Shown here piece after piece: positions 1-46,185 of a DNA stretch of 46,185 bases. The stretch is taken from IMG/VR virus record IMGVR_UViG_3300045988_161343. One strand, written 5' to 3'. How positions within the stretch are numbered: the stretch's first letter is position 1; the number at the start of each line of letters is the position of its first letter. The notes below the pieces were generated by a model. The model did not search any database, had not been told where the DNA came from, and was given only the letters and a program-made list of their open reading frames with translations. The stretch comes from a virus. The translations under genes and the position numbers were made by a program.

Positions 1-95
1 TTAATACAATTTTTATCAATTTTACTCCACTTTAATACAATTTTTATCAATTTTAATCTACTTTAATATATTTTTTTTATCAATTTTAATATAAT
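1..95. repeat. Three tandem ~30-bp direct repeats (TTTAATACAATTTTTATCAATTTTA...) at the window edge
   Basis: Copies at 1-30, 31-60 and 61-95 share the TTTAATA(C/T)A(A)TTTTTATCAATTTTAAT core. Confidence 0.5.
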
Positions 96-182
96 TATAT
101 TATAATTTTAATATGCTCTATAATAATTTTTAATTTATATACTATTTATTTAATCTTGCAATTTATTCATTTCATATCACTA

Positions 183-809
183 TTATTTTAGATAATTATT
201 TATCTAAAATTTTTTTTTATGTCTCATGATACCTATAAGGCTATAATCTACCAGCTATATTTCCAATAGGCTAATACAATGTAATAAGTGCAAGCTCCAT
301 ATCCTCTATATCTCTACTTTTACATCTTTAGTTTTAATTAATGGCTTATACTCAATTATGTCGCCTTTCTAAATAAGTTTATATACATATAATTCTTTAC
401 TATCTGCTCTTAATTTAGCCTAATGTTCCTTAAATCGTTTCTCAAAATCATATGTACTACCAATATAATATAAATGTCCATTTACATAAATACCATATAC
501 TCCACCTTCAACCATTTGCCTTTTCTTTTCTTCTTTTCCAAACAATTCATTAAATTCTTCTTGGGTACATACAATATCAAATGCTTTATTCCTAAACTGC
601 CAAAATGGTTTATTTAATTTTTTCTAATGTTCTGCAATTATTTCTTTATAGTTATCCTATACTATCCAAGCTCTTTTTAAGCCTGATGGAGTAGCATAAT
701 TCTTAATAGGTCCATTTAATTTCTCTATAATTTGCACTAATTCATTATAATTCTTTATATTTGTGCTAAATCCAAAACTATCAATTTTCAATTCAATTTT
801 TCCTTTCAT
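183..809 (-). CDS. GIY-YIG family endonuclease (homing-endonuclease-like), 208 aa, with in-frame TAG codons read as sense
   Basis: Minus-strand translation contains GGVYGIYVNGHLYYIGSTYDFEKRFKEH, the GIY...YIG...R motif. The ORF from ATG at 809 to TAA at 185-183 is continuous only if about 6 TAG codons are decoded. Confidence 0.5.
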
Positions 810-839
810 TTTTCAATTCATTTCTCTGCTGCCACAAGG

Positions 840-1135
840 TCAATACTGCCATTCAAGAAAACACCCCGTTATGTCCTATTTTCCCCGAAGGGGTAAATGG
901 GACATTTTGTCTGTCTCAATGAGACATTTTGATAAAAATGGGACATTGGGACGGGACATCTTCTTTACTTCGCTTATGTCCCATATGTCCCAATGTCCCA
1001 TTTTACTTAAAATTTTAAATAAAACATTTAGTGCTTATGTCCTTATGTCCCATTTTATCTATGATATTCCATTTAAAATGGGACATTTCTCGTGTCCCAT
1101 TTTTTTGGGACATTTATTGCTTATGTCTCAAAAAT
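840..1135. repeat. Array of ~15 copies of a GGGACAT/ATGTCCC core, often as AAATGGGACATTTT, in both orientations; iteron/operator-like
   Basis: Repeated ttatgtcc, aatgggacatttt, gggacattgggacgggacat, atgtcccatatgtcccaatgtccc and similar. The plus-strand ORF 763-1152 over it is judged spurious. Confidence 0.6.
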
Positions 1136-1628
1136 TAAATTCATTTTTCTAATTAACAAATGTTCCTTTTAATACTTTATCACTTATTTTCTTTATACTT
1201 TCTGCGTCCCCTATACCTTCACGGCGTCCTAATGTTTTTCTACTAACTGTTATATTATATAATTCCTAACACATTTGTATTACATCATTCTATGTAGGTT
1301 TTTTATTCTTCTTTTTAGTTGCTTCAACTACAGCATTTAACATCTATCCATCAGTAATTTTTTCTTTTTCTCCGCCTTTAGCCCCTGAAGCAGCCTTTTG
1401 TTCACTAACCTCTTTAGATTTATCAATAGTAAGTTTCATAGACTATAACAACATCATAATAATTCCATAATCTTTATCATTCTCATCAGGCTCAATACCA
1501 TATAATCCATAATTAGTTAATGCACTATATAATTTATATTTTAATTCTACATCTTCATTCTATTCAATAGTTTCTCTCATATTAGCCCAGAAGGTAAATT
1601 TTTCTTTATTCGGCTTTTCAACTGCCAT
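1128..1628 (-). CDS. HTH DNA-binding protein, 166 aa, needs read-through of 5 in-frame TAGs and ends at TGA
   Basis: SD GGAGG lies 9 nt upstream of ATG at 1628. C-terminal ...ELYNITVSRKTLGRREGIGD resembles a resolvase/sigma-region-4-type HTH. If TAG were a stop the ORF would be 22 aa. Confidence 0.45.
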
Positions 1629-1634
1629 AAATAA

Positions 1635-1793
1635 TTACCTCCTTTGAGCTTCAACAAAATCCCTCATAAAATCATCATCAACTTTAAATATCCAACAATT
1701 ATATTCAGGATACTTGGGATTGGGCATAGTCTATATAGGGAAATGACCATTTTCCACCAGCTTTTCCATAACAGCTAATGAATAAATAATCAT
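1635..1793 (-). CDS. Small hypothetical protein, 52 aa, one in-frame TAG
   Basis: Minus-strand ORF MIIYSLAVMEKLVENGHFPI(TAG)TMPNPKYPEYNCWIFKVDDDFMRDFVEAQRR. Its stop overlaps the SD of the downstream gene. Confidence 0.3.
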
Positions 1794-1823
1794 ATTTTTA
1801 TTTTGTTCTTTGTTCACTTTGTA

Positions 1824-1976
1824 TTACTTCTCCTTATCCATATATTCTTTAATAGCTTTTCTAATTAATTGCGAGACACTCATATCATTTTCTTTGCAGA
1901 ATTCATCAATACGGGCCTTTTCCTCATCCTTAACACGAGTCGCAATGTTATGATAGCCTTCACGTTTACTTGGCAT
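1824..1976 (-). CDS. Ribbon-helix-helix (CopG/Arc-like) transcriptional regulator, 50 aa
   Basis: Strong SD AAGGAG. Protein MPSKREGYHNIATRVKDEEKARIDEFCKENDMSVSQLIRKAIKEYMDKEK has the RHH beta-strand and two-helix pattern. Confidence 0.5.
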   Translation of the reverse strand: MPSKREGYHNIATRVKDEEKARIDEFCKENDMSVSQLIRKAIKEYMDKEK

Positions 1977-2191
1977 ATATATTCTCCTTTTCTTTTATTA
2001 ATCTACTATATATAAAAATATGAATAATATCTTTAACCGCGGTGGCCCAAAAAATTTTAAGTTATTTATAACGAGTTTAATTGATATAAGTTGAAATAAA
2101 AATATACCTATTGGTTTTATAAATAGTGGAAAAATATAAAAAAATTTGATAAAATATATATAAGATAAAAGATAAGAAAGGAAAATCTTAA
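1977..2191. promoter_or_regulatory. Divergent AT-rich control region between the leftward RHH gene and the rightward gene array
   Basis: 215 bp non-coding region with TATAAT-like boxes in both orientations and a GC-rich aaccgcggtggcccaaaa element. Confidence 0.4.
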
Positions 2192-2659
2192 ATGCCAAAT
2201 TATCGTAACGAAACCGGCGAAGTTGGTAGCTACAACAATCTTAAAGTCTGGGTCCTTAATGGTGAAGAATTCCAAAAGAGACTACTCATCAAGGGCGGAC
2301 TTAATGCTACTACTATCTACTGCCTTAAAGATTATGACCCCTATCATAAATTACTGCCCGACTGCATGTATGCCTATATGATTAACCCTAATGACCGCGA
2401 CAATCTTTACTGCCTTGGCACTATGGGCAATTATGGAAAAGTGAATTTCAAGAAAAATATTGCAGCGTGCGAAAAATTCTCACTCGCCCCTAAGCCTACT
2501 CCTAAACCCGCATTTGAAGTAGATACCACTAACTATGGTGATGCACCTACTCTTGCAACCATTGACAGCATTCTTGCCGATATCCAAAAGTGGAATACAC
2601 AAATTAATTATGCCGATTATACCAAAACAGTGGATAAATACTTGGAGGCACTTGTATGA
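2192..2659 (+). CDS. Hypothetical protein, 155 aa
   Basis: ORF track entry, SD present, TGA stop overlaps the next ATG. Confidence 0.55.
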   Translation: MPNYRNETGEVGSYNNLKVWVLNGEEFQKRLLIKGGLNATTIYCLKDYDPYHKLLPDCMYAYMINPNDRDNLYCLGTMGNYGKVNFKKNIAACEKFSLAPKPTPKPAFEVDTTNYGDAPTLATIDSILADIQKWNTQINYADYTKTVDKYLEALV

Positions 2660-2865
2660 AAAGATTTATGTAGTTTGCCCTAGATGATAATAATATATTT
2701 TTCTATGCCGTTAATGATATTGTAAACGTAAAATTCTATACTCAAAATGAATTAAATAATGAATTAACAATGGAACTTACAACTAAATCTAACGGTATTG
2801 AAACATTTACATTCGATAACATAAGAGACTATCAAGACGCTATAGATACATTTAATGACTTATGA
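2656..2865 (+). CDS. Small hypothetical protein, 69 aa, with one in-frame TAG; missed by the standard-code ORF track
   Basis: ATGAAAAGATTTATG TAG TTT... is a continuous frame to TGA at 2863-2865. Start overlaps the upstream stop as ATGA. Confidence 0.35.
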
Positions 2866-3158
2866 TTAATCCATATTTTACATTTACAACAGATAATAAA
2901 AATTTTTGCTGCTATAAAACATCAGCTATCCTCTATATTAGTTTTTATACCGACCCAAATGAAAAATATAAAATGCAAATTCAAACTACGGGAGATATTA
3001 CACAAGAAACTATAGCTGTTTATTCCTTCAAAGATAAAAAATATTGGGATGTTGCACAAGAAAGATGGATGGATATCATGCGGGCAGTGCGTAATGAAGA
3101 AAGAAATAATACCAATATGAAATATTATGGTAGCTACGGAGATGTTGACCCATGGTAA
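2862..3158 (+). CDS. Hypothetical protein, 98 aa
   Basis: ORF track; translationally coupled starts. Confidence 0.5.
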   Translation: MINPYFTFTTDNKNFCCYKTSAILYISFYTDPNEKYKMQIQTTGDITQETIAVYSFKDKKYWDVAQERWMDIMRAVRNEERNNTNMKYYGSYGDVDPW

Positions 3159-3352
3159 AAATTTACACAGGTCTTCAACGCCAAAAGCATGTCAAGACAA
3201 CAAACATTCGAGCCATCGGTTTCCACCCTACTGAATGTGCCGTCAATCTCTACTATTGGAATAATCAAAAAGAAACTATCAAATTTGATGATGAAGACTA
3301 TTGCCGTGCCGCATATAAAAAACTACGCGAATACATTGCTTATCCGTTTTAA
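3152..3352 (+). CDS. Hypothetical protein, 66 aa
   Basis: ORF track; ATG overlaps the upstream stop. Confidence 0.45.
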   Translation: MVKIYTGLQRQKHVKTTNIRAIGFHPTECAVNLYYWNNQKETIKFDDEDYCRAAYKKLREYIAYPF

Positions 3353-3357
3353 TTGAA

Positions 3358-3406
3358 AAATAAATAAAAATATTATAAAATATATATATAAAAAATAGAG
3401 GAGAAA
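3358..3406 (+). promoter_or_regulatory. Conserved phage promoter element (…TATTATAAAATATATATATAAAAAATAGAGGAGAAATAA)
   Basis: One of at least 15 near-identical ~50-bp AT-rich elements in this window, each directly upstream of an SD and ATG. Confidence 0.55.
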
Positions 3407-3412
3407 TAAGAA

Positions 3413-3703
3413 ATGGATAAAACTTTATTCGCCAAACTTACTACTCTTACATCTGAAGCAGAAGTCAATAAAGAACGTCGGGCAACTGAAAAGGCAGAGC
3501 AAATCATCGCAAATAATACACCAGCAATGTTGCAAGCGGCAACAAATGGTGCTTACGCTTATACCATTGTCATTTCTCCCGATGATACTCCCTCGTCAAA
3601 CAATTATACCGTTAAGAAACTTCAAGAAATTCTTAACTCTAATAACTTCACAACTCAATATTTCCAAGATAATACAATGATTGTTAGGTGGCGTGACGCA
3701 TGA
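3413..3703 (+). CDS. Hypothetical protein, 96 aa
   Basis: ORF track; SD GAGGAG. Confidence 0.55.
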   Translation: MDKTLFAKLTTLTSEAEVNKERRATEKAEQIIANNTPAMLQAATNGAYAYTIVISPDDTPSSNNYTVKKLQEILNSNNFTTQYFQDNTMIVRWRDA

Positions 3704-3975
3704 ATCTTGATGAATATCTTGACCGTGCAACTGAAATGCGAAACGAGATTGCCGCATATGATGAGAAGATAGTACGCCTTTTGGACGAAAGAGTTCAATT
3801 GGCAAAAAACTTGGTAGAACTCAAAAAAGAACATTCTCGTCCCGCATATACACCAATAGTAGAAGAAAAGAAGATAGAATATTTGAGCACTCTAACTTCT
3901 TATCCAGATTTAATCAAAATGGTATGGCCTATGATTATGGGCTATAGCCGCATCCCCTATAACGAAAGGATTTAA
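3700..3975 (+). CDS. Chorismate mutase-like (AroQ-class) protein, 91 aa
   Basis: MNLDEYLDRATEMRNEIAAYDEKIVRLLDERVQLAKNLVELKK...RP...EEKKIEYL follows the AroQ helix pattern (L..LR..ID.ID..I..LL.ER..L....K). Size is typical of AroQ. Confidence 0.5.
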   Translation: MNLDEYLDRATEMRNEIAAYDEKIVRLLDERVQLAKNLVELKKEHSRPAYTPIVEEKKIEYLSTLTSYPDLIKMVWPMIMGYSRIPYNERI

Positions 3976-3977
3976 TT

Positions 3978-4130
3978 ATGAGAATGAAAAACGTTGTCTC
4001 CGGTAAGACTTACACGATTGCACAAATCTTCCGAGACGATACAGGATATTTCCGTGTCCTTTACTTTGACCCCGAAGCAAATAGATGGCAAACCGAAAGC
4101 CTTGACTTTTTTACTCCAGCAGAAAACTAA
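3978..4130 (+). CDS. Small hypothetical protein, 50 aa
   Basis: ATG with SD AAAGGA; MRMKNVVSGKTYTIAQIFRDDTGYFRVLYFDPEANRWQTESLDFFTPAEN. Below the track's 60-aa cutoff. Confidence 0.4.
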   Translation: MRMKNVVSGKTYTIAQIFRDDTGYFRVLYFDPEANRWQTESLDFFTPAEN

Positions 4131-4155
4131 TTAAAATTAAGAAAGGAAGAGTACA

Positions 4156-5505
4156 ATGGATATTAATCACTGTGGTTATATTGTAAAAGTTAAAGAACTG
4201 CGGGCACACCCTAATGCAGACAAGCTCTACATCGCAACTTTCTTCGGCAATGATACTTGCGTTTCCATTGATACGCAGGTTGGCGATATTGGTGTCTACT
4301 TCCCCTGCGACCTCCAGCTTTCCCTCGAATTTTGCATCGCCAATCATCTGTGCCGCAAGCTTCCCGATGGGACTGCTGACACTGGTTATATGGAAGTAGA
4401 TAAGCGTAATATTACTGCTATCAGACTGCGTGGCGAACGTTCCGATGGTCTGTATCTGCCGATTAGCTGTTTCAATTATTGCTATGACGATAATGCAAGT
4501 GCTTATCTAAAGGTGGGCGACATTATTAACGAAGTTAATGGTCATCCTATCTGCAATAAGTATATTCCGCGTACTAGAAAGCAGAATAATACCAATAACT
4601 CTAATGTGAGCAAGACTCGCAAGCATAAGGATCCGATTGCTCCTCTGTTCAAAGAGCATATTGATACTGCCCAGCTTGCTTATAACCTTAATGCATTCAA
4701 GCCTGGCGACCTTATTGAAATTACTCGTAAGCTCCATGGTACTTCTGCACGAATCGGCTATCTGCCTGTTCTCAAGGGCTATAAGCGTACTCTGTGGGAT
4801 AAGATTACTCGTAAAGATGGCAAACCTATCTATCAGTATGATTACATTGACGGCACTCGCCGCACTCTGCTAGTCAGCTATGATGGCGGCTTCTATGGTT
4901 CTAATGAATTCCGTAAGCATTTCCATGAAGCAATTAAAGGCAAGCTGCATGAAGGCGAAACCTGTTATGCTGAAATTATTGGTTTTACTGATGATGGCGT
5001 GCCGATTATGGGTTCTGTTTCCAATAAGAAAACCAACGATAAGGCATTCATTAAGCAATATGGCGATATGACTACCTTCTCTTATGGCTGCGACCCTACT
5101 GGTGTTACTGCTCCGAAGAACGATTTTTATGTTTATCGTATGACTCTAACTACTCATGATGGTTATACTGTGGAATATTCTCCTGAATATACTCGGTATC
5201 GTTGTGAACAGATGGGCGTAAAATTCGTTCCTGTTGAATGGCGTGGCTATATCCCCGAGCATCCGGCATCTGAAAATGATGATACTATCACCGCAGGCGA
5301 ATGGATTATGAATAAGGCAGAACAGTATTATGATGGTCCTGAGCCGATTGATCCGCGACATGTGCGTGAAGGCGTCGTTGTGCGTCTGGTTGATAAGCCT
5401 TCTTTCACAGCATATAAAATCAAGAATTTCTCCTTCAAGTGTATTGAAGGAATTGCGGTTGCTGATACTACTCCAGTAGATGAAACAATCGCGGAGGAAC
5501 TGTGA
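4156..5505 (+). CDS. ATP-dependent RNA ligase (Rnl2/Rnl5-like nucleotidyltransferase) with an N-terminal tRNA-binding OB (Myf/EMAP-type) domain, 449 aa
   Basis: N-terminus HPNADKLYIATFFGND...VSIDTQVGDIGV...RGERSDGLYLPISCF matches the tRNA_bind fold. Ligase motifs: I RKLHGTS (KxHG), IV EGVVVR, V YKIKN. Confidence 0.7.
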   Translation: MDINHCGYIVKVKELRAHPNADKLYIATFFGNDTCVSIDTQVGDIGVYFPCDLQLSLEFCIANHLCRKLPDGTADTGYMEVDKRNITAIRLRGERSDGLYLPISCFNYCYDDNASAYLKVGDIINEVNGHPICNKYIPRTRKQNNTNNSNVSKTRKHKDPIAPLFKEHIDTAQLAYNLNAFKPGDLIEITRKLHGTSARIGYLPVLKGYKRTLWDKITRKDGKPIYQYDYIDGTRRTLLVSYDGGFYGSNEFRKHFHEAIKGKLHEGETCYAEIIGFTDDGVPIMGSVSNKKTNDKAFIKQYGDMTTFSYGCDPTGVTAPKNDFYVYRMTLTTHDGYTVEYSPEYTRYRCEQMGVKFVPVEWRGYIPEHPASENDDTITAGEWIMNKAEQYYDGPEPIDPRHVREGVVVRLVDKPSFTAYKIKNFSFKCIEGIAVADTTPVDETIAEEL

Positions 5506-5575
5506 TGATAGTTGTGTTAATTTGTGCCGTAATTGGCATAATCATGGGAATTGTATTAGCGAGGGCCACTGATTA
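5504..5575 (+). CDS. Tiny hydrophobic peptide, 23 aa (MIVVLICAVIGIIMGIVLARATD)
   Basis: ATGA overlap with the ligase stop; single predicted TM helix. Confidence 0.25.
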
Positions 5576-5647
5576 ATGGGACTATTTTTCTTAACCATTT
5601 TTATTTGTCTTATCTTTTATGCTCTTGGCAGTTTGTACAATGATTAA
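5576..5647 (+). CDS. Tiny hydrophobic peptide, 23 aa (MGLFFLTIFICLIFYALGSLYND)
   Basis: Tandem with the previous peptide; single TM helix. Confidence 0.25.
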   Translation: MGLFFLTIFICLIFYALGSLYND

Positions 5648-5716
5648 AATACTTATTTTTGGTTTTGTAATCATTGCATTTGTAATGTATTTATTTTGTA
5701 AAACAAATGATTTATA
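5639..5716 (+). CDS. Tiny hydrophobic peptide, 25 aa (MIKILIFGFVIIAFVMYLFCKTNDL)
   Basis: Third tandem mini-TM ORF; overlaps the previous stop. Confidence 0.25.
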
Positions 5717-5728
5717 AGGAGAATTAAT

Positions 5729-6031
5729 ATGAGAAGTAGAAGTGGTAGTGTTGCAATAATTCTTGTTGTAATTATTCTTGTAATTGGCCTTTTGGTTCTT
5801 ACATTCAACGGTGCGAATTTCCAGCGTACCATTAAGAGCTGGAGAAGTAATTACACCGGCGGTCTTTATCGTATTGTGTCTGTCTATGATTACAATGGTA
5901 ATCTCTTGCGGGAATACGGTCCGGCAATGATTGATATTAGTGAGTCAGAAAATGAAACATTCTTTGATTATAATGGTAATCGTATTGTAATTCATAATGC
6001 TATTGTAATCGTTGAAGAAGTAAATAGATAA
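5729..6031 (+). CDS. Small membrane protein, 100 aa (N-terminal TM helix)
   Basis: ORF track; SD AAGGAG; AIILVVIILVIGLLVL TM segment. Confidence 0.5.
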   Translation: MRSRSGSVAIILVVIILVIGLLVLTFNGANFQRTIKSWRSNYTGGLYRIVSVYDYNGNLLREYGPAMIDISESENETFFDYNGNRIVIHNAIVIVEEVNR

Positions 6032-6039
6032 GTGAAGAG

Positions 6040-6072
6040 TCAGAGCAAATCTGGCTCTTTTATTTTTATAAA
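6040..6072 (+). terminator. Rho-independent terminator
   Basis: agagtcaga-gcaaa-tctggctct 9-bp stem followed by TTTATTTTTAT. Confidence 0.6.
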
Positions 6073-6110
6073 AAAATTTGTTAAAATATATATATAAAAA
6101 ATGAAGGAGA
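6062..6110 (+). promoter_or_regulatory. Conserved phage promoter element
   Basis: TTTTATAAAAAAATTTGTTAAAATATATATATAAAAAATGAAGGAG directly follows the terminator. Confidence 0.55.
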
Positions 6111-6116
6111 AAATCA

Positions 6117-6443
6117 ATGAAACGTTATGTTGTATATCATCAGGAATGGCAAGATGATGCTGAAATCGAAACTGTATGTGATACAAAAGCAGACGCTGAA
6201 GAATTTCTCCTTGCCCTTATTGAAGGACAAGATTATGAAAACTTCTTCTATGAATATGTAGCAAGAATTTGTATCCAAAACCCTATGCAAGCTTATCTTG
6301 ATACTTGGAAAAATCGCACTGAATGGCATAATGAATACCTAAATTATGCGTCCTATAAGAAGAAAAACTCTTTAAGTATGGAAGCATATATCCTTTATGA
6401 TTTATCTATGAGTTATTATATTTGTGAAGTGGAGGGCTATTAA
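6117..6443 (+). CDS. Paralog 1 of a tandem small-protein family (C.T.ADAEE.L motif), 108 aa
   Basis: VCDTKADAEEFLLALIEG motif shared with the next four genes. Confidence 0.55.
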   Translation: MKRYVVYHQEWQDDAEIETVCDTKADAEEFLLALIEGQDYENFFYEYVARICIQNPMQAYLDTWKNRTEWHNEYLNYASYKKKNSLSMEAYILYDLSMSYYICEVEGY

Positions 6444-6445
6444 TT

Positions 6446-6778
6446 ATGAAATATGTTGCTTATGATTATTTTGATAATTTCTATCCAGGTATTCTTGGTA
6501 TTTGCAATACTGAAGCTGATGTGCAGGAACTGATTCTTGCCGCCGCCGAAGAAGAAGCATATAGGGCATTCCTTGATGATTATTATTATGATGAAACTGG
6601 AATTACCGTAGAACCTGGTGAAAACCCTATGGAAGTTTATCTTAATGATAAAATTCTTGACTGGAAAGAGTATAACAAATTTAGGTTTCCATTTGACGAT
6701 AAAAATATTTCTTTCTATGGTTGGACCCTTGTTATGGCTGGTGAATATTATAATTATTCTATCGGAGAGGAGTATTAA
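6446..6778 (+). CDS. Paralog 2 of the tandem family, 110 aa
   Basis: ICNTEADVQELILAAAEEE. Confidence 0.55.
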   Translation: MKYVAYDYFDNFYPGILGICNTEADVQELILAAAEEEAYRAFLDDYYYDETGITVEPGENPMEVYLNDKILDWKEYNKFRFPFDDKNISFYGWTLVMAGEYYNYSIGEEY

Positions 6779-6780
6779 AA

Positions 6781-7056
6781 ATGAAATATTTAATTTCTGA
6801 AATTGATGATGATGCTTGTTGCGAAATCCCTCGATATATTTGCAACACTCGAGCAGACGCCGAAGAAGCTATCCTTGCATTAACTGAAGAAGATGTATAT
6901 TATCAAGCAATGTATGAAGGTGTAGATAATTTCTTCAATAACAGTTTTGAATTTAGAAAATCAAGACATCCAAAAGTGAAATGCAAAACTCATTACGGCA
7001 CAGCTCTTTGGTTTATGAGTGGTCGATTTATTATTGACGAATTAGGAGAATACTAA
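6781..7056 (+). CDS. Paralog 3 of the tandem family, 91 aa
   Basis: ICNTRADAEEAILALTEED. Confidence 0.55.
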   Translation: MKYLISEIDDDACCEIPRYICNTRADAEEAILALTEEDVYYQAMYEGVDNFFNNSFEFRKSRHPKVKCKTHYGTALWFMSGRFIIDELGEY

Positions 7057-7058
7057 TT

Positions 7059-7331
7059 ATGAAAATTTATACAGTTGTTGAAGCCGATTATGAAACTATT
7101 CTTAATATTTACTCTTTTAAAACTCGTGGTGACGCAGAAGAATTTATTCTTTCGTGTGTAGAACAAGAAAGTCTAAATACATATAATTATCTAATATCTA
7201 TTTATACTGAAGAAAATGTTTTAACAGAATGGAAAAGATTAGCTTCCAAATATAATAAAACTCTTGAAGGTTATATGCTTTATAAGGGTGGATATAATTT
7301 AAATGGAATTTATGAAAGTGAGCTTAACTAA
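7059..7331 (+). CDS. Paralog 4 of the tandem family, 90 aa
   Basis: SFKTRGDAEEFILSCVEQE. Confidence 0.55.
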   Translation: MKIYTVVEADYETILNIYSFKTRGDAEEFILSCVEQESLNTYNYLISIYTEENVLTEWKRLASKYNKTLEGYMLYKGGYNLNGIYESELN

Positions 7332-7607
7332 ATGAAATATGTTGTTTGGAATAGCTGCAATGATGATTTAATTTGCTGTGATAGCCGAGCTTCCGCTGAA
7401 GAACTTGTTCTATCTATCGCCGAAGAAGAAGCATTTATCGAATATAATTATGGCATTAACAAACTTGATGATGCCGATACTCTTGAAGAATATACAGATA
7501 CATTACGTGATTGGTGGAAGAAATATCAGTGTAGTAATGAATGTATTGCTCTTTTCTTTGGCGGAATTAATTACTATATTAGAGCTATTCCAAGTTTGGA
7601 GGATTAA
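7332..7607 (+). CDS. Paralog 5 of the tandem family, 91 aa
   Basis: CCDSRASAEELVLSIAEEE. Confidence 0.55.
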   Translation: MKYVVWNSCNDDLICCDSRASAEELVLSIAEEEAFIEYNYGINKLDDADTLEEYTDTLRDWWKKYQCSNECIALFFGGINYYIRAIPSLED

Positions 7608-7609
7608 AT

Positions 7610-7840
7610 ATGTATTTTAGATATAAAGTAAACTGGAATTTTGATGACAAGTCAAAAGATGAGACAGGACTTGTGTATTCTGATAATGACGTTGATGAAG
7701 GATATACTAATGCTATGGAAAAGATTTGCCAGTATTTTGATAGCATCAATAAGGTAGAGCTTGAAGCATTTGCTCCTGATGATTGTCTTGAAGTAAGTGC
7801 CGAAGCACTTGATGCAATTCAGGAGAATGTATTGTGGTAA
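7610..7840 (+). CDS. Hypothetical acidic protein, 76 aa
   Basis: ORF track; 3-nt spacing from the previous gene. Confidence 0.45.
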   Translation: MYFRYKVNWNFDDKSKDETGLVYSDNDVDEGYTNAMEKICQYFDSINKVELEAFAPDDCLEVSAEALDAIQENVLW

Positions 7841-8049
7841 ATTTGCGTCGATGCGGCAGATGCGGCTATCGTGTTCAAGGCCAATGCCGCATTGTCTCTG
7901 GCTTGCGTGTTGATGATGAAGACCCAGGCTGCAAATTCTTCTGCTCTAACCCGCCGCATTGTACCAGGTGCGGCACTATCCTTCAAAATAATCAAGTCCT
8001 TATTGTAGATGACAAAATTTATTGTAAAAATTGTGGGAGTAATATATGA
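7834..8049 (+). CDS. Zinc-ribbon protein, 71 aa (four CxxC pairs)
   Basis: CGRCGY...CKFFC...CTRCG...CKNCG. Confidence 0.5.
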   Translation: MVNLRRCGRCGYRVQGQCRIVSGLRVDDEDPGCKFFCSNPPHCTRCGTILQNNQVLIVDDKIYCKNCGSNI

Positions 8050-8252
8050 TTTATAAAATTAAAGCTGAAGGATATCCATATCCTATTCATGTTAATACTG
8101 CTGTTATTCCTATTATGTATATCATTAAAATTGAAAAAAATTTGTACGAATTAACAATAGTTGAATCTTTATCAAAAAGATATAAACTTACTATTAATGC
8201 TCTCGAAAACCGCGATTTTATTGAATTTATGGGAGGAAAAGTAGAAGAATGA
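8046..8252 (+). CDS. Hypothetical protein, 68 aa
   Basis: ORF track; overlapping start and stop. Confidence 0.45.
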   Translation: MIYKIKAEGYPYPIHVNTAVIPIMYIIKIEKNLYELTIVESLSKRYKLTINALENRDFIEFMGGKVEE

Positions 8253-8746
8253 TTTTTTTCTTGATTGCTATAGCTATCACTATTGTTTATAGTATTCAAC
8301 AGTATATTAAATATTATAGCTTTTCAAAAATTTGGAAGTGGTTTAAGGCCGAATTCCTATGGGCAGCTGTTTGTACTTGTATGGCAGCCATGGCTATTAG
8401 TGGACTATTTGCTGTTGTTTATTGTGGAATTCCTGATAGTAAAGAACATTCAGCAATTGAAGTAGAAAACTATCACGAGCTTAAGCCTATATCAGAAGAT
8501 ACTTATATTCAATGGGGTGCAGATAATTCCGCAATTGTTCTTTTAGATAATGGTTATTATCAGACATATAAACTTGATAATAGTTCAGTATTTATTAAGA
8601 CCTGTGCTGATGGCGAAGTACCTAATGTAAAAACAATTAATTATACAAAATATAATGATTATCGTCAGTGGCTTTGTCTCTGGAATGCCTTGGATAGTGA
8701 AACATTTATTACACTTCCTCCTGGAATTTATAAACCTATTACATAA
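8249..8746 (+). CDS. Membrane-anchored protein, 165 aa
   Basis: N-terminal TM helix; ORF track. Confidence 0.5.
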   Translation: MIFFLIAIAITIVYSIQQYIKYYSFSKIWKWFKAEFLWAAVCTCMAAMAISGLFAVVYCGIPDSKEHSAIEVENYHELKPISEDTYIQWGADNSAIVLLDNGYYQTYKLDNSSVFIKTCADGEVPNVKTINYTKYNDYRQWLCLWNALDSETFITLPPGIYKPIT

Positions 8747-8786
8747 GGTCGGTTGGTTAGCCCAATCGGCCTTATTTATTTTTATA
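8747..8786 (+). terminator. Rho-independent terminator
   Basis: aaggtcggttgg...cccaatcggcctt hairpin followed by ATTTATTTTTAT. Confidence 0.55.
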
Positions 8787-8845
8787 AAAAAATATTATAA
8801 AATATATATATAAAGAAATGAGAAATAAAAAAATTGTCAAGGAGG
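8787..8845 (+). promoter_or_regulatory. Conserved phage promoter element
   Basis: AAAAAATATTATAAAATATATATATAAAGAAATGAGAAATAAA. Confidence 0.55.
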
Positions 8846-8852
8846 ATATATC

Positions 8853-9206
8853 ATGAGTGTTGAGTATGAAGCATTTGTAGGCCGCGGTTTTATGTTTGGT
8901 GAAGATAATGTTCCTACATTTAAAGAATACTGTGAACGAGTAAAGATTGACCCGAATGAAGCATTTGAAATTCTTCAAGAAGATGACCTTGTAATTTCTG
9001 ATTGCTATGGCTATGATTGGCTAGACCATATCTTTTTTGGTTATCGCCTTTTTAGTATTGACCTTGATTCGTCATTTAATTATAATCGTCTTAACCATTT
9101 TGAAATTGATGTAAATAAAGAGCATGAAATGGAAAAGAAATTTAATGAAGTATTTGGCGAATACCCGCCGATTTTTAGCAATTATATTGTAGAGAGGGCA
9201 TATTAA
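8853..9206 (+). CDS. Hypothetical protein, 117 aa
   Basis: ORF track; SD AAGGAGG. Confidence 0.55.
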   Translation: MSVEYEAFVGRGFMFGEDNVPTFKEYCERVKIDPNEAFEILQEDDLVISDCYGYDWLDHIFFGYRLFSIDLDSSFNYNRLNHFEIDVNKEHEMEKKFNEVFGEYPPIFSNYIVERAY

Positions 9207-9538
9207 TGGATGGCTTAATTGTTATTAATCATTTGCCGCTTGACGAAGGCAATTATGATTTTATGGACACCTATGATTTCATTGCTCTTGGACGCAAACC
9301 AACATGGAAAGAGACATTTGCCGAAATTGAAGAAGTGCGGCGGGCAGTTGTAGAAGATGTAGCAGATGAACTTATCTATTACATCCAAAAGCAAATGTAT
9401 GAAACAAGTCTGGAAGCAACAGAACAGTGGTTCCTCTATGAAACCTCTTGTCTCTTGGGCGAAGGTAAATTGGCATTTATGTCTTATGTGGACAGATATC
9501 TTGAATTTATTTATGTGGAGGATGTAAAACAATGGTAA
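9206..9538 (+). CDS. Hypothetical protein, 110 aa
   Basis: ORF track. Confidence 0.5.
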   Translation: MDGLIVINHLPLDEGNYDFMDTYDFIALGRKPTWKETFAEIEEVRRAVVEDVADELIYYIQKQMYETSLEATEQWFLYETSCLLGEGKLAFMSYVDRYLEFIYVEDVKQW

Positions 9539-9867
9539 GGACTGATGAAGAGAAGCTGATTGCAGAAGGCGTAATCGGCGAAAAGGATTGTGCGAGTAGA
9601 GTTATTTATAAAGCATTAAAGTCTATTCCTGATAGTGCCATGATGGTACAGGCAAATCTGGCCAATACTCATAGTATTTGGATTGTACGTGAAGGCATGG
9701 TACAGACAGTTAAGATTGCACTTGATAGATGCGGTTATCATAAAGATATTGATTATACCATTATTGACAATCCGCCTTATTATGATGCAATTTTCGTTGT
9801 AGTGAAAAACCCGACAGATTATTCTAAAGGTATGTATCAGTACAGAATTAAGGAGTGGAAGAAGTAA
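9532..9867 (+). CDS. Hypothetical protein, 111 aa
   Basis: ORF track. Confidence 0.5.
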   Translation: MVRTDEEKLIAEGVIGEKDCASRVIYKALKSIPDSAMMVQANLANTHSIWIVREGMVQTVKIALDRCGYHKDIDYTIIDNPPYYDAIFVVVKNPTDYSKGMYQYRIKEWKK

Positions 9868-10208
9868 TGGATAAGAATGATAAGTATTGGGAAAGTTCTC
9901 ACAGTTCCAATAGTAAGAAGAATCTGAAACGTAAGGTTGTTAATCGTATCAAGAAGATGAATAAGAATCTGCATGACGACCCTCTGTGGAAGGGCAGATT
10001 TGTAATTCATTGTGATGATATTTTTCATGGCAATTATGAAGATGGCAGCGGTAATTATGCTGTTGTATATCTGACTATTTGGGATAAAGAAAAGAAACTG
10101 CTTGACAGTAAGAGATTTGATGACCTTGATTTTACTATGTTCAATGGTTATCATTTCTGGGAATGGGTAAATCAATTCGTCTGTGATTGTATTATGGAGG
10201 ATAAATAA
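9867..10208 (+). CDS. Hypothetical protein, about 113 aa
   Basis: ATG at 9867 preceded by AAGGAG; track ORF 9855 is in the same frame. Confidence 0.5.
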   Translation: MDKNDKYWESSHSSNSKKNLKRKVVNRIKKMNKNLHDDPLWKGRFVIHCDDIFHGNYEDGSGNYAVVYLTIWDKEKKLLDSKRFDDLDFTMFNGYHFWEWVNQFVCDCIMEDK

Positions 10209-10670
10209 ATGACTATTGTGGCTCTTGTTATTGGCATTATTCTCATTATTGTTGGTGTCATGCTTAATTTAAGATATGGCTCTTATGAAGGAAAAGGTGT
10301 AGGCTGGGTAGCAATTGGCGGCATCCTCGCATTTGTTGCAGCTGTTGGCATTATCGTTTGTGCTGTATCAATTAGTAAAGTGCCTGAATACAATAAGAAA
10401 ATTGAAGTATATGAAACTGAAATGCAAACCATCCAAGTGACAATTAATGATGTGGTCGCTAATTATCTTGATCACGAAAAAGATACATATGCTGCATTGA
10501 CTCCTGAAAATGCTGTTATCTTCGCATCTATTTATCCTGAATTGTCCAGTAGTGAATTAGTTAAACGGCAGTTGGAAATTTACAATAATTATTTAGTGAG
10601 CATTAAAAATTGTAAACTTGCCCTTGCAGAAGTATCTACGGCAAAGTGGTGGTTGTATTTTGGTCATTAA
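10209..10670 (+). CDS. Membrane protein (two N-terminal TM helices), 153 aa
   Basis: ORF track; hydrophobic N-terminus. Confidence 0.5.
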   Translation: MTIVALVIGIILIIVGVMLNLRYGSYEGKGVGWVAIGGILAFVAAVGIIVCAVSISKVPEYNKKIEVYETEMQTIQVTINDVVANYLDHEKDTYAALTPENAVIFASIYPELSSSELVKRQLEIYNNYLVSIKNCKLALAEVSTAKWWLYFGH

Positions 10671-10780
10671 ATTAATGTTGGCAATTATTCATTCTACATT
10701 AGACCCGTTATGGTTTCTCATTCCGGGTCTAATCCTATTAGGAGTAGCTATTTATTTGCGGTTACATTTGGAGAATTAAT

Positions 10781-11233
10781 ATGATTTGGTTAGCTATTGG
10801 TTTTGTATTTTTCATTGTATGCCTTTGTATTTCTTCTAACCCCACTATTAAAGAAGTTGTTTGTTTATTTGCAATTATTTGCATTATTCTTCCTCTACTT
10901 GTTGGCGGTGTAATTGGTGCATTTGTTGTGCCGAACCAAGAAACACGAGAGCATATTATAGAAGATTATGAATTATTGAAACTTGACGAAGATAATTATA
11001 TTTGGTATACTCGGAACGGAAATATTGTATATAATACTAGAGAAACAGGTTTGGCAATAAATCATCTGGATTATTATACTAATTTTGAATTAACAGATGA
11101 AACGCCACACGTAGTTAATATTATCTATAAAAATTTTGTCCCATTCACTACACCTTGGTGGTTCGGTATTGAATTTGGTAAAGATATTATTACAACATTC
11201 TATTTAAACAATTTGGATAGAACTATTTTCTAA
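10781..11233 (+). CDS. Membrane protein (two TM helices), 150 aa
   Basis: ORF track. Confidence 0.5.
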   Translation: MIWLAIGFVFFIVCLCISSNPTIKEVVCLFAIICIILPLLVGGVIGAFVVPNQETREHIIEDYELLKLDEDNYIWYTRNGNIVYNTRETGLAINHLDYYTNFELTDETPHVVNIIYKNFVPFTTPWWFGIEFGKDIITTFYLNNLDRTIF

Positions 11234-11291
11234 ATATATTATACAAAAAAATTTTAATTATGTCAAGCCATTTTGGGCAAAGGAGGACAAT

Positions 11292-11729
11292 ATGTCATAG
11301 GACTATTTATATGAATTTTGGTCGCCAGAAGGCGATTATAGGAAAGTGCGTGCAACACCTGCCGAAGCACGAAGGTATGATATTACTGGTCAGATGTTAA
11401 TGGAAGTAGCTTGCGATTGTTATCATGAGCATTATATGGAATATCGTAATGTAGCTGATGTATTAAGTAAATGTTATTATAATAGAACTCTTATTACAGA
11501 TGAAGCACGTGACAAGAAAGATGAAGATTGTTTTAGACTAATTGGTTATACACCTTATGGCGAATCTAATACCTGGATTGTAGCGAATGGGTCTGATAAT
11601 ATAGAACAATTTGAACATGGAATGAAAACAGAATTAACAGTAGAATGGTGGCCGGAACATCGTGATGAATACGATGAAAAAGAAGATTTTTATAATGCTT
11701 GCTATTGTAAGGTGGAACCTGTAAAATGA
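11292..11729 (+). CDS. Hypothetical protein, about 145 aa; N-terminally extended, with TAG as its third codon
   Basis: AAAGGAGGACAAT ATG TCA TAG GAC... is in frame with track ORF 11346. The track start (GTG) lacks an SD; the ATG at 11292 has a perfect one. Confidence 0.45.
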
Positions 11730-12151
11730 TGAATTATTATATTTTAAACTTCTATACACCAAAAGATGAAATGGTAAAAGAAGTTTTTATAGATAAAGAT
11801 ACCATAACTCAATCATTTATTAATCGTATTCTATTGGATATTGCTGAAAATTTTTTCGGACATAAGTATGATAATTCTGCGGCAATGGTTAATTATTTAG
11901 AGCATTGCTATTATACTAAAGAGAAAGTAAATCAAAACAGAAAAAAAGAATACTGGAATATTATCGTTGCCGACCATCAAGGTAATACTGAAACAGAAAG
12001 TTATCTTGCTACTGAAGATTTTAATTTAGATAAAACTATTGATTGGCTAAAACATTATTTAGCATTTATTCATAAACCAACAGATATGAGTGAACAAGAA
12101 TATGTTGATAAATATTGTTATTTAGTGTCGGCAGAAAAAATTGAAAAATAA
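11726..12151 (+). CDS. Hypothetical protein, 141 aa
   Basis: ORF track; ATGA overlap. Confidence 0.5.
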   Translation: MMNYYILNFYTPKDEMVKEVFIDKDTITQSFINRILLDIAENFFGHKYDNSAAMVNYLEHCYYTKEKVNQNRKKEYWNIIVADHQGNTETESYLATEDFNLDKTIDWLKHYLAFIHKPTDMSEQEYVDKYCYLVSAEKIEK

Positions 12152-12152
12152 A

Positions 12153-12192
12153 AAATAATATTATATAATATTTATATAATAAAGGAGGAAAT
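12153..12192 (+). promoter_or_regulatory. Variant of the conserved promoter element (ATATTATATAATATTTATATAATAAAGGAGG)
   Basis: Variant 2 also recurs at 16771, 28537 and 34517. Confidence 0.5.
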
Positions 12193-12197
12193 ATTAT

Positions 12198-13355
12198 ATG
12201 AGTTATTTATTTACCAGTGAGAGCGTTTTTGCCGGTCATCCTGATAAGGTTTGTGATTAGGTAAGTGATGCTATTCTGGATTATGTCCTCCAGCTTGATC
12301 CTGATGCCCGAGTAGCTTGTGAATGTACTATTAGTCCAGGTCTTTTCCACATAATGGGAGAGATTACAGCTAAAACAGAACAATCTATTCCTTATCAGGA
12401 AATTGCAAGAGAGACTTTAAGGTTTATTGGTTATGACAATGATGAAGCAGGATTTAACTGCGACACTTGTTCATATATTATTAATGTAGTAAATCAATCC
12501 CCTGACATCGCTGCGGGTGTCGATAGAGATGGTGCTGGAGATCAAGGCATGATGTTTGGTTATGCAACTAACGAAACAGAAAATTATATGCCTATTGCCC
12601 AGCAGCTTGCTAACAATATCTCGGTCATTATGTTTAGTAAGTATAAAAATGATTTGCTACCTTGGGCGTTACCTGACGGCAAATGTCAGATAACTGTCCA
12701 ATACGATGATGATGGCAACTTTGAAGGGGTAGATACAATTGTCGTATCGGCCCAACACAAAGACAAGTATAGTATTAAGGAAATAACGCCCGATATTACG
12801 AACATTTGTAATATTGCCCTTCAAGGTTATGCCATTAAAAAAGATTGTAAATTTTATATTAACCCAACAGGTAAGTTTGTAAAGGGCGGACCTGCGGCTG
12901 ATACCGGATTAACAGGACGTAAAATCGTTGTAGATACATATGGTGGTTATGCACCACATGGTGGCGGAGCATTTAGCGGTAAAGATAGTTCTAAAGTAGA
13001 TAGATCTGGTGCTTATATGGCACGTTATGTAGCTAAAAATCTTGTAGCTTCTGGTGTTTGTGATAAATGTATGATTCAAGTTGCTTATATTATTGGGCAG
13101 ACAGAACCTGCATCTATTGATATTAATTGTTTTGGCACAGAAAAGAAACCTATCGCTGAAATTCTTGAAGCAGTTAATCAGACATTTGATTTTGCACCGC
13201 GTAGTATTATTCATAAATTTGATTTAAAGCATACTCGCTATTTACCCTATGCTTGCTTCGGTCATTTTGGTCGCATTGAATGTAATAGCCCTTGGGAACA
13301 GCTCGATAAAGTAGAAGAATTAAAAACAATTTTTGATTTTAAAAAGGAGAACTAA
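12198..13355 (+). CDS. metK: S-adenosylmethionine synthetase (MetK) homolog, 385 aa, with one in-frame TAG at a conserved Gln position
   Basis: MSYLFTSESV..GHPDKVCD(TAG)VSDA matches the MetK motif HPDKIADQISDA. Downstream GAGDQGMMFGYA, KGGPAADTGLTGRKIVVDTYGG and GGGAFSGKD are MetK hallmarks. The track only shows the part after the TAG. Confidence 0.8.
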
Positions 13356-13356
13356 T

Positions 13357-13443
13357 ATGGACCCCGTAATTATTCTGGTTATTGCTATTGTTATCATTGG
13401 CGGATTGTATTTTTATAACTATAAGAAAGGGACTAAATATTAA
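13357..13443 (+). CDS. Tiny TM peptide, 28 aa (MDPVIILVIAIVIIGGLYFYNYKKGTKY)
   Basis: SD AAAAGGAGAA 6 nt upstream; directly after metK. Confidence 0.3.
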   Translation: MDPVIILVIAIVIIGGLYFYNYKKGTKY

Positions 13444-13444
13444 T

Positions 13445-13678
13445 ATGATTTATTGCCTTGTTCCAAAAGATGAATTAAAAGATTTGCTCTATGATAGTTT
13501 GAAGCTCCAAGCACTAGAGGTCGCAGGAGTGGACAACTGGACGTGGTATGGAGACTCTATTGGAGATTTTATTGATGCTGCCAAGGCAGACTATAATGTT
13601 CCAGAAGATGATGATGATTTCGACATTAGCGATATGGCTGATGTAGATGTTGAAGGCTACAGAACAGTGGAGGAATAA
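13445..13678 (+). CDS. Acidic hypothetical protein, 77 aa
   Basis: ATG at 13445, same frame as track ORF 13382. Confidence 0.45.
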   Translation: MIYCLVPKDELKDLLYDSLKLQALEVAGVDNWTWYGDSIGDFIDAAKADYNVPEDDDDFDISDMADVDVEGYRTVEE

Positions 13679-13680
13679 TT

Positions 13681-14091
13681 ATGTTATTGTATTTGTTGGC
13701 TATTGTTATCGGTGTAATTTGTTTTATCATTGCAAAATGTTTGAGTGATAATTTTAGTGATTGGAGTGCTCTTCCATTCACTATTGGCTGTTTACTTGTT
13801 CTTGTAGTATTTATTAGTACAATTGTTTTCATTAGTCAGGGAGCAACTGCATCTATTGACCGTGCTAATATAGAAGCTGAACGTGATGTTATTGTTTATC
13901 AGGTAGAGCATCATGATAGTTTCCTTGAAACTTCAAGAGTTGGTGTAAATGAATTGTATTATACTCAAGTGAAAGAGTTTAATGAAAAAGTGCGTATTCA
14001 TCAGTTTTTCAGGACTAATCCTTGGACAAGTTGGTATGAGCAGCCATTTTGGTCAGAAATTGAATTGATTGATTATACAGAGGAGTCTTGA
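13681..14091 (+). CDS. Membrane protein, 136 aa
   Basis: ORF track; two TM helices. Confidence 0.5.
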   Translation: MLLYLLAIVIGVICFIIAKCLSDNFSDWSALPFTIGCLLVLVVFISTIVFISQGATASIDRANIEAERDVIVYQVEHHDSFLETSRVGVNELYYTQVKEFNEKVRIHQFFRTNPWTSWYEQPFWSEIELIDYTEES

Positions 14092-14115
14092 TAAGAGACT
14101 CCTCTTTTATTTTTA
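14085..14115 (+). terminator. Rho-independent terminator
   Basis: ggagtcttgataagagactcc hairpin followed by TCTTTTATTTTTAT. Confidence 0.6.
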
Positions 14116-14184
14116 TAAAAAAATATTATAAAATATATATATAAAGAAATGAGAGATATAAAGAATTTTAAAGGAGACGATACT

Positions 14185-14343
14185 ATGGACAAGATTAGAA
14201 ACGAAGAAGTTGTCAATGCTTATAATAAGGTCGTTGATCTCTGTGTAAGTAATTATGAGTATATTGACAATGCTGAAGCGGAAGAAATTGACATGGCTCT
14301 TGATATTCTTTATAAGCAGCTTTTTGAGGAGGGTGATAGATAA
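14185..14343 (+). CDS. Small acidic protein, 52 aa
   Basis: ATG at 14185 with SD AAAGGAGA. The upstream part of track ORF 14149 is promoter sequence. Confidence 0.45.
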   Translation: MDKIRNEEVVNAYNKVVDLCVSNYEYIDNAEAEEIDMALDILYKQLFEEGDR

Positions 14344-15053
14344 TGGCTCTTGTTGCTAAGTCTTATCAGGATTTGGAAATTGTCCGTGATACTTATATTG
14401 AAAATGGAAAGCGTTATTGTGATGTGCGGACCAAGGATGGCAAGGTTAAGCGTGTTAAATCATATACCACAGCAGAGTATGACCGCTATTATCCTCCTGT
14501 AAAAATTATTAAACCTGGTAATCGTAAGCATATTCTTGGTTTTGATAATGGATATATTACCCTGTTTAAAGGTAATACTTATGAAAATCTTGAATGGTTT
14601 GAACATTCTAATGCCCGTTTCCACACTACATTTAAGTGGTATGTTGTTTCTACAGAAGAAGTTCCTGCCGATGTGCCGGAAGGTATTACGCCCGTGCAGC
14701 TGCCTTGGGAGCTTGTAGGTAATGATGACGGCACTCTGAAAGATAATGCTGTTATTAATAAGGTAGTTGAAAATCTTATTTATGATGAAGGCAATAGCCG
14801 CTATCAGGGTGAAGTTGGCGATAAGATTGAACGTGATGTAAAAGTAATTAAAAACATTGAAGCAGAAAATTATTATGGTGTTAACCATATTATGACGTTC
14901 ATTGATGCCAATGAGAATCTGTACTGTTGGAGTACAGCCGCCAAGAATTGGGAAATTGGTAAGGAACTTACTATTAAGGGAACTATTAAGTCTCTTGGAA
15001 CTTACCAGAAGCAGAAAATTACTTATTTGACGAGGTGTAGTGAAGTTGGATAA
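14343..15053 (+). CDS. Hypothetical protein, 236 aa
   Basis: ORF track; ATAATGG overlap. Confidence 0.55.
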   Translation: MALVAKSYQDLEIVRDTYIENGKRYCDVRTKDGKVKRVKSYTTAEYDRYYPPVKIIKPGNRKHILGFDNGYITLFKGNTYENLEWFEHSNARFHTTFKWYVVSTEEVPADVPEGITPVQLPWELVGNDDGTLKDNAVINKVVENLIYDEGNSRYQGEVGDKIERDVKVIKNIEAENYYGVNHIMTFIDANENLYCWSTAAKNWEIGKELTIKGTIKSLGTYQKQKITYLTRCSEVG

Positions 15054-15318
15054 TTGGATGGATATATTTGATAAATATGTTGATGAAGTTTATCAGCGTA
15101 TGGTTGATGAAACACACTTCAAAGTTCTCAAATATGGCGAAATTACTAATGATTTCCAGTGGAAAGAGAATGGAAGTTGTTATCGTCTACGCATAATCCA
15201 TTGGGATGGTATTATCTATGCTGACTGGATGAAGGATGGAGTAACTATTTTCTGTGATACTGTTTCTGATAAGAGAAATTATGATAAAAGGATTGAAATG
15301 AGTAATGGAAGAATTTAA
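15040..15318 (+). CDS. Hypothetical protein, 92 aa
   Basis: ORF track. Confidence 0.45.
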   Translation: MKLDNWMDIFDKYVDEVYQRMVDETHFKVLKYGEITNDFQWKENGSCYRLRIIHWDGIIYADWMKDGVTIFCDTVSDKRNYDKRIEMSNGRI

Positions 15319-15736
15319 CATGAGTAAGGTAATGTCTGGTCCAGGCAATCCTTTTGTATTTAATCAAATGGATTTTTTAATGGGTCGTATTAAAAAAGAA
15401 GACACATTAAATAAATACCATGCGCTACTTAAATCGGGTAGAGTTATTCTTGAAGACTATTGGTGTTGGCATGATCATAAATGGTATAAAGCATTAATTA
15501 AATGCCTTAACGATTTTTATATTGTAATTACTACTGAAGAAGATGTAATTAGTATAGAAAGAATAGAAAATCCAACAGTAGATTCTATCTATATGGAATA
15601 TATATTGGCAAGTAGAATGAGAGGAGATGAAATTGATGGCGACTCTATATATGATGTGCGGCTTGAGTGCAAATGGAAAGACTACATTCGCGAAATCCTT
15701 CGCAAAGATGAATCACATCCGATATGTAAACCCTGA
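15305..15736 (+). CDS. Hypothetical protein, 143 aa
   Basis: ORF track. Confidence 0.45.
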   Translation: MEEFNMSKVMSGPGNPFVFNQMDFLMGRIKKEDTLNKYHALLKSGRVILEDYWCWHDHKWYKALIKCLNDFYIVITTEEDVISIERIENPTVDSIYMEYILASRMRGDEIDGDSIYDVRLECKWKDYIREILRKDESHPICKP

Positions 15737-16172
15737 TGAATTGTATGCTGTCTTTAATGGTGATGAATGCAACCGTAGTCATAAGTTCGAAGTTTGGCAG
15801 ACATTGTATCAGATTGTGCATTGTGCAGAACTGGATGGTGTAGATATTATTATTGACACTAACTGTTTGACTCTTGGACAGAGAGAAGAAATCAGAAGCC
15901 GTTTCCCCCATTTCGATAGTTATCAGCTTATGGTTATTATCGCCAGCGTAGAAAATTCAAAGGAATGGAACTCCAAGAGACATAGAGTAGTGCCGCAGCA
16001 GGAACTTGAACGGCAGGCACGTATTGTAGACTGGCCTAATTTGACTGACCATTATAATGGTTGGAATAATATTAGATATTATTACAATGATGGTTCTCTG
16101 TTTACTAAATATCGTGAAATCTATGATGGCGAAGACCATGACTTGCGACAGGAGAAGGAGGATAATAAATAA
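15636..16172 (+). CDS. P-loop kinase, polynucleotide-kinase-like (AAA_33/Pnk kinase family), about 178 aa
   Basis: Walker A CGLSANGKTTFAK close to the N-terminus, then D..TN..L...R pattern. Start is ATG 15636 (SD AGGAGA) or ATG 15651. Confidence 0.5.
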   Translation: MATLYMMCGLSANGKTTFAKSFAKMNHIRYVNPDELYAVFNGDECNRSHKFEVWQTLYQIVHCAELDGVDIIIDTNCLTLGQREEIRSRFPHFDSYQLMVIIASVENSKEWNSKRHRVVPQQELERQARIVDWPNLTDHYNGWNNIRYYYNDGSLFTKYREIYDGEDHDLRQEKEDNK

Positions 16173-16768
16173 TGTTTTTGATTGTTTTAGGTATTTTTGT
16201 TGTATTTGCTATTATCTGTTTTACAGTATTTAGCTATTTCAAAGACTGGGAAAATTATCAAGGTTTTAAAGAAGAGGGTATTAAATGGCATGAAAAAACT
16301 GTTGAACTTACCTTCGATGAAGTAATGAAATATTCTGCTATTAAGCCTGATAAATGGTGTATTAATGGTAGTAGCATTTCTTATCAAATTGATAAAAAAA
16401 ATATTATTGGCGAAAGCAGATTTTATGTGTATTTTGGTTCTTATAAGGAATACCGTAAATTTATTCAATGGTGGACAAATAAAAAGACTAAAGCAAAACA
16501 GGAAGCAGAACTGCTTAAGGGTCTTGAATTCTGCAATCTTATGAGAGAAGATTGCCAGGCACTTAAAGAAGAAAGCCAAGAGGCAATTCGTAAGGCGGCA
16601 ATTAGTAGTGCCCAACTTATTAAGCAAACAGTTGAAAATGATGCTGAACTTAAACATATTTATAAGTGTGTAGTTAATAAAGATGGCACTGTTGAACTTG
16701 TTAAATATGATTGTACTAAAACTGCACAATTGAGTGAGCAGCCGGAAGGTTCTATTTCTTGTTTGTAA
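16172..16768 (+). CDS. Membrane-anchored protein, 198 aa
   Basis: ORF track; N-terminal TM helix. Confidence 0.5.
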   Translation: MFLIVLGIFVVFAIICFTVFSYFKDWENYQGFKEEGIKWHEKTVELTFDEVMKYSAIKPDKWCINGSSISYQIDKKNIIGESRFYVYFGSYKEYRKFIQWWTNKKTKAKQEAELLKGLEFCNLMREDCQALKEESQEAIRKAAISSAQLIKQTVENDAELKHIYKCVVNKDGTVELVKYDCTKTAQLSEQPEGSISCL

Positions 16769-16828
16769 ATTTGAAAAAAATAAAAAAATATTATATAATA
16801 TTTATATAAAAGATAAGGAGTAATTAAT

Positions 16829-17053
16829 ATGTTTGGTTTTGATGATAGTTATTTTCTGTTCATGAATGAAGCAGAGGGTACTGGAATGGTAAACACTCGT
16901 ACTGGATGTATTAATATTCTGGTACATAAGATGCAGGAAAATCCTCGATGGTATGTTGAGGAAAATTTTAATATTATGTGTGAAGAGTGCGGGATTGAGG
17001 ATATCACACCTGCCGAAGAAGATATGGTATGGGAGATGTATAGTCGAGGATGA
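16829..17053 (+). CDS. Hypothetical protein, 74 aa
   Basis: Promoter variant at 16771-16822 plus SD AAGGAG. Confidence 0.45.
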   Translation: MFGFDDSYFLFMNEAEGTGMVNTRTGCINILVHKMQENPRWYVEENFNIMCEECGIEDITPAEEDMVWEMYSRG

Positions 17054-18630
17054 GAGCTTATTTAAAAGACACATGGCCAATGGACAAGAAAAGAACTTAT
17101 AGTCCAGTCTATGATGCCAAAATTTATAATAAAGAAACTTGGGAAAAGCTACTAGATGATTTTAACGAAAGTGTTAAAACCGGAGCTTATAATAAACTGC
17201 TTTATACTGATTGGAAAGTTCTTCATTTAATGGATGGAGACTATAAGGTAGTATGGTTTGAGATTGATAATACCTATCTTGCTCCTACTATAGTCCATAT
17301 TCAGGAATTTAAGTATTTAAAAGATTCAGATAATTTTAGAATGGTAGGTACTGATAAGAAGTATAATACTTCTAAAGATGATTATTCATTTGGTACATAT
17401 CTGGCCGATATGCTATTCTATGATTATTTTGATTTAGCGGTAGTTAATGAAAAAACAGATGATTATAGGCTATTTGGTTTAGCGGATTTAGGAGCAATTA
17501 ATTCAGAGGATAGTATCGGTTGGCGTGCTATTAATTGGGCACTTAATCCCGCGGTGGAGGATACAACTGGTCAAGTGATTTTTAGTGATGTAAAAAAAGA
17601 TATAAAGAAACTTAATTGCGAGTTTGATAAGACTACTAAAATTCTTAATAATTGTTATATTAAAAACAGAAATAAGGAATGGCTTAATAAAGTATATGAT
17701 GATTTAGATAAAGTAATAAATGTCGCATATTCTGATAATACAACTATTAATGTTAGTCCTATTGACCCAACCAAATTAAATACTAAAGATGAAACAGCTT
17801 CTACTGCTTCTTCTAGTATAGATTGGGGATATCGTACAACTACTGCTTCTATGGCCAATCCCATTGCTGGCGGAGGCGTTGCGGAAAATACTATTAAAAT
17901 TGGCAATGATGGTTCATATGCAACAACTATTTCAATTGATAGTGGTTTAACTAGCCGTCTTGATACAATGGAAGAAAGAATTAATAAACTTGAAACAAAC
18001 AATGATGATGTGAAAGGTAAAGGAAATAATATGAAGATGTTTAATTTTGATTTTGGTCCGATTAAGGATAATGATGCTGTTCGTATGTCGCCGTATGGTC
18101 TGGCTGTTAAGAACATTAATGGCACTTATCAGGCATATGATAAGAAGAACGGCGAAATTATGGATGTTGATATTTTCAACTTTAAGGCTGATAATATGTT
18201 CTTCAAGATGCCTGTTGGTATTGACGCTATTGAAGCTGGCGATGTAATTATTTTCAACAGACGTCCGTGCTTTGTCTTTGGTTTCTCTGAGCAGGGTGAT
18301 GTAATTGCAATTGATATTGCAATGGGTGAGAAGAAGACTATTATGCCGACACGTAGTCCTTTCGGTTTTAATTTCATTACGAAGGTTGTGTCTCTGGCTG
18401 ATGGCATGCTTGGCGGTACTCCTTCTGCTGAAAATCCCTTTGGTAATATGTGGATGTTTGCAATGATGGATGATAATTCCTCTATGAAGGATATGCTGCC
18501 GATGATGATGCTGATGAATGGCAATGCCGGCGGCACGATGGATCCTATGATGCTGTACTTCATGATGAAGGATGGCAATGGAGACACTGATAGTATGCTT
18601 CCTTTCCTTCTTATGATGAATAAGAAGTAA
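17050..18630 (+). CDS. Large hypothetical protein with a Met-rich C-terminal tail, 526 aa
   Basis: ORF track. C-terminus is MWMFAMMDDNSSMKDMLPMMMLMNG...MMLYFMM. Confidence 0.55.
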   Translation: MRAYLKDTWPMDKKRTYSPVYDAKIYNKETWEKLLDDFNESVKTGAYNKLLYTDWKVLHLMDGDYKVVWFEIDNTYLAPTIVHIQEFKYLKDSDNFRMVGTDKKYNTSKDDYSFGTYLADMLFYDYFDLAVVNEKTDDYRLFGLADLGAINSEDSIGWRAINWALNPAVEDTTGQVIFSDVKKDIKKLNCEFDKTTKILNNCYIKNRNKEWLNKVYDDLDKVINVAYSDNTTINVSPIDPTKLNTKDETASTASSSIDWGYRTTTASMANPIAGGGVAENTIKIGNDGSYATTISIDSGLTSRLDTMEERINKLETNNDDVKGKGNNMKMFNFDFGPIKDNDAVRMSPYGLAVKNINGTYQAYDKKNGEIMDVDIFNFKADNMFFKMPVGIDAIEAGDVIIFNRRPCFVFGFSEQGDVIAIDIAMGEKKTIMPTRSPFGFNFITKVVSLADGMLGGTPSAENPFGNMWMFAMMDDNSSMKDMLPMMMLMNGNAGGTMDPMMLYFMMKDGNGDTDSMLPFLLMMNKK

Positions 18631-18680
18631 GGTTAGTATAGATATTTCTAAATATTTGCCAGTTTAGAAAATCGCTTCCT

Positions 18681-18718
18681 TTACGAAATAGACCTCGGTT
18701 ATCCGGGGTCTATTTTAT
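18681..18718 (+). terminator. Rho-independent terminator
   Basis: agaccccg...cggggtct hairpin followed by ATTTTATTTTTAT. Confidence 0.6.
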
Positions 18719-18776
18719 TTTTATAAAAAAATATTATAAAATATATATATAAATTAAAGGGAAAAGGTGAATTAAA

Positions 18777-20495
18777 ATGACGGATTTGAGGACTCTTATT
18801 CCAGAAGAAGAAAAGAATCTGCTGCATGATTATATTAAAGAGTACCTTCATTCTGATAATTACTGTACAGTAGATGAAATCAATCATCTTCTACGGTTTT
18901 GGGCTGCTGAAAAGCTTGACCTGTATGAGTTGCTTGGTAATAATTTGATGGTCGAAGATCATATTTCCTATCAGGCATCTGGGGATGATTTGATGGATAA
19001 ATTCAATGCAATGTATGAAGAAATTTATAATAATCCTGAATTAGCAAACGTTAAAAAATTCATTGACTCTTACGAGCAGATTACTAATATTTATTATTCT
19101 TGGATGGATGCCACTCTTGACAAGGATGAACGGGCTATGTGTTATAGTATGATTGAACATTGCCTTGATACTGAATCTCTTGTAGCCAATAAAAATTTGT
19201 ATATGTTTGATTGGGGTACCAAATCTGTCACTATTCGCCGAGGTCCACATGCAGATACTTCGAAGCCACTTGAACTGAAAAGTGATATGAAGCTGATGCG
19301 AATGATGGCTAAAATTGTCGATTGGTTTGAGCTGGATAAAGAAGCATTTGAGCAGTTTCGTATTCTTCATTCGCGTGTTTTGAATGACCGTATGATTAAT
19401 GCTGATATTGTACTGTCTATTCATCCGCTTGACTATCTTACTATGAGTGATAATGCTTGTGACTGGGAGAGCTGCATGAATTGGTATCAGGGTGGTGATT
19501 ATCGTCTTGGTACTGTCGAAATGATGAATTCTCCTGTCATCCTTGAAGCATATGTTGAATCTGAACATCCTTATCATCCTATTGACCGTGATACCAGAAC
19601 TTGGAGCAATAAGCGTTGGCGGTGTCTCTATATTGTTAATAAGGATATCATTACTGAAATTAAGCAGTATCCTTATAATAACATTTATCTGCGTGATTAT
19701 GTGCTGAATAAGATTAAGCAGTTGGCTGAACAAAATATGGGCTGGCATTATGATGATAAAATGTATGAGGTTTGGCAGAATCAGAGCAATAAAACTGATT
19801 TTGGTCAGGTTTATATCCGCATGAGGACTGGAGCTATGTATAATGATTATTATGATAATCATTATGCTTATATTAATCCAGAAGTAAAAGAAGTAGAAGT
19901 TTGCTATTCTGGTGTGGCTGAATGTATGTGTTGCGGTAAAGGCTATGAAGCTGACCCGAGTGGAAATGTAGACGCATTTGTAGAATGTGATAAAGTTGTA
20001 TGTGCAACCTGTGAAGGTAAAGTCCAGTGTGATGATTGCGGTGCTTGGATTGATAGTGAAGACGCTTGGTTTTGTAGTGAAGATGGTGCAACTTATTGCA
20101 GCTGGTGTGCAGAGGGCCGCACCCAGGTTTGTAGCTGCTGCGGAGAAACTAAATGGCTTGATTATGATTTCAAGAAACAGACTCTTCCCTACATGTTTGA
20201 GATAAAAACTCCTAATGGTAAGCATCGTCGAGATGTTGGAAATCCTATTGATGTTTGTGATGATTGTTATGAAGATTATGATTTCGATGATGTGCCGAAG
20301 GAGCTAGACTTATGGGGCGATTTTCAGTATATTGATGTTGACAAGGTAGATAAGAAGGTATGGGAGCCATTTCTGTCCCTTGAAAGAATTGCTAATGCCA
20401 AGGTGCGGCTAAAGGCAATTTACCCTGATGATTATGTTTAGTTTAAATTCTTGCCAAAATTGAATACTCGAAAATTTATAAAAAATTTGATATAA
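18777..20495 (+). CDS. Paralog A of a large family (HPLDYxxMSDN...WxSC core plus C-terminal multi-CxxC zinc ribbons), about 572 aa
   Basis: SIHPLDYLTMSDNACDWESCMNW core. The track ends at TAG 20439-20441; reading TAG as sense gives TAA at 20493-20495. Confidence 0.5.
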
Positions 20496-20520
20496 TATAT
20501 ATAGAAAGGATGGGAGAGAG

Positions 20521-20976
20521 ATGGAACGTATTTATAGATTGACATATGGTCCTGAATATGAAGAGCAGGAACTTGGTTATCTTACTGAAGATAAGTTGAA
20601 TGATTACCTTGAAGAGTTGTTTAATTCTGCTCTAATTCAGAGTAGTATTCGTAGCCATATTGAAACTCTTAAAGTGCAAAAAATGGTATATGAAACTCAA
20701 CGGCATCATATTGTTCAAGATATGAATAAATGTCTTCCTATCCTTCAAGACGGCAAGACAAATCCTAAATATAAAGAAACTAAAAAAGAATATAGAAAAT
20801 ATGAACGAGCTGTTATTGATTGTAAACGGCAGATAAAGAAAATAGATAAGTTACTTGAAGAATGTGATAAATGGACAGCAACTGATTGGCTTCATTGGAC
20901 TGATTATAATTGGGAACCTATTGAACTTAATATAGTTAAACCGGTTAATGAAAGGGTAAGCGAGGATTGGATGTAA
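20521..20976 (+). CDS. Hypothetical protein, 151 aa
   Basis: Promoter element at 20466-20512; ORF track. Confidence 0.55.
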   Translation: MERIYRLTYGPEYEEQELGYLTEDKLNDYLEELFNSALIQSSIRSHIETLKVQKMVYETQRHHIVQDMNKCLPILQDGKTNPKYKETKKEYRKYERAVIDCKRQIKKIDKLLEECDKWTATDWLHWTDYNWEPIELNIVKPVNERVSEDWM

Positions 20977-21212
20977 TGGAAAAGAAAGAAATGGTAATTA
21001 AAATCCTTAAAGAAAGTGGCACTCTTACTGCCAAGCAAATTTCAGCATTCGCAAAGCGTAAGTATGATTTTGATATTACACCACAGGGTGCTTCAGGTGT
21101 CATGCGTGGCCTTATCGGTCAGGGGTTGGCGGCAAGTTCTAAAGATGGCAGCAATCAGACGCGATACTGGCTTAATACTTGTACATGGAAGGATATAATG
21201 GCAAATGATTAA
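20967..21212 (+). CDS. Probable winged-helix DNA-binding protein, 81 aa
   Basis: TAKQISAFAKRKYDFDITPQGASGVMRGLIGQGLAASSKDGSNQTRYWL. Confidence 0.45.
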   Translation: MDVMEKKEMVIKILKESGTLTAKQISAFAKRKYDFDITPQGASGVMRGLIGQGLAASSKDGSNQTRYWLNTCTWKDIMAND

Positions 21213-21435
21213 AAAGTGTATTATAACAATCCTATTGGTTATAGTTGCCGGGATGATTCTTATTTCCTCTTGGAATTATACTTCTAATAGGATTCGTATT
21301 TTCCCTGATGCTATTGGCTCTCAAGGCGTTGAAATTCAAAAGCGAGATGGATATAAAATTGATCTTCATCATCCATATGAAATGGTTGAAACGGAAGAAG
21401 GTTATGATTTAATTATTCATTTTGTAGAGGAATAA
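21205..21435 (+). CDS. Membrane-anchored small protein, 76 aa
   Basis: ORF track; N-terminal TM helix. Confidence 0.45.
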   Translation: MIKKCIITILLVIVAGMILISSWNYTSNRIRIFPDAIGSQGVEIQKRDGYKIDLHHPYEMVETEEGYDLIIHFVEE

Positions 21436-21437
21436 AC

Positions 21438-21608
21438 ATGGCTGAATGTATCTATTTTAGGTATGAAGATACAACTCCTTGGCATGGTGATGTATTCGAC
21501 CATCCTGATTATGAGTATTATTGTTTAAAGAATGAAAAGAAAAAAGAAATTTTTTCTTGGACTTGTTCAAAATGCCCTTATTATAAGGAGAAAAAAAATG
21601 ATTCATAA
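21438..21608 (+). CDS. Small Cys-containing protein, 56 aa
   Basis: ATG at 21438; MAECIYFRYEDTTPWHGDVFDHPDYEYYCLKNEKKKEIFSWTCSKCPYYKEKKNDS. Not in track. Confidence 0.35.
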   Translation: MAECIYFRYEDTTPWHGDVFDHPDYEYYCLKNEKKKEIFSWTCSKCPYYKEKKNDS

Positions 21609-21870
21609 AATGATTGCATGTTCAGAAGAATGTCTCCGCTTCGCCTGTTGCGACTTTTGTAGGTATGTTATTCAGGATTATTTTTTTAGTGAAGATAAAG
21701 ATGGAAATATGCAGATTGTGAATGGCGGGCCTAATGGATGTTCTCTTCACAAAGATAAAAAGCATCAAAGGATTGCTAAAAATTGTGGGTATTGTAAAGA
21801 TTTTCATTGCGTAAATGCAACTGAAGATAATAAAGATGATTGGGTTGTAAAGGAGTTCGCTGATGACTGA
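21598..21870 (+). CDS. Cys-rich small protein, 90 aa
   Basis: SD AAGGAG; CSEECLRFACCDFC...CGYCKDFHC. Confidence 0.45.
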   Translation: MIHKMIACSEECLRFACCDFCRYVIQDYFFSEDKDGNMQIVNGGPNGCSLHKDKKHQRIAKNCGYCKDFHCVNATEDNKDDWVVKEFADD

Positions 21871-22111
21871 ATATAAATGTAAAGTATATGTGATTGAACC
21901 GCAGATAGGCTGGCATGGATTTAGTCTGATTGCTGCCCTTGATGCTGAACATGCTAATCAAATTATTCGTAAAGCCGCAGGAGAGAGTAGATATTATTGG
22001 GGCTATTCACACGTGCGAGAGTATGATGCTATTGATAATGTTTATTCTGATACTATTGGATTTGTATATGAGGGGATTTTTGAAGACGATGAATATAGCA
22101 GAATTGATTAA
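21863..22111 (+). CDS. Hypothetical protein, 82 aa
   Basis: ORF track. Confidence 0.45.
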   Translation: MTEYKCKVYVIEPQIGWHGFSLIAALDAEHANQIIRKAAGESRYYWGYSHVREYDAIDNVYSDTIGFVYEGIFEDDEYSRID

Positions 22112-22328
22112 ACTGGTTGAAAAAACTGATTGGAATAAATATCATAAAGAAGATATTCTCGATTTGGTTAAAGAGCATCCTGAACTTCTGAATATGACAC
22201 CTGTTCAGCTTCGTACCAGAGCCAGAGATTTGGATTGGGATGCTGATGGATATATGAATAAGGTTAATAGCCTTGAAAATGAAGCGTCTTTGACTAGAGA
22301 TTTAATTGAAATCATGTATGGAGAGTGA
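22089..22328 (+). CDS. Hypothetical protein, 79 aa
   Basis: ATG 22089 in frame with track ORF 21930; the earlier part overlaps the upstream gene. Confidence 0.4.
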   Translation: MNIAELIKLVEKTDWNKYHKEDILDLVKEHPELLNMTPVQLRTRARDLDWDADGYMNKVNSLENEASLTRDLIEIMYGE

Positions 22329-22333
22329 TAATT

Positions 22334-23140
22334 ATGAATTACCATTCAGATAAATGGGTTATGGATAAGGTAGAAACTCATTTAGAAGCAGCTAATGTTA
22401 AAGGAGAAAATTGGGTTAGTTTAATGGCTTATGGTAGCCAGAACTATGGTCTTGATACTCAATCGTCTGATGTAGATACCCGACTTATTGTTCTTCCTTC
22501 ATTTGAAGATATTGTACTAAATAAGAAGCCAGTATCTTATACCAAGATTCTTCCTAATGATGAACACATTGATTTTAAAGATATTCGTTTGTTCATTGAT
22601 TGTTTGAAGAAACAGAATATGGCATATCTTGAATGTATCTTCACACCTTATAAAATGGCATCAAGCGTGTATTGGAATGAGTGGCAGGTACTGCTTAATG
22701 AGCGTGAAGCTATTGCACGTTATAATCCTTACAAGGCAGTTAAGACAATGAAGGGTATTGCTATGGAAAAATATCATGCAATGGAACATAGATATCCTAC
22801 TAAAACTCATCTGATTGATACATATGGTTATGATAGTAAGCAGCTTATGCATTTGCTTCGTATTGAACAGTATCTTGGACGTTATATTGATGGGGTTAAA
22901 TATGCAGATTGCCTTCAGGCTCCAATGGGTGATTATCTTCTTGATGTAAAAAATTATCACTATGATCTTGAAACTGCACGAATTATAGCAAATACTGCTA
23001 TTAATAATATTACAAGAGTAGCTGATGATTATTGTTCTAAGACCAAGGATGAAGGTAATGAAGAACTTGAAGATTTTATGAATAAGATTGTTTATCTTAC
23101 TATGAAAAAAAGAATTGTAAAGGAAATGTTAAATGTCTGA
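22334..23140 (+). CDS. Pol-beta-superfamily nucleotidyltransferase, about 268 aa
   Basis: GSQNYGLDTQSSDVDTRLIV fits the hG[GS]x9-13D.[DE] NTase signature. Confidence 0.5.
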   Translation: MNYHSDKWVMDKVETHLEAANVKGENWVSLMAYGSQNYGLDTQSSDVDTRLIVLPSFEDIVLNKKPVSYTKILPNDEHIDFKDIRLFIDCLKKQNMAYLECIFTPYKMASSVYWNEWQVLLNEREAIARYNPYKAVKTMKGIAMEKYHAMEHRYPTKTHLIDTYGYDSKQLMHLLRIEQYLGRYIDGVKYADCLQAPMGDYLLDVKNYHYDLETARIIANTAINNITRVADDYCSKTKDEGNEELEDFMNKIVYLTMKKRIVKEMLNV

Positions 23141-23324
23141 AGATAATATGACTATTGAAATTGATAGTCGAGATATTGAAGAAATTGAAAACAATTTTGA
23201 TGATCTTGGTAAATGGTTGACTGAACATTTTACCAGTTTTGGGGCTCAAGCTGTTGTGCTTAGTGCAGTTATAGAAAAAGTAGAAGAATTAAAGGAAGAG
23301 TTGGCTAAAGAAGAAAATACGTAA
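23133..23324 (+). CDS. Small acidic protein, 63 aa
   Basis: ORF track. Confidence 0.4.
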   Translation: MSEDNMTIEIDSRDIEEIENNFDDLGKWLTEHFTSFGAQAVVLSAVIEKVEELKEELAKEENT

Positions 23325-23337
23325 GGAGGGAACTTCA

Positions 23338-24117
23338 ATGTTCAAGGACTATCTGATTAGAGGCGATTGTCATGGTGATTTCACATGGCTTAATGCAAGA
23401 ATGTTTAGAATTTTAAATCCAAAAGACTATGCAATTATTATCCTTGGAGACTGCGGTTTTAATACTGGTAGTGCATTCAGAGATAATATGAAGAAAGAAT
23501 ATGCAAGCCAGTTTGGATATTTTATTTATTGCGTGCATGGCAATCATGAAGTACGTCCTGAAAATGTTGAAGGTATAGAGCGTATTTGGGATAGCAATGT
23601 TCAGGCTAATGTATGGTATGAGCCGACTCACCCTCTGATTAGATATTTTGATAATTACGGGATTTATTATCTTAAAACCGAAGATAGAGAATATCGTACA
23701 TTAGTTATTGGTGGTGCTTATTCTGTTGATAAATATTATCGTCTTAAAAACAATCTGCTTTGGTGGGAAGATGAACAATTAAGTGATAAAGAAAAAGTTG
23801 ATGCTGAAATGCTTATTCGACAAACTAATAAGCATTTTGATCTTGTACTATCACACACCTGCCCTTATTCTCTTAGGCCAGTTGATAAATTTCTTTCAGT
23901 AGTAGATCAATCTACTGTAGATACCTCTATGGAAGAATGGCTTGAAGAAATTAAGAATATGATTACATATGATGTATGGCTCTTTGGTCATTATCATTGT
24001 GATAGATTTATTAATAAGCATAATATTATCTTTTTTAATTGTATTGACCCTTTGGAGGATATTTTTCTCTGGCATGATAAAATGGATGATGCTGTAAATA
24101 ATATTGACCGCTTTTAA
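23338..24117 (+). CDS. Calcineurin-like metallophosphoesterase, 259 aa
   Basis: GDCHGD ... ILGDCGFN ... VHGNHE motifs. Confidence 0.6.
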   Translation: MFKDYLIRGDCHGDFTWLNARMFRILNPKDYAIIILGDCGFNTGSAFRDNMKKEYASQFGYFIYCVHGNHEVRPENVEGIERIWDSNVQANVWYEPTHPLIRYFDNYGIYYLKTEDREYRTLVIGGAYSVDKYYRLKNNLLWWEDEQLSDKEKVDAEMLIRQTNKHFDLVLSHTCPYSLRPVDKFLSVVDQSTVDTSMEEWLEEIKNMITYDVWLFGHYHCDRFINKHNIIFFNCIDPLEDIFLWHDKMDDAVNNIDRF

Positions 24118-24135
24118 GTGGTCAATTCTTTTTAG
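24103..24135 (+). terminator. Rho-independent terminator
   Basis: attgacc-gcttttaagt-ggtcaat hairpin followed by TCTTTTT. Confidence 0.5.
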
Positions 24136-24210
24136 CTATTAAATTTGACTTTTCATATGAAATATAGTATTATTTACTAGTTATTTATTTTATATTGAAG
24201 GAGAATTAAT

Positions 24211-24798
24211 ATGCGAAAATTCTTAAATGTCATTCTTGTAATCGCTATGGTTGCTTTAATGATGATGCCAGTAAATGCTTTTAACATAAAAAGTTATAGT
24301 GCTGATGGCGGAAGCAGGTCAGAAATCGAATACGGTCCTACAGAATATTGTAATTGCGGAATCGACCATACTAATAAACCCTTTGAATGGTGGACTGATA
24401 TTACATCTACTGATAGTTCTCAATGGGATTTAATTCATAATTATTTAACCATTTAGGAGAACGGCACATTAGCTACTGATGATGGCTATACTGCTTGTGC
24501 TCTTGGAAGGTATTTCGGTAAGATTGGTTCAAAATGGATTTTTATTTGTGAAGATGGTTCAGAGATTAAGGTCGTTAAAGCTGATGAAAAGCAAGACCGC
24601 CATACAAAAAACTGGGATTTAATTCATGGTATTATTTGTGATGAATTAATTGAGCTTGTTGTAGATAGTAAGATTAGTCAAACTTGCCCAACTGGTAATT
24701 TCAAAGACCTTGAAGGTTTTGAAGGTAATATAATTGGGTGGAAAGAAGTTCTTAATAATGAATTACCTGATTTGTTAAAAGGAACAATTTATAAATAA
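24211..24798 (+). CDS. Secreted protein, 195 aa, with one in-frame TAG; track shows only the N-terminal 81 aa
   Basis: Signal peptide MRKFLNVILVIAMVALMMMPVNAF. After TAG at 24454-24456 the frame continues 114 codons without TAA or TGA to TAA at 24796-24798. Confidence 0.5.
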
Positions 24799-24824
24799 AA
24801 TAATATTAAATGAGGTAATATAAA

Positions 24825-25325
24825 ATGAGCGTAGTTGCCGCGAAGGTATATGATAATAATATTCAAATGTCTGCGGACAGTATTTTAACTAATGGATGGG
24901 AAAAAGACCCTAATACTAACTTTACTAAAATTATTTCTTTAAATGATATGATTGTTGGTAGTGTTGGTAATGCGGATGAATGTAGTCTTATGTGGCTGTA
25001 TATGGAAAATCATCAACCGCTTAATGCTACAGAAAGAGAAATTCTTAATTATTTTACTGAATTTGGTAAATGGAAAGGCGAGATTTCTAATACTCGTGAG
25101 ATTAGGAATAGTTATTTAATGGCTTTTGAAGGTCATCTTTTTCAGATTTGTGGATACTTAGTTAGAGAAATTAAAGATTATTATGCTATCGGTGCTGGCG
25201 CTCCTTATGCTTTGACAGCACTTCATCTTGGACATGATTCAGAAGAAGCTGTTAAAGTTTCTTGTGCTATGTGTTGCTTTGTTTGTGAACCTATTGTGAC
25301 ATATAATCAGAAAAAAGATAATTAA
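24825..25325 (+). CDS. HslV/proteasome-beta-like Ntn-hydrolase peptidase homolog, 166 aa
   Basis: MSVVAAKVYDNNIQMSADSILTNG resembles the HslV N-terminus (TTIVSVRR..VVIAGDGQ.T.G). GAGAPYALTALHLGH resembles HslV GSGG.YALAAARAL. Confidence 0.45.
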   Translation: MSVVAAKVYDNNIQMSADSILTNGWEKDPNTNFTKIISLNDMIVGSVGNADECSLMWLYMENHQPLNATEREILNYFTEFGKWKGEISNTREIRNSYLMAFEGHLFQICGYLVREIKDYYAIGAGAPYALTALHLGHDSEEAVKVSCAMCCFVCEPIVTYNQKKDN

Positions 25326-25335
25326 ACATAGATAA

Positions 25336-25372
25336 AAAGGGATAAAGATTTGATTCTTTATCCCTTTTTTAT
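25336..25372 (+). terminator. Rho-independent terminator
   Basis: gggataaagatttgattctttatccc hairpin followed by TTTTTTATTTTTAT. Confidence 0.6.
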
Positions 25373-25428
25373 TTTTATAAAAAAATATTATAAAATATTT
25401 ATAGAAAAAATAAAGGGAGTAAATAATC

Positions 25429-26784
25429 ATGACGCCTTATGAAGCATTAACGGCACAAGATAAGAAATATATTACTGAATATATTGAAACATGGGGTGGT
25501 GTTAATTCCCCTATTAAACTCAAAGCATCTCTTGATTATATCCTTCGAGAATGGAATAAGAGTAAACAAACTCTATTTAATATTTTTGGCGAAAAGTTAA
25601 TGCTGGAGAAGGAAATCCAGGTTGAAGATGGAGATAACAAAAAAGTAAGAGAAGTTAATGAGTATCTCTATAGCACTAATCCTGGTATCAATTTTATTAC
25701 AAATCTTCGTAGATTATTTGAATCTGATACTACTTATTTTGAAAATAGTTATGCAACAAGACATGCCATATATAATTTAACTCAAGCTTATCAACTTTTT
25801 ACTAATAGAGTTGTTAAAGGATTTGCTTATCACAATAAAGATGGTAAAGTAGTTAAAGTTCCAGAAGGAGCTAAGGTAATGAAAGTTCTTCAGAAAATGG
25901 CTAAAGAATTTGATTTGCCTGATTTTGAAATTTTTCGCAATCATGTTTCACGTATTACTGAAGTACGCAAATCTAAAATTAAATTTACTCTGTCTATTCA
26001 TCCCTTGGATTATATGACTATGAGCGATAATGCAAATTGCTGGGAAAGTTGTATGAATTGGACTCAAGGGTCAGGAAGCTATCGTGCAGGTACTATTGAG
26101 ATGATGAATAGTCCATTAGTTGTTGTAGCATATATTACTACTAAACCTTACTATCCAGAAAATACTTCTATTGAATGGACTTCCAAAAGTTGGAGAGAAT
26201 TAATCATTGTCCATCCGAATGCTATTTGTTCTGTAAAATCTTATCCTTATTACAATATTGCATTTGATAAAGCTCTTGTAAATTGGCTTGTTGATTTGGT
26301 TGAAGAAAAAACTGAATGGCGTTATAACAGAAAAAAGCCACAAGAGAGTTTGGAAAGTTGCTCTTATATTGGAGCTTGGCAAGATAAAGAAGATAAGGAT
26401 AATCATTTTCTGTTGGATTTTGCAACAAATGAAATGTATAATGATTTTGGTAATACAGAGAATTATGGAATTTTTTCAATTAATCCACCAAACAATAAAT
26501 ATCGTACATTTACAATTAATTATTCTGGTTTAATGACTTGTATGTGCTGCGGCGAGGATGGTTATTTGTCTGACGACACTGAAATGGTGATTTGTGAAGA
26601 CTGTGATCCACCTACTTATTGTTATTGTTGTGGTGAACGAGTTAATACAAATGATGCAATTGAAGTAGACGGCGAATGGGTCTGTGAAGATTGTTATTGT
26701 GATTTGCATAGATGTTTATGCTGTGAGGATACTCATTTTGATGAAGATTTCACTCCCGTATTTATTGGACATATTGATAATTAA
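25429..26784 (+). CDS. Paralog B of the HPLDY/zinc-ribbon family, 451 aa, ending at TAA
   Basis: SIHPLDYMTMSDNANCWESCMNW core; C-terminal CxxC clusters. Confidence 0.55.
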   Translation: MTPYEALTAQDKKYITEYIETWGGVNSPIKLKASLDYILREWNKSKQTLFNIFGEKLMLEKEIQVEDGDNKKVREVNEYLYSTNPGINFITNLRRLFESDTTYFENSYATRHAIYNLTQAYQLFTNRVVKGFAYHNKDGKVVKVPEGAKVMKVLQKMAKEFDLPDFEIFRNHVSRITEVRKSKIKFTLSIHPLDYMTMSDNANCWESCMNWTQGSGSYRAGTIEMMNSPLVVVAYITTKPYYPENTSIEWTSKSWRELIIVHPNAICSVKSYPYYNIAFDKALVNWLVDLVEEKTEWRYNRKKPQESLESCSYIGAWQDKEDKDNHFLLDFATNEMYNDFGNTENYGIFSINPPNNKYRTFTINYSGLMTCMCCGEDGYLSDDTEMVICEDCDPPTYCYCCGERVNTNDAIEVDGEWVCEDCYCDLHRCLCCEDTHFDEDFTPVFIGHIDN

Positions 26785-27072
26785 ACTATTAATATTGATT
26801 ATGATGAGCATTATATTTGCAACGAATGTCTTGCCAATAAAGAATATTTAAAGTATCTTGGAGATACTGATATTAGAGCTGAAACAATTCGATTAGATGG
26901 CGGTCCTTATTATGGTATGGTGGCTCTCTTAATTGAAGAAGATGATTTAAATGTAGAGGCTAAAAAGATAATTTCTAATGATCCTTATTCTACTATAATT
27001 ACTGATTATACTTATGCTATTCGTCGTTATCCTGAGCGTTTTTATAGTTACAATAGGTCAATCGCGATTTAA
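26785..27072 (+). pseudogene. In-frame stop-free continuation (96 codons) beyond the TAA of paralog B. It is homologous to the post-TAG C-terminal zinc-ribbon extension of paralog C, so it is a possible truncated remnant or a read-through extension
   Basis: ...HIDN(TAA)TINIDYDEHYICNECLANKEY... aligns with paralog C ...GDNY(TAG)ICDNCNMYYDKKD.... There is no ATG-initiated ORF of its own. Confidence 0.3.
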
Positions 27073-27143
27073 TTGAAATTTTTAAAATAAAATAATATAA
27101 TATATACATAAAATAAAGGAAAAATAAAAGGAGTTATTAAATT

Positions 27144-27539
27144 ATGGAAAAGAAGTTTACGAAGCGTGAGCTGTATGATGCTCTGATTGGCAAGCTGTGC
27201 GGTGAAGAGGTTGAAGTTGATGCACAGACTTTGGTTGATTTTTGTCAGGCAGAGATTGACCGTATTGATCAGCGTAATGCCAAGGACCGTGAGAAGCGTG
27301 AGGCCAAGAAGGCAGAGCCTGATGTTGCACGCGAGAAGGTATTTGCCGCACTTGACGAGCAGTTCCGTACTGCTGATGTGATTCATGATTCTATTGATGA
27401 TGAAGATATTACTCTGGGTAAGGTTCGTCATCGTCTTGCAGGTCTTGTCCGCGATGGTCTGGTAAAGAAGCAGGAGATGAAGATTCCTGGCGGCGAGGGT
27501 GAGAAGGCACGTCACGCTATGTGCTACGCAAAGGCTTAA
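27144..27539 (+). CDS. Hypothetical Lys/Glu/Arg-rich protein, 131 aa, in a GC-rich island (foreign composition)
   Basis: GC content is clearly higher than the flanks (many overlapping spurious ORFs in other frames); followed by a GC-rich terminator. Confidence 0.5.
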   Translation: MEKKFTKRELYDALIGKLCGEEVEVDAQTLVDFCQAEIDRIDQRNAKDREKREAKKAEPDVAREKVFAALDEQFRTADVIHDSIDDEDITLGKVRHRLAGLVRDGLVKKQEMKIPGGEGEKARHAMCYAKA

Positions 27540-27543
27540 TACA

Positions 27544-27575
27544 TGAAGGGTCGGGAAACCGGCCCTTTTGTTTTG
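27544..27575 (+). terminator. Rho-independent terminator (GC-rich)
   Basis: gggtcgggaaaccggccc followed by TTTTGTTTTG. Confidence 0.6.
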
Positions 27576-27705
27576 CAATTTAGGGTGCTGCTCCGGCCAA
27601 GGTCAGGCGTCTATACCGAACGCCAAAATTAAAAAATGGTTTAAGAATTTTCTTGACTAAATGTTAATAATATGATAAAATAATATAAAAAAGGAGTAGA
27701 TAAAA

Positions 27706-28533
27706 ATGAAAGTTTGTTTAAGACATAATCAAGAAGAACAATATCTCCAAAAGGCAGAATAGATTGAGGTTAAATGGGCATTTATTGACCATCTTCTTGA
27801 TTTAGTAGAAAAATATCCTGATAAAGATTTTGTCATAGATGCTCCAAAAGGCAAACCAATGGATTGGAAAAGTATAGCCACTTGTAAGGCCGGCCTACAT
27901 TAGGGCCGCACCTTCTATGTTCGGTTGCATGATTTAAATCCTTTGCTTACATTACGCTGGATGGAGAAATATGATCTTAAATTTTTTTATAGTGAACCAG
28001 CAAAAACATATTATGAGCTGTATAATCTAAAAAAATTAGGTGTATCATATGCTTATATTGATGCTCCTATTTTCTTTGATTTAAATGAAGTAAAAAAAAT
28101 AGATATTCCATTAAGACTTGTGCCAAATCGCGCATATATTCAAGGGCATATTCCACAAATGAGTGGCTTACATGGCACTTGGGTTCGTCCAGAAAAACTT
28201 GATATTTATAAACCATATTTTGATGTTTGTGAATTTGAAAATGATGGACCTACACAAGAACGAGCCTTCTACCGCATTTATTTTGAAGATAAGTCTTGGC
28301 CCAATGACATGAATTCATTAATTTTTGGACTTAATACTAATATTGATGATAGATTGGTGTATGAAGGTCTTGATGAAATGCGTCTTAATTGTAGACAAGT
28401 ATGTGAAACACCTAAACCTTATTGCCAAATGTGTGATAAAGTATTGTATTTTGAACGGGCCGGACGTCAATGGGCCAAGGAGTATATTGCCGAACATGAG
28501 GGAGAAGACCAAGAACAGATAAGCCCTAATTGA
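27706..28533 (+). CDS. Hypothetical protein, 275 aa, with two in-frame TAGs; track shows only the 3' part
   Basis: AAGGAG + ATG 27706. The frame runs continuously through TAG at 27760 and 27895 into track ORF 27925. Confidence 0.45.
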
Positions 28534-28587
28534 TTATTTAATAAAATTATTATATAATATTTATATAATAATAGAAGGGAATAAGAA

Positions 28588-29586
28588 ATGGGTAAAAAAG
28601 TTTTAGTTCCTGATTTTACTGAAAATTGTAGAGGGATTTTGGAAGGGTTATTCAAGATTAGTGAAGTAGGTCTTTTGAAAGCTCTCGGTGATTTTGTATC
28701 TAATAAATATTCTAATGTAGAGATTACAGAAGATTATGTATATGCTGAAGGTAATATTCCTGTTATGCTTATTGCACATGTAGATACTGTATTTAGACAA
28801 CCAATTCGTCAATTTACTTATAATGAGAAAAGAGCTGTTTATAAAGGCAAGGAAGGTCTTGGAGCAGACGATAGAGCAGGTGTTTTTGCGATTATTCAGA
28901 TTTTACGCAAAAAGTATAGACCTTATGTTCTTTTTACAACAGATGAAGAAATGGGTGGCTATGGTGCGCATATATTTGTTGAAGCACATCCAGTAGCTCC
29001 AAATATTAAGTACATGATTGAGCTTGATAGAGCTGGTGAAAGAGATTGTGTCTTCTATGAGTGTGAAAATTTTACATTTATAGATTATGTTGAAAGTTTT
29101 GGTTTTAGACAAGCAATTGGATCATTTACAGATATTAGTATTATTATGCCTGAATGGGAAATTGCCGGAGTAAATTTATCAGTTGGCTATCATCATGAAC
29201 ATACTCAAAATGAAGATTTGCATATTAGAACATTGTATAATACAATTAATAAAGTATGTAAAATGCTTGATGATATTGAAAATGCAGATAAATATAAATT
29301 TATCCCCAGCAAGGAATATCTTCAGTGGATTACATTGACTAATAAATATCATATGCCTTATGATTTTGATGATGATAAACTTATTAATTGTAGTTTTTGT
29401 AATCAGTTGTATTATGAGTGGGAAGATTTTCCTCTTGATATTGATGGAGTAAAGGTTCATGTATGCCCTGAATGTTTGGCACTTGATCCTAATATTCATC
29501 AATGTGAAAGGTGCTATAATTTATTTTATTCAAATAATATGAAAGAAAGAGTATGTGATAAATGTCGAGTCCCTGTTGTAATTTAA
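28588..29586 (+). CDS. M20/M28/M42-type metallopeptidase-like protein with C-terminal Cys4 zinc ribbons, 332 aa
   Basis: MLIAHVDTVF ... GADDRAGVFA motifs (HxD, GxDD) of the zinc-peptidase/deacylase fold. C-terminus CSFCNQ...CPEC...CERC...CDKC. Confidence 0.45.
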   Translation: MGKKVLVPDFTENCRGILEGLFKISEVGLLKALGDFVSNKYSNVEITEDYVYAEGNIPVMLIAHVDTVFRQPIRQFTYNEKRAVYKGKEGLGADDRAGVFAIIQILRKKYRPYVLFTTDEEMGGYGAHIFVEAHPVAPNIKYMIELDRAGERDCVFYECENFTFIDYVESFGFRQAIGSFTDISIIMPEWEIAGVNLSVGYHHEHTQNEDLHIRTLYNTINKVCKMLDDIENADKYKFIPSKEYLQWITLTNKYHMPYDFDDDKLINCSFCNQLYYEWEDFPLDIDGVKVHVCPECLALDPNIHQCERCYNLFYSNNMKERVCDKCRVPVVI

Positions 29587-29666
29587 ATGAAATTAAAGAA
29601 CAAGTAAAGAAGGTTATTGCCTATTCATAGGGACTGGACATTAACCTTTTAAATATTGATAAATTA

Positions 29667-30987
29667 ATGAATGATTGGGAAGAGAATAAATGCAAATTTT
29701 ATAGCAGACTTCCTGGTAATAAATTAATTTATCAAAGTCATGCACCTATTACAATGTCTATTTCAGAAGATGATAAAAAAGCTGAATTAGATTGTTTTAT
29801 TGACAACATTCGTTGGCGTTATGGCTTATTTGAATTAAGAGATTTTGTTGAAAATAATAGAAAAAATTTTTATAATAATATTTTAAGCGAAGATTATTCA
29901 ATGAATAATGGAACTATCATTCCAAAAGGAATGAAAATAATTAAAGCATTTAAATATTTTGTAGAAGATAAGGAAATTCTTACTGAAATACAAGATAAAG
30001 CTAGTATGCTTATTCAAAATACAAAAATTAGTGGATATTTTTGTATGTCAGTTCATCCATTGGATTATCTTAGTTTAAGTGAAAATACGCATAATTGGCG
30101 GTCATGTCATGCTCTTGATGGAGAATATCGTGCTGGTAATTTATCTTATATGGCAGATAATTGTACGATTATATGTTATATTAAGAGTGAACATGATGCG
30201 GTTTTACCTAGATTTCCAGATGATGTACCATGGGCAGATAAGAAGTGGCGTATGCTTCTTCATGTATCTGATGATGATACTATGGTTATTTCAGGTCGGC
30301 ATTATCCTTATGAAAGTAAAGGATTACAAGATTTTGCTCTTGAACTGTATGAAACATTTTTCGGGCAAGGATATCGGTTTACCGATTGGTGTCATGAAAA
30401 ATATAATACATTTACAATAAATGATAAAATCTTTTCTAATGAAGTTCGTTTATTACCTACTGGGTATATGATGACCCCAGATATTAAGGTTATTGTTGAC
30501 CCAAAAAATCCTTTACATTATAATGACCCTCTTCATTCTACTGTATATGACTATTGGTTTAGTATTGCTTATAGTGAACCTTATTGGCATGAAGAAGGTA
30601 TTCCGCAAGATAAATTAATTCTTCCAAGAACTCGTACCACTACTAAAGTTAATATAGGACATGATGTAAAATGTTGTATTTGTGGTAAAAATGATTGTGT
30701 TTTAACAGATACGATGCTTTGTATTGATTGTGAACTTAAATATGGTACAGAAGAAACAGAAGATTTTACTTTCTGTAGAGAATGCGGTAGACGTATTTAT
30801 ATTCCTGAAGCAATATCATTAGATGATGATGATGGTTATGTATGCCGTAGTTGCGGAGACAATTATTAGATATGTGATAATTGTAATATGTATTATGATA
30901 AAAAAGATTTAATTTATGATGAAGAAAACAATGCTTACTATTGTGAAGCTTGTTATGATGAAATTTTATTTGATAGGGAGAATGAAT
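29667..30987 (+). CDS. Paralog C of the HPLDY/zinc-ribbon family, about 440 aa. TAG at 30867-30869 is read through into a further Cys4 ribbon ending at TAA
   Basis: MSVHPLDYLSLSENTHNWRSC core. Extension ICDNCNMYYDKKDLIYDEENNAYYCEACYDE continues the CxxC module. Confidence 0.5.
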
Positions 30988-30988
30988 A

Positions 30989-31297
30989 ATGGCAAAAGGT
31001 AGTATTGCTAAAGATGCTGTTGTAGAAAAAATTGCAGAAGCATTTGGTGAAGATTTCCTCGGATCTTATGATAAAAAGTATTATGTGCGAGCTAAAGAAA
31101 ATGGACAATATATTCAGATTGCAATTAGTCTAACGTGTCCGAAAACTCCTGTAGAAAATTTTGGTTCTATGGATTTTGGTAATAATGAACTTAATTTTGA
31201 AAATGGAGCAACAATTCAGTCTGTAAAGAAGGCTACAGAAATTAGTCCAGAAGAAGAAGAAAATTTAAAAGCTTTAATTGAAAAGCTTGGTTTATAA
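30989..31297 (+). CDS. Hypothetical protein, 102 aa
   Basis: ORF track. Confidence 0.5.
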   Translation: MAKGSIAKDAVVEKIAEAFGEDFLGSYDKKYYVRAKENGQYIQIAISLTCPKTPVENFGSMDFGNNELNFENGATIQSVKKATEISPEEEENLKALIEKLGL

Positions 31298-31330
31298 GAG
31301 AAAGTCAAATTGACTTTCTCTTATTTTTAT
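31292..31330 (+). terminator. Rho-independent terminator
   Basis: gagaaagtcaaattgactttctc followed by TTATTTTTAT. Confidence 0.6.
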
Positions 31331-31404
31331 GTTATAATTATTTATATAGGGCATATTATATTAATTAAATAATTAAATTTCTTATATAAGAAAGGAATAA
31401 AAAT

Positions 31405-31686
31405 ATGAAGAAGATTATAATTCCTCAAGAAGAAGTAAATTATCTTTAGAAATTAAATTATGAAATTGAAGCTAGAAAAAATTTATGTCAATTTTTAATT
31501 AGACAAAATATTAGAAATAAAGCTTTTAATGATTATCATAATGAGTATATAGAATTATTTGCTGAATATGAATTAGCTAAATTAGAATTAGAAAATAATT
31601 ATATCAAACCAGAAATTGGGAATCAAACTTGCAATTGGAATTTAGATTTTTATACAAATGAGGTAATTATTGATGTTATTTCCTAA
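31405..31686 (+). CDS. Small protein, 93 aa with one TAG, first gene of the rSAM cluster
   Basis: SD AAAGGA; continuous frame ending at TAA; overlaps the rSAM start. Confidence 0.4.
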
Positions 31687-33013
31687 AATAAGCCACATTC
31701 CTGAAGAATTTTCTGATTTTATAGGTCGTTTATATCCTGAAGATTGTTTAAATTCTTAGTCTGTATTTACATTAACATTTTAGGTTACAGATGATTGTTG
31801 TTTAAATTGTACTTATTGTTATCAAGGGCATAAAGGTAAACATAAATTATCTTTTGAAACAGCTAAACAGATGATTGATTAGATATTAACCAGAGATAAT
31901 AAAATTATTGGTTATATTGATTCTTATAAAATACCAGGAGTAATAATAGAATTTATAGGTGGAGAGCCATTTTTAGAAATTGAATTAATTGATTAGATTA
32001 CTGATTATTTTATTAATAAAATGATTGAATTGCGGCATCCTTGGGCTACTAAATATAAAATTTCAATTAGTTCTAATGGTATTTTATATTTTGAACAAAA
32101 AGTACAAGAGTATATTAAAAAAAATAATGAAAATTTAAGTTTATCAATTTCTATTGATGGAAATAAAAAATTACATGACGCTTGTAGAGTTTTCCCTGAT
32201 GGTAGTGGTAGTTATGATAAAGCATTGTCTGCCGCATTACATTATAGCCATAATTATAATAAATGGATTGGGAGTAAAATGACTATCTCTCCATTTAATA
32301 TAGATTATTTATATGACGCTGTTTTAGAAATGATAAACAATGGTTATAGTCAAATCAATCTAAATTGTGTGTATGAAAAAGGTTGGGAACTTAACCATGC
32401 CACTACATTATATTATTAGTTAAAAAAAATTGCTGATTATTTATTAAATAATGATTTGTGGGATAAAGTTTATTTATCTATTTTTTATATTAATGATGGA
32501 AGTAAAAATTTATCTAATGATAATTGGTGTGGCGGGAATGGTCGTATGTTAGCCTTAAATTGGAAAGGTAAATATTATCCATGTTTACGTTATATGGAAG
32601 ATAGCATAAGTAATCAGCCAGAATATTATATTGGAGATATTTATTAGGGAATAGGCCAAGATAATTTAACCATCAATAGATTAAAAGATTTATCTGAAAT
32701 AACAGTTATTAGTCAATCTCCTCAAGAATGTTTAGATTGTGAAATTTCTGGAGGATGCTCTTGGTGTACAGCTTATAATTATCAAGAAACAGGTAATGTT
32801 AATAAAAGAGTTACTTATATTTGTGATATGCATTATGCTACAGTTCTAGCTTCTTTATATTATTTAAATTCTATTTTAAAAAAAATAAACTCGAATAAAC
32901 GATTTAAATTTAATGGAGATATGGAAAAAGCATTAAAAATTATCTCTTAGGATGAATATAATATAATAAAGGAGACAATGACAAATGAAAATAGGAACGA
33001 CAATAACTTCTGA
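31673..33013 (+). CDS. Radical SAM enzyme with C-terminal SPASM/twitch domain (anSME / RiPP-maturase-like), 446 aa with about 7 in-frame TAGs; fragmented in the track
   Basis: CCLNCTYC = CxxxCxxC cluster, GGEP motif. C-terminal Cys clusters CGGNGRMLAL...YYPCLRY and CLDCEISGGCSWCT. Frame is continuous from ATG 31673 to TGA 33011-33013 only with TAG as sense. Confidence 0.65.
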
Positions 33014-33635
33014 TAGATTCAATGAATTAAAGAAAAAAATAAAGGCTGAATGTTTACGTCGTAAATATACCGGTAGTGTAAGTTCATATGGAGGGACTTC
33101 TTATGATTATACTACTTAGCCTGATAATGGAAAAGTTATTTCAAAAGAACACATAACAAAACTGGTAGAACCTATGGCGGCAATAAATATTGAAAATCAG
33201 AATGAAAATATAAATGTTATTAAAGATGATGATTTAAGTACATTAGAGGCAAAAATTACAGCTTATCAAGCTATGGGATTAACTGATTCGAATACTGGAT
33301 GTTCAGCTTATTGCACTGGATTATGTTCTACCAGTTGTAGCGAAAGTTGTGGAGTACAATGTTAGGAAACTTGTTTAGGTAGTTGTAAGAATACTTGCCA
33401 AGGAGGCTGTCAAAACACTTGCAGAGGCGGATGTCAAAGCAGTTGTAGTGGTAGCTGTAGCGGATGTAGTGGTTCTTGCTCAGGTGGATGCTATACAGGA
33501 TGTAGTGGATGCAGTGGTAGCTGTACAAGACATTGTGCTAACGATTGTACTGGATTGTGTGGAGGAAGTTGTTCAGGTTTATGTACAAGCTGTACTGGCA
33601 CATGTAGTGGCACAGGTAGAAATGAACCATTATAA
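32985..33635 (+). CDS. Cysteine-rich repeat peptide, 216 aa: ~100-aa leader followed by ~27 tandem C-x3-C units; precursor-like
   Basis: SD AAGGAGA 9 nt upstream. Core is CSAYCTGLCSTSCSESCGVQC(TAG)ETCLGSCKNTCQGGCQNTCRGGCQSSCSGSCSGCSGSCSGGCYTGCSGCSGSCTRHCANDCTGLCGGSCSGLCTSCTGTCSG; two in-frame TAGs. Confidence 0.55.
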
Positions 33636-33753
33636 TTTAAAAATATTTATCGAAAATACATATAACTGTAAGATATATTATATGTATCTTATACAAGATA
33701 ATATTTTATTTTGTATAAGTAATTATAAGAATATAAATTTTCAAAAATATAAT

Positions 33754-34323
33754 ATGGATATTTAGATTTTATCTGTTTATGAATATTTATGTCAAAAATA
33801 TATTTTACATAAGGATATATTAAAACAATATAAAGGTATAGAATTATATAAAATTATGGAAATTCAAGATAAAATTTTTATTAATAGATATAAATTATTA
33901 TTGTAGATTATTAATAATAATTATAATTTTGATAATTAGTTAATATACACTGATTTTAATAATTTTAATTTTGAACAAAATATTAGTTATATAAATTATT
34001 GTTTAAAATTGCTATTTAATAATTTTAAAAAAATAGATAAACAATTTTGGAAAATTTTAGATTAGATTTATTTTTTAATTAATGGTAAAACTAATTTATT
34101 TTTATTGTTGGGAAATTTTTATTTGAATAAAAGTAATTTATAGCAATTTACTGAAGAAATAAAAAAAATTCCTGGAATTAAAGAATAGCTCTCTTTTAGT
34201 TATACAGCTTTAAATTTAGCTATTGAAATTGATAAAGTTGCAGAAAATAAAAATTATCTTAATGAATTAATTGAAATTATTGATAATCATTCACAAGAAA
34301 AAATTTATAAATTTGATATTTAA
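33754..34323 (+). CDS. Very AT-rich hypothetical protein, about 189 aa, with 6 in-frame TAG and no TAA or TGA
   Basis: In an AT-rich stretch, 570 nt free of TAA and TGA in one frame is unlikely by chance. The N-terminal part of track ORF 33448-33765 is in the same frame. Confidence 0.4.
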
Positions 34324-34378
34324 TAAAAATTAATATATAATATATATACAAAATAAAGAAAATAAAGACTTTAACAGC

Positions 34379-34491
34379 AAAAAATGGACAGTAAATCCGT
34401 CGCGAATGCTACGCAGGTTCGAATCCTGCCCTCCCCACCATTATATGGCGGAGGTAGGGAAGCGGTTAAACCCAGCGGAACCAAACCAAAT
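34379..34491 (+). ncRNA. Promoter-driven tRNA-like element with circularly permuted arrangement (T-arm + 3' acceptor + CCA, 6-nt linker, then 5' acceptor + D-arm), flanked by the inverted repeat AAAGACTT/AAGTCTTG
   Basis: gcaggttcgaatcctgc cctcccc a cca ttatat g gcggagg ta ggg aagcggttaaa ccc a gcgga. Acceptor strands are complementary with one C-C mismatch. The candidate anticodon stem tccgt/gcgga is split across the ends. Confidence 0.25.
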
Positions 34492-34585
34492 AAGTCTTGT
34501 TTGAATAAAATAATTATTTGATTTTTAATAAAAAATATTATATAATATTTATATAAAAAGACTTTTACAGCAACTTAAACTTTTT

Positions 34586-34660
34586 TCCGTGGTCGAATAA
34601 CTGGATAATTCATCAGAGTTAATTCTGAAAATAAGGATTCGAATTCCTTCCTTGGAGCCA
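34586..34660 (+). tRNA. tRNA-like gene with canonical acceptor, D and T arms, CCA, and a 6-nt anticodon loop (gTTAat); own promoter, flanked by AAAAGACTTTT/AAAAGTCTT inverted repeats
   Basis: tccgtgg tc gaat aactggata attc a tcaga gttaat tctga aaat aagga ttcgaat tcctt ccttgga g cca. Confidence 0.35.
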
Positions 34661-34742
34661 AGTATAAAAAGTCTTGGGTAAATTTCTTAATTTGAAAAAA
34701 TTAAAAAAATATAATATAATATATAAGTAATCAATAAGAAAT

Positions 34743-34891
34743 CAAATAAATGCTCTCGTAGCTCAATTGGTCAGAGCCGGCGACTTATCCAAGATTAGTT
34801 TAAATGGCAAAATAGTCTATGCGCAAGAAAGATGTAAGTTCAAATCTAACATCTTGGGCCAAATCGCCAGATGTGGGTTCAAATCCCGACG
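34743..34891 (+). tRNA. tRNA carrying a ~73-nt tRNA-like insertion inside the anticodon loop; anticodon after excision is ambiguous (UAU, UAA or CAA depending on junction)
   Basis: Outer: gctctcg ta gctc aattggtca gagc c ggcga cttat[...]aa tcgcc agat gtggg ttcaaat cccga cgggagc a cca. Insert 34780-34852 is ccaagat...gtaag ttcaaat ctaac atcttgg g cca (acceptor-like stem + T-arm + CCA). Confidence 0.45.
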
Positions 34892-34926
34892 GGAGCACCA
34901 TATTCCAATAGAAAGGAATTAAAATA

Positions 34927-35166
34927 ATGAAGTTGACAAATATTAAGCAGGTTGAAGATTTTATCGCAGCAGTTAATCGCGCACATAGTAATGTATGGCT
35001 GGTTAGTCCACAAGGTGATAGATATAATATGAAATCTGCACTTTCACAGTATATCGCGCTTGGCGCATTACTTGGTCAGCATGGTGATGAATTGGAACTT
35101 TTCTGTGATAGTAAGCAAGATGAAGGTTTGTTTATTGAATTTTTTGTTCGTCACCCTGAAGTTTAA
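34927..35166 (+). CDS. Small hypothetical protein inside the tRNA array, 79 aa
   Basis: ORF track; SD AAAGGAATTAAAATA ATG. Confidence 0.45.
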   Translation: MKLTNIKQVEDFIAAVNRAHSNVWLVSPQGDRYNMKSALSQYIALGALLGQHGDELELFCDSKQDEGLFIEFFVRHPEV

Positions 35167-35234
35167 TTGAAAAATTAAAAAAAATATTATAAAATATATA
35201 TACAAAATAAATGAGAAATAAATTCTCATTTGTA

Positions 35235-35312
35235 TGGGACAGTAGCTTACGAGGTCGGAGCATTGGTCTGAAAAACCAAAGGATGGAGGCTCGATACCTC
35301 CCTGTCCCACCA
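35235..35312 (+). tRNA. tRNA-Phe (anticodon GAA)
   Basis: gggacag ta gctt acgaggtcg gagc a ttggt ctgaaaa accaa agggat ggagg ctcgata cctcc ctgtccc a cca. Preceded by a promoter element and the aatgagaa...ttctcatt hairpin. Confidence 0.7.
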
Positions 35313-35390
35313 ATTGGTCTTATACATGGGGTTTCCGATTTGAACTAGGCAGATTAGTCACCTGCCGTTGGCAATAGACCAATTAAAAAT
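35313..35390 (+). ncRNA. Structured ~76-nt element closed by a 9-bp stem (AATTGGTCT/AGACCAATT) with an internal ggcag-attagtcac-ctgcc hairpin; not a canonical tRNA
   Basis: Immediately 3' of tRNA-Phe. Perfect 9-bp terminal helix. Function unknown. Confidence 0.25.
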
Positions 35391-35563
35391 AAACTGAGGC
35401 AAAGGGAAATCGGGTTTTAATGTATAGCTATAAAGAAATTTTATAGTTAGCTATGATGAACTTCATAGCAAAATCCTCTTGTAATCAAGCTAATTGGGAG
35501 AGGGGTAGCGCGGGAACGGGGAGAAGCGCGCTATAAAAGGTGAAATACTTCTTTCCACCATAT

Positions 35564-35639
35564 GCCGGTGTAGCCGAATGGCATAGGCGAATGATTTAGG
35601 ATCATTAATCTGAAGGTTCGAGTCCTTTCACCGGTACCA
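35564..35639 (+). tRNA. Class-I (short variable arm) tRNA with anticodon UAG; formally Leu(CUA-reading) but lacks the long variable arm of Leu tRNAs
   Basis: gccggtg ta gcc gaatggcata ggc g aatga tttagga tcatt aatct gaagg ttcgagt ccttt caccggt a cca. Confidence 0.55.
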
Positions 35640-35721
35640 ACAGTGAAGTAGTAGCTATATTCACTATAATCAAGGCTCGGTGGTTGGTGGCTCCATCGTT
35701 ATATAAATAAGCCATATATAT

Positions 35722-35792
35722 TACTTCTTGGTGTAATGGAAGCATGCTGCCTGAAAGAGGCGGAGGTATTGGTTCAATTCCAATAGAAGGAT
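35722..35792 (+). tRNA. Atypical tRNA-like gene (T-arm attgg-ttcaatt-ccaat). Anticodon arm is ctgcc-tgaaaga-ggcgg without U33, or a 6-bp stem with a 5-nt loop; no encoded CCA
   Basis: tacttct tg gtg taatggaag cat g ctgcc tgaaaga ggcgg aggt attgg ttcaatt ccaat agaagga t. One A-G mismatch in the acceptor. Confidence 0.3.
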
Positions 35793-36142
35793 TAATTAAA
35801 GCTGGGAAATAATAGTCGCCCATAACTAATTATTTAATATAGGACTATTATTAAAGGTTATTTAAGTTAAAGAAACGCGGTTGAAGTTATTACTTACTTG
35901 ATTATAAAATAACATGACCGCAAGACGAGTGTTTGAAGCTTGTCTATAAACAAATTCTTCATATGTTGTCTTTTTATACTTACTCTTTGGTTGTTTCTTG
36001 ACATATAAGTAAAAACGGAAAGGGAGTTAAAGGTTTAGCTATAAAACCGGTTTGTTTTTAATAAGATTTTTAAAATTAGGTGACAAAATCTTATTTGAGT
36101 GATGCTGCTCAAGAGGGTCCGGAACCTCTAAAATGCGTATAT

Positions 36143-36275
36143 GCGCCAGTGGCCAAGTGGTATGGCACCTGCCTTTGTGGGATTGATGTAAGTAGCATTT
36201 TAATGTATTGGTTCAAATCCAATATTCCGCACCATAAGCAGGGCAACGCGGGTTCGATCCCCGCCTGGCGCACCA
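36143..36275 (+). tRNA. tRNA with Gln-like D-arm carrying a 58-nt tRNA-like insertion in the anticodon loop; the residual loop could read UUU, UUG, UAU or CAU depending on junction
   Basis: Outer: gcgccag tg gcc aagtggtat ggc a cctgc cttt[...]taa gcagg gcaac gcggg ttcgatc cccgc ctggcgc a cca. Insert 36177-36234 is gtgggat tg atg-taagtag-cat tttaatgt attgg ttcaaat ccaat attccgc a cca. Confidence 0.45.
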
Positions 36276-36596
36276 GGTCAAGTTTGAGAAATTTCATAGA
36301 GCATCGCTGACGTTAAATGGTTCTTATATGAAAACGCGCAATTAGTATAAGATAGCAAAATTCTCGTAGTTCATCCATTAGAGAACCTTAAAGAGTAATG
36401 GAATAAGATTATATCATGAGAAATTATGTATATAGTTTTATTTAATTTGGTGTTGAACCAAATATTGTGAAATTCAAGCGAGTCTACCTTATTAGCCCTA
36501 CTGTAATAGCCAGTCTAATATGCCCTCCATACCCAGTGAGGATTTTTATAAAAGTCTATTTAATTTTTCTTGGCAGCTTAATTAAATAGACTATAT

Positions 36597-36673
36597 GCGG
36601 GATTAGCTCAGCTGGTTAGAGCGTTTGGTTTACACCCAAGAGGTCATTGGTTCAAATCCAATATCCTGCACCA
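36597..36673 (+). tRNA. tRNA-Val (anticodon UAC)
   Basis: gcgggat ta gctc agctggttag agc g tttgg tttacac ccaag aggtc attgg ttcaaat ccaat atcctgc a cca. Preceded by a 13-bp hairpin at 36555-36595. Confidence 0.75.
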
Positions 36674-36726
36674 ATAAATTTGAAAATTTAAAAAAAATAT
36701 TATATAATAATAAAGGAGATATTTGA

Positions 36727-36900
36727 AATGGCAACTACTAAGAAACCTGCAATTAAAATGGATAGCACAGAGTTGAACGAGTATCTTCTGTTCCGCCGTC
36801 GTAGATCTATTGTTCCGGCCAAGAAAGGTAAGGGTATGGAATATGATAGGGCGAAAGAAAAAGAGAAATCTGAAAAAATGATTTCTGATGAATAAATCGG
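36727..36900 (+). CDS. Small basic protein, 57 aa, within the tRNA array
   Basis: Promoter variant + SD AAAGGAGA; MATTKKPAIKMDSTELNEYLLFRRRRSIVPAKKGKGMEYDRAKEKEKSEKMISDE. Below track cutoff. Confidence 0.4.
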
Positions 36901-36990
36901 GTGTCTCTTTTCGAGAATTTATATAACGCATACTAATAACTTTGGAGTTGCGTCCAACGGTCAGTGAGTAGTTTTCAGGCTGACATTTAT

Positions 36991-37066
36991 CGGGCTGTAG
37001 AGTAATTGGCTAATTCAGAAGCCTTTCACGCTTCAAACCTGGGTTCGAATCCCAGCAGCTCGACCA
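36991..37066 (+). tRNA. tRNA-Glu (anticodon UUC)
   Basis: cgggctg ta gagt aattggcta attc a gaagc ctttcac gcttc aaac ctggg ttcgaat cccag cagctcg a cca. Confidence 0.75.
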
Positions 37067-37074
37067 TATGGTGC

Positions 37075-37151
37075 TATAGTTCAGTTGGCTAGAATGTCGG
37101 ACTGTCTCTCCGAAGGTCAGGGGTTCGAGTCCCCTTAGCATCGCCACATGC
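37075..37151 (+). tRNA. tRNA-Asp (anticodon GUC)
   Basis: ggtgcta ta gttc agttggcta gaat g tcgga ctgtctc tccga aggtc agggg ttcgagt cccct tagcatc g cca. Confidence 0.75.
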
Positions 37152-37247
37152 TTTTTCCTATGTAAACAATTTTGAAACATAGAACTTGATGGAGCGTTCT
37201 ATTAGTCTGATGCCTGCATTAGATTAAGTTTTATAACCATCATATTT

Positions 37248-37321
37248 GGGGACATAGTTTATGGTAGGAAAACGTTGAATTTAATTCAAAATCGAGGGTG
37301 CAATTCCCTCTGGCTCCACCA
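37248..37321 (+). tRNA. Atypical tRNA. The anticodon arm folds either as 5 bp + 5-nt loop or 4 bp + 7-nt loop ATTTAAT (anticodon UUA, ochre-type); assignment unresolved
   Basis: ggggaca ta gttt atggtagg aaac g ttgaa tttaa ttcaa aatc gaggg tgcaatt ccctc tggctcc a cca. One A-G mismatch in the acceptor. Confidence 0.35.
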
Positions 37322-37446
37322 TTTATGAAAGACAATACAGCAATTATAAATTTGCTTTGGGAGCCGTGTGTTGTAGGTTCGAGTCCTACTGTCTGGTCGA
37401 AGATCGGATATAGCGTAATTGGTAGCGCAACGTATAAAAATTGTCT

Positions 37447-37519
37447 TGTTAATATTGCGGGATCGTCAAGTGGTTAAGACACCAGCCTCATAAACTGGTT
37501 ATCATGGGTTCGAATCCCA
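37447..37519 (+). tRNA. tRNA-Met/Ile2-type (anticodon CAU), no encoded CCA
   Basis: tgcggga tc gtc aagtggttaa gac a ccagc ctcataa actgg ttatc atggg ttcgaat cccac tcccgca a. 31-39 is a C-A mismatch. Confidence 0.6.
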
Positions 37520-37729
37520 CTCCCGCAAGAGATACATTAATCAAGCCTCCACGGGGCGTATCTTGGGTAATGCTAATTGATTAAATGAGTATAATTAATA
37601 ATGTTTTATGAAAAGCCCACACAGCAACTTTTAATAGGATAAATAAGAAATTCTGCAAAAATTTTTTAGAGTTGGTTCAAATCCAGCAAATGATTTTAGG
37701 GCTTTGTTAAAATTGTTAAGGAGAAAATA

Positions 37730-37915
37730 ATGAAGTTTAATCCAGGAGATAAGGTCTGGTGTAAGAGGTACGGTAAGGGTAAGTGCCGCAAGGCTGATAA
37801 TAAAGATAATTTTATGACTTATCTTTTCAGATTTTATGATGGCACTTTGATTTGGATGCCGAAACATCTGGCTGAACATTTTGTAAGAGTTCGTTCCACC
37901 GAGGCCACGGTGTGA
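37730..37915 (+). CDS. Small basic protein, 61 aa
   Basis: ORF track; SD TAAGGAGAAAATA ATG. Confidence 0.45.
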   Translation: MKFNPGDKVWCKRYGKGKCRKADNKDNFMTYLFRFYDGTLIWMPKHLAEHFVRVRSTEATV

Positions 37916-38064
37916 ATATAAAGTCCGGTTATAGGAAATCCTGTCATTAGGCGGCAGGCTACCGGTAATCCTTTCTTATATATTTAAATATGTAAGGAAC
38001 AAAAACTATACAATAGATAGAGTTTTTACGCCTTGGCGCAATGCTTGTTTTTTACTATCTATTT

Positions 38065-38165
38065 TTCTATATCTGTTGGGTTGGCTGAGAGGTCGATAGC
38101 GGCTGCCTGCTAAGCAGTTGTCCCTGGAAACGGGGACCAAAGGTTCAAATCCTTTACCCAACGCC
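38065..38165 (+). tRNA. tRNA-Ser (anticodon GCU), class II with long variable arm
   Basis: gttgggt tg gct gagaggtcgat agc g gctgc ctgctaa gcagt tgtccctggaaacggggacc aaagg ttcaaat ccttt acccaac g cca. Confidence 0.75.
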
Positions 38166-38171
38166 ATTATA

Positions 38172-38256
38172 TGTAGGAGTGCCAGAGTGGTCGATTGGGT
38201 TAGTCTCCAAAACTAATTGTAGCTACACGTCCAGGGTTCGAATCCCTTGCTCCTAT
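38172..38256 (+). tRNA. tRNA with anticodon CCA (Trp-type) but an unusually long, 15-nt variable region and a possible 8-bp acceptor stem
   Basis: gtaggag(t) gc ccag agtggtcga ttgg g ttagt ctccaaa actaa ttgtagctacacgtc caggg ttcgaat ccctt gctcctat g. Confidence 0.45.
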
Positions 38257-38659
38257 GCGTTATCAAGTAAGAGCCTTCCCGTGGCGATGATGTTTAAACT
38301 AATCTTACATTAACATACCCCTACTTTCGTATAATACGGTTAAACCTTGTCGAGGGCAAAGACAACAAGGTATTCCTTTCCGCCCCTCATATATTAAGAC
38401 TCATTTTCAGCAAACTTTTGCCTACAAAGGCTCTACAATACTTACTTATCAAATAATAGATGAAAAAGTATAATAAAGAAAATAAAGTATATTTTGAAAA
38501 GTTTTTTCTTTTTAGCTGGTTTAGTAAGCTAAATTCCGCGTTTTTATTTTGGCTTTTCAATGAGTCTTGTTTTTAAAATAATTGGTATCGCTAAGCTTCA
38601 TGGTAATTGTGGCGTATTTAAATCATAGATAGTTAAGGGTCTATAGCCAATTATGATAT

Positions 38660-38748
38660 GCGGAATTAACTTGCCCGGCGGTAAGCCTTGTCTTGAAAAC
38701 AAGTGGTCCTGTGATAGGGATGGGGATCGACACCTCAGTTCCGCGCCA
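38660..38748 (+). tRNA. tRNA-Ser (anticodon UGA), class II, atypical T-loop
   Basis: gcggaat ta a cttg cccggcgg taag c cttgt cttgaaa acaag tggtcctgtgatagggatg gggg... gttccgc g cca. Overlaps spurious track ORF 38653-38901. Confidence 0.5.
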
Positions 38749-38788
38749 CTCGTTTCAAATTCGTTCATTGCATTTCATCCTTTCTATA

Positions 38789-38830
38789 AAGATGGACTGA
38801 TTAGATTAATCAATCCATCTTTTTTTTTAT
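38789..38830 (+). terminator. Rho-independent terminator closing the tRNA array
   Basis: aagatgga-ctgattagattaatcaa-tccatct followed by TTTTTTTTT. Confidence 0.65.
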
Positions 38831-38980
38831 ATATTTTAAAGACAGTAGGTTATAGATTGCTCGGGCCGGCTTGGACCATTAAAACCGAATGCTTAAATTA
38901 AAATTCCATTTAAGAAATTTTCGGTCCAACAGGTATAGAGCAATATAAAATAATTTTAAATATGAAAGGAGAAGGACAAT

Positions 38981-39094
38981 ATGAAAATGTTTATTCTTTC
39001 ATATAAGGGCGGCAAAGATGGCGGCGATATTGACAAAGAAGATACTTCCAAGTCAACAGGCGGCTGGGATGGCGGCTCTATAGATGATGATTAA
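38981..39094 (+). CDS. Small Gly/Asp-rich protein, 37 aa, first gene of the late block
   Basis: SD AAAGGAGAAGG; MKMFILSYKGGKDGGDIDKEDTSKSTGGWDGGSIDDD. Confidence 0.35.
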   Translation: MKMFILSYKGGKDGGDIDKEDTSKSTGGWDGGSIDDD

Positions 39095-39111
39095 AGAAAG
39101 GAGAACACGAG

Positions 39112-40185
39112 ATGGCTGAAATTATTAAATTAAGACGCGGTAAATCAACTAGTTGGTCTAAAAAGAATATAGTCCTGGCAGCTGGTGAAATCGGCGTAGA
39201 ACTTGATACACATTAGATTAAAGTCGGCGATGGTTCAACCCCTTGGAATGAACTATCTTATGTAGGCGGAACTAAAGTTGTTAATGTTCAAGAATACACT
39301 GATAATCCAGCAGTTGTAGATGACGTGCCTTATCAATCTATTGATGTAGCATTTGTGAAGGCTCCAGCAGGAAGTACAATTCGTCTTAATGCTAACTTTG
39401 ATAACAGTGTTTCTATTGATAAAGCATTGACTATTGAATTAAATGGTAATGATATTATCAATAATGAAAAAACTCCAATAGATATCAAAGCAAATGGCGA
39501 TTTAACTATTAAGGGCCAAGGCACTATTGAATGTAATAAGAATGAAAATGCCGCAGTTTTTAATAATGGTAATATTACTATTAATAATGGTAAATTACAA
39601 CGTACCACTGATGTATCAGGCAATGGCTATTATACTGCTGTTAATCATGGTACTATGACAATCAATGGTGGCATGTTTATGAGTGGTGGCGAATTTTCTA
39701 GCATGATTGAAAATGGCTATTGGGATTATCACGCTGGTAATACTACTAATGGCTATGTTCAAGGCCAAAATGCTGAAATGCCTACATTAACTATTAATGA
39801 TGGTACATTCGCTGGTGGTTTATATGCTATAAAAAATGATGATAATGCTGTTTTAAATATTAATGGCGGCACATTCTATAATACTATTCTTGCTAATGGT
39901 AAGTCAATAACTATCACTGATGGGTATTTTGAAAATAGTAAGCCAAGTCAAGGCGAATATAATTTTTATCTTCGTAAATTAAGTGAAGATTTAAATCCTC
40001 AAAATACATATATTAGTGGCGGTACATTTATTACTGCACAAGATAAGAATTTCAAAGTTGAGGGCGATCCTCATATTGAAATTAGCGGTGGCCGTTTTAA
40101 TAGAGAATTAGATCCTTCTTATCTAGCTCCTGGCTATAGACAAGTACTTGTCAATGGCTTCTATACTGTCTAGAAGGAGGAATAA
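39112..40185 (+). CDS. Tail spike / fibre protein with conserved N-terminal anchor domain and a parallel beta-helix (pectate-lyase-like) repeat region, 357 aa, one in-frame TAG
   Basis: MAEIIKLRRGKSTSWSKKN...ELDTH(TAG)IKVGDGSTPWNEL is paralogous to the N-termini of 40189, 40727 and 44704. Repeats INGGMF, INDGTF, INGGTFY, ISGGTF, ISGGRF. Track starts at 39325 (GTG) after the TAG. Confidence 0.6.
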
Positions 40186-40188
40186 TCT

Positions 40189-40704
40189 ATGGCTGATATC
40201 ATCAAGTTCAAAAGAGGTCGATCAACTACATGGCGTGAAAAGAACTTATTGCTTAAGGATGGCGAGCCTGGATTTGAATTAGATACTCATAAACTGAAAA
40301 TTGGTGATGGTAAAACCTTATGGAATGATTTACCATATATCGGTGGCGAAAGTGGTACAATTGATCTTCCTGATAATGTAATGGAATTTTTAGGCACAGT
40401 TGATGCACTTCCAGCTACTGCTGAAGATGGAGAAATGTGTATTTATGATGGTAAATTATATATTTACGATGGTAAATGGACAACTACAGAAACTTCTTCT
40501 TCAGCACAAAATTCTTTCAATTCTTTAGTAGATGCAATTAACTATATTACTTAGCATAATTGTGTTGGTCAAATTGTATCTATTTTTTAGAATAATAAAT
40601 GGTTGCCTTATATTGTAGATGTAAATAATAATCTTGTACCTATTCAATATGGAGAAGATCATTATGATATTCTTAATGGCGGCAACGCAAATACTCTTAA
40701 TTAA
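40189..40704 (+). CDS. Tail fibre paralog with the same N-terminal domain, 171 aa, two in-frame TAGs
   Basis: MADIIKFKRGRSTTWREKN...ELDTHKLKIGDGKTLWNDL. Continues through TAG at 40552 and 40588 to TAA at 40702-40704. Confidence 0.55.
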
Positions 40705-40726
40705 TTTTATAGGAGGAAAATAATTT

Positions 40727-41950
40727 ATGGCTGAAAATATTCTTAATACTCGCATTCAAGTATTAAATGATACGGCTGAAGCTCTTAAAGCAAAAGGTAG
40801 TGCAGTCCCAAAAGCTGGTGAAATTGTTTACGAGAACGATACTCGTAAAATGAAAATCGGTGATGGTACTACTACTCTTGAAAACTTAAAATATTTTGGT
40901 GGCGAAGCCGCTCAAAATTTTGAAGCTATTCCAACAGGTGAAGAAACTGACGTTCAGGCTATTACTCGTATTGTAGCTTCTGCAGAACTTCACAATGGCG
41001 ATACTGCTATTGTAAAGCGTGTTATTACTGGCGATAAGACTTCTTATACTGCTTACGTATATGACGGTGAATGGAAAGCTATGGATGGCAATTATCGTGC
41101 TGATAATGTTTATTTTGATGATGACATTACTTATACTGTTGCTATTGGCACTTTAGCTAAACCATCTGGTTCTGCTAAATTTGCAGCTAAAGGTAAGAGC
41201 GTTGAACAGGTCCTTTCTACCTTAATGGCCAAGGAAGCTAATCCTTCTAAGTCTGATCCTGCTGTTAGTTTCAGCTCTACTAGCGGACTTGGTACATTTG
41301 AAATTGGCACGAAGAAGAATTTAACATATACAGCAGCTCTATCTGCTGGTAGTTATACTTATGGTCCAGCTACTGGTATTACAGCTCAGAGTTGGAGTGT
41401 AAAATGCACTGGTGTTGAAGATGTCCTTGCTACTGCTACTGGTTCTTTCGATAATGTTGTTGCTGAAGCAACAGCTAAAAAAATTACTGCAACCGCAACT
41501 TATGGCGACGGCACTATTCCTAAGACCAATCTAGGTAATTCTTATCCTGCTAGCCAGATTAAGGCAGGCTCAGCATCTAAAGATAGCAATGTCCTTTAGG
41601 GTGTCCGTCATATGTTCTATGGTCCTATAACTACTGATGCAGCTCTTGATAGTACTACTATTCGTGGATTAAAACATGAAGCTGCTAGTAAAAAGCCTAT
41701 TACTACATTTGGTGCAGGTGCTGGAGCAAAGAAAGTTGTTATTGCTTGTCCTGCTGGATATAATGTAAGTAAGGTTCTTATGCCTAGTGCTATGAATGCT
41801 GATGCTACTGCTAATTTTGTAAAGCAAGCTGGTACTGTTAATGTTGAGGGCGCTGAAGGATATACTGCAGCTCCTTATACTGTTTGGGTATATTAGCCTG
41901 CTGCAATTGATAGTACTGAAACTTATGCTGTCACAATTGGTTAATTTATA
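40727..41950 (+). CDS. Tail fibre protein, 407 aa, two in-frame TAGs (joins track ORFs 40727 and 41612)
   Basis: N-terminal ...GEIVYENDTRKMKIGDGTTTLENL domain; same frame through TAG 41597 and TAG 41894 to TAA 41948-41950. Confidence 0.55.
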
Positions 41951-41968
41951 AAGGAGGAATAATATAAT

Positions 41969-44668
41969 ATGGCTACTATTTTAAAAGATGCTGCCTATAT
42001 GGCTCTTCCTATGAATATCAAGCGTGGTAATCCTATCCCTCTTGATACTACTGCTGTATGGTACGATAAAACTGAACTAAATAAGTATGCAGCTTCTGGT
42101 GCTACTGCATATGTTGGTCAGATTCTAACATTATGCGCCGATAATAAGTGCGAAGCTTATATGATTTCTAATGAAGCTGGTACATTAATTAAACTAGCTT
42201 CTACAACTACCTCTGGTGACCTTGCTGGCGATGTTGCTACTCTACAAGGTCAAGTTACAAATCTTATTTCTAAGGTTGGTAAAGCAGCTGATGGTGAAGT
42301 CGCAGCTACTGGTCTATATAAAGAAATTGCTAATGTTCTAGCTATTGCTAATGGCAAGGTTGCTTCTGTTAAGGCAGCTGATAAGTCCATTATGGTTGGT
42401 GGCAATGCTACTGAGCCTACTGTTAAGGTAGCTATTGCATCTGGTGAGGATAATGCTCTTTCACTTGCAGCTGATGGTCTGAAGGTTGTTATTCCTGAAG
42501 TGACAGTGCCTGAATATAGCATGAAGAAGCTGGATGCCGCTACTGAGGGCATGTCCGCATCTTATCAGCTAACTAAGGATGGCACAGCTATTGGTGCAGT
42601 TATCGACATTCCAAAAGACATGGTTGTTAAGTCTGGTTCTGTTCAGACATTTGCAGCTGGTGAAGTACCCGCTGGTGTTACTGAGGCTGGTACATATATT
42701 GTATTAGTTCTAGCTAATACTACTAATGATAAATTATATATTAGAGTCAATGATTTAATTGAATATGTCACCTCTGGTTCTGCTGCAGATGATATGGTAT
42801 TCATCAATATTGATCCTAAGACTCATAAGGTAACAGCAAAAATTACTGACGGTAGCATCACTGAAGCTAAACTAGCAAAAGCTGTTACCGATAAGCTCGC
42901 TTTAGCTTCTTCTGCTATTCAGAAGGTCGAATCTGGTACTGCTAATGGCACTATTGCTGTTGATGGTACTGATATTGCTGTCACTGGACTAAAGAGTGCT
43001 GCATATACCGATTCCACTGCTTATGATACTGCTGGTACTGCGGCTGGCATAAAGACAGCTCTTGAAGGTGCTGATGCTGATAAGGCTGATGCTCTTACCA
43101 TTAAGGGTGCTAAGAAATATGCTGAGGAAAAAGCAACTGCAGCTCAGAGTGCTGCTGAAACAACTGCAAAGGGTTATATTGATAAACTAAAACTAGATGA
43201 CGCAGCGGTTGCTAAACAGCTCGTTTCTGCCGTTACGCAGACCAATGGTCAAATTGCAGTTATTCGCCGTGAATTAGTTGCTGATGATATTCCTACTCTT
43301 GGTATTTCTAAGATTGATGGTCTTCAGACCGCCCTTAAAGGTAAACAAGATACAGTAACCTTTGATGGTAAATACGATGCTGGCGTTAATAAGGCTGCTA
43401 CTGTATCTACGGTAAATACTGCTGTTGATCATTTAATTCACACTCTTGGTGGAGAAGATAATCAGACTGAAATTGATACTGTAGATAGTAAAACTATTCG
43501 TGGTGCTAAACTTTATGCTGATGAAGTCGGTAAGACTACTCTTGGTTAGGCTAAAACTTATGCTGATAGCTTAGTCGGTGATAGTTCTGCTATTGCTGGT
43601 CGTGTAACTATTCTTGAAGGCAAAGTTGATGTAGCAAAGGTTAGTACTGCTATCTCTACTGCTAAGAATGAGGCTATTGAGGCCGCAGCAACAGATGCCG
43701 CATCTAAGGATACTGCTTTAAAGGTTGAGATCCTTGGAGACGGATATACTGGTACTGTAAAGGAAGCTTATGACCTTGCTAATAAGAAAACTACTATGAC
43801 TGAGGTTGAAGCTAAGGGCTATGCTGTTAAGACTGAAGTTGATGCAGCTGTTGCTGATGCAAAGCAAGCTGGCACTGATGCTCAGACTTCTGTTGATACA
43901 TTAAGCGGTAAAGTTGGTACTATTCCAGTAGGCGCTAAAGCTACTACTGTTATTGGTTATGTAGATGAAAAAATTGCGGCTATTCCTTCACAGGTTAATT
44001 ATACCGTTACTGCTGATGTTAGTAGTCCTACTGGCATTGCCAAACGTTATGTCCTTAGCCAGAATGGTAGTGATATTGTAACCATTGATATCCCCAAAGA
44101 TATGGTGGTCAGCTCTGGTACTGTTGAAACTAAGGCTGATGCCGGTGTCTGGGGTGTTGCAGGTACTTATCTAGTTCTTACTCTAGCTAATGAAACCTCT
44201 GACAAGGTATATATCAATGTTGGCGACCTTATTGAATATGTAACTAGCGGCTCTTAGGCTGGCGATATGGTCGAAATCAAGATTGATGCCGAGCATAAGG
44301 TCACTGCCGTTATCAATGATGGTACGATTACAAAGGCAAAGCTAGCTTAGGCTGTACAAGATAGCCTAGATAAAGCTGATACAGCACTATAGGCTGCCGA
44401 TCTTGCACCATATGCAAAGACTGCTGATATTAAAGCTGGCTATGTTGCAAAAGAAGATGGCAAACAGCTAATGACCGCTGCTGAAAGCACTAAATTGGCC
44501 GGTATTGCTGCTAATGCACAGGTCAACGTGATTGAAGTCATTAAGATTGGCGGCACTGCTCTTGAAATTGCTGATAAAGCTGTTAATATTGAAGCAATCA
44601 GTACTGATCTATTAACTCAAGGTGCTAAAACTCTTATTCTCAATGGTGGCACCGCTGCTTCTCTTTGA
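41969..44668 (+). CDS. Large tail fibre protein, 899 aa, with internal sequence repeats and four in-frame TAGs (joins track ORFs 41969, 43796 and 44471)
   Basis: Single frame verified codon by codon across TAG 43547, 44255, 44348 and 44391 to TGA 44666-44668. Repeat GTYIVLVLANTTNDKLYIRVNDLIEYVTSGSAADDMVFINID / GTYLVLTLANETSDKVYINVGDLIEYVTSGS(TAG)AGDMVEIKID. Confidence 0.6.
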
Positions 44669-44703
44669 TATATATACTAGGGAGAGAGAAAGGGGAATAA
44701 AGA

Positions 44704-45045
44704 ATGGCTCAAAAAGAATTTAATACACGAATTAAATTAAAGTATGATACTTTAGATAAATGGTTAAAGAATACATCAGTTGTACTGCTTAAAGGCGAAA
44801 TTGGCTTATGCTATGTGCCGGCGATTACATCTGGTACAACGACCACAGCTCCTACTGTACTATTTAAAGTTGGTGATGGTACAACCACATGGGAAAAACT
44901 ACCTTGGGGTGCAGGGCTTGGAGCAGATGTCCCGGCATGGGCTAAGGCACCTGCAAAGCCATCTTATACCCTTGATGAAATAGGTGCTAATCCTGATACC
45001 AACTATGTAATTTTCGATTGTGGTTCTTCTACTATAAATATATAA
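44704..45045 (+). CDS. Tail fibre paralog (N-terminal anchor domain only), 113 aa
   Basis: MAQKEFNTRIKLKYDTLDKWLKNTSVVLLKGEIG...FKVGDGTTTWEKL. Confidence 0.55.
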   Translation: MAQKEFNTRIKLKYDTLDKWLKNTSVVLLKGEIGLCYVPAITSGTTTTAPTVLFKVGDGTTTWEKLPWGAGLGADVPAWAKAPAKPSYTLDEIGANPDTNYVIFDCGSSTINI

Positions 45046-45049
45046 GAAT

Positions 45050-45081
45050 AAAGACTCCATTTTGGAGTCTTTATTTTTTTT
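45050..45081 (+). terminator. Rho-independent terminator
   Basis: aaagactcc-atttt-ggagtcttt followed by ATTTTTTTTT. Confidence 0.65.
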
Positions 45082-45163
45082 TACCTGGACTAATTTTATT
45101 AATTTAATATTTTTATTTTTTATATAAATTTAGAATAAGAAACATTGAAAGGAGGAACTTTCA

Positions 45164-46185
45164 TTGGCAGATAAACAATTAAAATCATCATAGTTTCCTA
45201 ATATAAGTGATAAATATGTCGTTAAATTAACAGTAGAAGAATTACAAAATTTATTATCTGATATTAGACTTAATGGCGGAATAGCTTATTAGAAAGATAT
45301 AGTTACAAGCTACAATGATTTAAATGATAAACCTAAGATTTTAACAGAAAAAAATTTATCTGAAGAAGTAAATAATAAATTTGTAGAACTAAAATGTGTA
45401 ACATTAGATGATTTAAAAAATCATACTAAAATGTTAGAAGCAAAATTTAATGGTAATGAAGAAAATGATTTAAGTGAAACCTGGATTATTCATAAAGCCC
45501 CATCTTTCTATTTTAAAAGTAATATTGAATTTGTTTCTAATGGAATAACTTATTCTTCTATAGAATATAAAAAAAATACTTAGCCCAAGAAAGATGGTAT
45601 TATTCTTGAAGATATGTTATATTATGATACCACTTGTGTTGGTCATAGTCCTCAAGATAATTCTGCTATTAATTACAAAGAAATATCTTGGGAAAATTAG
45701 GCTTATAATATAATTAAATTTACCAAAGAAAAGCCAACAGGTGATTTATTAAGATGGTTACAAGAAGATGGAACAATTAAAGGACCTAATACATTTCAAG
45801 GATTATTTAATTATGTAAATAATTAGGATAATGAAACTTTAAAAAAGGCTAAAACGTATATAAATGATGTCATGAATAATTATCATGCTCCAATAGCTAG
45901 TGAAAATACATTAGGTATAGTTATGGGCGGCGGAACTGGTATCGGTATTGATGAAAATGGTAGATTATATGCAACAGGAGAAATTATAGCTGATGCAAAT
46001 ATCTTATGGTCTAAGATAGTAGAAAAACCTACTACTTTAGAAGCAATCAGCAAAGATGCAATGTGTCGAGCTATTATAAATAGTTTACCATCTAGTAGTT
46101 AGTCAGGTAATTATGCTGATTTATTAAATAAACCAGATTTATCTAAATATGCTTTAAAAACAGATATATCTGAATATACATTACC
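45164..46185 (+). CDS. Late structural protein, 3'-truncated by the window end, at least 340 aa with at least 6 in-frame TAGs
   Basis: SD AAAGGAGG 8 nt before TTG at 45164. The frame is free of TAA and TGA to the window end and is the same frame as track ORF 45872-46102. Confidence 0.45.

Follow-up and report, generated by a model that had tools for sequence, protein, structure and literature searches.

Gut phages of genetic code 15 read TAG as glutamine, and stop-codon recoding has been proposed to regulate the translation of their late genes (bioRxiv 10.1101/2021.08.26.457843). A canonical TAG suppressor was detected in about 40% of the TAG-recoded genomes (bioRxiv 10.1101/2021.08.26.457843), and recoded phages have been validated by metaproteomics (PMC9523058). 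The TAG-recoded gut phages represented by phAss-1 (proposed Phassvirus) are ~136 kb in size, and three suppressor tRNA genes were reported for phAss-1 (PMC10607447). Both TAG-to-glutamine recoding and the idea that it times late genes are already published; the locus described here adds one lineage of uncultured phages of ~140–210 kb.

The DNA analysed (the window) is a stretch of 46,185 nucleotides from IMG/VR virus record IMGVR_UViG_3300045988_161343. Its phage is a member of a group of large gut phages (contigs 137–214 kb) in which TAG is read as glutamine. Related genomes include IMGVR_UViG_3300045988_166471, _152007 and _169451, ENA ERZ28596081 scaffold_18 (189 kb) and an NCBI contig of 214 kb. 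Like the code-15 phages, it has in-frame TAG in conserved genes where homologs have glutamine, low GC, TAA and TGA as stops, stretches compatible with the standard code beside TAG-rich ones, and a tRNA array. It differs from them in several respects. TAG is densest in a cassette of regulator, DNA-binding and nuclease genes and not in lysis or structural genes, an otherwise TAG-free block has a few genes, that for MetK among them, with a single TAG close to the 5' end, and the sole suppressor-type tRNA found has the anticodon UUA. It resembles phAss-1 in genome size class, in its origin in the human gut, in having in-frame TAG in many ORFs and in encoding tRNAs, whereas no nucleotide similarity to that phage was found for positions 1–2400 and 25000–46185 and no CUA suppressor tRNA was found here. 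Three queries against GenBank phages (the same two DNA segments, and the DUF6291 protein by tblastn) returned no similarity.

The minus-strand cassette and its genes

An earlier note on this DNA had proposed that a leftward-transcribed module (RHH regulator, HTH protein, GIY-YIG nuclease) depends on TAG read-through. Reading TAG as sense opens minus-strand frames at 1824–1976 (50 aa), 1635–1817 (60 aa), 1128–1628 (166 aa) and 183–809 (208 aa), in the order RHH gene, 60-aa gene, DUF6291 gene, GGGACAT array and GIY-YIG gene. The cassette is an opposite-strand island within a co-directional gene array and does not lie at a genome end. Its features are as follows.

1977..2191, no strand: divergent intergenic region, with a plus-strand motif at 2142–2162 and the region upstream of the leftward operon
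1824..1976, minus: RHH protein of CopG/Arc type, 50 aa, no TAG (PF01402, phrog_876); first cistron
1635..1817, minus: 60-aa protein without assigned function, one TAG (orthologues, dN/dS)
1128..1628, minus: DUF6291 protein, 166 aa, six TAG (PF19808)
869..1127, no strand: GGGACAT/ATGTCCC array, ~16 copies in both orientations (repeat counts; kept in relatives)
810..868, minus: conserved segment with GGGGTGTTTTCTTGAATGGCAGTATTGACCTTGTGGCAG, directly 5' of the GIY-YIG start (near-identical across relatives)
318..809, minus: 5' part of the GIY-YIG gene, codons 1–164, four TAG (PF01541)
217..317, minus: deletion junction and 3' part of the GIY-YIG gene, two TAG (-1 frame, catalytic Glu segment)
183..216, minus: out-of-frame tail of the 208-aa ORF and AT-rich hairpin (three-frame translation, fold)

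ORF length is weak evidence here, because shuffles of the region also give long TAG-read-through ORFs (mean 88 codons, 95th percentile 131, maximum 206); the case rests on homology and selection. The 52-aa ORF that had been counted among the TAG-dependent genes should probably be dropped: the 53-aa ORF at 840–1001 sits in the repeat array, is not kept in the relatives L002 and L003 and is probably spurious. Scans of 1–2700 with sigma-70 and terminator consensus sequences gave matches no commoner than in shuffled sequence. The window was also considered as a complete circular genome, in which the cassette would lie beside late genes and the last ORF would end exactly across the junction. This was rejected, as the 20 largest ORFs scanned include no capsid, portal or terminase gene, the relatives' contigs are 137–214 kb long and other genes come after the GIY-YIG gene in them.

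The first cistron encodes an RHH protein that matches PF01402 RHH_1 (E 8.6e-7, 29.1 bits, Pfam cut-off 20.5) and the transcriptional repressor family phrog_876 (E 2.4e-8), with dN/dS of 0–0.15. The window copy has no TAG, in disagreement with its placement in a read-through-dependent module; it is therefore independent of read-through and translatable under the standard code. Its orthologues in L002 and L005 have one TAG each, at codon 28. A GC-rich element, GGGCCACCGCGG, lies ~65 nt 5' of the RHH start codon, and the intergenic segment 1977–2191, conserved in L001 and L003, may be the promoter/operator of the leftward operon. The 60-aa gene starts with GTG 6 nt downstream of the RHH stop. Its single TAG, codon 29 (1731–1733), is found in all seven orthologues (window, L001–L005 and L007), and dN/dS downstream of it is 0–0.12. 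Membership of this protein in DUF5659 was rejected, as the window protein has no Pfam match and the standard-code orthologue in L099 has a weak hit at E 0.036.

The third protein belongs to DUF6291 (PF19808, E 4.2e-8, 33.7 bits, cut-off 27.2). The match runs over residues 11–88, covers profile positions 2–78 of 79 and spans two TAGs. In-frame TAGs are codons 23, 62, 95, 113, 121 and 160, which makes six and not the five counted earlier, and, read by the standard code, the gene does end after 22 aa at the first of them. Every DUF6291 orthologue examined has TAG at codons 23 and 62, or shows Q there in its database translation. There are 16 full-length homologs of 166–177 aa, on contigs of up to 214 kb; the N-terminal domain is conserved and the helical C-terminal one variable. 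The AlphaFold model consists of helices only, and its C-terminal domain forms a four-helix unit (pLDDT ~80–87). The earlier label of HTH protein gives way to DUF6291 for this ORF; a search of Pfam and NCBIfam gave no HTH family. The best Foldseek matches of the model in the PDB are winged-helix domains at E 1.3–7, which is not significant, and the L099 orthologue matches HTH_32 below the cut-off (E 0.02), so an HTH is weakly supported. Searches for function by PDB sequence, Foldseek against the PDB, NCBIfam and PADLOC gave nothing significant, tblastn found no match in the GenBank phage collection or in 72,556 plasmids, and the family is without assigned function or mention in the literature searched.

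A repeat array of ~260 bp separates the DUF6291 and GIY-YIG genes. Nine of the 12 TGGGACA sites in the window fall within 898–1112 (215 bp); the expectation over all 46,185 nt is 2.9 sites. Relatives keep the array with other units, GGGACAA in L002, AGGACAA/GCGACAA in L003 and TGAAACA in L099, and the unit changes in parallel with the DUF6291 C-terminal domain across lineages. This domain is probably a DNA-binding one. The segment 810–868 is near-identical in the window, L001, L002 and L003 despite the differing repeats beside it and may be a promoter or RBS region of the GIY-YIG gene.

The copG-repB region of plasmid pMV158 is a CopG(RHH)-Rep-iteron cassette for copy control and replication. 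The present cassette likewise has a small RHH cistron, then a putative DNA-binding protein, and nearby short repeats that co-vary with the protein. Unlike those plasmids, it lacks Rep, helicase-loader and nickase domains and an origin-like GC skew. The cassette proteins matched no Rep, DnaD or helicase-loader family in Pfam, PHROG or NCBIfam. GC skew gave no sign of a replication origin at the array: it shows no origin-like switch, has the same sign in both flanks and follows the direction of transcription. The RHH protein matches plasmid copy-control and replication-regulator families (ORF56, RepB-RCR_reg, RepA regulator) below their cut-offs, and the resemblance is one of layout only.

The GIY-YIG domain proposed for the last gene was confirmed by PF01541 on the ORF at 183–809 (E 1.1e-5, 26.0 bits, cut-off 22.6), where the match covers profile positions 3–41 of 78. 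Repair of the frame gives 28.5 bits (E 1.9e-6) and positions 3–74. GIY is at residues 106–108, YIG at 115–117 and the arginine at R125, behind an N-terminal domain of ~100 aa, and the TAG codons of the 5' part are 51, 62, 130 and 147. The window gene is without 19 nt that are present in the intact L001 orthologue, the deletion lying between two GTAGAG direct repeats. The true C terminus, RDIEDMELALITLYqPIGNIAGRLqPYRYHET, is read in the -1 frame at 220–315 and ends with TAA at 217–219, and the last 42 residues of the 208-aa ORF are out of frame. The frame 183–809 has seven TAGs, of which codons 168, 185 and 202 are out of frame; the genuine number is four plus two, so that the figure of about six stands for the repaired gene and not for that frame. 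Truncation of the catalytic motif after 31 residues under the standard code is likewise true for an ORF from M99, although the catalytic Glu is absent from the 183–809 ORF because the deletion shifts the frame. The segment IEDMELALITLYqPIGN, in the -1 frame in the window, is intact in L001, L002, L003, L005, L006 and L007, whose GIY-YIG proteins have 189–216 aa and 4–11 TAG. L004 has a separate 14-nt deletion at the same place. A programmed -1 frameshift on GUA AAA G was considered as a rescue of the gene and rejected: compared with the intact orthologue the window has lost 19 nt, and the 14-nt deletion of L004 would need the opposite shift. Judged by its sequence, the window nuclease gene is inactivated by this deletion. 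An AT-rich hairpin, UUUUAGAUAAA/UUUAUCUAAAA, lies directly 3' of the true stop (fold -8.1 kcal/mol) and may be a terminator.

In I-TevI, the catalytic domain is N-terminal and the DNA-binding domain is C-terminal. The present protein resembles GIY-YIG homing endonucleases in its PF01541 score above the gathering threshold, in its GIY, YIG, Arg and E..ALI..P.GN segments, and in sub-threshold matches to TIGR01453 (group I intron endonuclease) and PADLOC "HEase". Some genomes have lost the gene or carry a decaying copy, a pattern typical for selfish nucleases. In contrast to I-TevI, the catalytic domain is C-terminal behind the ~100-aa domain, and in contrast to homing endonucleases the gene lies outside an intron, at a fixed position beside the repeat array in seven relatives.

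TAG as a glutamine codon

Conserved enzymes of the window indicated the meaning of TAG. In the gene for MetK (12198–13355), on which the earlier note had drawn for its argument, codon 21 is an in-frame TAG; it lies inside GHPDK..DqVSD and aligns with the conserved Q of GHPDKIADQISD. Two relatives keep this TAG. A radical-SAM maturase has seven TAGs; of 107 distant homologs, 105 have Q at position 37 and 70 at position 108. Pooled over the seven positions, Q makes up 33% against a background of 3.8%. TAG and CAA/CAG replace each other between orthologues, standard-code L099 has Q where the DUF6291 protein has q62, and homology continues past the TAGs, as both the DUF6291 and the GIY-YIG Pfam domains span them. 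Values of dN/dS past the first TAG are 0.02–0.53 for the DUF6291 gene and 0.21–0.43 for the GIY-YIG gene. In-frame TAA or TGA is found in no DUF6291 or 60-aa gene of any relative, nor in six of the eight GIY-YIG genes. These alignments and substitution ratios show the cassette TAGs to be genuine glutamine codons under purifying selection.

Every ORF of the window can be closed by TAA or TGA. TAGs that lie 3–20 codons before TAA/TGA in 18777–20495, 39112–40185 and 40727–41944 may be either stop or sense. Neither the window, which is about one third of a genome of ~140–210 kb, nor 98 related loci yielded a tRNA with a CUA anticodon. The sole suppressor-type tRNA found, at 37248–37321, is a conserved one with a UUA anticodon and alanine-type acceptor features, for which an exact-pattern search of IMG/VR gave no match. 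A Gln-like tRNA with a 6-nt anticodon loop, at 34586–34660, is also conserved. The G3:U70 pair of the UUA tRNA prompted us to consider TAG as alanine, and this was rejected because alanine is virtually absent from the TAG-aligned columns.

Gene order and opposite strand of the cassette are the same in L001–L007, and its position is the same in eight genomes. The standard-code relative L099 uses TAG as a stop. Its island, at an analogous position, comprises a regulator, a small protein, a DUF6291 protein and the repeat array, with no in-frame TAG and no GIY-YIG gene. Since the core island is present without TAG in a standard-code genome, the TAGs therefore arose in place.

TAG density across the window

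The cassette has 13 TAG in 472 codons (27.5 per 1000) and is the densest stretch of the window. The plus-strand block at 2192–31297 has nine in 9129 codons (1.0 per 1000; Fisher P 3e-12 against the cassette), and 31405–46185 has 28 in 3160 (8.9 per 1000). As a share of glutamine-type codons, TAG reaches 59% in the cassette and 4% in the block. In L004 and L005, about 35/37 genes flanking the cassette, to its left and right, have no TAG. Composition is no explanation of the contrast, because flanking genes of 24–27% GC use CAA and no TAG. Strand composition was rejected as a cause as well, since the coding strands of cassette and flank are both G-rich and C-poor and TAG is abundant in the cassette alone.

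Five of the nine block TAGs are within the first 10% of the ORF (P 9e-4), and the genes for MetK and four or five other proteins of the block carry one or two genuine TAGs each. The TAG-poor block is to this extent not strictly compatible with the standard code. Between 2142 and 35202 the plus strand carries 13 copies of a promoter-like motif, AAAWATTATAWAATATWTATA (expected 0.14), upstream of TAG-poor genes; one copy, at 2142–2162, precedes the gene at 2192. Neither the region upstream of the cassette nor the DNA right of 35202 contains this motif.

Against the class-specific reading given below, TAG density tracks low GC, and HNH endonuclease genes of the relatives are also TAG-dense. Weak selection on accessory genes could therefore contribute.

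Proposed suppression-dependent translation and its alternatives

TAG is a sense codon in the cassette and in the non-structural gene for MetK; therefore TAG decoding extends beyond virion genes. The earlier claim that recoding is not restricted to late genes is borne out to this extent, with the RHH gene, which needs no decoding, as the exception. From the same observations the earlier note had argued for genome-wide recoding rather than a translational switch. That step does not follow, as TAG use is very uneven (27.5 against 1.0 per 1000 codons). The very high density in the cassette supports a switch, not the contrary, and a TAG-dense cassette amid almost TAG-free genes fits class-specific, suppression-dependent translation. 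In this class-specific reading we follow the published model of recoded phages (bioRxiv 10.1101/2021.08.26.457843).

We believe, with a probability of about 0.55, that the locus is a conserved opposite-strand cassette in which TAG means glutamine and translation is gated by suppression, with a DUF6291 protein that binds the array and an RHH protein that represses the operon. Under the standard code of the host, translation would run to its end for the RHH protein alone; active TAG suppression would be needed for the 60-aa protein, the DUF6291 protein and, in genomes with an intact gene, the nuclease. TAG-locked downstream genes would place the cassette in the suppression-dependent class though it is non-structural. 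The DUF6291 protein would bind the adjacent array through its C-terminal domain, in a protein-DNA pairing of iteron type, and the RHH protein would repress the operon.

A further step, which we offer tentatively and hold to be rather less likely than the above, is that the operon itself is gated by the code: the RHH gene stays readable in the standard code, and TAG blocks the DNA-binding protein and the nuclease until its meaning is switched to glutamine. The proteins obtained from a single transcript would then differ before and after the switch. Single "sentinel" TAGs in the first 3–23 codons of otherwise TAG-free genes such as that for MetK may work in the same way, and the decoder may be non-canonical, either the conserved UUA-anticodon tRNA or the Gln-like tRNA with the 6-nt anticodon loop. 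The locus offers a natural contrast between a non-structural cassette with ~59% TAG among glutamine-type codons and about 40 nearly TAG-free neighbors, and standard-code L099, with the same cassette free of TAG, is a contrast for the recoded copy. It could serve as a test bed for gating by in-frame TAG within one operon and for which genes a recoded phage "locks".

TAG might instead be decoded constitutively, with no temporal switch, and its density would then reflect codon-usage selection and drift: as an inefficient codon, TAG would persist in accessory or selfish genes that evolve fast and are poorly expressed, such as the regulator cassette and homing-type nucleases, and be avoided where expression is strong. 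We regard this as possible, though not probable. The genuine TAGs in MetK and several other genes of the TAG-poor block would be expected from it, as would the low GC of the TAG-rich genes (0.23–0.31), the 4–5 TAG of HNH endonuclease genes amid TAG-free neighbors in L002 and L003, and the fast evolution of the cassette genes (GIY-YIG dN up to 0.5). The published survey, moreover, calls replication genes "variably" recoded in some clades (bioRxiv 10.1101/2021.08.26.457843). The extreme contrast in TAG share is hard to reconcile with such a process, however, and AT-rich flanking genes use CAA and never TAG, whereas presumably well-expressed tail-fibre genes do use TAG. The clustering of block TAGs near 5' ends is not predicted by drift.

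Another explanation, that the cassette is mobile or was recently imported from another code-15 phage together with its TAG-rich and AT-rich codon usage, would make the density uninformative on regulation. The opposite strand, the nuclease gene, a GC of 0.26–0.31 against 0.33–0.45 in the flanks, and the absence of the GIY-YIG gene from L099 and its decay in two genomes are compatible with import. We think it improbable, as the cassette keeps one position in eight genomes and the island core lies at the analogous position of L099 without TAG. Its divergence also tracks that of the flanks: window and L001 share 91% identity in the alignment over cassette and right flank and 86–96% in other flank segments, and window and L002 share 76% in the cassette and 69–89% in the flanks. 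The earlier note had itself raised decayed pseudogenes containing TAA or TGA, in which the TAGs would be ordinary nonsense mutations. This applies in part to the GIY-YIG gene, which is frameshifted in the window (19 nt) and in L004 (14 nt) and in the window has, in the correct frame, a TAA 5' of the C-terminal segment, and not to the DUF6291 and 60-aa genes. For the cassette as a whole it is extremely unlikely, given the lack of in-frame TAA/TGA in those two genes and in six of the eight nuclease genes, dN/dS well under 1 past the TAGs, TAG positions that are conserved or interchange with CAA/CAG, and TAGs aligned with invariant glutamines in unrelated enzymes of this genome. The pseudogene reading is largely refuted except for the window copy of the GIY-YIG gene.

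The cassette also calls for caution in annotation: under table 11 it vanishes, and table 15 renders the frameshifted nuclease as an intact protein of 208 aa.

The leftward cassette and the reading of TAG as glutamine

When TAG was read through, ORFs of 100 aa or longer added up to 15,440 aa instead of 10,811 aa, and the longest grew from 554 to 899 aa. The window has a GC content of 33.7% and a G-rich plus strand. Its 20 largest ORFs were scanned against Pfam and PHROG, which identified an RNA ligase, MetK, an RlaP-like nucleotidyltransferase, a metallophosphoesterase, an M28 peptidase, a radical-SAM enzyme and tail fibres; a tRNA array is also present. Because no capsid, portal or terminase was seen among these ORFs and the relatives sit on contigs of 137-214 kb, the window is part of a genome and not a whole one. 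Queries from the window gave zero matches to GenBank phages by blastn, megablast and tblastn. Its left end (1-213) consists of AT-rich DNA with three direct repeats of ~31 nt (TTAATACAATTTTTATCAATTTTA…). This stretch has no counterpart in the related loci L001 and L004, whose alignments end at window position 213-214, and it may represent either the end of a contig or variable intergenic DNA.

ORFs of the leftward cassette, with TAG read as a sense codon
1824-1976, minus strand: RHH gene, 50 aa, no TAG; Pfam RHH_1 (E 8.6e-7)
1635-1817, minus strand: 60-aa ORF, one TAG
1128-1628, minus strand: 166-aa ORF, six TAGs; Pfam DUF6291 at residues 11-88 (E 4.2e-8)
183-809, minus strand: 208-aa ORF in the frame of the earlier note, seven TAGs; Pfam GIY-YIG

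All three Pfam matches score above the curated cut-offs, including the GIY-YIG domain that the earlier note had proposed. The note was also correct that under the standard code the 166-aa ORF would shrink to 22 aa and the GIY-YIG product would be cut at 31 residues, but it had counted five TAGs in the former, where we found six. Its claim that the whole module requires TAG read-through holds for the 60-aa, DUF6291 and GIY-YIG genes and fails for the TAG-free RHH gene. A further small ORF at 840-1001 (53 aa), probably the 52-aa ORF that the note calls intact only if TAG is decoded, lies in a repeat array and is not kept in L002 and L003; we consider it probably spurious. The three upstream genes are separated by 6-nt spacers and possess Shine-Dalgarno sequences. 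Since shuffles of the region gave read-through ORFs of 131 codons at the 95th percentile and of 206 at most, ORF length alone is not decisive, and the case is built on homology and selection.

In MetK (12198-13355) codon 21 is TAG, at a site where the solved MetK structures shown all carry the Q of GHPDKIADQISD; this TAG is kept in L001 and L003. The radical-SAM maturase (31670-33013) contains seven TAGs. Among 107 homologues with less than 58% identity, Q occupies position 37 in 105 and position 108 in 70; over the pooled TAG columns Q reaches 33% against a background of 3.8%, and Ala is virtually absent. In the cassette orthologues TAG is swapped with CAA/CAG; the other exchanges are mostly with K and E codons. 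Computed only over codons after the first TAG, dN/dS is 0.02-0.53 for the DUF6291 gene, 0.21-0.43 for the GIY-YIG gene and 0-0.12 for the 60-aa gene. The alignment with Gln, the exchange with CAA/CAG and the low dN/dS past the TAGs show the TAGs to be sense codons for Gln and rule out nonsense mutations; the recoding claim is sound.

The maturase belongs to the radical-SAM peptide maturases of the CXXX-repeat target family. Its presumed substrate, a protein of 216 aa in which C(S/T)G(S/G)C repeats form a long tract, is encoded after it (to 33635). An overlapping 324-aa ORF (33349-34323) probably has its true start further downstream than listed.

Frameshifts, repeats and the origin of the cassette

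In the frame of the earlier note the Pfam GIY-YIG match ends at profile position 41 of 78, and past codon 166 the sequence (IqRIWSLHLLHC…) does not resemble GIY-YIG. What should be the C-terminal half (RDIEDMELALITLYqPIGNIAGRLqPYRYHET) is found in another frame at 220-315, with a stop at 217-219. The L001 orthologue (overall 91% nucleotide identity) has a single continuous frame; relative to it, 19 nt are missing from the window gene between two copies of GTAGAG. In L004 (93.7% identical) a distinct deletion of 14 nt lies a few bases away. Because the two frameshifts are independent and would need opposite corrections, they argue against programmed frameshifting and for decay of the gene in these two genomes. 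The gene is intact in L001, L002, L003, L005, L006 and L007, with 4-11 TAGs. The window copy thus goes part of the way towards what the earlier note had named as refuting its claim, while at the level of the family the claim of a TAG-filled GIY-YIG gene stands.

In L005 and L006 (~11100) the GGVYGVY duplication has lost 9 nt in frame (GGVY---KNGELIYIGS compared with L007), which shows further slippage-type variation in this gene. In L002 (12455-13078) and L003 (12430-13050), a minus-strand HNH/NUMOD-like endonuclease gene with 4-5 TAGs is inserted among TAG-free genes a little past the cassette, a second case of a TAG-rich nuclease gene.

The DUF6291 and GIY-YIG genes are separated by an array in which the unit GGGACAT/ATGTCCC occurs ~16 times, in both orientations. 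Of the 12 TGGGACA sites in the window, nine fall within 215 bp, where 2.9 would be expected in the whole window. The layout of the array is kept in relatives and its units shift in concert, to GGGACAA in L002 and AGGACAA/GCGACAA in L003, and among orthologues the DUF6291 protein has a nearly invariant N-terminal half and a diverging C-terminal half. This co-variation suggests that the C-terminal domain might bind the repeats. In the structure model the protein is helical throughout, and its C-terminal domain is a confidently modelled unit of four helices. The label HTH given to this protein is still a plausible guess; the Pfam family is DUF6291, and neither fold nor sequence searches turned up a significant match.

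In L099, a more distant relative, TAG serves as a stop, and none of 22 genes contains it in frame. Its opposite-strand island contains a 60-aa protein in the place of RHH (no Pfam match), a homologue of the small protein and a DUF6291 protein 42% identical to that of the window, followed by 13 or more TGAAACA units; a nuclease gene is absent. As this standard-code relative has the same island without TAG, the core of the island is older than the recoding. GC skew gave no origin signature, no plasmid homologue was found, and defence-system models gave no match except a weak homing-endonuclease one.

TAG distribution and a proposed translational switch

TAG usage in three regions of the window
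Cassette, minus strand: 13 TAGs in 472 codons, 27.5 per 1000; 59% of Gln-type codons
2192-31297, plus strand (block): 9 in 9129, 1.0 per 1000; 4%
31405-46185, plus strand (right-hand region): 28 in 3160, 8.9 per 1000; 28%

The cassette differs from the block (Fisher P = 3e-12) and from the right-hand region (P = 0.001). In L004 and L005 the cassette is flanked on both sides by genes of the opposite strand, of which 35 out of 37 lack TAG. Composition does not account for the TAG island, because AT-rich neighbour genes use CAA and not TAG, and the coding-strand skew of the cassette equals that of its flanks. A strong promoter-like motif, AAAWATTATAWAATATWTATA, occurs at 13 plus-strand sites between 2142 and 35202 (e.g. 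3368, 8790, 14121, 18729 and 35182) against 0.14 expected, often after a terminator-like hairpin, upstream of TAG-poor block genes and of the start of the tRNA array. None was found upstream of the cassette, in the tail-fibre region or anywhere right of 35202.

In the published model, genes compatible with the standard code are translated first and TAG genes only after a code switch (bioRxiv 10.1101/2021.08.26.457843). Since the TAG island and the distribution of AAAWATTATAWAATATWTATA fit this model, the cassette would fall in the suppression-dependent class, and the RHH protein, encoded by the first cistron, would be its only product completable before the switch. With the corrections given above, the earlier observation is real. 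The claim that recoding is not restricted to late genes is literally true, as the cassette and MetK are non-virion genes that need TAG decoding. Its use as an argument against a translational switch is unsupported; the uneven distribution of TAG points the other way. The kind of phenomenon is already known; what is new lies in the details, namely this lineage, this cassette and how sharply the TAG island stands out.

Block genes starting at 2656, 11292, 12198, 27706 and 29562 have TAG at codons 6, 3, 21, 19 and 23, and of the block's nine genuine TAGs, five fall within the initial 10% of the ORF (binomial P = 9e-4). The upstream starts are backed by good Shine-Dalgarno sequences or ATGA start/stop overlaps. 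These TAGs could be cheap "sentinel" gating or simply relaxed N-termini. The block also encodes three paralogues of 450-570 aa (18777-20495, 25429-26784, 29562-30989) that share the motif SIHPLDY(L/M)(T/S)(M/L)S(D/E)N and Cys-rich (CxxC) C-terminal regions, with zero Pfam family matches.

tRNAs and candidate TAG decoders

Default ARAGORN predicted nine tRNAs in the window, and none with a CUA anticodon there or in 98 related loci; suppressors were likewise not found in ~60% of the TAG-recoded genomes surveyed (bioRxiv 10.1101/2021.08.26.457843). Rfam and relaxed ARAGORN added several unusual tRNAs.

Copies of the UUA-anticodon tRNA
Window, 37248-37321
L008, 2744-2817
L009, 4342-4415
L011, 4064-4137
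L012, 4342-4415
L021, 13803-13876

This ochre-type tRNA (Rfam 47.7 bits), missed by default ARAGORN and the most relevant of the unusual tRNAs to TAG decoding, is 96-99% conserved in the five related contigs, whereas its flanks are far more diverged. Ochre-type anticodons read UAG as well as UAA. However, the tRNA has G3:U70 and A73, the alanine identity set, whereas TAG positions correspond to Gln. TAA is the main stop codon of the phage. The T-loop of the tRNA, UGCAAUU, is unusual, and A5·G68 is a mismatch.

A tRNA-like gene at 34586-34660 (~9920-9995 in L019-L021), detected by relaxed ARAGORN and not by Rfam, has a 6-nt anticodon loop (GUUAAU), an encoded CCA, and the U1-A72 pair and G73 that are features of bacterial tRNA-Gln. 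It is 99-100% conserved in three relatives and is a possible non-canonical UAG decoder. At 38173-38258 lies an 86-nt tRNA, conserved in relatives, whose variable arm is long and whose anticodon is CCA (Trp); the Rfam tRNA-Sec model gives it 38.8 bits, which is below the gathering score but more than the 33.9 bits from the general tRNA model.

The tRNA at 34752-34900 contains a 73-nt tRNA-like insert (34789-34861) in its anticodon loop. A literature search with "nested tRNA" and "anticodon loop" returned nothing for those terms. The insert (Rfam tRNA, 33.1 bits) combines an acceptor stem of 7 bp with a GUUCAAAUC T-loop, and its CCA is encoded; its exact excision would leave a canonical 76-nt tRNA-Ile(UAU) with the loop CUUAUAA. 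The phage RNA ligase, RlaP-like enzyme and phosphoesterase could be relevant to rejoining the tRNA halves. The arrangement is kept in four relatives (L019-L022), with a compensatory G-C to A-T change in the inner acceptor stem, and in one relative the same insert sits within another outer tRNA body.

Follow-up and report, generated by a model that had tools for sequence, protein, structure and literature searches.

The RNA ligase encoded by a 46,185-nt stretch of gut-phage DNA (IMG/VR record IMGVR_UViG_3300045988_161343; the whole stretch is referred to here as the window) is probably the sealing enzyme of a phage heal-and-seal RNA repair pathway, with tRNAs cut in the anticodon loop as its likely substrates. 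The sealing of broken tRNA or RNA after end healing is a known kind of phage counter-defense, and is the most likely role here. What the analysis shows is the family to which the ligase belongs, the conservation of its catalytic residues, its fold and a conserved linkage of the genes; the activities, substrates and biological trigger are what we infer. The genes concerned, together with two interrupted tRNAs of the same window, are listed in Table 1.

Table 1. Coordinates of the RNA ligase, its candidate end-healing partners and the interrupted tRNAs in the window.
Feature	Position	Strand	Details
Rnl5-type ATP-dependent RNA ligase (predicted)	4156..5505	+	449 aa
N-terminal OB domain of the ligase, PHA02142/Rnl5 N-domain type	4156..4560	+	about residues 1–135
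Stand-alone Pnk-clade P-loop kinase (candidate 5′-OH end healing)	15627..16172	+	P-loop GLSANGKT
RlaP-family Pol-beta nucleotidyltransferase (candidate 3′-end nucleotide restoration)	22325..23140	+	PF10127, phrog_388
Calcineurin-like metallophosphoesterase (candidate 2′,3′-cyclic/3′-phosphate end healing)	23338..24117	+	PF00149, phrog_1649
tRNA-Ile(UAU) with 73-nt tRNA-like insert at 34789–34861, between nt 36/37	34752..34900	+	possible ligase substrate
tRNA-Lys(UUU) with 58-nt tRNA-like insert at 36177–36234, between nt 36/37	36143..36275	+	possible ligase substrate

The RNA Ligase

The ligase ORF is genuine, as first observed, and its product is a predicted ATP-dependent RNA ligase with the architecture of the Rnl5 enzymes DraRnl and NgrRnl. 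The original prediction of an Rnl2/Rnl5-like enzyme thus resolves to Rnl5-like by motifs, domain order, and profile and fold matches to NgrRnl. An N-terminal OB domain (residues 1–135) precedes a nucleotidyltransferase domain that extends to about residue 430 of 449, and a C-terminal module is absent. Motif I (TRKLHG, with the codon of the catalytic Lys192 at 4729–4731), motif III (E273, at 4972), motif IV (EGVVVR, with E405 at 5368) and motif V (YKIKN, with K421/K423 at 5416–5424) are invariant at these residues across 30 diverse and 50 closer homologs.

Family profiles assign the protein to a known family of RNA-joining enzymes, of which it is an ordinary member, within the large phage clade phrog_968/PHA02142. 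The Pfam RNA_ligase family PF09414, proposed at the outset as a check, matches at 32.7 bits (gathering threshold 27), and the phrog_968 match is full length at 9.4e-64. The PHA02142 OB-fold family PF21189 stays below threshold with the window ligase (17.9 vs. 27), while the ligase homolog of phage LC76P1 scores 34 and several close homologs also carry PF21189. With TIGR02306, the NCBIfam model for orthology with DRB0094, the score is 35.6 bits where 151 would be needed, and residues 10–203 alone are matched; the window ligase is best predicted as a relative within that family, not as an equivalog. Searched by megablast, 25 kb of window sequence had no match among phage records.

A single-sequence PDB search with the ligase found only a marginal match to MetRS-C, and a profile search was needed. 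The profile aligns residues 5–192 to residues 8–177 of NgrRnl. Structure prediction, which had likewise been proposed, yielded a moderately confident model (pLDDT 68.7) that Foldseek aligned to NgrRnl over its full length at 3e-11. In the HMM alignment, the segment LRGERSDG (R92) lies opposite LRGQLSQG of NgrRnl, and the invariant K135 lies opposite the lysine of NgrRnl TKWEP, presumably K121 of PDB 6vt5. Essential residues of the N-domain and linker in Rnl5 enzymes are K26, Q31 and R79 of DraRnl and K121 of NgrRnl.

The OB fold is related to the tRNA-binding OB domains of Trbp111, CsaA and MetRS-C, and the protein was originally described as a ligase fused to such a tRNA-binding domain. The OB domain stands, but its tRNA-binding assignment is not supported by sequence: a search for the tRNA_bind family (PF01588; Trbp111/EMAP II/Myf) gave no qualifying sequence match in the ligase OB domain. 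The OB-ligase “fusion” is not novel, being the arrangement that defines the Rnl5 family, and the Rnl5 OB domain acts in lysine adenylylation and nick sealing rather than in tRNA binding (PMC1807946, PMC4408790). Any tRNA binding by the window domain is therefore read from the fold only.

Characterized Rnl5 enzymes are known for sealing duplex nicks, not for acting on identified physiological substrates (PMC4408790, PMC5397189). An alternative is that the window ligase is a nick sealer for RNA-containing duplexes unrelated to tRNA, such as RNA breaks directed by a guide or RNA-DNA junctions that phage replication or repair leaves behind; similar roles have been speculated for cellular Rnl5 enzymes. 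Biochemistry for the family is confined to DraRnl and NgrRnl, which seal 3′-OH/5′-PO4 duplex nicks whose 3′-OH strand is RNA, and loss of DraRnl makes cells sensitive to radiation (PMC1807946, PMC4408790, PMC5397189); the nearest structural matches of the window ligase, namely NgrRnl, T4 Rnl2 and REL1, are all nick sealers. We nevertheless consider this role improbable, given that a tight and recurrent linkage to a Pnk-clade kinase, RlaP and phosphoesterases is an RNA end-healing signature, and that in related Bacillus phages a DNA ligase is encoded separately, near the RNA ligase.

Candidate End-Healing Partners

The kinase of the window was originally described as a P-loop Pnk-like kinase, and profile comparison supports this. 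While a single-sequence PDB search gave no matches, the family profile that was needed instead found the kinase of Clostridium thermocellum Pnkp (CthPnkp) as its best PDB match (1.4e-23), followed by T4 Pnk (4e-18) and then Pnkp1 (3e-17). The same profile gives only ~1e-3 for adenylate and shikimate kinases, named beforehand as families whose identification would overturn the proposal, so that this ground for rejecting it does not apply. Residues G12, G17, K18, D37, D77, R86 and R118 are conserved, the arginine of the D-x-x-R motif is a tyrosine, and there is no fused phosphatase domain. The kinase is divergent, with ~20–25% identity to ligase-adjacent Pnks, and a word-indexed search for homologs returned just six close relatives. 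Its cultured-phage homologs (14 of 14) are Bacillus-phage genes, mostly annotated as polynucleotide kinase or ATPase; those in Nate, Izhevsk and Tsamsa overlap RNA- or tRNA-ligase annotations, and in PBC2 only 50 bp separate the ligase from the match downstream of it.

The second partner was proposed to be a Pol-beta nucleotidyltransferase, possibly for CCA addition. The first part of that proposal holds: PF10127 (RlaP) matches at 28.9 bits against a gathering threshold of 23, and phrog_388 also matches. The idea of a CCA-adding enzyme was rejected, as RlaP is the sole Pfam family above threshold and an MTPAP-like match reaches only E = 0.06. RlaP adds one to two nucleotides to damaged RNA 3′ ends (PMC12776372).

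The metallophosphoesterase begins 198 bp downstream of RlaP. Its assignment as calcineurin-like, made in the original prediction along with PF00149 as a check, is sustained by 46.7 bits against a gathering threshold of 21.5 (6.6e-12) and by a phrog_1649 match at 7e-23. Single-sequence PDB searches with this protein and with RlaP found no matches.

Gene Neighborhood

Within the window, the four genes are spread over about 20 kb (at 4.2, 15.6, 22.3 and 23.3 kb) and do not form an operon. The proposal that they constitute a tRNA repair or processing toolkit finds its support in related phages, where the ligase, kinase, nucleotidyltransferase and phosphoesterase recur as neighbors. Of 80 loci on viral contigs that carry a ligase homolog, counting partners within 3 kb and leaving relatedness of the loci uncorrected, 61 have at least one partner. 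The kinase is found near the ligase in 41 of these loci, RlaP in 37 and the metallophosphoesterase in 30, and every partner hit (108/108) is co-oriented with the ligase. For instance, the ligase, RlaP and kinase-HD genes are contiguous in LC76P1, and in Bacillus phage vB_BcoS-136 a Pnk (AAA_33 plus HD) directly follows the ligase. The metallophosphoesterase accompanies 10 of 20 stand-alone kinases but none of 19 kinase-HD fusions (p = 4e-4, again uncorrected for kinship). Another 30 ORFs of the window, scanned against Pfam and PHROG, revealed no additional RNA-repair gene, such as RtcB, a 2H phosphoesterase, Tpt1 or Hen1.

These counts also bear on the possibility that the four genes are functionally unrelated, with only the ligase acting on RNA and the kinase, phosphoesterase and nucleotidyltransferase acting on small molecules, proteins or signaling nucleotides. 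Distances of 10–19 kb between the genes would suit such independence, as would the breadth of the AAA_33 and Metallophos superfamilies and the empty single-sequence PDB searches for the metallophosphoesterase and RlaP. It is nonetheless very improbable, since homologs of all three proteins adjoin ligase homologs in many related phages in the same orientation, the complementary pattern of HD and metallophosphoesterase points to a shared pathway, and the kinase profile is of the Pnk clade.

Close relatives retain a ligase at this locus, though as an allele only 39% identical, for which reason a plain ligase scan could not settle presence or absence; the CM_2-like gene upstream was used as the anchor for this decision. 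The relatives sampled there all have a ligase at the locus, including two contigs (164317 and 166471) with insert-bearing tRNAs. The ligase has a GC content of 0.43 vs. 0.34. This was rejected as a sign of recent transfer, since the small ORFs round about are also exceeded in GC by the divergent allele (0.41) and by the kinase (0.39).

Proposed Repair Pathway

Because the ligase, Pnk-like kinase, nucleotidyltransferase and metallophosphoesterase form a recurrent neighborhood, the four genes are best read as a kit for heal-and-seal RNA repair. Phage kits of this sort, with ligase, Pnk, phosphoesterase and RlaP, are known (PMC7824862), and the window would add to them a variant with a stand-alone kinase and a metallophosphoesterase. 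Annotation of a ligase with end-healing partners is routine but well supported.

The likely substrates would be host or phage-encoded tRNAs whose anticodon loops had been cut by host defense ribonucleases. At such a break, the kinase would place a phosphate on the 5′-OH end, the metallophosphoesterase would strip a 2′,3′-cyclic or 3′-phosphate, and RlaP would replace one or two missing 3′ nucleotides before the ligase joined the ends. Sealing itself would proceed by adenylylation of Lys192, assisted by the OB domain, transfer of the AMP onto the RNA 5′-phosphate, and attack by the RNA 3′-OH. Anticodon-loop sealing by an Rnl5-type ligase is a predicted activity that runs ahead of the duplex-nick biochemistry of the family.

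Points that sit less comfortably with repair are the dispersal of the genes, the divergence of the kinase with its tyrosine in D-x-x-R, the shortfall against TIGR02306, a protein length ~100 residues beyond that of NgrRnl, and the only moderate confidence of the structural model.

Interrupted tRNAs and Possible Splicing

Both tRNA inserts are anticodon-less tRNA-like units that extend from +1 to CCA and comprise acceptor, D and T arms plus a discriminator base, with the anticodon arm absent. Each insert alone gives an end-to-end match to the Rfam tRNA model (33.1 and 30.4 bits; gathering threshold 29). Homologs without the introns confirm the boundaries, as they have exactly the predicted anticodon loops: a tRNA-Ile in L010 (CTTATAA) and a tRNA-Lys at the syntenic array position (CTTTTAA). 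The tRNA-Lys of L092 equals the outer tRNA of L095 without its insert, except for one D-loop base. An exact-pattern search for an intron-less version of the second interrupted tRNA found none, and the allele was located through synteny. ARAGORN identities of Trp(CCA) and Met(CAU) were rejected in favor of Ile(UAU) and Lys(UUU), as read from the intron-less homologs. If spliced, the exon-exon junctions (marked by a slash) would read CUUAU/AA, in ...GGCGACUUAU/AAUCGCC..., and CUUUU/AA, in ...CCUGCCUUUU/AAGCAGG....

Substitutions in the inner stems of the inserts all maintain pairing, with one double compensatory change, and the 73-nt insert is better conserved than the two different tRNA bodies that surround it. 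Two known intron types were rejected. A group I intron would be expected to show a ribozyme core by covariance model and to span some 200 nt or more; the inserts measure only 58 and 73 nt, and Rfam intron and ribozyme models gave no matches at E ≤ 0.1 in positions 34000–39000 and none at E ≤ 0.01 in L092 and L094. An archaeal or eukaryal intron would be expected to have a bulge-helix-bulge (BHB) where splicing occurs, in most cases at position 37/38; in the predicted precursor fold, an 8-bp helix comes after an internal loop of 4 nt/5 nt, a 3-4-3 BHB is absent, and the junction is at 36/37. The inserts thus appear to be real, precisely bounded and under structural selection, and are apparently not self-splicing.

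A role for the ligase in tRNA splicing, compatible with repair, may be envisaged; the original description had put forward, as its second hypothesis, that tRNA halves are religated once the inserts are removed. Host RNase P would cut at +1 of the insert to leave the 5′ exon with a 3′-OH, a 3′-processing endonuclease would cut after the insert CCA to leave the 3′ exon with a 5′-phosphate, and the phage ligase would seal the anticodon loop directly from these ends with no healing step. A U at −1 and a 3′ RCCA favor bacterial RNase P. The exact loops of the intron-less homologs, the covarying tRNA-like inserts, the strong conservation of the 73-nt insert, the lack of ribozyme matches and the retention of the ligase in insert-bearing relatives are all consistent with such splicing. 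In contrast, the kinase and phosphoesterase fit the 5′-OH and cyclic-phosphate breaks of nuclease damage, not RNase P or RNase Z products, and characterized Rnl5 enzymes favor duplex nicks. Moreover, members of the ligase family abound in phages that are not known for such introns, with 296 mycobacteriophage records as an example, so the ligase is not specific to the inserts, and since RNA ligases are frequent in large phages, its co-occurrence with the inserts is weak evidence. Overall, splicing is a viable if rather unlikely candidate function, and one made more interesting by the analysis.

If true, it would represent protein- or RNP-dependent tRNA splicing in a bacterial virus, distinct from both group I self-splicing and BHB/endonuclease splicing. 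Insert boundaries pinned to the nucleotide, RNase P-type features, and a predicted ligase that would need exactly such ends in the same genome offer a testable link.

Comparison with Known Systems

The closest characterized relatives of the window ligase are NgrRnl of Naegleria gruberi (PDB 5cot) and DraRnl of Deinococcus radiodurans, which likewise have an N-terminal OB domain and a nucleotidyltransferase domain with no C-terminal module (PMC1807946). Motif I of the window ligase fits the family pattern T-x-K-L-(H/D)-G and, as T-x-K-L-H-G, resembles TEKLHG of DraRnl; the EGVVV of motif IV and the motif V lysine are shared as well. NgrRnl is the best match by both sequence profile and fold. 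Structural alignments give an identity of only 15–19%, and the window ligase is longer than NgrRnl and has extra segments in its nucleotidyltransferase domain. It also differs from both in being phage-encoded, linked to end-healing genes and far below the TIGR02306 cutoff, with an activity that is predicted only.

The PHA02142/phrog_968 ligases of Bacillus phages vB_BcoS-136, PBC2 and Tsamsa and of mycobacteriophages such as Omega belong to the same family over their full length, at 27–44% identity; 44% is the best value among cultured phages. The family spans 380 phage records. A Pnk partner is adjacent or nearby in these phages as well, and Aeromonas phage 44RR2.8t has been cited as carrying a DraRnl homolog. 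Compared with these phages, the partners are dispersed in the window, and a stand-alone kinase plus a separate metallophosphoesterase replace a fused HD or HAD phosphatase.

In phage T4, Rnl1 and Pnkp carry out tRNA repair against the PrrC anticodon nuclease, and Rnl2 is a second ligase. The window ligase belongs to neither family, since in place of their C-terminal domains it carries an OB domain at its N terminus, and its partner kinase is without the HAD phosphatase fused in T4 Pnkp. Bacterial Pnkp/Hen1 and RtcB-RlaP operons share with the window a Pnk-clade kinase, a calcineurin-type phosphoesterase and RlaP (PMC12776372). In the window these are separate proteins, the ligase is of the Rnl5 type rather than Rnl4 or RtcB, and the scans of window ORFs detected no Hen1 methyltransferase.

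Finally, the Lak megaphages are the only lineage earlier reported with tRNA-like tRNA introns: as in the window, the introns are short and sit in the anticodon loop, and one of the Lak introns “itself may encode a tRNA” (Devoto et al. 2019, PMC6784885). That report proposed neither a mechanism nor a link to a ligase, and a literature search found no proposed mechanism for phage tRNA-like introns, reported since 2019. Lak genomes encode a distant homolog of the window ligase, a point in favor of splicing, and alternative coding (TAG) is common to both phages. If splicing occurs, “processing-signal introns” in the form of tRNA mimics would explain the “enigmatic” Lak introns. The window phage is of a different lineage (~185 kb), and its inserts are resolved as anticodon-less units that run exactly from +1 to CCA.

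RNA Ligase Gene and Its Locus

All of the ligase motifs quoted in the original prediction were located in the ORF, and its designation as an RNA ligase held in a Pfam search (RNA_ligase, PF09414; 32.7 bits against a gathering threshold of 27). PHROG family phrog_968, “RNA ligase”, covers the protein at full length (9.4e-64). In an alignment of 30 homologs with 30–56% identity, K192 and G195 (motif I, TRKLHG), E273 (motif III), E405 and G406 (motif IV, EGVVVR), and K421/K423 (motif V, YKIKN) are invariant. The family is large: a search of 1.84 billion representatives at E<=1e-3 gives 2237 clusters at 50% identity, and homologs occur in 380 phage records, nearly all labelled “RNA ligase”, with a top identity of 44%. 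No record near-identical to the window was found among deposited phages. Metagenomic contigs as long as 185 kb do encode an identical ligase protein, so the source is an uncultured phage of ~185 kb. Our analysis covered 46 kb of this genome, and further ligases or nucleases may be encoded elsewhere in it.

Coordinates of the ligase, its partner genes, and the interrupted tRNA genes in the window
Feature	Position	Strand	Remarks
RNA ligase ORF	4156..5505	+	449 aa
Kinase	15627..16172	+	
RlaP nucleotidyltransferase	22325..23140	+	
Metallophosphoesterase	23338..24117	+	
tRNA-Ile(UAU), interrupted	34752-34900	+	73-nt insert 34789-34861, between nt 36 and 37
tRNA-Lys(UUU), interrupted	36143-36275	+	58-nt insert 36177-36234, between nt 36 and 37

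In the nearest viral-contig relatives (L104–L107, ~6471-7811), a ligase of the same family with intact motifs occupies the same locus at only ~39% identity, and the flanking proteins are mostly 87–99% identical to those of the window (78% for orf50 in L106). The pattern is one of allelic or cassette replacement, with a distant family member taking over the locus. Such replacement is compatible with a gene in host–phage conflict, and the keeping of a ligase at this locus is a further sign of selection on function. Directly upstream of the ligase is a gene for a small, chorismate-mutase-like (CM_2) protein (3700-3975). Just 3′ of the ligase are five tandem small ORFs of ~90–110 aa (6117-7607) whose copy number differs among sibling contigs; the first three, the only ones whose translations were seen, have N-termini that are alike (MKY../MKR.. 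... ADAEE).

Several homologs of ~790–813 aa match the ligase in two pieces (P0123, P0128, P0136, P0138, P0150, P0217, and P0259), with the C-terminal piece starting at query residue 192 (motif I) in P0123 and the split lying at ~226 in P0136 and 210 in P0138. A partial match in Mycobacterium phage Hannaconda (H99) carries an HNH endonuclease annotation. The two-piece homologs suggest inteins or endonuclease insertions within the ligase gene.

Partner Genes and Their Linkage

The kinase, phosphoesterase, and nucleotidyltransferase proposed as partners of the ligase are all present in the window. The last of these is indeed a Pol-beta nucleotidyltransferase, but not a CCA-adding enzyme, an activity suggested for it as possible; it belongs to RlaP (PF10127, above gathering), a family that adds one or two nucleotides at damaged RNA 3′ ends and was named after its association with RNA ligases (PMC12776372, PMC7824862). 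The kinase was predicted to be Pnk-like, and its family profile, which includes the window kinase, matches the Clostridium thermocellum Pnkp kinase domain at 1.4e-23, T4 Pnk at 4e-18, and Pnkp1 at 3e-17, as against ~1e-3 for adenylate and shikimate kinases. These far stronger matches speak against the latter two families. Among these Pnk-like kinases, the one in the window is divergent and has Tyr at the arginine position of D-x-x-R.

Gene neighborhoods in other phages support a functional link between the ligase and these partners. For example, ligase, RlaP, and AAA_33 kinase+HD genes are contiguous in Lysinibacillus phage LC76P1, Pnk (AAA_33+HD) directly follows the ligase in Bacillus phage vB_BcoS-136, and an AAA_33+HAD Pnkp lies ~3 kb upstream of it in Mycobacteriophage MiniMac. 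All 14 homologs of the window kinase in cultured phages are Bacillus-phage genes, mostly annotated as polynucleotide kinase or ATPase; RNA/tRNA-ligase annotations overlap the matches in Nate, Izhevsk, and Tsamsa, and the match in PBC2 is 50 bp 3′ of the ligase.

We also surveyed 3 kb on each side of a ligase homolog at 80 viral-contig loci, with related loci counted as independent. At least one partner was found at 61 of the 80: a Pnk-like kinase at 41, a homolog of the RlaP in the window at 37, and one of its metallophosphoesterase at 30. Partner matches shared the strand of the ligase in every case (108/108). Twenty of the surveyed kinases stand alone and 19 are fused to HD; the metallophosphoesterase accompanies 10 of the former and none of the latter (Fisher p=4e-4, related loci treated as independent), and thus appears to take the place of the HD domain as the 3′-end-healing activity. 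The window has this stand-alone kinase plus metallophosphoesterase configuration, yet its genes are spread over 20 kb.

Family membership, conserved catalytic residues, fold (from a structure model of moderate confidence), and conserved linkage are what the analysis establishes for these genes. A heal-and-seal RNA repair pathway, for which we infer activities, substrates, and trigger, is most likely the mechanism. The kinase would place phosphate onto 5′-OH ends, the metallophosphoesterase would strip 2′,3′-cyclic or 3′-phosphates, RlaP would put back missing 3′ nucleotides, and the ligase would perform the final sealing via a Lys192-AMP intermediate.

Interrupted tRNA Genes

The anticodon-loop inserts reported earlier are real. 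ARAGORN with intron search recovered two interrupted tRNAs. In both inserts, the 5′ 7-nt strand pairs with the 7 nt just before a terminal discriminator base and CCA, and each has a T-arm with a GTTCAAATC loop. The inserts are tRNA-like, span exactly +1 to CCA, and have no anticodon. Scored by themselves, they fit the Rfam tRNA model over their whole length (33.1 and 30.4 bits; gathering 29); the acceptor, D, and T arms are present and the anticodon arm is absent.

Removal of the exact unit would yield outer loops CUUAUAA (Ile, UAU) and CUUUUAA (Lys, UUU). Both are confirmed by insert-free homologs on related contigs: an uninterrupted tRNA at locus L010 shares the D and anticodon arms and has the loop CTTATAA, and L092 and L093 carry tRNA-Lys(ttt) at the syntenic tRNA-array position. 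The interrupted gene of L095, minus 58 nt, equals the L092 tRNA-Lys, one D-loop base aside. These homologs rule out the identities given by ARAGORN, Trp(CCA) and Met(CAU).

Among four distinct 73-nt and three 58-nt copies from a few related loci, the inner stems covary, and all substitutions in them keep pairing: one pair varies as GC/GT/AT, and three others show GC to AT, GT/GC/AT, and TA/TG. Two outer tRNA-Ile bodies that clearly differ from each other carry almost the same 73-nt insert. Neither a ribozyme, of group I or any other kind, nor a BHB motif was detected in the inserts. Relatives' tRNA arrays hold 480- and 464-nt anticodon-loop inserts in tRNA-Val(TAC) and tRNA-Asp(GTC) (L092:5481-6037 and L094:1192-1730), nearly all of which is a PD-(D/E)XK (PF11645) endonuclease ORF, with ~40 nt non-coding and no ribozyme match, group I included. 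PF11645 is the I-Ssp6803I homing-endonuclease family.

The canonical substrate of bacterial RNase P is an acceptor/T-arm unit that has U at -1 and RCCA at its 3′ end. Cutting at the insert by RNase P would leave a 3′-OH on the 5′ exon, and a putative endonuclease cutting 3′ of the insert CCA would leave a 5′-phosphate on the 3′ exon. Such predicted ends are exactly those joined by an ATP-dependent ligase without healing, and a phage 5′-P RNA ligase could seal tRNA exons after insert excision, a role compatible with repair. We treat this as a conjecture and consider it unlikely, as the ligase family is common among phages without such inserts, and the kinase and phosphoesterase suggest damage of the kind that nucleases cause, not products of RNase P/Z. 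Neither this proposal nor an exact definition of tRNA-like inserts was found in the literature searched. “Enigmatic” tRNA introns, one perhaps tRNA-encoding itself, were described in Lak megaphages in 2019, with no mechanism proposed (PMC6784885). Lak-B3 encodes a distant homolog of the window ligase, and the 15 “Prevotella” records among the ligase matches are presumably the 15 Lak genomes.

Possible Recoding and Other Window Genes

In the SAM synthetase gene (12198-13355), a TAG in frame (12258-12260) falls exactly on the conserved Gln of GHPDKxCDQxSD; in a sibling contig the gene is called intact. Two late-region ORFs (40724-41896 and 41963-44257) end at TAG, after which the same frame continues. 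These features suggest TAG-to-Gln recoding (code 15) in the phage. No tRNA with a CUA anticodon was seen in the window. A tRNA found by Rfam (37248-37318; 47.7 bits) and uncalled by ARAGORN has the anticodon arm GTTGA-ATTTAAT-TCAAA, which may have a 5-nt loop or present a UUA anticodon; in the latter case the tRNA might be a suppressor that reads ochre/amber. A CCA-anticodon tRNA with a long extra arm (38173-38258) best matches the tRNA-Sec model at 38.8 bits, below gathering, and a low-scoring “tRNA-Phe(AAA)” (35722-35792) has a mismatched acceptor stem. Other genes encode two peptidases, one of the HslV family (24825-25325) and one M28-like (28588-29586), and a possible DGR target with an Mtd_N (major tropism determinant N-terminal) domain (40727-41599).

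Comparison with Known Repair Systems

Reading the ligase and its partners as a heal-and-seal kit matches published comparative genomics. Phage counter-defence against host tRNA-cleaving nucleases follows the same logic, with Rnl1/Pnkp in T4 (PMC7824862). The window ligase adds a divergent member to the known Rnl5 architecture, within the phage PHA02142/phrog_968 clade, and the combination of stand-alone kinase and metallophosphoesterase is a minor variant of the phage repair kit.

Follow-up and report, generated by a model that had tools for sequence, protein, structure and literature searches.

Amber codons in metK and other genes of a human-gut phage are very probably read as glutamine

Introduction

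The metK gene (encoding S-adenosylmethionine synthetase) at positions 12198-13355 of a viral DNA sequence (IMG/VR record IMGVR_UViG_3300045988_161343) carries an in-frame TAG codon close to its 5′ end. Is this TAG a stop codon, in a gene which has suffered a nonsense mutation, or is it a sense codon; and, if it is a sense codon, which amino acid does it encode? An earlier note, made from the sequence alone, took it to be a sense codon, most likely Gln, on the ground that it replaces a universally conserved Gln of MetK, and held that this single alignment assigns TAG to Gln.

We analysed the whole 46,185-nucleotide stretch around metK, hereafter the window, together with related viral loci. These 46,185 bp open the ENA scaffold BENG15-1_SAMEA2784458_METAG-scaffold_109 (ERZ28572683; 185,023 bp), and a further contig, k119_68296 (ERZ27250463; 184,981 bp), is 100% identical to it over 22 kb and is circularly permuted.

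Results

The metK gene and its amber codon

metK is a + strand gene of 385 codons, running from an ATG at 12198 to a TAA at 13353-13355, and it contains one in-frame TAG, at codon 21 (12258-12260), in the context ...GHPDKVCD-TAG-VSDAILD..., which we take to be a sense codon (Gln). The amber codon and the reading frame reported in the earlier note are thus real. Direct reading of the sequence shows a + strand Shine-Dalgarno site, GGAGG (12184-12188), 9 nt 5′ of the ATG at 12198, which fixes the start of the gene upstream of the TAG. The first in-frame ATG past the TAG is codon 52 and lies beyond the GHPDK motif; initiation there would lose this catalytic motif, so that a separately expressed downstream fragment of MetK is not a credible product.

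With the TAG residue masked, the protein covers the whole of the Pfam profiles PF00438, PF02772 and PF02773 (E = 1e-34, 1e-33 and 2e-59, respectively), and the match to the N-terminal domain (residues 3-102) bridges the TAG. The catalytic motifs GHPDK, GAGDQG and GGGAFSGKD are all found, and the motifs that the earlier note had quoted (GAGDQGMMFGYA, GRKIVVDTYGG and GGGAFSGKD) were confirmed. The TAG is common to independent assemblies that differ from the window at 28-50 synonymous, and at only 4-10 nonsynonymous, metK codons. Compared with L022, a relative which keeps the TAG, metK of the window differs at 50 codons synonymously and at 4 nonsynonymously, none of the latter being in the first 40 codons; this indicates that purifying selection acts on metK both 5′ and 3′ of the TAG. 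Three Pfam domains from end to end, and this selection, bear out the view that the gene is full length and no pseudogene. A peptide spanning the amber codon would read VCD-X-VSDAILDYVLQLDPDAR, X being the TAG residue; the MetK peptide VCDQVSDAILDYVLQLDPDAR also spans it, with the TAG residue as its fourth.

What codon 21 says about the identity of that residue is less clear. E. coli MetK (PDB) aligns with the phage protein over residues 3-376 (E=3e-114), with the Gln of its GHPDKIADQISDA facing the TAG; to this extent, and in that the domain match spans the TAG, alignment upholds the earlier note, but the supposed universality of the Gln does not stand. Codon 21 in 80 viral metK loci encodes Arg in 49 and Gln in only 25, with TAG in 4, Met in 1 and Ile in 1, while the best 120 database homologues have Q (89), N (9), L (8), A (6), R (3), I (2), K (1) or T (1) at this residue; MetK homologues tolerate Arg, Asn, Leu and Ala at the site. 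(The MetK protein cluster has 970 member sequences.) TAG is kept at codon 21 in 4/4 of the closest relatives (97-99% protein identity), and the nearest MetK without it (P0002, locus L102; 70% identity and the same gene neighbourhood) has CAA. The same MetK is already listed in a public protein collection with Q where the DNA has TAG (P0001, locus L103). Since codon 21 varies, and since a single nonsense mutation would turn CAG into TAG, the lone alignment can neither separate recoding from an amber mutant nor fix the residue, and the statement that it assigns TAG to Gln had to be given up.

Amber codons across the window

The + strand carries nearly all genes of the window, and strong Shine-Dalgarno sites precede them. 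If TAG counts as sense, the 70 genes called on this strand terminate at TAA (53) or TGA (16), apart from one which runs off the window, and none ends in TAG; as a terminator, TAG is needed by 0 of about 73 genes. In-frame TAGs number 58 in 21 genes, 45 of them on the + strand and 13 in two minus-strand genes at the start of the window: a GIY-YIG endonuclease-like gene (183-809, 7 TAGs; named from Pfam GIY-YIG and a public gene call) and a DUF6291 gene (1128-1628, 6 TAGs).

On the + strand, six genes make up a TAG-rich late block (27706-34323). These lie at 27706-28533 (2 TAGs), 29562-30989 (2), 31405-31686 (1), 31673-33013 (7), 32985-33635 (2) and 33622-34323 (6); the fourth encodes a radical-SAM peptide maturase of the CXXX-repeat target family, as judged from Pfam Radical_SAM and from the names of its homologues. 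A tail-fibre and structural block (38560-46185, + strand), recognised from Pfam Mtd_N and PHROG tail-fibre matches, has 18 in-frame TAGs, in genes at 38560-38901 (2 TAGs), 39112-40185 (2), 40189-40704 (2), 40727-41944 (2), 41969-44668 (4) and 45149-46185 (6; this gene runs off the window). Pfam and PHROGs gave no match for most of the small early proteins, nor for proteins of 533, 572, 451 and 275 aa.

Re-calling the genes with TAG as sense, in place of table 11, raised the coding fraction of the window (greedy ORF call) from 79.0% to 88.4% and the number of ORFs of at least 300 aa from 8 to 12. The gain was from 64% to 91% in the block at 27.6-34.4 kb and from 76% to 85% in that at 38.5-46.2 kb. 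Recoding of TGA was also considered and rejected: TGA terminates 16 genes, and taking it as sense gives a coding fraction of just 81.7%. The proposal that TAG is a sense codon, most likely Gln, is therefore sustained, and it now rests on genome-wide evidence which is stronger than the metK alignment.

The amino acid read from TAG

The radical-SAM maturase (31673-33013) is the best calibrator of the meaning of TAG. Its seven TAG columns were compared with 109 distant homologues of about 50-58% identity. TAG residue 37, just 5′ of the CxxxCxxC motif, is Gln in 106/109 of these and residue 108 is Gln in 71/109; at residue 249 the homologues mostly divide between Gln (53/109) and Glu (54/109), and the remaining four TAG columns are variable. 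Mean Gln frequency among the homologues is 0.33 at the TAG columns versus 0.46 at the maturase's own CAA/CAG codons, and is at most 0.06 at its K, E, R, T, S, D, N and L codons. Over the seven columns Gln is the best-fitting residue, 3.2 log units above Glu and Lys. Q stands at the TF-Q-VTDxC position also in maturase homologues that NCBI and JGI translated with table 11, so that its presence at this invariant column is no artefact of other code-15 translations.

Comparison with relatives of the phage gave a similar, if more mixed, picture. In 25 related viral loci, the codons that face window TAGs include those for Lys (36), Gln (29) and Thr (24), besides TAG itself (41); TAGs of the relatives pair with Gln codons of the window above any other class. 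In the combined likelihood Gln is best and Lys second, with Lys slightly above Gln in one of the two directions; we take this pairing as no more than supportive, because the sequences are related. At individual sites, the TAG at 41894 is CAG or CAA in 16/18 relatives, and TAG, CAA and CAG exchange among the closest relatives at 41597, 40171 and 11298. In variable tail-fibre columns, which are uninformative positions, TAG also stands opposite Lys, Thr and Ser (often AAA/AAG or ACT), and at 8006, in a small ORF, TAG and TGG alternate between relatives. At the conserved columns of standard-code homologues TAG behaves as Gln, as far as alignment can tell.

Distribution of TAG between early and late genes

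The in-frame TAGs are unevenly spread along the + strand. Genes before 27.6 kb, which include those for an RNA ligase, a PNK-like ATPase, MetK, an RlaP nucleotidyltransferase and a phosphoesterase, contain 7 TAGs in 7,871 codons (0.89 per 1000; 3.6% of Gln-type codons). Genes after 27.6 kb, which include those for the radical-SAM maturase, a Cys-rich peptide and the tail fibres, contain 38 in 4,736 codons (8.02 per 1000; 26% of Gln-type codons). This ninefold difference in density (Fisher p = 1e-10) is a result for the + strand only; the minus-strand genes at 183-809 and 1128-1628 were left out of the test, and being TAG-rich at the window start they are exceptions to the late bias. Off-frame TAG is equally frequent in early and late + strand genes, and the deficit of in-frame TAG relative to it is about 16-fold in the early genes but only about 2.5-fold in the late ones.

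The early/middle block has few TAGs, and that at codon 21 of metK is among them. The first 10% of the ORF holds 4/7 of the early/middle + strand TAGs, metK included (binomial p = 0.003), a 5′ clustering that we treat as a hint because the starts of the genes at 17029 and 2656 are uncertain.

tRNA genes and the candidate decoder

Which tRNA might read these codons? The window has a + strand array of about 12 tRNA genes (34752-38258; 9-11 by ARAGORN, 12 by Rfam), with no tRNA(CUA) among the ARAGORN or Rfam calls, and a scan of the window for CUA anticodon hairpins gave matches inside coding sequence only, none of them tRNA-like. The lack of a CUA anticodon in the array implies that the TAG decoder lies outside the window. 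The tRNA at 37248-37321, with a possible UUA anticodon, was rejected for this role: its acceptor is tRNA-Ala-like (G3:U70, A73) while the alignments say Gln, and it would also read TAA, the main stop codon. No tRNA(CUA) was found in sequence of the same strain which extends past the window by 10 kb upstream (L104) and by about 9 kb downstream (L109).

In a relative whose metK is 97% identical (3300045988_152007), a second tRNA cluster lies some 17-21 kb past the equivalent of the window end. The order of this cluster in relatives is Thr-Pro-Gln(UUG)-(Tyr)-CUA-Leu(UAA)-Gly, the tRNA(CUA) being 75 nt long in L258, L260, L263, L264, L265 and L270 and 74 nt in L261; L259 has, at the same spot, a non-canonical tRNA(CUA) which ARAGORN missed. 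More distant relatives have a tRNA(CUA) of 74-76 nt or of 90 nt in the first array, the 90-nt form having a long variable arm (L009-L011 and L013-L015). The carriers of tRNA(CUA) are L001, L002, L009-L011, L013-L015, L257, L258, L260, L261, L263-L265 and L270. One IMG/VR exact-pattern scan with a sequence of the relatives' tRNA(CUA), TCCGGCGTRGCGTAATG, found 23 loci, none in the clade of the window; another such pattern, CGGTCTCTAAAACCG, is too unspecific to discriminate.

The set of features by which GlnRS recognises E. coli tRNA-Gln and supE comprises an unpaired 1-72 position, G73 and U35. Among the 11 distinct CUA tRNAs that ARAGORN called in the relatives, 10 (the long-arm type included) combine an unpaired U1-U72 with G73, the exception being that of L260, with G1 opposite A72 and with G73; U35 and A37 are present in all 11. 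These tRNAs have low overall similarity to the phage's own tRNA-Gln(UUG), of which they are not a recent copy, and overall similarity to other phage tRNAs gave no answer as to their isotype. The decoder would then be a phage supE-like tRNA(CUA) in the second tRNA cluster, about 20 kb past the window end; we infer this suppressor for the phage of the window because it is carried by relatives with a metK 97% identical. A suppressor tRNA(CUA) is found in about 40% of published TAG-recoded genomes, and is thus typical, not obligatory. Neither a release factor nor an aminoacyl-tRNA synthetase was found by Pfam in 30 window proteins (14/15 of those of at least 250 aa), or by PHROGs in 20 window proteins, including the fifteenth of the large ones, that of 45149-46185.

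Nested mini-tRNA inserts in tRNA genes

A separate observation concerns the small ‘introns’ in tRNA genes of this phage family, which look like miniature tRNAs: all have an acceptor-type helix of 7 bp and an end in N-CCA or a variant of it, and a T arm is present in most. Exact excision of the insert, carried out in the sequence, yields a canonical 7-nt anticodon loop. The interrupted gene at 36143-36275 becomes, with its insert removed, a tRNA-Lys(UUU) whose anticodon stem is that of the uninterrupted tRNA-Lys of L016, and the gene at 34752-34900 becomes a tRNA-Ile(UAU), versus the Met or Trp called by ARAGORN. The phage with these inserts encodes an RNA ligase (4156-5505) and a PNK-like protein. 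We found no relevant description of nested mini-tRNA inserts in the literature searched and, judged on sequence, they may be more novel than the TAG recoding.

Lineage of the phage

Megablast of the 21 kb at 25000-46185 of the window against 50,697 GenBank phage records (GenBank/INPHARED collection) gave no match, and blastn with metK found only distant metK genes of at most 70% identity. The best GenBank protein match of the 899-aa fibre protein is in Faecalibacterium phage FP_Brigit (41% identity over 60% of the query), and the nearest bacterial homologues of MetK are in Clostridia; the lineage probably infects Clostridia (a Firmicutes-type host). Among public gut assemblies of some 183-191 kb it is frequent, and its assemblies include ones labelled Peru, Nepal/Hadza and pig gut, besides several others. 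The window contains no terminase or capsid gene on which assignment to a clade (for example Agate or Sapphire) would be based.

Discussion

Taken together, our findings make it very probable that the window is the start of a circularly permuted human-gut phage genome of about 185 kb, which uses code 15 in some of its genes, with TAA and TGA as stops and TAG as Gln. Three other explanations need to be weighed against this. Under a standard code, metK would be an amber (CAG to TAG) mutant or a decaying pseudogene, yielding a 20-residue product or split parts. Such a mutation would need just one transition, in a codon for which Gln is frequent among homologues, and the metK alignment taken alone fits it equally well, but the data contradict it and we find it scarcely conceivable: the TAG is kept in independent assemblies whose differences are mostly synonymous, the window has 57 more in-frame TAGs in 20 other genes while no gene ends in TAG, and the strong Shine-Dalgarno site precedes the ATG at 12198, with the following in-frame ATG (codon 52) already past GHPDK. 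It is also very unlikely that TAG is a sense codon for another amino acid, such as Lys, Glu, Trp, Tyr or pyrrolysine. At conserved columns this is contradicted by the Gln counts of the maturase (106/109, 71/109 and 53/109), by the CAG/CAA of 16/18 relatives at 41894 and by the CAA of the nearest TAG-free MetK; the unpaired U1-U72 and G73 in 10/11 CUA tRNAs of relatives argue in the same direction, and pyl genes are absent among the window proteins scanned (Pfam, PHROGs). In its favour are the frequent AAA/AAG and ACT codons in variable fibre columns and the second place of Lys in likelihood, the TAG/TGG alternation at 8006 in one small ORF, the 90-nt long-arm tRNA(CUA) of six relatives (atypical for a tRNA-Gln), and the name ‘Pyl’ that ARAGORN gives to CUA tRNAs. 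Of these, the Lys-like fibre pairings leave a small residual doubt.

Could the host itself read TAG as sense, with the phage merely following it, so that there would be neither a code switch nor a regulatory role for TAG? That we saw no RF2 or aminoacyl-tRNA synthetase, as code-switch machinery, in the window would suit such a host. Nevertheless we regard this as extremely unlikely: early + strand genes avoid in-frame TAG, as is expected for a standard-code cell; relatives of the phage themselves encode a tRNA(CUA); and the closest bacterial homologues of MetK and of the maturase are in NCBI-annotated Clostridia and Bacteroides records, for which NCBI normally uses table 11. To our knowledge, no bacterium has been reported to read TAG as Gln. 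The hosts of the code-15 phages studied by Borges et al. (10.1101/2021.08.26.457843) were inferred to use the standard code.

Reading TAG as phage-recoded Gln, we can consider how infection might proceed. In the model of Borges et al. (10.1101/2021.08.26.457843), early genes stay readable in a standard-code host, and the + strand genes of the window have the same pattern. After this model, the host would read TAG as a stop early in infection; host enzymes would load Gln onto a tRNA(CUA) of the phage, and this tRNA would compete with host RF1; and full-length MetK and the late proteins would be made only after the suppressor tRNA had built up, TAG thus acting as a translational timer. Both the charging enzyme and the timing are drawn here from the published model. 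It is possible, though we think it rather unlikely, that the codon-21 TAG of metK is a deliberate translational gate, by which SAM synthetase is withheld until suppressor tRNA builds up, and SAM supply is coupled to the TAG-rich late genes, including the radical-SAM maturase. Neutral drift among synonymous Gln codons could also have placed a TAG in metK. If the timer model is true, an amber codon gates an auxiliary metabolic gene, metK, beyond the structural genes.

For practical purposes, the genome must be annotated with table 15, as table 11 breaks 21 genes, among them metK, the radical-SAM maturase and all of the tail-fibre genes, and leaves the late block with a coding density of 64%. The mechanism of recoding is already published (TAG to Gln, a late-gene bias and phage suppressor tRNAs) and nothing in it is changed here; the phage has no GenBank phage nucleotide match, and its type of recoding has already been described in gut phages. 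What our analysis adds to the recoded gut phages is a widespread 185-kb lineage.

The classical Gln-inserting amber suppressor is supE of E. coli, a tRNA-Gln with its anticodon changed from CUG to CUA. The tRNA of the relatives shares with supE the CUA anticodon, U35, A37, G73 and the non-paired 1-72, and differs from it in being phage-encoded (in relatives) and in that its glutaminylation is a prediction. Among phages, TAG-to-Gln recoding of the code-15 type was reportedly the subject of earlier work by Ivanova et al. in 2014. The match that the earlier note had seen with amber-to-Gln recoding in phages is strengthened by the late-gene bias, by the tRNA(CUA) of the relatives and by the Gln columns.

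In crAss-like phages, the reassignment of TAG to Gln was confirmed by metaproteomics (LC-MS/MS) by Peters et al. 2022 (PMC9523058); the same reassignment is here concluded from alignments, and in a lineage that appears different, with 21 kb that have no GenBank phage megablast match. Babkin et al. 2023 (PMC10607447) described phAss-1 (proposed ‘Phassvirus’), a phage of the human gut, some 136 kb long, which has 28-36 tRNA genes, two or three of them tRNA-Sup(CTA), with no dedicated aminoacyl-tRNA synthetase and with TAG in 28% of ORFs, aligned to conserved Gln. Our phage resembles phAss-1 in its human-gut origin, its many tRNA genes and its TAG at conserved Gln; it differs in its genome of 185 kb and in having no nucleotide match in the phage collection searched, which may or may not include phAss-1.

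Code-15 gut phages in the survey of Borges et al. (10.1101/2021.08.26.457843) comprise crAss-like and Lak phages and the Garnet, Amethyst, Sapphire, Agate and Topaz clades. The phage of the window resembles these in its in-frame TAGs within conserved genes, chiefly those that are late or structural, and in early genes that fit the standard code; it also has a large genome (185 kb), a gut origin, a probable Firmicutes-type host and the same proposed timer. Its lineage has a suppressor tRNA(CUA), though one seen only in relatives of the phage. It differs from the published phages in that no RF2 was seen in the window, and in that a metabolic gene, metK, carries a single, 5′-proximal TAG.

Inserts in tRNA genes

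Two genes of the tRNA array, at 34752-34900 and 36143-36275, are split in the anticodon loop by inserts of the kind (49-123 nt) that likewise split tRNA genes at loci on related viral contigs (L002, L003, L008-L011 and L013-L016) and at two further loci, L108 and L109, the latter covering some 9 kb downstream of the window in the same strain. Judged by sequence, these inserts look like mini-tRNAs: every one has an acceptor-type helix of 7 bp and terminates 3′ in N-CCA or a variant of it (ACTA, CCCT or CCCA), and in most a T arm (GTTCAAATC) is present as well. Between the window and L008 there is one compensatory pair change in the insert helix. We found no description of such tRNA-gene inserts in the literature searched.

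When the stretch from the start of the helix to the CCA was excised exactly, in silico, canonical 7-nt anticodon loops were regained: the gene at 34752 then has the loop CUUAUAA, giving Ile (UAU), and that at 36143 has CUUUUAA, giving Lys (UUU). The anticodon stem of the 36143 gene is identical to that of an uninterrupted tRNA-Lys in a relative (L016:2227-2301), and the interrupted genes of relatives, treated in the same way, yield Gln (UUG) or Pro (UGG). The isotypes that ARAGORN gives for the interrupted genes (Trp, Met and Glu) appear to be wrong.

Removal of an insert might proceed by RNase P cleavage on its 5′ side together with 3′ processing; the tRNA halves would, as the last step, be joined by the phage RNA ligase. 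The early genes of the window include a set of RNA/tRNA-repair type: an RNA ligase (4156-5505; phrog_968, 9e-64), a PNK-like AAA_33 ATPase (15627-16172), an RlaP-family nucleotidyltransferase (22334-23140) and a metallophosphoesterase (23338-24117), all four being free of in-frame TAG codons.

Unusual tRNA genes in the window and its relatives

Large interruptions are likely in some relatives, where ARAGORN calls a ‘tRNA-Stop(tta)’ at L257:13632-14455, L265:8711-9533 and L270:4289-5111. These are probably tRNA-Leu(UAA) genes with an insert of about 735 nt, which encodes a 148-aa Cys/His-rich ORF and is possibly a group I intron; at the same place L258, L263 and L264 have a tRNA-Leu(UAA) gene without interruption. 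ARAGORN also misses a tRNA-like gene with a CUA anticodon at about 14595-14670 of L259 (contig IMGVR_UViG_3300045988_166471), which has a perfect CUA anticodon arm (CCGGT-CTCTAAA-ACCGG) and a non-canonical T loop (GGCAGCA), and suppressor tRNAs in this phage family can therefore evade standard detection.

Another tRNA-like gene missed by ARAGORN lies in the window at 37248-37321 (Rfam tRNA, 47.7 bits) and is conserved in L016 and L008 at 97% identity. Its acceptor end is tRNA-Ala-like (G3:U70, A73 and an encoded CCA), and its anticodon arm, TTGAA-TTTAA-TTCAA, can be read with a 5-nt loop or with a 7-nt loop carrying the anticodon UUA; we consider it unlikely to be a TAG decoder. An 86-nt tRNA at 38173-38258 is of type II shape, its variable arm being long, but has the anticodon CCA (Trp), G73 and no encoded CCA end. 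It matches tRNA-Sec weakly, below threshold (38.8 bits); both L008 and L016 retain it, the anticodon stem having undergone compensatory changes. Long non-coding stretches separate the tRNA genes (37365-37435 and other gaps in 35312-38560), and one of these gaps gives a weak YrlA-like or permuted-tRNA-like match, below threshold at 29 bits, that reads as though a T arm preceded the 5′ half of a tRNA.

Other genes of the window

Two large proteins, encoded at 18777-20495 (572 aa) and 29562-30989 (475 aa), are paralogous, having in common the core S[IV]HPLDYL..S.N...W.SC as well as C-terminal repeats that are rich in Cys and resemble zinc ribbons. No Pfam family matches either of them, and only the 29562-30989 protein has a PHROG match (phrog_18912, of unknown function). 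The early block also holds another auxiliary metabolic gene, a small one at 3700-3975 annotated in a public collection as Pfam CM_2 (chorismate mutase type II).

A RiPP-like gene pair occurs in the late region, within 31673-34323. Its first gene (31673-33013) encodes a radical-SAM maturase of the CXXX-repeat target family, and its second (32985-33635) a 216-aa protein whose C-terminal half consists of CxxxC-type Cys/Ser/Gly repeats; an AT-rich gene for a 233-aa protein, with 6 TAGs, follows at 33622-34323. The neighbouring gene in one relative matches PF27846 (tSAM_targ_Cxxx_rpt).

The clear minus-strand genes are a GIY-YIG endonuclease-like gene (183-809; 7 TAGs), a DUF6291 gene (1128-1628; 6 TAGs) and a gene without TAG (1824-1976). 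The first two are thus very TAG-rich despite adjoining the TAG-poor early genes; a strongly recoded homing endonuclease was also reported by Borges et al. (10.1101/2021.08.26.457843).

Follow-up and report, generated by a model that had tools for sequence, protein, structure and literature searches.

A candidate CXXX-repeat radical-SAM system of reduced composition in the tail-fibre/lysis module of a TAG-recoded phage

Gene organisation and the reading of TAG

Translated with table 11, positions 31405 to 33635 of the window (the whole stretch of DNA that was analysed, 46,185 nucleotides of the IMG/VR virus record IMGVR_UViG_3300045988_161343) yield fragments that break at TAG. When TAG is read as a sense codon, the same region resolves into three overlapping open reading frames on the plus strand, which encode a small partner protein of 93 amino acids (31405–31686; one in-frame TAG), a candidate radical-SAM/SPASM maturase of 446 amino acids (31673–33013; seven) and a Cys-repeat protein of 216 amino acids, referred to here as the target (32985–33635; two). 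The first two genes overlap by 14 nt and the last two by 29 nt. This arrangement, including the 93-aa frame that precedes the enzyme gene, is as the original prediction had given it, and its coordinates and overlaps were all verified in the sequence.

The reading of TAG as glutamine in the cassette genes, which restores the three frames that the original prediction had described as broken up or not visible under the standard code, is supported by two observations. The enzyme residues at TAG positions 37, 108 and 249 align with Gln in 36 of 36, 35 of 36 and 29 of 36 homologues without an in-frame TAG, and none of the 57 ORFs across the window terminates at this codon. In-frame TAG occurs at 8.9 per 1000 codons downstream of position 31350 and at 1.0 per 1000 upstream of it, and is densest in the cassette. 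A standard code for the genes upstream of 31300 was rejected, because that part is merely TAG-poor and the count of zero TAG stops covers the entire window. No clear candidate for a CUA suppressor tRNA was identified. The cassette constitutes a clear case of late genes overlooked by standard-code gene callers in TAG-recoded gut phages.

Upstream of the cassette, a terminator-like hairpin on the plus strand (31294–31324), with a stem of 14 bp and a T run behind it, closes the preceding gene (30989–31297). It is followed on the same strand by a promoter-like element, TTGACT-17-(TG)TATAAT (31310–31338), which has 11 of 12 matches and lies some 67 nt ahead of the gene for the partner. Both come from a consensus scan only, and the number of promoter-like sites in the region is not above that in shuffled sequences. 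A metK gene, which had been placed 19 kb upstream, is present at 12198–13355, about 18 kb from the cassette.

The enzyme, the partner and the Cys-repeat target

By its sequence, the product of 31673–33013 is a radical-SAM/SPASM enzyme in which no auxiliary-cluster cysteine is missing, and it belongs to NCBIfam TIGR04115 ("radical SAM peptide maturase, CXXX-repeat target family"). It scores 431.3 bits against this model (cutoff 350; E 3.7e-129), over model positions 3–359 of 359, and the second-best family is PapB at 162 bits. The radical-SAM motif CCLNCTYC (CX3CX2C) is accompanied by FIGGEPF, and C42, C46 and C49 are invariant across 11 diverse homologues. The same holds for seven C-terminal cysteines (C286, C304, C353, C356, C362, C365 and C384), which are arranged in the pattern CX11GX4C ... 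CX2CX5CX2C ... C. The Pfam SPASM match is weak (16 bits versus 21.5); the alignment to the SPASM domain of CteB is nevertheless continuous. The radical-SAM/SPASM call of the original prediction is thereby borne out. Membership of the SCIFF or anaerobic sulfatase maturase (anSME) families, to which it had also pointed, is not, as the enzyme reaches 108.4 bits against a cutoff of 425 for TIGR03974 and 64.7 bits against 349.45 for TIGR03942. The sulfatase motif C/S-x-[AP]-x-R is, moreover, absent from the target sequence.

The best match in the PDB is the SCIFF maturase CteB (5WGG, with 5WHY as a further entry; E 1e-20), whose radical-SAM core and SPASM domain, the latter holding two auxiliary clusters, are shared by the phage enzyme. 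In CteB an RRE domain at the N-terminus binds the leader. The alignment with the phage enzyme starts only at CteB residue 95, with some 30 residues of the phage protein preceding its radical-SAM core, so that the N-terminal RRE is absent from it. No likeness to PqqD or an RRE was found in the fold of the partner either.

The partner is conserved with the enzyme. Homologues were found in 80 of 82 related viral loci by BLAST clustering and in all 82 by HMM, and in nearly all of the 80 BLAST-positive loci the gene lies directly upstream of the radical-SAM gene or overlaps it; in two (L075 and L076) it lies 1.1 kb upstream. Among 13 phage partner members, none matched NCBIfam TIGR04116 directly at E ≤ 1. 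Profile-profile comparison of the phage family with bona fide TIGR04116 members (103 bits each) by hhalign, however, gave a probable, distant relation over the full length, 88 columns (probability 82%, E 1.1e-5). The AF2 model of a 95%-identical homologue (pLDDT 95.3) shows one strand, two long helices and two strands, for which fold comparison returned generic helical-hairpin matches only.

The target consists of an N-terminal domain (residues 1–105; 32985–33299), a CXXX-repeat region (residues 106–207; 33300–33605) and a short C-terminal tail, SGTGRNEPL, followed by a TAA stop (33606–33635), all on the plus strand. The original prediction of about 27 tandem C-x3-C repeats holds as to the regular array, and a direct count sets the tally at 27 cysteines with 26 intervals, of which 23 are of four residues (CX3C) and three of three (CX2C). 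In 200,000 shuffles of the Cys segment, CX3C intervals had a mean of 2.8 and a maximum of 11. The underlying DNA holds only short, weak repeats, so the periodicity is maintained at the protein level. The tetrads are rich in Ser, Gly and Thr and open with a conserved C-x3-C-T-G-L-C motif; Cys spacing is the sole invariant feature of the repeat. The target scores 18.2 bits against TIGR04114, just below the cutoff of 20, and a 216-aa homologue at the equivalent position of a closely related locus weakly matches PF27846 (tSAM_targ_Cxxx_rpt). The N-terminal domain of about 105 residues is confidently predicted by AF2 to be a folded helical domain (pLDDT 85–97) and resembles none of the known tail or baseplate domains, and the repeat region (pLDDT 41–52) has no defined fold in its unmodified form. 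Covariation of W-x-L-D-F in the partner with C-x3-C-T-G-L-C in the target was rejected as evidence of recognition, since 45 concordant positives stand beside 45 discordant loci, with one locus lacking both motifs.

Linkage, genomic setting and the bacterial counterpart

A Cys-repeat ORF is found on the same strand in 77 of the 82 viral loci, with shuffled gene order; the flanks of the remaining five are short on at least one side. Likewise, a same-strand CXXX-repeat ORF lies nearby in 67 of 80 bacterial loci. The target may be downstream of the enzyme, upstream of it, or 2.6–4 kb upstream, which shows that the linkage survives rearrangement. This very strong linkage supports a functional tie between the enzyme and the Cys-repeat protein, in line with the association first proposed and against the absence of co-occurrence that would have spoken for unrelated genes.

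The system is widespread. It is common in phages, occurring in at least 101 IMG/VR contigs, and is represented by PHROGs 1802 and 6085. Among the scored candidates, more than 3,600 protein clusters reached E ≤ 1e-10, and at least 543 loci are present in species-representative bacterial and archaeal genomes. A nucleotide search with 25 kb of the window and a tblastn search with the target both came back empty against GenBank phages; an enzyme 35–37% identical was found in GenBank only on two unannotated faecal contigs.

On the basis of gene content, the cassette is placed in the tail-fibre/lysis module of the phage, and its high density of in-frame TAG is in keeping with such a late position. 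In the window, tail-fibre genes lie downstream (39112–45045), with tRNA genes and a lineage-specific 233-aa ORF intervening. In L008 the cassette has a tail-fibre/virion protein on one side and a phrog_5302 tail protein (E 1e-121) on the other. It is flanked by tail fibres and an endolysin in a further phage locus (L031), and lies between baseplate/tail-fibre genes and holin/amidase genes in three prophages of cultured hosts, Desnuesiella massiliensis mt10 (L085), Neglectibacter timonensis SN17 (L087) and Anaerobacterium chartisolvens DSM 27016 (L094). Two candidates for a conserved fourth component were rejected. The 233-aa ORF (33622–34323) is present only in the closest relatives (L003–L006). 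In L071, L001, L085 and L094, ORFs of about 185–200 aa separate the target gene from the partner gene, and none of these ORFs, the 233-aa one included, resembles another by BLAST.

The original prediction that the architecture may be novel is not borne out, as the TIGR04115 score identifies a curated system. Its parts comprise TIGR04114 and TIGR04117 targets, the TIGR04116 partner, a second maturase (TIGR04119) and Pfam PF27846. The CXXX-repeat system is reportedly due to Haft and Basu in 2011; our literature search turned up no experiments that characterise a TIGR04115 system, and the system is apparently defined in silico only. The search returned nothing relevant on ranthipeptides in bacteriophages, on radical-SAM enzymes with phage structural proteins, or on stop-codon recoding with radical SAM.

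The phage version resembles the system of Bacteroidales and Clostridia in its TIGR04115-level enzyme, in the Cys at each fourth residue of the target, in a partner of about 90 aa that is probably related at the profile level, and in the tight, same-strand linkage of its genes. The two differ in several respects. The SPASM-only second maturase TIGR04119 was detected by tblastn, with a 240-bit member as query, in 57 of 80 bacterial loci and in one further locus (L002), whereas the same search did not find it in the window or in L001 and L003–L082. The bacterial system includes TatC and twin-arginine signals on its targets, and the phage version has neither. Bacterial targets are short exported peptides of 60–130 aa, unlike the phage target with its dedicated N-terminal domain of predicted fold. 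The phage partner has diverged too far for a direct TIGR04116 match, and the phage version is located in tail/lysis modules and Clostridia prophages.

Proposed modification of the target and alternative readings

We favour, at about even chances, the reading that the cassette is a reduced phage CXXX-repeat radical-SAM system that staples a late, tail-fibre-associated and possibly virion protein, and not a secreted antibiotic. We infer the thioether chemistry, the ring pattern, the role of the partner and the virion association as follows. Three co-transcribed late genes would supply partner, enzyme and substrate. The CX3CX2C [4Fe-4S] cluster of the enzyme would be the site of reductive SAM cleavage; the enzyme would take hydrogen from the peptide, and its two auxiliary clusters would help to link Cys sulfurs to neighbouring carbons, so that small thioether rings are built one after another along the repeat. 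Because the enzyme has no RRE domain, it would presumably fall to the partner to present or chaperone the substrate. The product would be a covalently stapled, rod-like module, resistant to proteases and redox conditions.

The cross-links are probably thioethers, by analogy with the nearest characterised relatives, all of which form such bonds (PapB, 162 bits; SCIFF, 108; QhpD, 84; CteB, E 1e-20). PapB, the ranthipeptide enzyme of freyrasin and the best-scoring characterised family, is itself a radical-SAM/SPASM enzyme, although the phage protein lies far under the PapB cutoff of 340. It forms Cys-X3-Asp rings with β-thioether bonds, and repeated Cys-X3 units lead to sequential small rings (PMC9413430); enzymes of the PapB, NxxcB and GggB type form small rings sequentially (PMC10288494). 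The PapB substrate is a peptide of about 50 aa, whereas the CXXX substrate is a protein with 27 to 95 Cys. QhpD is a precedent in which a radical-SAM/SPASM enzyme acts on a protein that is kept: it installs several Cys-to-Asp/Glu thioethers in QhpC, the gamma subunit of quinohemoprotein amine dehydrogenase, which remains as a structural component of the larger assembly and is not a natural product. The phage enzyme matches its family TIGR03906 at 84 bits, far under the cutoff of 453, and the QhpD substrate QhpC has three defined cross-links and a quinone cofactor with no repeat array, unlike the phage target.

A protein rather than a peptide product is indicated by the confidently modelled N-terminal domain and by one phage lineage (L042–L070 and L077–L082) in which the only target is a tail-fibre-like protein of 813–824 aa. 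Here an N-terminal CXXX region is fused to two PF12810 (ALK/LTK glycine-rich) domains (E 2e-96). In its most specific form, the preferred reading holds that thioether rings, closed by the radical-SAM enzyme, form an unbroken ladder along the Cys segment of a tail-fibre-module protein and give the virion a rigid rod, fit for the gut, that neither proteases nor reduction can undo; we regard this form as possible but doubtful.

A rival reading is a classical RiPP, in which a long leader of about 105 aa (NHLP/Nif11-type) would be removed by a host or unlinked protease and a polycyclic bacteriocin, signal or cargo peptide freed at lysis. The pairing of a precursor-like protein with a SPASM enzyme, on which the original prediction of a thioether RiPP was built, stands; its nearest characterised enzymes are RiPP maturases, the NCBIfam name reads "peptide maturase", and the bacterial targets are short and exported. 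The gap between tail and lysis genes is, furthermore, a usual phage site for morons, bacteriocin-like cargo included. The disordered leader and the small cleaved product are doubtful, however, since the N-terminal domain is predicted to be folded, no RRE is present, and the cassette neither contains nor borders a gene for a protease or an ABC transporter, be it in the window or in the representative phage loci examined. The largest phage target outside the glycine-rich fusions has 430 aa and 86 Cys, and the tail module encloses the cassette in L008-type phages. We therefore judge a classical RiPP unlikely.

A different chemistry with the same enzyme and substrate would be formylglycine-like oxidation, ladders of Cys-Cys C–S or S–S bonds, or C-methylation or epimerisation of neighbouring residues. 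SPASM enzymes catalyse many reactions (PMC10114670), and, as read from the alignment, the set of six positions in proximity to the catalytic site (Y50, I95, S133, S160, L305 and R306) differs from that of CteB (F, F, T, S, H and Q). The repeats also stand against the thioether analogy, in that PapB requires a carboxylate acceptor (Asp/Glu) and the phage tetrads have neither a conserved acceptor nor a recurring acidic residue. Yet every one of the top-scoring characterised families makes Cys thioethers, the anSME model gives just 65 bits versus 349, and the C-x-[AP]-x-R motif is missing, which makes a departure from thioethers quite unlikely. Still more improbable is a metal- or cluster-binding tail (metallothionein-like or an Fe-S scaffold) whose maturation the enzyme would assist while perhaps acting elsewhere: the extreme Cys density among small residues and the twin-arginine signals and dedicated TatC of bacterial homologues, a route typical of cofactor-loaded or pre-folded proteins, would suit it, but the spacing and Gly/Ser/Thr context are unlike known Fe-S or metallothionein motifs, TAT export is equally compatible with a rigid product cross-linked beforehand, and covalent modification is favoured by how strictly, even through rearrangements, the target is linked to a radical-SAM family that modifies peptides.

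To our knowledge, post-translational modification by a radical-SAM enzyme has not been documented for any phage structural protein. Were the stapling of a tail-fibre-associated protein true, the stapled fibre could be the first such case, and the orphan family TIGR04115 would gain a function. The phage form is a minimal version, with three genes and neither a second maturase nor export machinery, and thus represents the simplest entry point to the reaction; it could offer a programmable route to very long polycyclic, Cys-stapled polypeptides.

Radical-SAM proteins of jumbo phages (SPN3US and Erwinia phages) are about 25% identical to the enzyme.

Gene layout and the reading of TAG

Read with the bacterial code, the interval 31405-33635 is broken at TAG codons, as the original prediction had it. 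With TAG as a sense codon, three overlapping genes appear on the + strand, encoding a small partner protein (31405-31686; 93 aa, one in-frame TAG), a radical-SAM enzyme (31673-33013; 446 aa, seven in-frame TAG) and a Cys-repeat target (32985-33635; 216 aa, two in-frame TAG). The partner and enzyme genes overlap by 14 nt, the 29-nt overlap of the enzyme and target genes was confirmed, and a purine-rich Shine-Dalgarno-like stretch lies 5' of each of the three starts. Just upstream of the cassette are a 14-bp terminator-like hairpin (31294-31324) and a promoter-like site (31310-31338, 11/12), both identified by consensus match only.

The assignment of TAG to Gln in this phage is well supported, because Gln occupies the TAG columns of the enzyme in homologues from phages without in-frame TAG (36/36 at position 37, 35/36 at 108 and 29/36 at 249), and because none of the 57 ORFs of the window (1-46185) stops at TAG (TAA 45, TGA 12). 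The frequency of in-frame TAG is 1.0 per 1000 codons before 31350 and 8.9 beyond it, a pattern that fits a TAG-to-Gln recoded phage with TAG-rich late genes. The SAM synthetase gene proposed earlier is present as a metK homologue (385 aa, 12198-13355) ~18 kb upstream of the enzyme gene; its codon 21 is TAG, where E. coli MetK has Gln. The tRNA array (34752-38258) comprises nine tRNAs detected by ARAGORN and three added by Rfam (34752-34897, 146 nt and apparently intron-containing; 36143-36231; 37248-37318). The window yielded no clear CUA suppressor tRNA. For 37248-37318 the anticodon loop was read as AUUUAAU with anticodon UUA, which would make it a possible stop-codon reader; the intron mode of ARAGORN returns Lys(ttt). 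A separate phrog_18912 ORF (475 aa, 29562-30989) has an in-frame TAG at codon 436, and under the standard code would lose its C-terminal 39 aa, a continuation of CxxC zinc-ribbon-like motifs.

The maturase, its partner and the target

The enzyme matches the NCBIfam family TIGR04115, 'radical SAM peptide maturase, CXXX-repeat target family', with 431 bits (cutoff 350, E 3.7e-129). Matches to PapB (162 bits), SCIFF maturase (108), CcpM (101), QhpD (84) and anSME (65) all fall far under their own cutoffs; the radical-SAM/SPASM class originally proposed stands, and membership of the SCIFF and anSME families fails. Pfam assigns Radical_SAM, Fer4_12 and, weakly, SPASM domains. Across 11 aligned homologues, the most distant 33% identical, C42/C46/C49 and C286, C304, C353, C356, C362, C365 and C384 are invariant; judged from the alignment, the seven C-terminal cysteines are the full SPASM complement, in line with the original reading. 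The closest solved structure is CteB (5WGG, E 1e-20), and the alignment begins at CteB residue 95, past its leader-binding RRE domain. Some phages carry homologues ~350 aa longer (783-799 aa in loci L077-L082, 708 aa in L074). One homologue, P0045, contains intein/LAGLIDADG domains (PF14528, PF13403, PF14890), which suggests that inteins may be inserted in the maturase gene of some phages. The TAG-recoded phage L071 has a second, distinct radical-SAM-like ORF (8662-9996; 444 aa, CNLKCRYCY) 1.4 kb downstream of its CXXX cassette.

Homologues of the partner occur in 80/82 related loci by BLAST clustering and in 82/82 by HMM. In nearly all of these the partner gene overlaps the enzyme gene or directly precedes it; in L075/L076 it lies 1.1 kb upstream. 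No direct NCBIfam match was obtained for the partner. The Bacteroidales proteins of ~90 aa retrieved by the phage partner HMM are genuine members of TIGR04116 (103 bits), and hhalign aligns the two families over their full length (probability 82%, E 1.1e-5), including a C-terminal N-W-x-[LI]-[DN]-F-x-T motif. In the AF2 model of a 95%-identical homologue (pLDDT 95.3), one strand precedes a long helical hairpin and two more follow it.

Residues 106-207 of the target hold 27 Cys, separated by 23 intervals of four and three of three; 200,000 shuffles of this segment gave a mean of 2.8 CX3C intervals and a maximum of 11. At the DNA level only short, weak repeats are found, so it is selection acting on the protein that keeps the Cys period. 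The X positions are S/T/G/A/N/D, none conserved as acceptor, and the first units share a conserved C-x3-C-T-G-L-C motif. TIGR04114 scores 18.2 bits (cutoff 20), and Pfam PF27846 'tSAM_targ_Cxxx_rpt' weakly matches the 216-aa homologue at the same position of a closely related human-gut scaffold. Residues 1-105 constitute a conserved domain (N-domain). In homologue P0121 (~50% identical, modelled with AF2 from a 71-sequence alignment), pLDDT is 85-97 for the helical N-domain and 41-52 for the repeat tail. Structural and profile comparisons of the N-domain returned no match. Among 1.84 billion cluster representatives searched, 196 relatives turned up; a CXXX run follows the N-domain in 104 of the 115 with at least 135 aa, and most of the other 11 resemble frameshifts or chimeras. 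Upstream of its maturase gene, phage locus L074 (68-4634) carries a row of CXXX-repeat ORFs, at least six in succession with 31-76 Cys each; a single one of these has the N-domain.

Linkage and comparison with the cellular form

Enzyme relatives (47-98% identity) were found on at least 101 IMG/VR contigs, in TAG-recoded phages and in phages without in-frame TAG in the enzyme gene. In 77/82 loci a Cys-repeat ORF on the same strand is no more than ~4 kb from the enzyme; the flanking sequence of the other five is short on one or both sides. The target may be directly downstream, as in the window, directly upstream or 2.6-4 kb upstream; the linkage has thus outlived rearrangement. The species-representative bacterial and archaeal genomes scanned contain at least 543 loci with an enzyme relative, and CXXX ORFs occur in 67 of the best 80 bacterial loci. 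A lack of co-occurrence, named at the outset as evidence against the pairing, is clearly contradicted by these counts. Family membership and the enzyme-target-partner pairing are solid, and we hold them with little doubt. L163 (ENA ERZ5839929, scaffold aot2015-HCO70_SRR1761673_Peru_scaffold_1, 187,676 bp) is closely related to the window phage and encodes a 97% identical enzyme; the scaffold name suggests a Peruvian human-gut metagenome, and its public gene calls already use a TAG-sense code, with 446-aa and 216-aa products.

The proposal that the architecture may be novel fails, because CXXX-repeat systems are already catalogued. The cellular form (57/80 bacterial loci and L002), which Bacteroidales share with many Clostridia and some further bacterial lineages, combines several short targets bearing twin-arginine signals with the radical-SAM enzyme, TIGR04116, TatC (155 bits) and TIGR04119 (240 bits), the second, SPASM-only maturase. 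By contrast, the phage form (the window, L001, L003-L082 and ~20 Bacillota loci) lacks TatC and a signal peptide, the target bearing the N-domain instead, and a search of it for TIGR04119 homologues found none. The three Bacillota loci inspected (L085, L087, L094) clearly belong to prophages: tape-measure/baseplate/tail-fibre genes precede the cassette and holin/amidase genes follow it. The three-gene phage form, which has a new N-domain but neither TIGR04119 nor TatC, appears undescribed in the searchable literature, as do its tail-module association and how abundant it is in gut phages.

Genomic setting and proposed role

The cassette of L008-type phages has a virion/tail-fibre protein (phrog_2163, phrog_7037) on one side and a tail protein (phrog_5302, E 1e-121) on the other; in L031-type phages its neighbours are tail fibres and the endolysin. 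The sole CXXX ORF of L042-L070 and L077-L082, located among tail-fibre genes, encodes an 813-824-aa protein in which CXXX repeats take up the N-terminal ~230 aa and two ALK/LTK glycine-rich domains (PF12810, E 2e-96) come after them. In the window, a lineage-specific 233-aa ORF and the tRNA array separate the cassette from five consecutive genes (39112-45045; one of 899 aa), at least four of which share the N-terminal tail-fibre motif K/R-G-x-x-x-x-W-x-x-x-N-x-x-L-x-x-G-E-x-G-x-E; both of the two scanned match PHROGs tail fibres.

Thioether formation by the enzyme, proposed by analogy, has about an even chance of being correct. The most economical guess is a run of small thioether rings laid along the Cys repeat, since every one of the closest characterised enzymes bonds Cys sulfur to a carbon. 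Cys is the only conserved residue of the repeat, which thus singles out no acceptor. PapB forms such linkages within Cys-X3-Asp units (PMC9413430), and sequential small rings are made by PapB/NxxcB/GggB-type enzymes (PMC10288494).

We favor modification at the protein level, acting on a late protein associated with the tail, over an antibiotic peptide that is released by cleavage and carried as cargo. The cargo reading is possible, and morons do occupy the same genomic site, but the N-domain is predicted to be folded, protease, exporter and RRE are absent, the targets are very long or fused to tail-fibre-like proteins, and the cassette keeps a constant position in the tail/lysis module. For protein-level modification, QhpD/QhpC, a case of radical-SAM-installed thioethers in a structural protein subunit, offers a precedent. 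That the target is a virion-associated structural module is the weakest step and is put forward tentatively; a virion fibre stapled by the radical-SAM enzyme seems, taken as a whole, rather unlikely. Elsewhere in the window, five tandem paralogous ORFs of 90-110 aa (6117-6443, 6446-6778, 6781-7056, 7059-7331 and 7332-7607) share an 'ADAEE-[FL]-[IL]L...EE' motif.

What the first reader, a model, noticed from the sequence alone, without database searches (positions are those of the whole stretch)
34322..34670. Two promoter-driven tRNA-like units clamped by inverted repeats; the first looks circularly permuted, the second has a 6-nt anticodon loop
Each unit is promoter, AAAGACTT(T) inverted-repeat left arm, tRNA-like core, (A)AAGTCTTG right arm. 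In unit 1 the order is T-arm, 3' acceptor strand CCTCCCC, A-CCA, TTATAT linker, 5' acceptor strand G(C)GGAGG, D-arm, GCGGA. The complementary TCCGT lies at the start of the unit, so the anticodon stem would be formed by the two ends. This is the topology of a permuted tRNA gene. Unit 2 has textbook acceptor, D and T arms and CCA, but its anticodon stem-loop is tcaga-GTTAAT-tctga (6-nt loop). The flanking repeats could pair to bring transcript ends together (processing substrates?).
Basis: seen in the sequence. Interest (0 to 1): 0.65.

Follow-up and report, generated by a model that had tools for sequence, protein, structure and literature searches.

The report
Phage Y-RNA-like tRNA mimics
The two odd "tRNA-like units" are real, but they are most likely small decoy-like RNAs (Y RNAs) that a phage-encoded Ro60-type ring protein binds. 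One is an exact circular permutation of tRNA-Tyr, and both belong to a large, previously uncatalogued variant of a known RNA–protein system.

Summary
Unit 1 (34364-34499) and unit 2 (34557-34676) each follow a sigma-70-like promoter and are closed by a 7-9 bp stem formed by their two ends. Unit 1 is a circular permutation of tRNA-Tyr(GUA). Unit 2 is a near-canonical tRNA with a 6-nt anticodon loop.

They are probably not tRNA genes. Both carry one module: AAAG + variable stem + 1-3 nt + ACAGCAA ... complementary stem + CUUG. I found five copies in the window and about 120 distinct copies in related phages. Payloads are permuted tRNA-like, normal-order tRNA-like, T-arm only, or short hairpins.

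This is the YrlA (tRNA-mimicking Y RNA) architecture with a new motif in place of GNCGAA and a divergent Ro60 partner. The window has no Ro-like gene; close relatives carry it 31-43 kb away.

Verdict: new variant of a known kind. Function is inferred and no expression data exist for this phage.

The parts
34313..34341 (+). sigma-70-like promoter of unit 1 (TTGATA-17-TATAAT)
   Evidence: 11 of 12 matches
34364..34499 (+). Unit 1 (U1): Y-RNA-like cassette whose payload is a circularly permuted tRNA-Tyr(GUA)
34365..34371 (+). U1 left arm AAGACTT. It pairs with 34492-34498 (AAGTCTT, followed by the conserved G at 34499).
   Evidence: I11. helix 1: 100% paired with one compensatory change.
34374..34380 (+). 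U1 conserved ACAGCAA motif in the internal loop next to the closing stem (proposed Ro60-like binding site)
34389..34400 (+). U1 tRNA-Tyr anticodon-loop sequence CAGTAAA followed by the 3' strand TCCGT of the anticodon-like stem, which pairs with GCGGA at 34475-34479
   Evidence: helix 2: 3 of 5 pairs with compensatory changes. GTAAA is invariant.
34413..34446 (+). U1 T arm (34413-34429), acceptor 3' strand CCTCCCC, discriminator A, CCA, and TTATAT linker
34447..34479 (+). U1 acceptor 5' strand, D arm, and 5' strand of the anticodon-like stem (GCGGA)
34518..34546 (+). sigma-70-like promoter of unit 2 (TTGATT-17-TATAAT)
   Evidence: 10 of 12 matches
34557..34676 (+). Unit 2 (U2): Y-RNA-like cassette. 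Arms are 34558-34566 and 34667-34675, ACAGCAA is at 34567-34573, and the payload is a normal-order tRNA-like core at 34586-34660 with the 6-nt loop GTTAAT at 34618-34623.
37328..37448 (+). Unit 3 (U3): same module (AAAGACAAT-ACAGCAA ... ATTGTCTTG) with a YrlA-like tRNA domain (T arm, acceptor hairpin closed by GAA, D arm). No promoter of its own; it follows a tRNA.
   Evidence: (Rfam YrlA positions 23-88, 29 bits). 73% identical to a unit upstream of the Ro-like gene of Enterococcus phage EA1.
37612..37706 (+). Unit 4 (U4): same module (AAAGCCC-AC-ACAGCAA ... GGGCTTTG). The payload has only a T arm (GTTGGTTCAAATCCAGC).
38395..38569 (+). Unit 5 (U5): same module (AAGACTCA-TTT-TCAGCAA ... TGAGTCTTG) with a 150-nt AT-rich payload
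   Evidence: Conserved in L104-L107.

Best explanation
U1 and U2 are two of at least five copies in this window of a phage-encoded Y-RNA-like small RNA.

Each RNA has two modules. (a) A closing stem is made by its 5' and 3' ends (5'-AAG...N / N...CUU-G-3'). One to three bases after it on the 5' strand comes a conserved, probably single-stranded ACAGCAA in an internal loop. (b) A variable payload follows.

Module (a) corresponds to the terminal stem plus CGAA/GNCGAA motif through which Ro60 binds classical Y RNAs. I infer that it is bound by the divergent Ro60 homologue (Pfam DUF2828 + DUF7788, PHROG 850) that phages of this group encode.

Module (b) is a tRNA mimic. In U1 it is a tRNA-Tyr permuted at the 5' edge of the anticodon loop, so that the anticodon stem joins the Ro-binding stem (YrlA topology). 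Its 7-bp acceptor stem and encoded ACCA-UUAUAU-G junction make it a likely RNase P substrate. Cleavage would yield a two-piece, CCA-ended RNA, as shown for Mycobacterium smegmatis YrlA. In U2 the payload is a whole tRNA-like fold attached through its acceptor end, with a crippled 6-nt anticodon loop.

The likely role is to tether or occupy tRNA-recognising host or phage enzymes on the Ro60-like ring, as part of the phage's RNA repair and RNA quality-control programme.

Shown here: the sequence anatomy, covariation, family membership, genomic linkage to the Ro60-like gene, and the Ro60-like fold of that protein. Inferred: binding, processing and physiological role.
For: (1) Module recurrence and covariation. 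There are 75 instances in the window and 21 related loci, plus 71 in 80 further loci. The arms differ but stay complementary: AAGACTT/AAGTCTT, AGACAAT/ATTGTCT, AAAGCCC/GGGCTTT, AAGACGC/GCGTCTT, AAGGCAC/GTGCCTT and others.

(2) Linkage to the partner gene. In 80 loci centred on the DUF2828 gene, all 71 units are on the gene strand and upstream of it, and none is on the other strand. Ninety-one unrelated loci give 4 + 2. The bare hexamer CAGCAA occurs 172 times on the + strand versus 51 on the - strand in the upstream 221 kb.

(4) Cultured-phage homologues. The U3 core is 73% identical to the middle of three ACAGCAA cassettes directly upstream of the Ro-like gene of Enterococcus phage EA1. The U1 core is 80% identical to the last of about 8 tandem tRNA-like units upstream of a TROVE gene in Rhizobium phage RHph_Y65. 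Listeria phage LMTA-34 has three stem + ACAGCAA units directly upstream of its Ro-like gene.

(5) The Rfam YrlA model matches the tRNA-like domain of U3 (29 bits, E 2.4e-4).

(6) The U1 fold is supported in 11 orthologues: 95.3% of cells paired, 11 pairs with changes on both sides, 0 of 500 shuffles as good, and slid controls 37-56% paired.

(7) Closest relatives, with near-identical U1/U2, carry the Ro-like gene on the same contig and strand (L105 with L173; L103 with L165).

(8) Literature. The YrlA definition and the RNase P/CCA processing of M. smegmatis YrlA are in PMC4201824. Phage Ro60 binds upstream Y-like RNAs through a stem plus CGAA bulge (PMC12135203). Three very abundant unannotated RNAs lie within 2 kb upstream of an Rsr-like gene in Listeria phage CKA15 (PMC12282133).
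Against: The 46-kb window contains no Ro60-like gene (tblastn, HMM, Pfam). Linkage for this phage rests on relatives, where the gene is 31-43 kb from U1/U2.

The canonical Ro-binding motif GNCGAA is absent, and no unit reaches the Rfam YrlA gathering score (29 versus 69 bits; U1 and U2 give no hit).

The Tyr anticodon GUA plus A37 A38 is invariant in all 11 U1 orthologues. A pure scaffold role does not predict this.

There is no transcript, binding or processing evidence for this phage. The AF2 model is of moderate confidence. I could not verify that the abundant RNAs of CKA15 coincide with the ACAGCAA units.
Confidence: 0.75

Rival explanations
1. U1 is a genuine circularly permuted tRNA-Tyr gene. 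The clamp brings leader and trailer together, a nuclease removes them, the phage RNA ligase joins position 31 to 32 (possibly through a circular intermediate), and RNase P plus 3' trimming open the ACCA-linker-G junction. The product is a decoding tRNA-Tyr.
For: The rejoined halves are called tRNA-Tyr(gta) by ARAGORN in 5 of 5 orthologues, with a long variable arm, A73 and CCA. GUAAA is invariant. The window has no other tRNA-Tyr. The window encodes an RNA ligase, an AAA_33 kinase-like protein, a Metallophos phosphoesterase and a RlaP nucleotidyltransferase.
Against: Position 33 is A in the window and U in only 4 of 11 orthologues. The L061 orthologue has a closed acceptor hairpin without CCA. 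The same terminal module encloses payloads that are not tRNA-like at all and is linked to a Ro60-like gene. No bulge-helix-bulge motif is present: the clamp is separated from the anticodon stem by asymmetric loops of about 24 and 12 nt that are not conserved on the 3' side. The promoters are bacterial. A relative of the clade carries a normal tRNA-Tyr(gta) (L240 2108-2194).
Confidence: 0.1
2. The cassettes are stand-alone decoys or sponges that display tRNA bodies or anticodon loops (Tyr, Lys, Phe and others) to host anticodon nucleases or other tRNA-targeting defences. The closing stem only protects the ends, and no Ro-like protein is needed.
For: Anticodon-loop-like hairpins recur in payloads: CUGUAAA 5 times, CUUUUAA 5 times, CUGAAAA 2 times. 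The Tyr anticodon is invariant in U1. The units have strong promoters of their own. In this clade U1/U2 lie far from the Ro-like gene. The phage carries RNA repair genes typical of conflicts over tRNA cleavage (PMC7824862).
Against: It does not explain the conserved ACAGCAA motif and the AAAG/CUUG ends, or the strict upstream, same-strand linkage with the Ro60-like gene in many phages. About half of the payloads show no tRNA feature. This role is compatible with the main explanation as the payload's function and does not have to replace it.
Confidence: 0.1
3. The units are decayed tRNA pseudogenes, or terminator or processing hairpins, with no function of their own.
For: ARAGORN and the Rfam tRNA model do not call them. 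The thermodynamic z-score of U2 is unremarkable (-0.97). The CCA of U2 is CAA in one near-identical relative (L105).
Against: Helices show compensatory changes in U1. The module is conserved across phages whose marker protein is only 56-68% identical. Linkage is strand-specific. Each unit has its own promoter.
Confidence: 0.03

Closest known systems
YrlA-type bacterial and phage Y RNAs bound by Ro60/Rsr (Rfam RF02553; Chen et al. 2014, PMC4201824)
   Same: The 5' and 3' ends pair into a closing stem, with a short conserved motif on the 5' strand beside it. The effector module mimics tRNA in the order T arm, acceptor-like stem, D arm, joined to the closing stem through the anticodon-stem equivalent. 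Several different Y RNAs are encoded in tandem, some with only a T arm (like YrlB). They lie upstream of, and on the same strand as, a Ro60-type gene in many phages. M. smegmatis YrlA has a 7-bp acceptor stem, is cut by RNase P and carries CCA, which is what the U1 sequence predicts.
   Different: The conserved motif is ACAGCAA instead of GNCGAAN0-1G/CGAA. The ends are AAAG...CUUG. No unit reaches the Rfam gathering score. The partner is a DUF2828/DUF7788 protein that Pfam TROVE does not detect. Payloads are far more varied: whole tRNA-like folds in normal order (U2), bare anticodon-loop-like hairpins, and non-tRNA sequences. CCA and linker are genome-encoded in U1. In this phage clade the RNAs lie in the tRNA cluster, 31-43 kb from the protein gene, with promoters of their own.
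Thermus phage phiLo Ro60 with Yrl1/Yrl2 (PMC12135203)
   Different: phiLo uses the CGAA motif and a recognisable TROVE protein. No tRNA-like payloads were described there.
Circularly permuted tRNA genes (Cyanidioschyzon merolae and some archaea; PMC3978253)
   Same: The 3' half lies upstream of the 5' half. The two are joined through the acceptor end by CCA or discriminator plus a short linker. Leader and trailer can pair.
   Different: Those genes need a bulge-helix-bulge motif, the archaeal/eukaryal splicing endonuclease and a circular intermediate, and they yield decoding tRNAs. Here there is no such motif and the host is bacterial. The flanks are a conserved protein-binding-type module shared with non-tRNA payloads.
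Two-piece (permuted) tmRNA
   Same: A permuted gene order gives a two-piece RNA with a CCA-ended tRNA-like domain.
   Different: There is no tag reading frame. Rfam tmRNA_permuted scores only 15.9 bits against a gathering score of 47.

Membership tests
YrlA / Y RNA (Rfam RF02553) | tRNA-like domain in the order T arm, acceptor-like stem, D arm, closed by a stem equivalent to the anticodon stem | tested here: met
   U1: covariation in 11 orthologues and ARAGORN on rejoined halves. U3: Rfam YrlA positions 23-88 aligned. U2 does not have this order; its payload is in normal tRNA order.
YrlA / Y RNA (Rfam RF02553) | Closing stem formed by the 5' and 3' ends, next to an internal loop | tested here: met
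   The arms covary across about 120 units.
YrlA / Y RNA (Rfam RF02553) | Conserved GNCGAAN0-1G (CGAA) Ro-binding motif near the 5' end | tested here: not met
   The motif is ACAGCAA in all five window units and in the family. The Rhizobium phage units next to a true TROVE gene carry GUUGCGA(A).
YrlA / Y RNA (Rfam RF02553) | Score at or above the Rfam gathering threshold (69 bits) | tested here: not met
   U3 scores 29 bits. U1 and U2 give no YrlA hit at E <= 10.
YrlA / Y RNA (Rfam RF02553) | Encoded within about 4 kb of a Ro60 orthologue and on the same strand | tested here: inconclusive
   Not met in the window: no Ro-like gene in 46 kb. Met for the family: 71 units upstream on the same strand in 80 loci, and in EA1, LMTA-34 and RHph_Y65. 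Closest relatives have the gene on the same strand, 31-43 kb away.
YrlA / Y RNA (Rfam RF02553) | Physically bound by the Ro60 orthologue | not testable with these tools
   Needs immunoprecipitation or EMSA.
Ro60/TROVE protein family (the partner) | HEAT-repeat ring followed by a vWA domain with a MIDAS motif | tested here: met
Circularly permuted tRNA gene | 3' half upstream of the 5' half; the rejoined halves give a canonical tRNA | tested here: met
   ARAGORN calls tRNA-Tyr(gta) in 5 of 5 rejoined orthologues.
Circularly permuted tRNA gene | Bulge-helix-bulge motif at the leader/trailer junction for the splicing endonuclease | tested here: not met
   By inspection of alignment A2, a 7-bp clamp is separated from the anticodon stem by loops of about 24 and 12 nt, and the 3' loop is not conserved. 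The sigma-70-type promoters indicate a bacterial host.
Circularly permuted tRNA gene | Functional anticodon loop (7 nt, U33) after joining, and free acceptor ends in all orthologues | tested here: not met
   U33 is present in 4 of 11 orthologues. The L061 orthologue has a closed acceptor hairpin.
Canonical tRNA (unit 2) | 7-nt anticodon loop; detection by ARAGORN or Rfam RF00005 | tested here: not met
   The loop is 6 nt. There is no call at default thresholds. CCA is not conserved in L105.

The most novel reading that the evidence does not exclude
The stem + ACAGCAA cassette may be a modular display scaffold. The phage Ro60-like particle would present mimics of tRNAs broken or exposed at the anticodon loop (Tyr GUA in U1; Lys, Phe and Tyr loops in other units). 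It would do so either to trap host anticodon nucleases or to nucleate the phage's own heal-and-seal enzymes. After RNase P cleavage, U1 would be a two-piece, CCA-ended and possibly tyrosylated tRNA-Tyr mimic held on the ring. The neighbourhood of the Ro-like gene in a relative (MVP-shoulder/vault-like protein, Band-7, NADAR, kinase, phosphoesterases) would then describe a phage 'vault-like' RNA-repair particle.
Probability: 0.2. Interest if true: 0.8.

Novelty: new variant of a known kind. Interest (0 to 1): 0.55.

Why it matters
Y RNAs that mimic tRNA and ride on Ro60 rings are known, but their roles in bacteria and phages remain unclear. This locus points to a much larger, uncatalogued branch of that system.

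The partner is a divergent Ro60-like protein. It occurs in 698 cultured phage genomes and in more than 550 IMG/VR loci. It is paired with a simple, searchable RNA signature: AAAG-stem-ACAGCAA ... stem-CUUG.

The payloads range from an exact permuted tRNA-Tyr to bare anticodon-loop mimics. That gives a ready set of natural variants for asking what the tRNA-like module recruits.

The signature would also let annotators label many 'intergenic' stretches in phage tRNA clusters. It likely explains the very abundant unannotated RNAs seen in a Listeria phage transcriptome.

For genome annotation the practical lesson is that permuted-tRNA-looking sequences in phages should first be tested as Y RNAs.

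Tried and rejected
(1) Self-cleaving ribozymes or other Rfam families in the flanks. Permissive cmscan of 34320-34700 and 37300-37720 gave only the partial YrlA hit and noise.

(2) Two-piece tmRNA. The scores were weak and limited to the T arm and CCA, and there is no tag frame.

(3) Retron-like ncRNA (a1/a2 repeats plus an AGC branch context). I considered this from memory. No reverse transcriptase was found in the window, and the linkage to a Ro-like gene explains the module better.

(4) boxA/nut-like antitermination site. The CUUUAACA of U1 resembles the rrn boxA (from memory), but that stretch is the variable, covarying arm in other units.

(5) Local Tyr anticodon hairpin AUGGA/UCCGU as the real helix. 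It shows no covariation and breaks where the 3' strand varies, whereas the long-range helix compensates. It may still be an alternative conformer.

(6) The DNA pattern scan AAAGACTTTNACAGCAA in IMG/VR returned 102 loci. Only 11 were true relatives and the rest were chance matches. The chance matches served as the control set.

(8) Search for a Ro-like gene in the window by tblastn, HMM and Pfam: none found.

(9) Burroughs and Aravind 2016 (RNA repair systems; Rot/TROVE with tRNA-like partners) is not held in the library. I cite it only through PMC7824862.

(10) A literature search for DUF2828, and one for tRNAs nested in tRNAs, found nothing relevant.
Full report
1. What is in the sequence

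The window is an AT-rich stretch with all genes on the + strand. It looks like phage DNA and has a tRNA cluster at about 34.3-38.3 kb. The finding's two units are real.

Unit 1 (U1, 34364-34499) and unit 2 (U2, 34557-34676) both begin with the 17-nt repeat AAAGACTTT(A/T)ACAGCAA. Each is closed by exact inverted arms: 34365-71/34492-98 and 34558-66/34667-75. Each follows one of the best sigma-70-like sites of the region: 34313-34341 (11/12) and 34518-34546 (10/12). RNAfold recovers both clamps. The z-score is -2.4 for U1 and -1.0 for U2.

In U1 the order is: Tyr-like anticodon loop, 3' anticodon-stem strand, long variable region, T arm, 3' acceptor strand, A, CCA, TTATAT, 5' acceptor strand, D arm, 5' anticodon-stem strand. 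Joining the second half to the first makes ARAGORN call an 84-nt tRNA-Tyr(gta) in 5 of 5 orthologues. Nothing is called on the native order.

The U2 core is a near-canonical cloverleaf with a 6-nt anticodon loop. ARAGORN calls it only at a lowered threshold, or after one base is inserted. The Rfam tRNA model does not report it.

2. The units belong to a multi-copy family

By eye and then by script I found three more copies of the same ends in the window: U3 37328-37448, U4 37612-37706 and U5 38395-38569. The shared module is (A)AAG + 4-7 variable bases + 1-3 bases + (A/U/C)CAGCAA ... complementary bases + CUUG.

The arms differ between copies but remain complementary. Examples are AAGACTT/AAGTCTT, AGACAAT/ATTGTCT and AAAGCCC/GGGCTTT.

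An exact-pattern scan of IMG/VR gave 11 true relatives among 102 mostly chance hits. A protein-anchored search with the small ORF at 34927-35166 gave 15 syntenic loci whose marker is 56-99% identical. Together these hold 75 cassette instances.

A rough census of 120 distinct units gave the following payload classes:
- about 28 with a T arm first (permuted, YrlA-like order)
- about 25 in normal tRNA order
- about 8 with a T arm only
- about 59 without any T arm

Several short payloads are anticodon-loop-like hairpins, with CUGUAAA and CUUUUAA five times each.

3. Identity: Y RNA-like partners of a Ro60-like protein

Three lines of evidence converge.

(a) Rfam's YrlA (Y RNA-like) model aligns to the tRNA-like domain of U3: positions 23-88 of 114, 29 bits, E 2.4e-4, below the gathering score of 69.

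(b) The only cultured-phage DNA hits beyond ordinary tRNAs were to unannotated stretches.
- The U3 homologue in Enterococcus phage EA1 is the middle of three tandem cassettes with the same AAAG-stem-ACAGCAA ... stem-CUUG module. They lie directly upstream of a 510-aa 'RNA-binding protein'.
- The U1 core homologue (80% over 84 nt) in Rhizobium phage RHph_Y65 is the last of about eight tandem tRNA-like units. Each carries GUUGCGA(A), and they lie directly upstream of an annotated TROVE protein.
- Pfam sees TROVE + vWA_Ro60 in the Rhizobium protein, and DUF2828 + DUF7788 (with weak VWA_2) in the Enterococcus one.

(c) The DUF2828 protein has full-length homologues in relatives that carry the cassettes.
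- A profile-based scan found more than 550 IMG/VR loci. In the 80 retained, my strict scan finds 71 cassettes. All are on the gene strand and upstream of the gene, and none is on the other strand.
- The control was 91 unrelated loci, which gave 4 + 2 in 778 kb.
- Without any pairing requirement, CAGCAA occurs 172 times (+) versus 51 times (-) in the upstream 221 kb. There is no such bias in or after the gene.

The protein itself is Ro60-like.
- PHROG 850 matches both the DUF2828 proteins and the Rhizobium TROVE protein.
- hhalign links the end of the TROVE domain to the MIDAS region.
- The family is present in 698 cultured phage genomes. They include mycobacteriophages, where it is annotated 'Ro-like RNA binding protein', as well as Listeria P100-like and Felix O1-like phages.

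4. The window itself

The window has no Ro-like gene. Two close relatives with near-identical U1/U2 carry it on the same contig and strand, 43 kb and about 31 kb from the marker (L105 with L173; L103 with L165). In this clade, therefore, the RNAs sit in the tRNA cluster with promoters of their own rather than next to the protein gene.

The window does encode an RNA-repair set:
- RNA ligase (4156-5505)
- AAA_33 kinase-like protein (15627-16172)
- RlaP nucleotidyltransferase (22325-23140)
- Metallophos phosphoesterase (23338-24117)

In relative L240 the Ro-like gene is followed by an MVP-shoulder/vault-like protein, NADAR, Metallophos, AAA_33, Metallophos_2 and Band-7 genes. It is preceded by a tRNA/ncRNA field with three cassettes, a normal tRNA-Tyr(gta) and a tRNA(cta).

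5. Structure support for U1

In an alignment of 11 orthologues, the five helices (clamp, long-range anticodon-like stem, T, acceptor, D) are 95.3% paired. Eleven pairs show changes on both sides. None of 500 shuffles reaches the observed values, and slid controls fall to 37-56% paired.

The competing local hairpin AUGGA/UCCGU would form a free-standing Tyr anticodon arm. It shows no compensatory change and breaks exactly where the 3' strand varies.

GUAAA (the anticodon plus positions 37-38) is invariant, but position 33 is U in only 4 of 11 orthologues. One orthologue (L061) has a closed acceptor hairpin without CCA. These points argue against a decoding tRNA. They leave open that the Tyr anticodon sequence is itself recognised by something.

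6. Mechanism (inferred)

The argument is by analogy with classical systems. In those, Ro60 binds the closing stem and the CGAA-type motif, and the rest of the Y RNA tethers another factor (PMC4201824; PMC12135203). I propose that the stem + ACAGCAA is the binding site of the phage Ro60-like ring and that the payload is the effector.

The 7-bp acceptor stem of U1 and its encoded ACCA-UUAUAU-G repeat the tRNA-tRNA junctions used elsewhere in this cluster. They match the case of M. smegmatis YrlA, which RNase P cleaves in vivo and which carries CCA, with both halves staying on Rsr.

A 2025 transcriptome of Listeria phage CKA15 reports three very abundant unannotated RNAs within 2 kb upstream of an Rsr-like, virion-associated protein, and suggests they may be Y RNAs. 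The related Listeria phage LMTA-34 has three stem + ACAGCAA units at exactly that place. The coincidence of the two is my inference.

7. Comparison with known systems and novelty

The architecture is that of YrlA-type Y RNAs. Membership in the curated family fails on two defining features, the GNCGAA motif and the Rfam threshold, and is inconclusive on proximity to the gene in this phage. It is therefore best filed as a new variant.

It differs from classical YrlA in five respects: a different conserved motif, a Ro60 homologue that Pfam TROVE does not recognise, far more diverse payloads, genome-encoded CCA, and dispersal into tRNA clusters.

I found no paper describing the ACAGCAA module or linking DUF2828 proteins to specific RNAs. 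The library is incomplete and a key review is not held.

8. Verdict

The best explanation is Y-RNA-like tRNA mimics of a divergent phage Ro60 system (confidence 0.75). Interest is 0.55.

Noticed in passing
window 34752-34900 and 36143-36275: Two tRNA genes are interrupted in the anticodon loop by a tRNA-like insert that ends in CCA (73 nt and 58 nt). ARAGORN with introns allowed, and the Rfam tRNA model, call the outer genes. The splice register is ambiguous: Ile-UAU or Trp-CCA for the first, Lys-UUU or Met-CAU for the second. The arrangement is conserved in L103 and L105-L107. In L104 the same insert sits in a different outer tRNA. The insert's acceptor stem covaries (CCAAGAT/ATCTTGG versus CCAAAAT/ATTTTGG). 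A different nested pair occurs in L111/L112 at 4530-4668. RNase P plus 3' processing of the insert, followed by the phage RNA ligase, could splice the outer tRNA. I found no description in the literature.
   Followed up: partly
window 37529-37584: There is a weak match to the HDV-like ribozyme of F. prausnitzii (20.7 bits, gathering score 44). It starts immediately after a tRNA-Met that lacks an encoded CCA. The position is the one described, from memory, for 'theta' ribozymes that process tRNA 3' ends in gut phages.
   Followed up: no
window 37248-37318: Rfam calls this a tRNA (47.7 bits) but ARAGORN does not. Its anticodon region, TTGA-ATTTAAT-TCAA, reads as a UUA (ochre-suppressor-like) anticodon on a 4-bp stem. 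Relative L240 has a tRNA(cta) at 3729-3803.
   Followed up: no
window 4156-5505, 15627-16172, 22325-23140, 23338-24117: An RNA heal-and-seal gene set is present: RNA ligase (PF09414 plus PHA02142 OB domain), AAA_33 kinase-like protein, RlaP nucleotidyltransferase and Metallophos phosphoesterase.
   Followed up: partly
L240 10001-20031 (ENA k141_206889, relative of the window's clade): The Ro60-like gene is followed by an 826-aa protein with MVP_shoulder/Vault_3 hits, and then by NADAR, Metallophos, AAA_33, Metallophos_2 and Band_7/flotillin genes. A TROVE-like protein next to a major-vault-protein-like protein and small RNAs recalls the eukaryotic vault particle.
   Followed up: no
window 35313-35560, 35793-36140, 36278-36596; L240 2300-3560: Long non-coding stretches lie between tRNAs. 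They are GC-richer than their surroundings and look structured, but have no Rfam match at E <= 5.
   Followed up: no
L246 2654-2918 (Listeria phage LMTA-34): Three tandem stem + ACAGCAA units lie directly upstream of the Ro-like gene, here ending in CCUG rather than CUUG. They are probably the three very abundant unannotated RNAs reported for the related phage CKA15.
   Followed up: partly
window 32021-32647 and 33174-33365: By eye, the ORFs resemble a radical-SAM/SPASM maturase split into pieces. They are followed by a 63-aa Cys-rich peptide (...GCSAYCTGLCSTSCSESCGVQC). Pfam gave no hit for 32021-32419.
   Followed up: no
window 40189-40554, 40727-41599, 44704-45045: Three ORFs start with the Mtd_N (major tropism determinant N-terminal) domain. 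They are probably tail-fibre or receptor-binding proteins.
   Followed up: no
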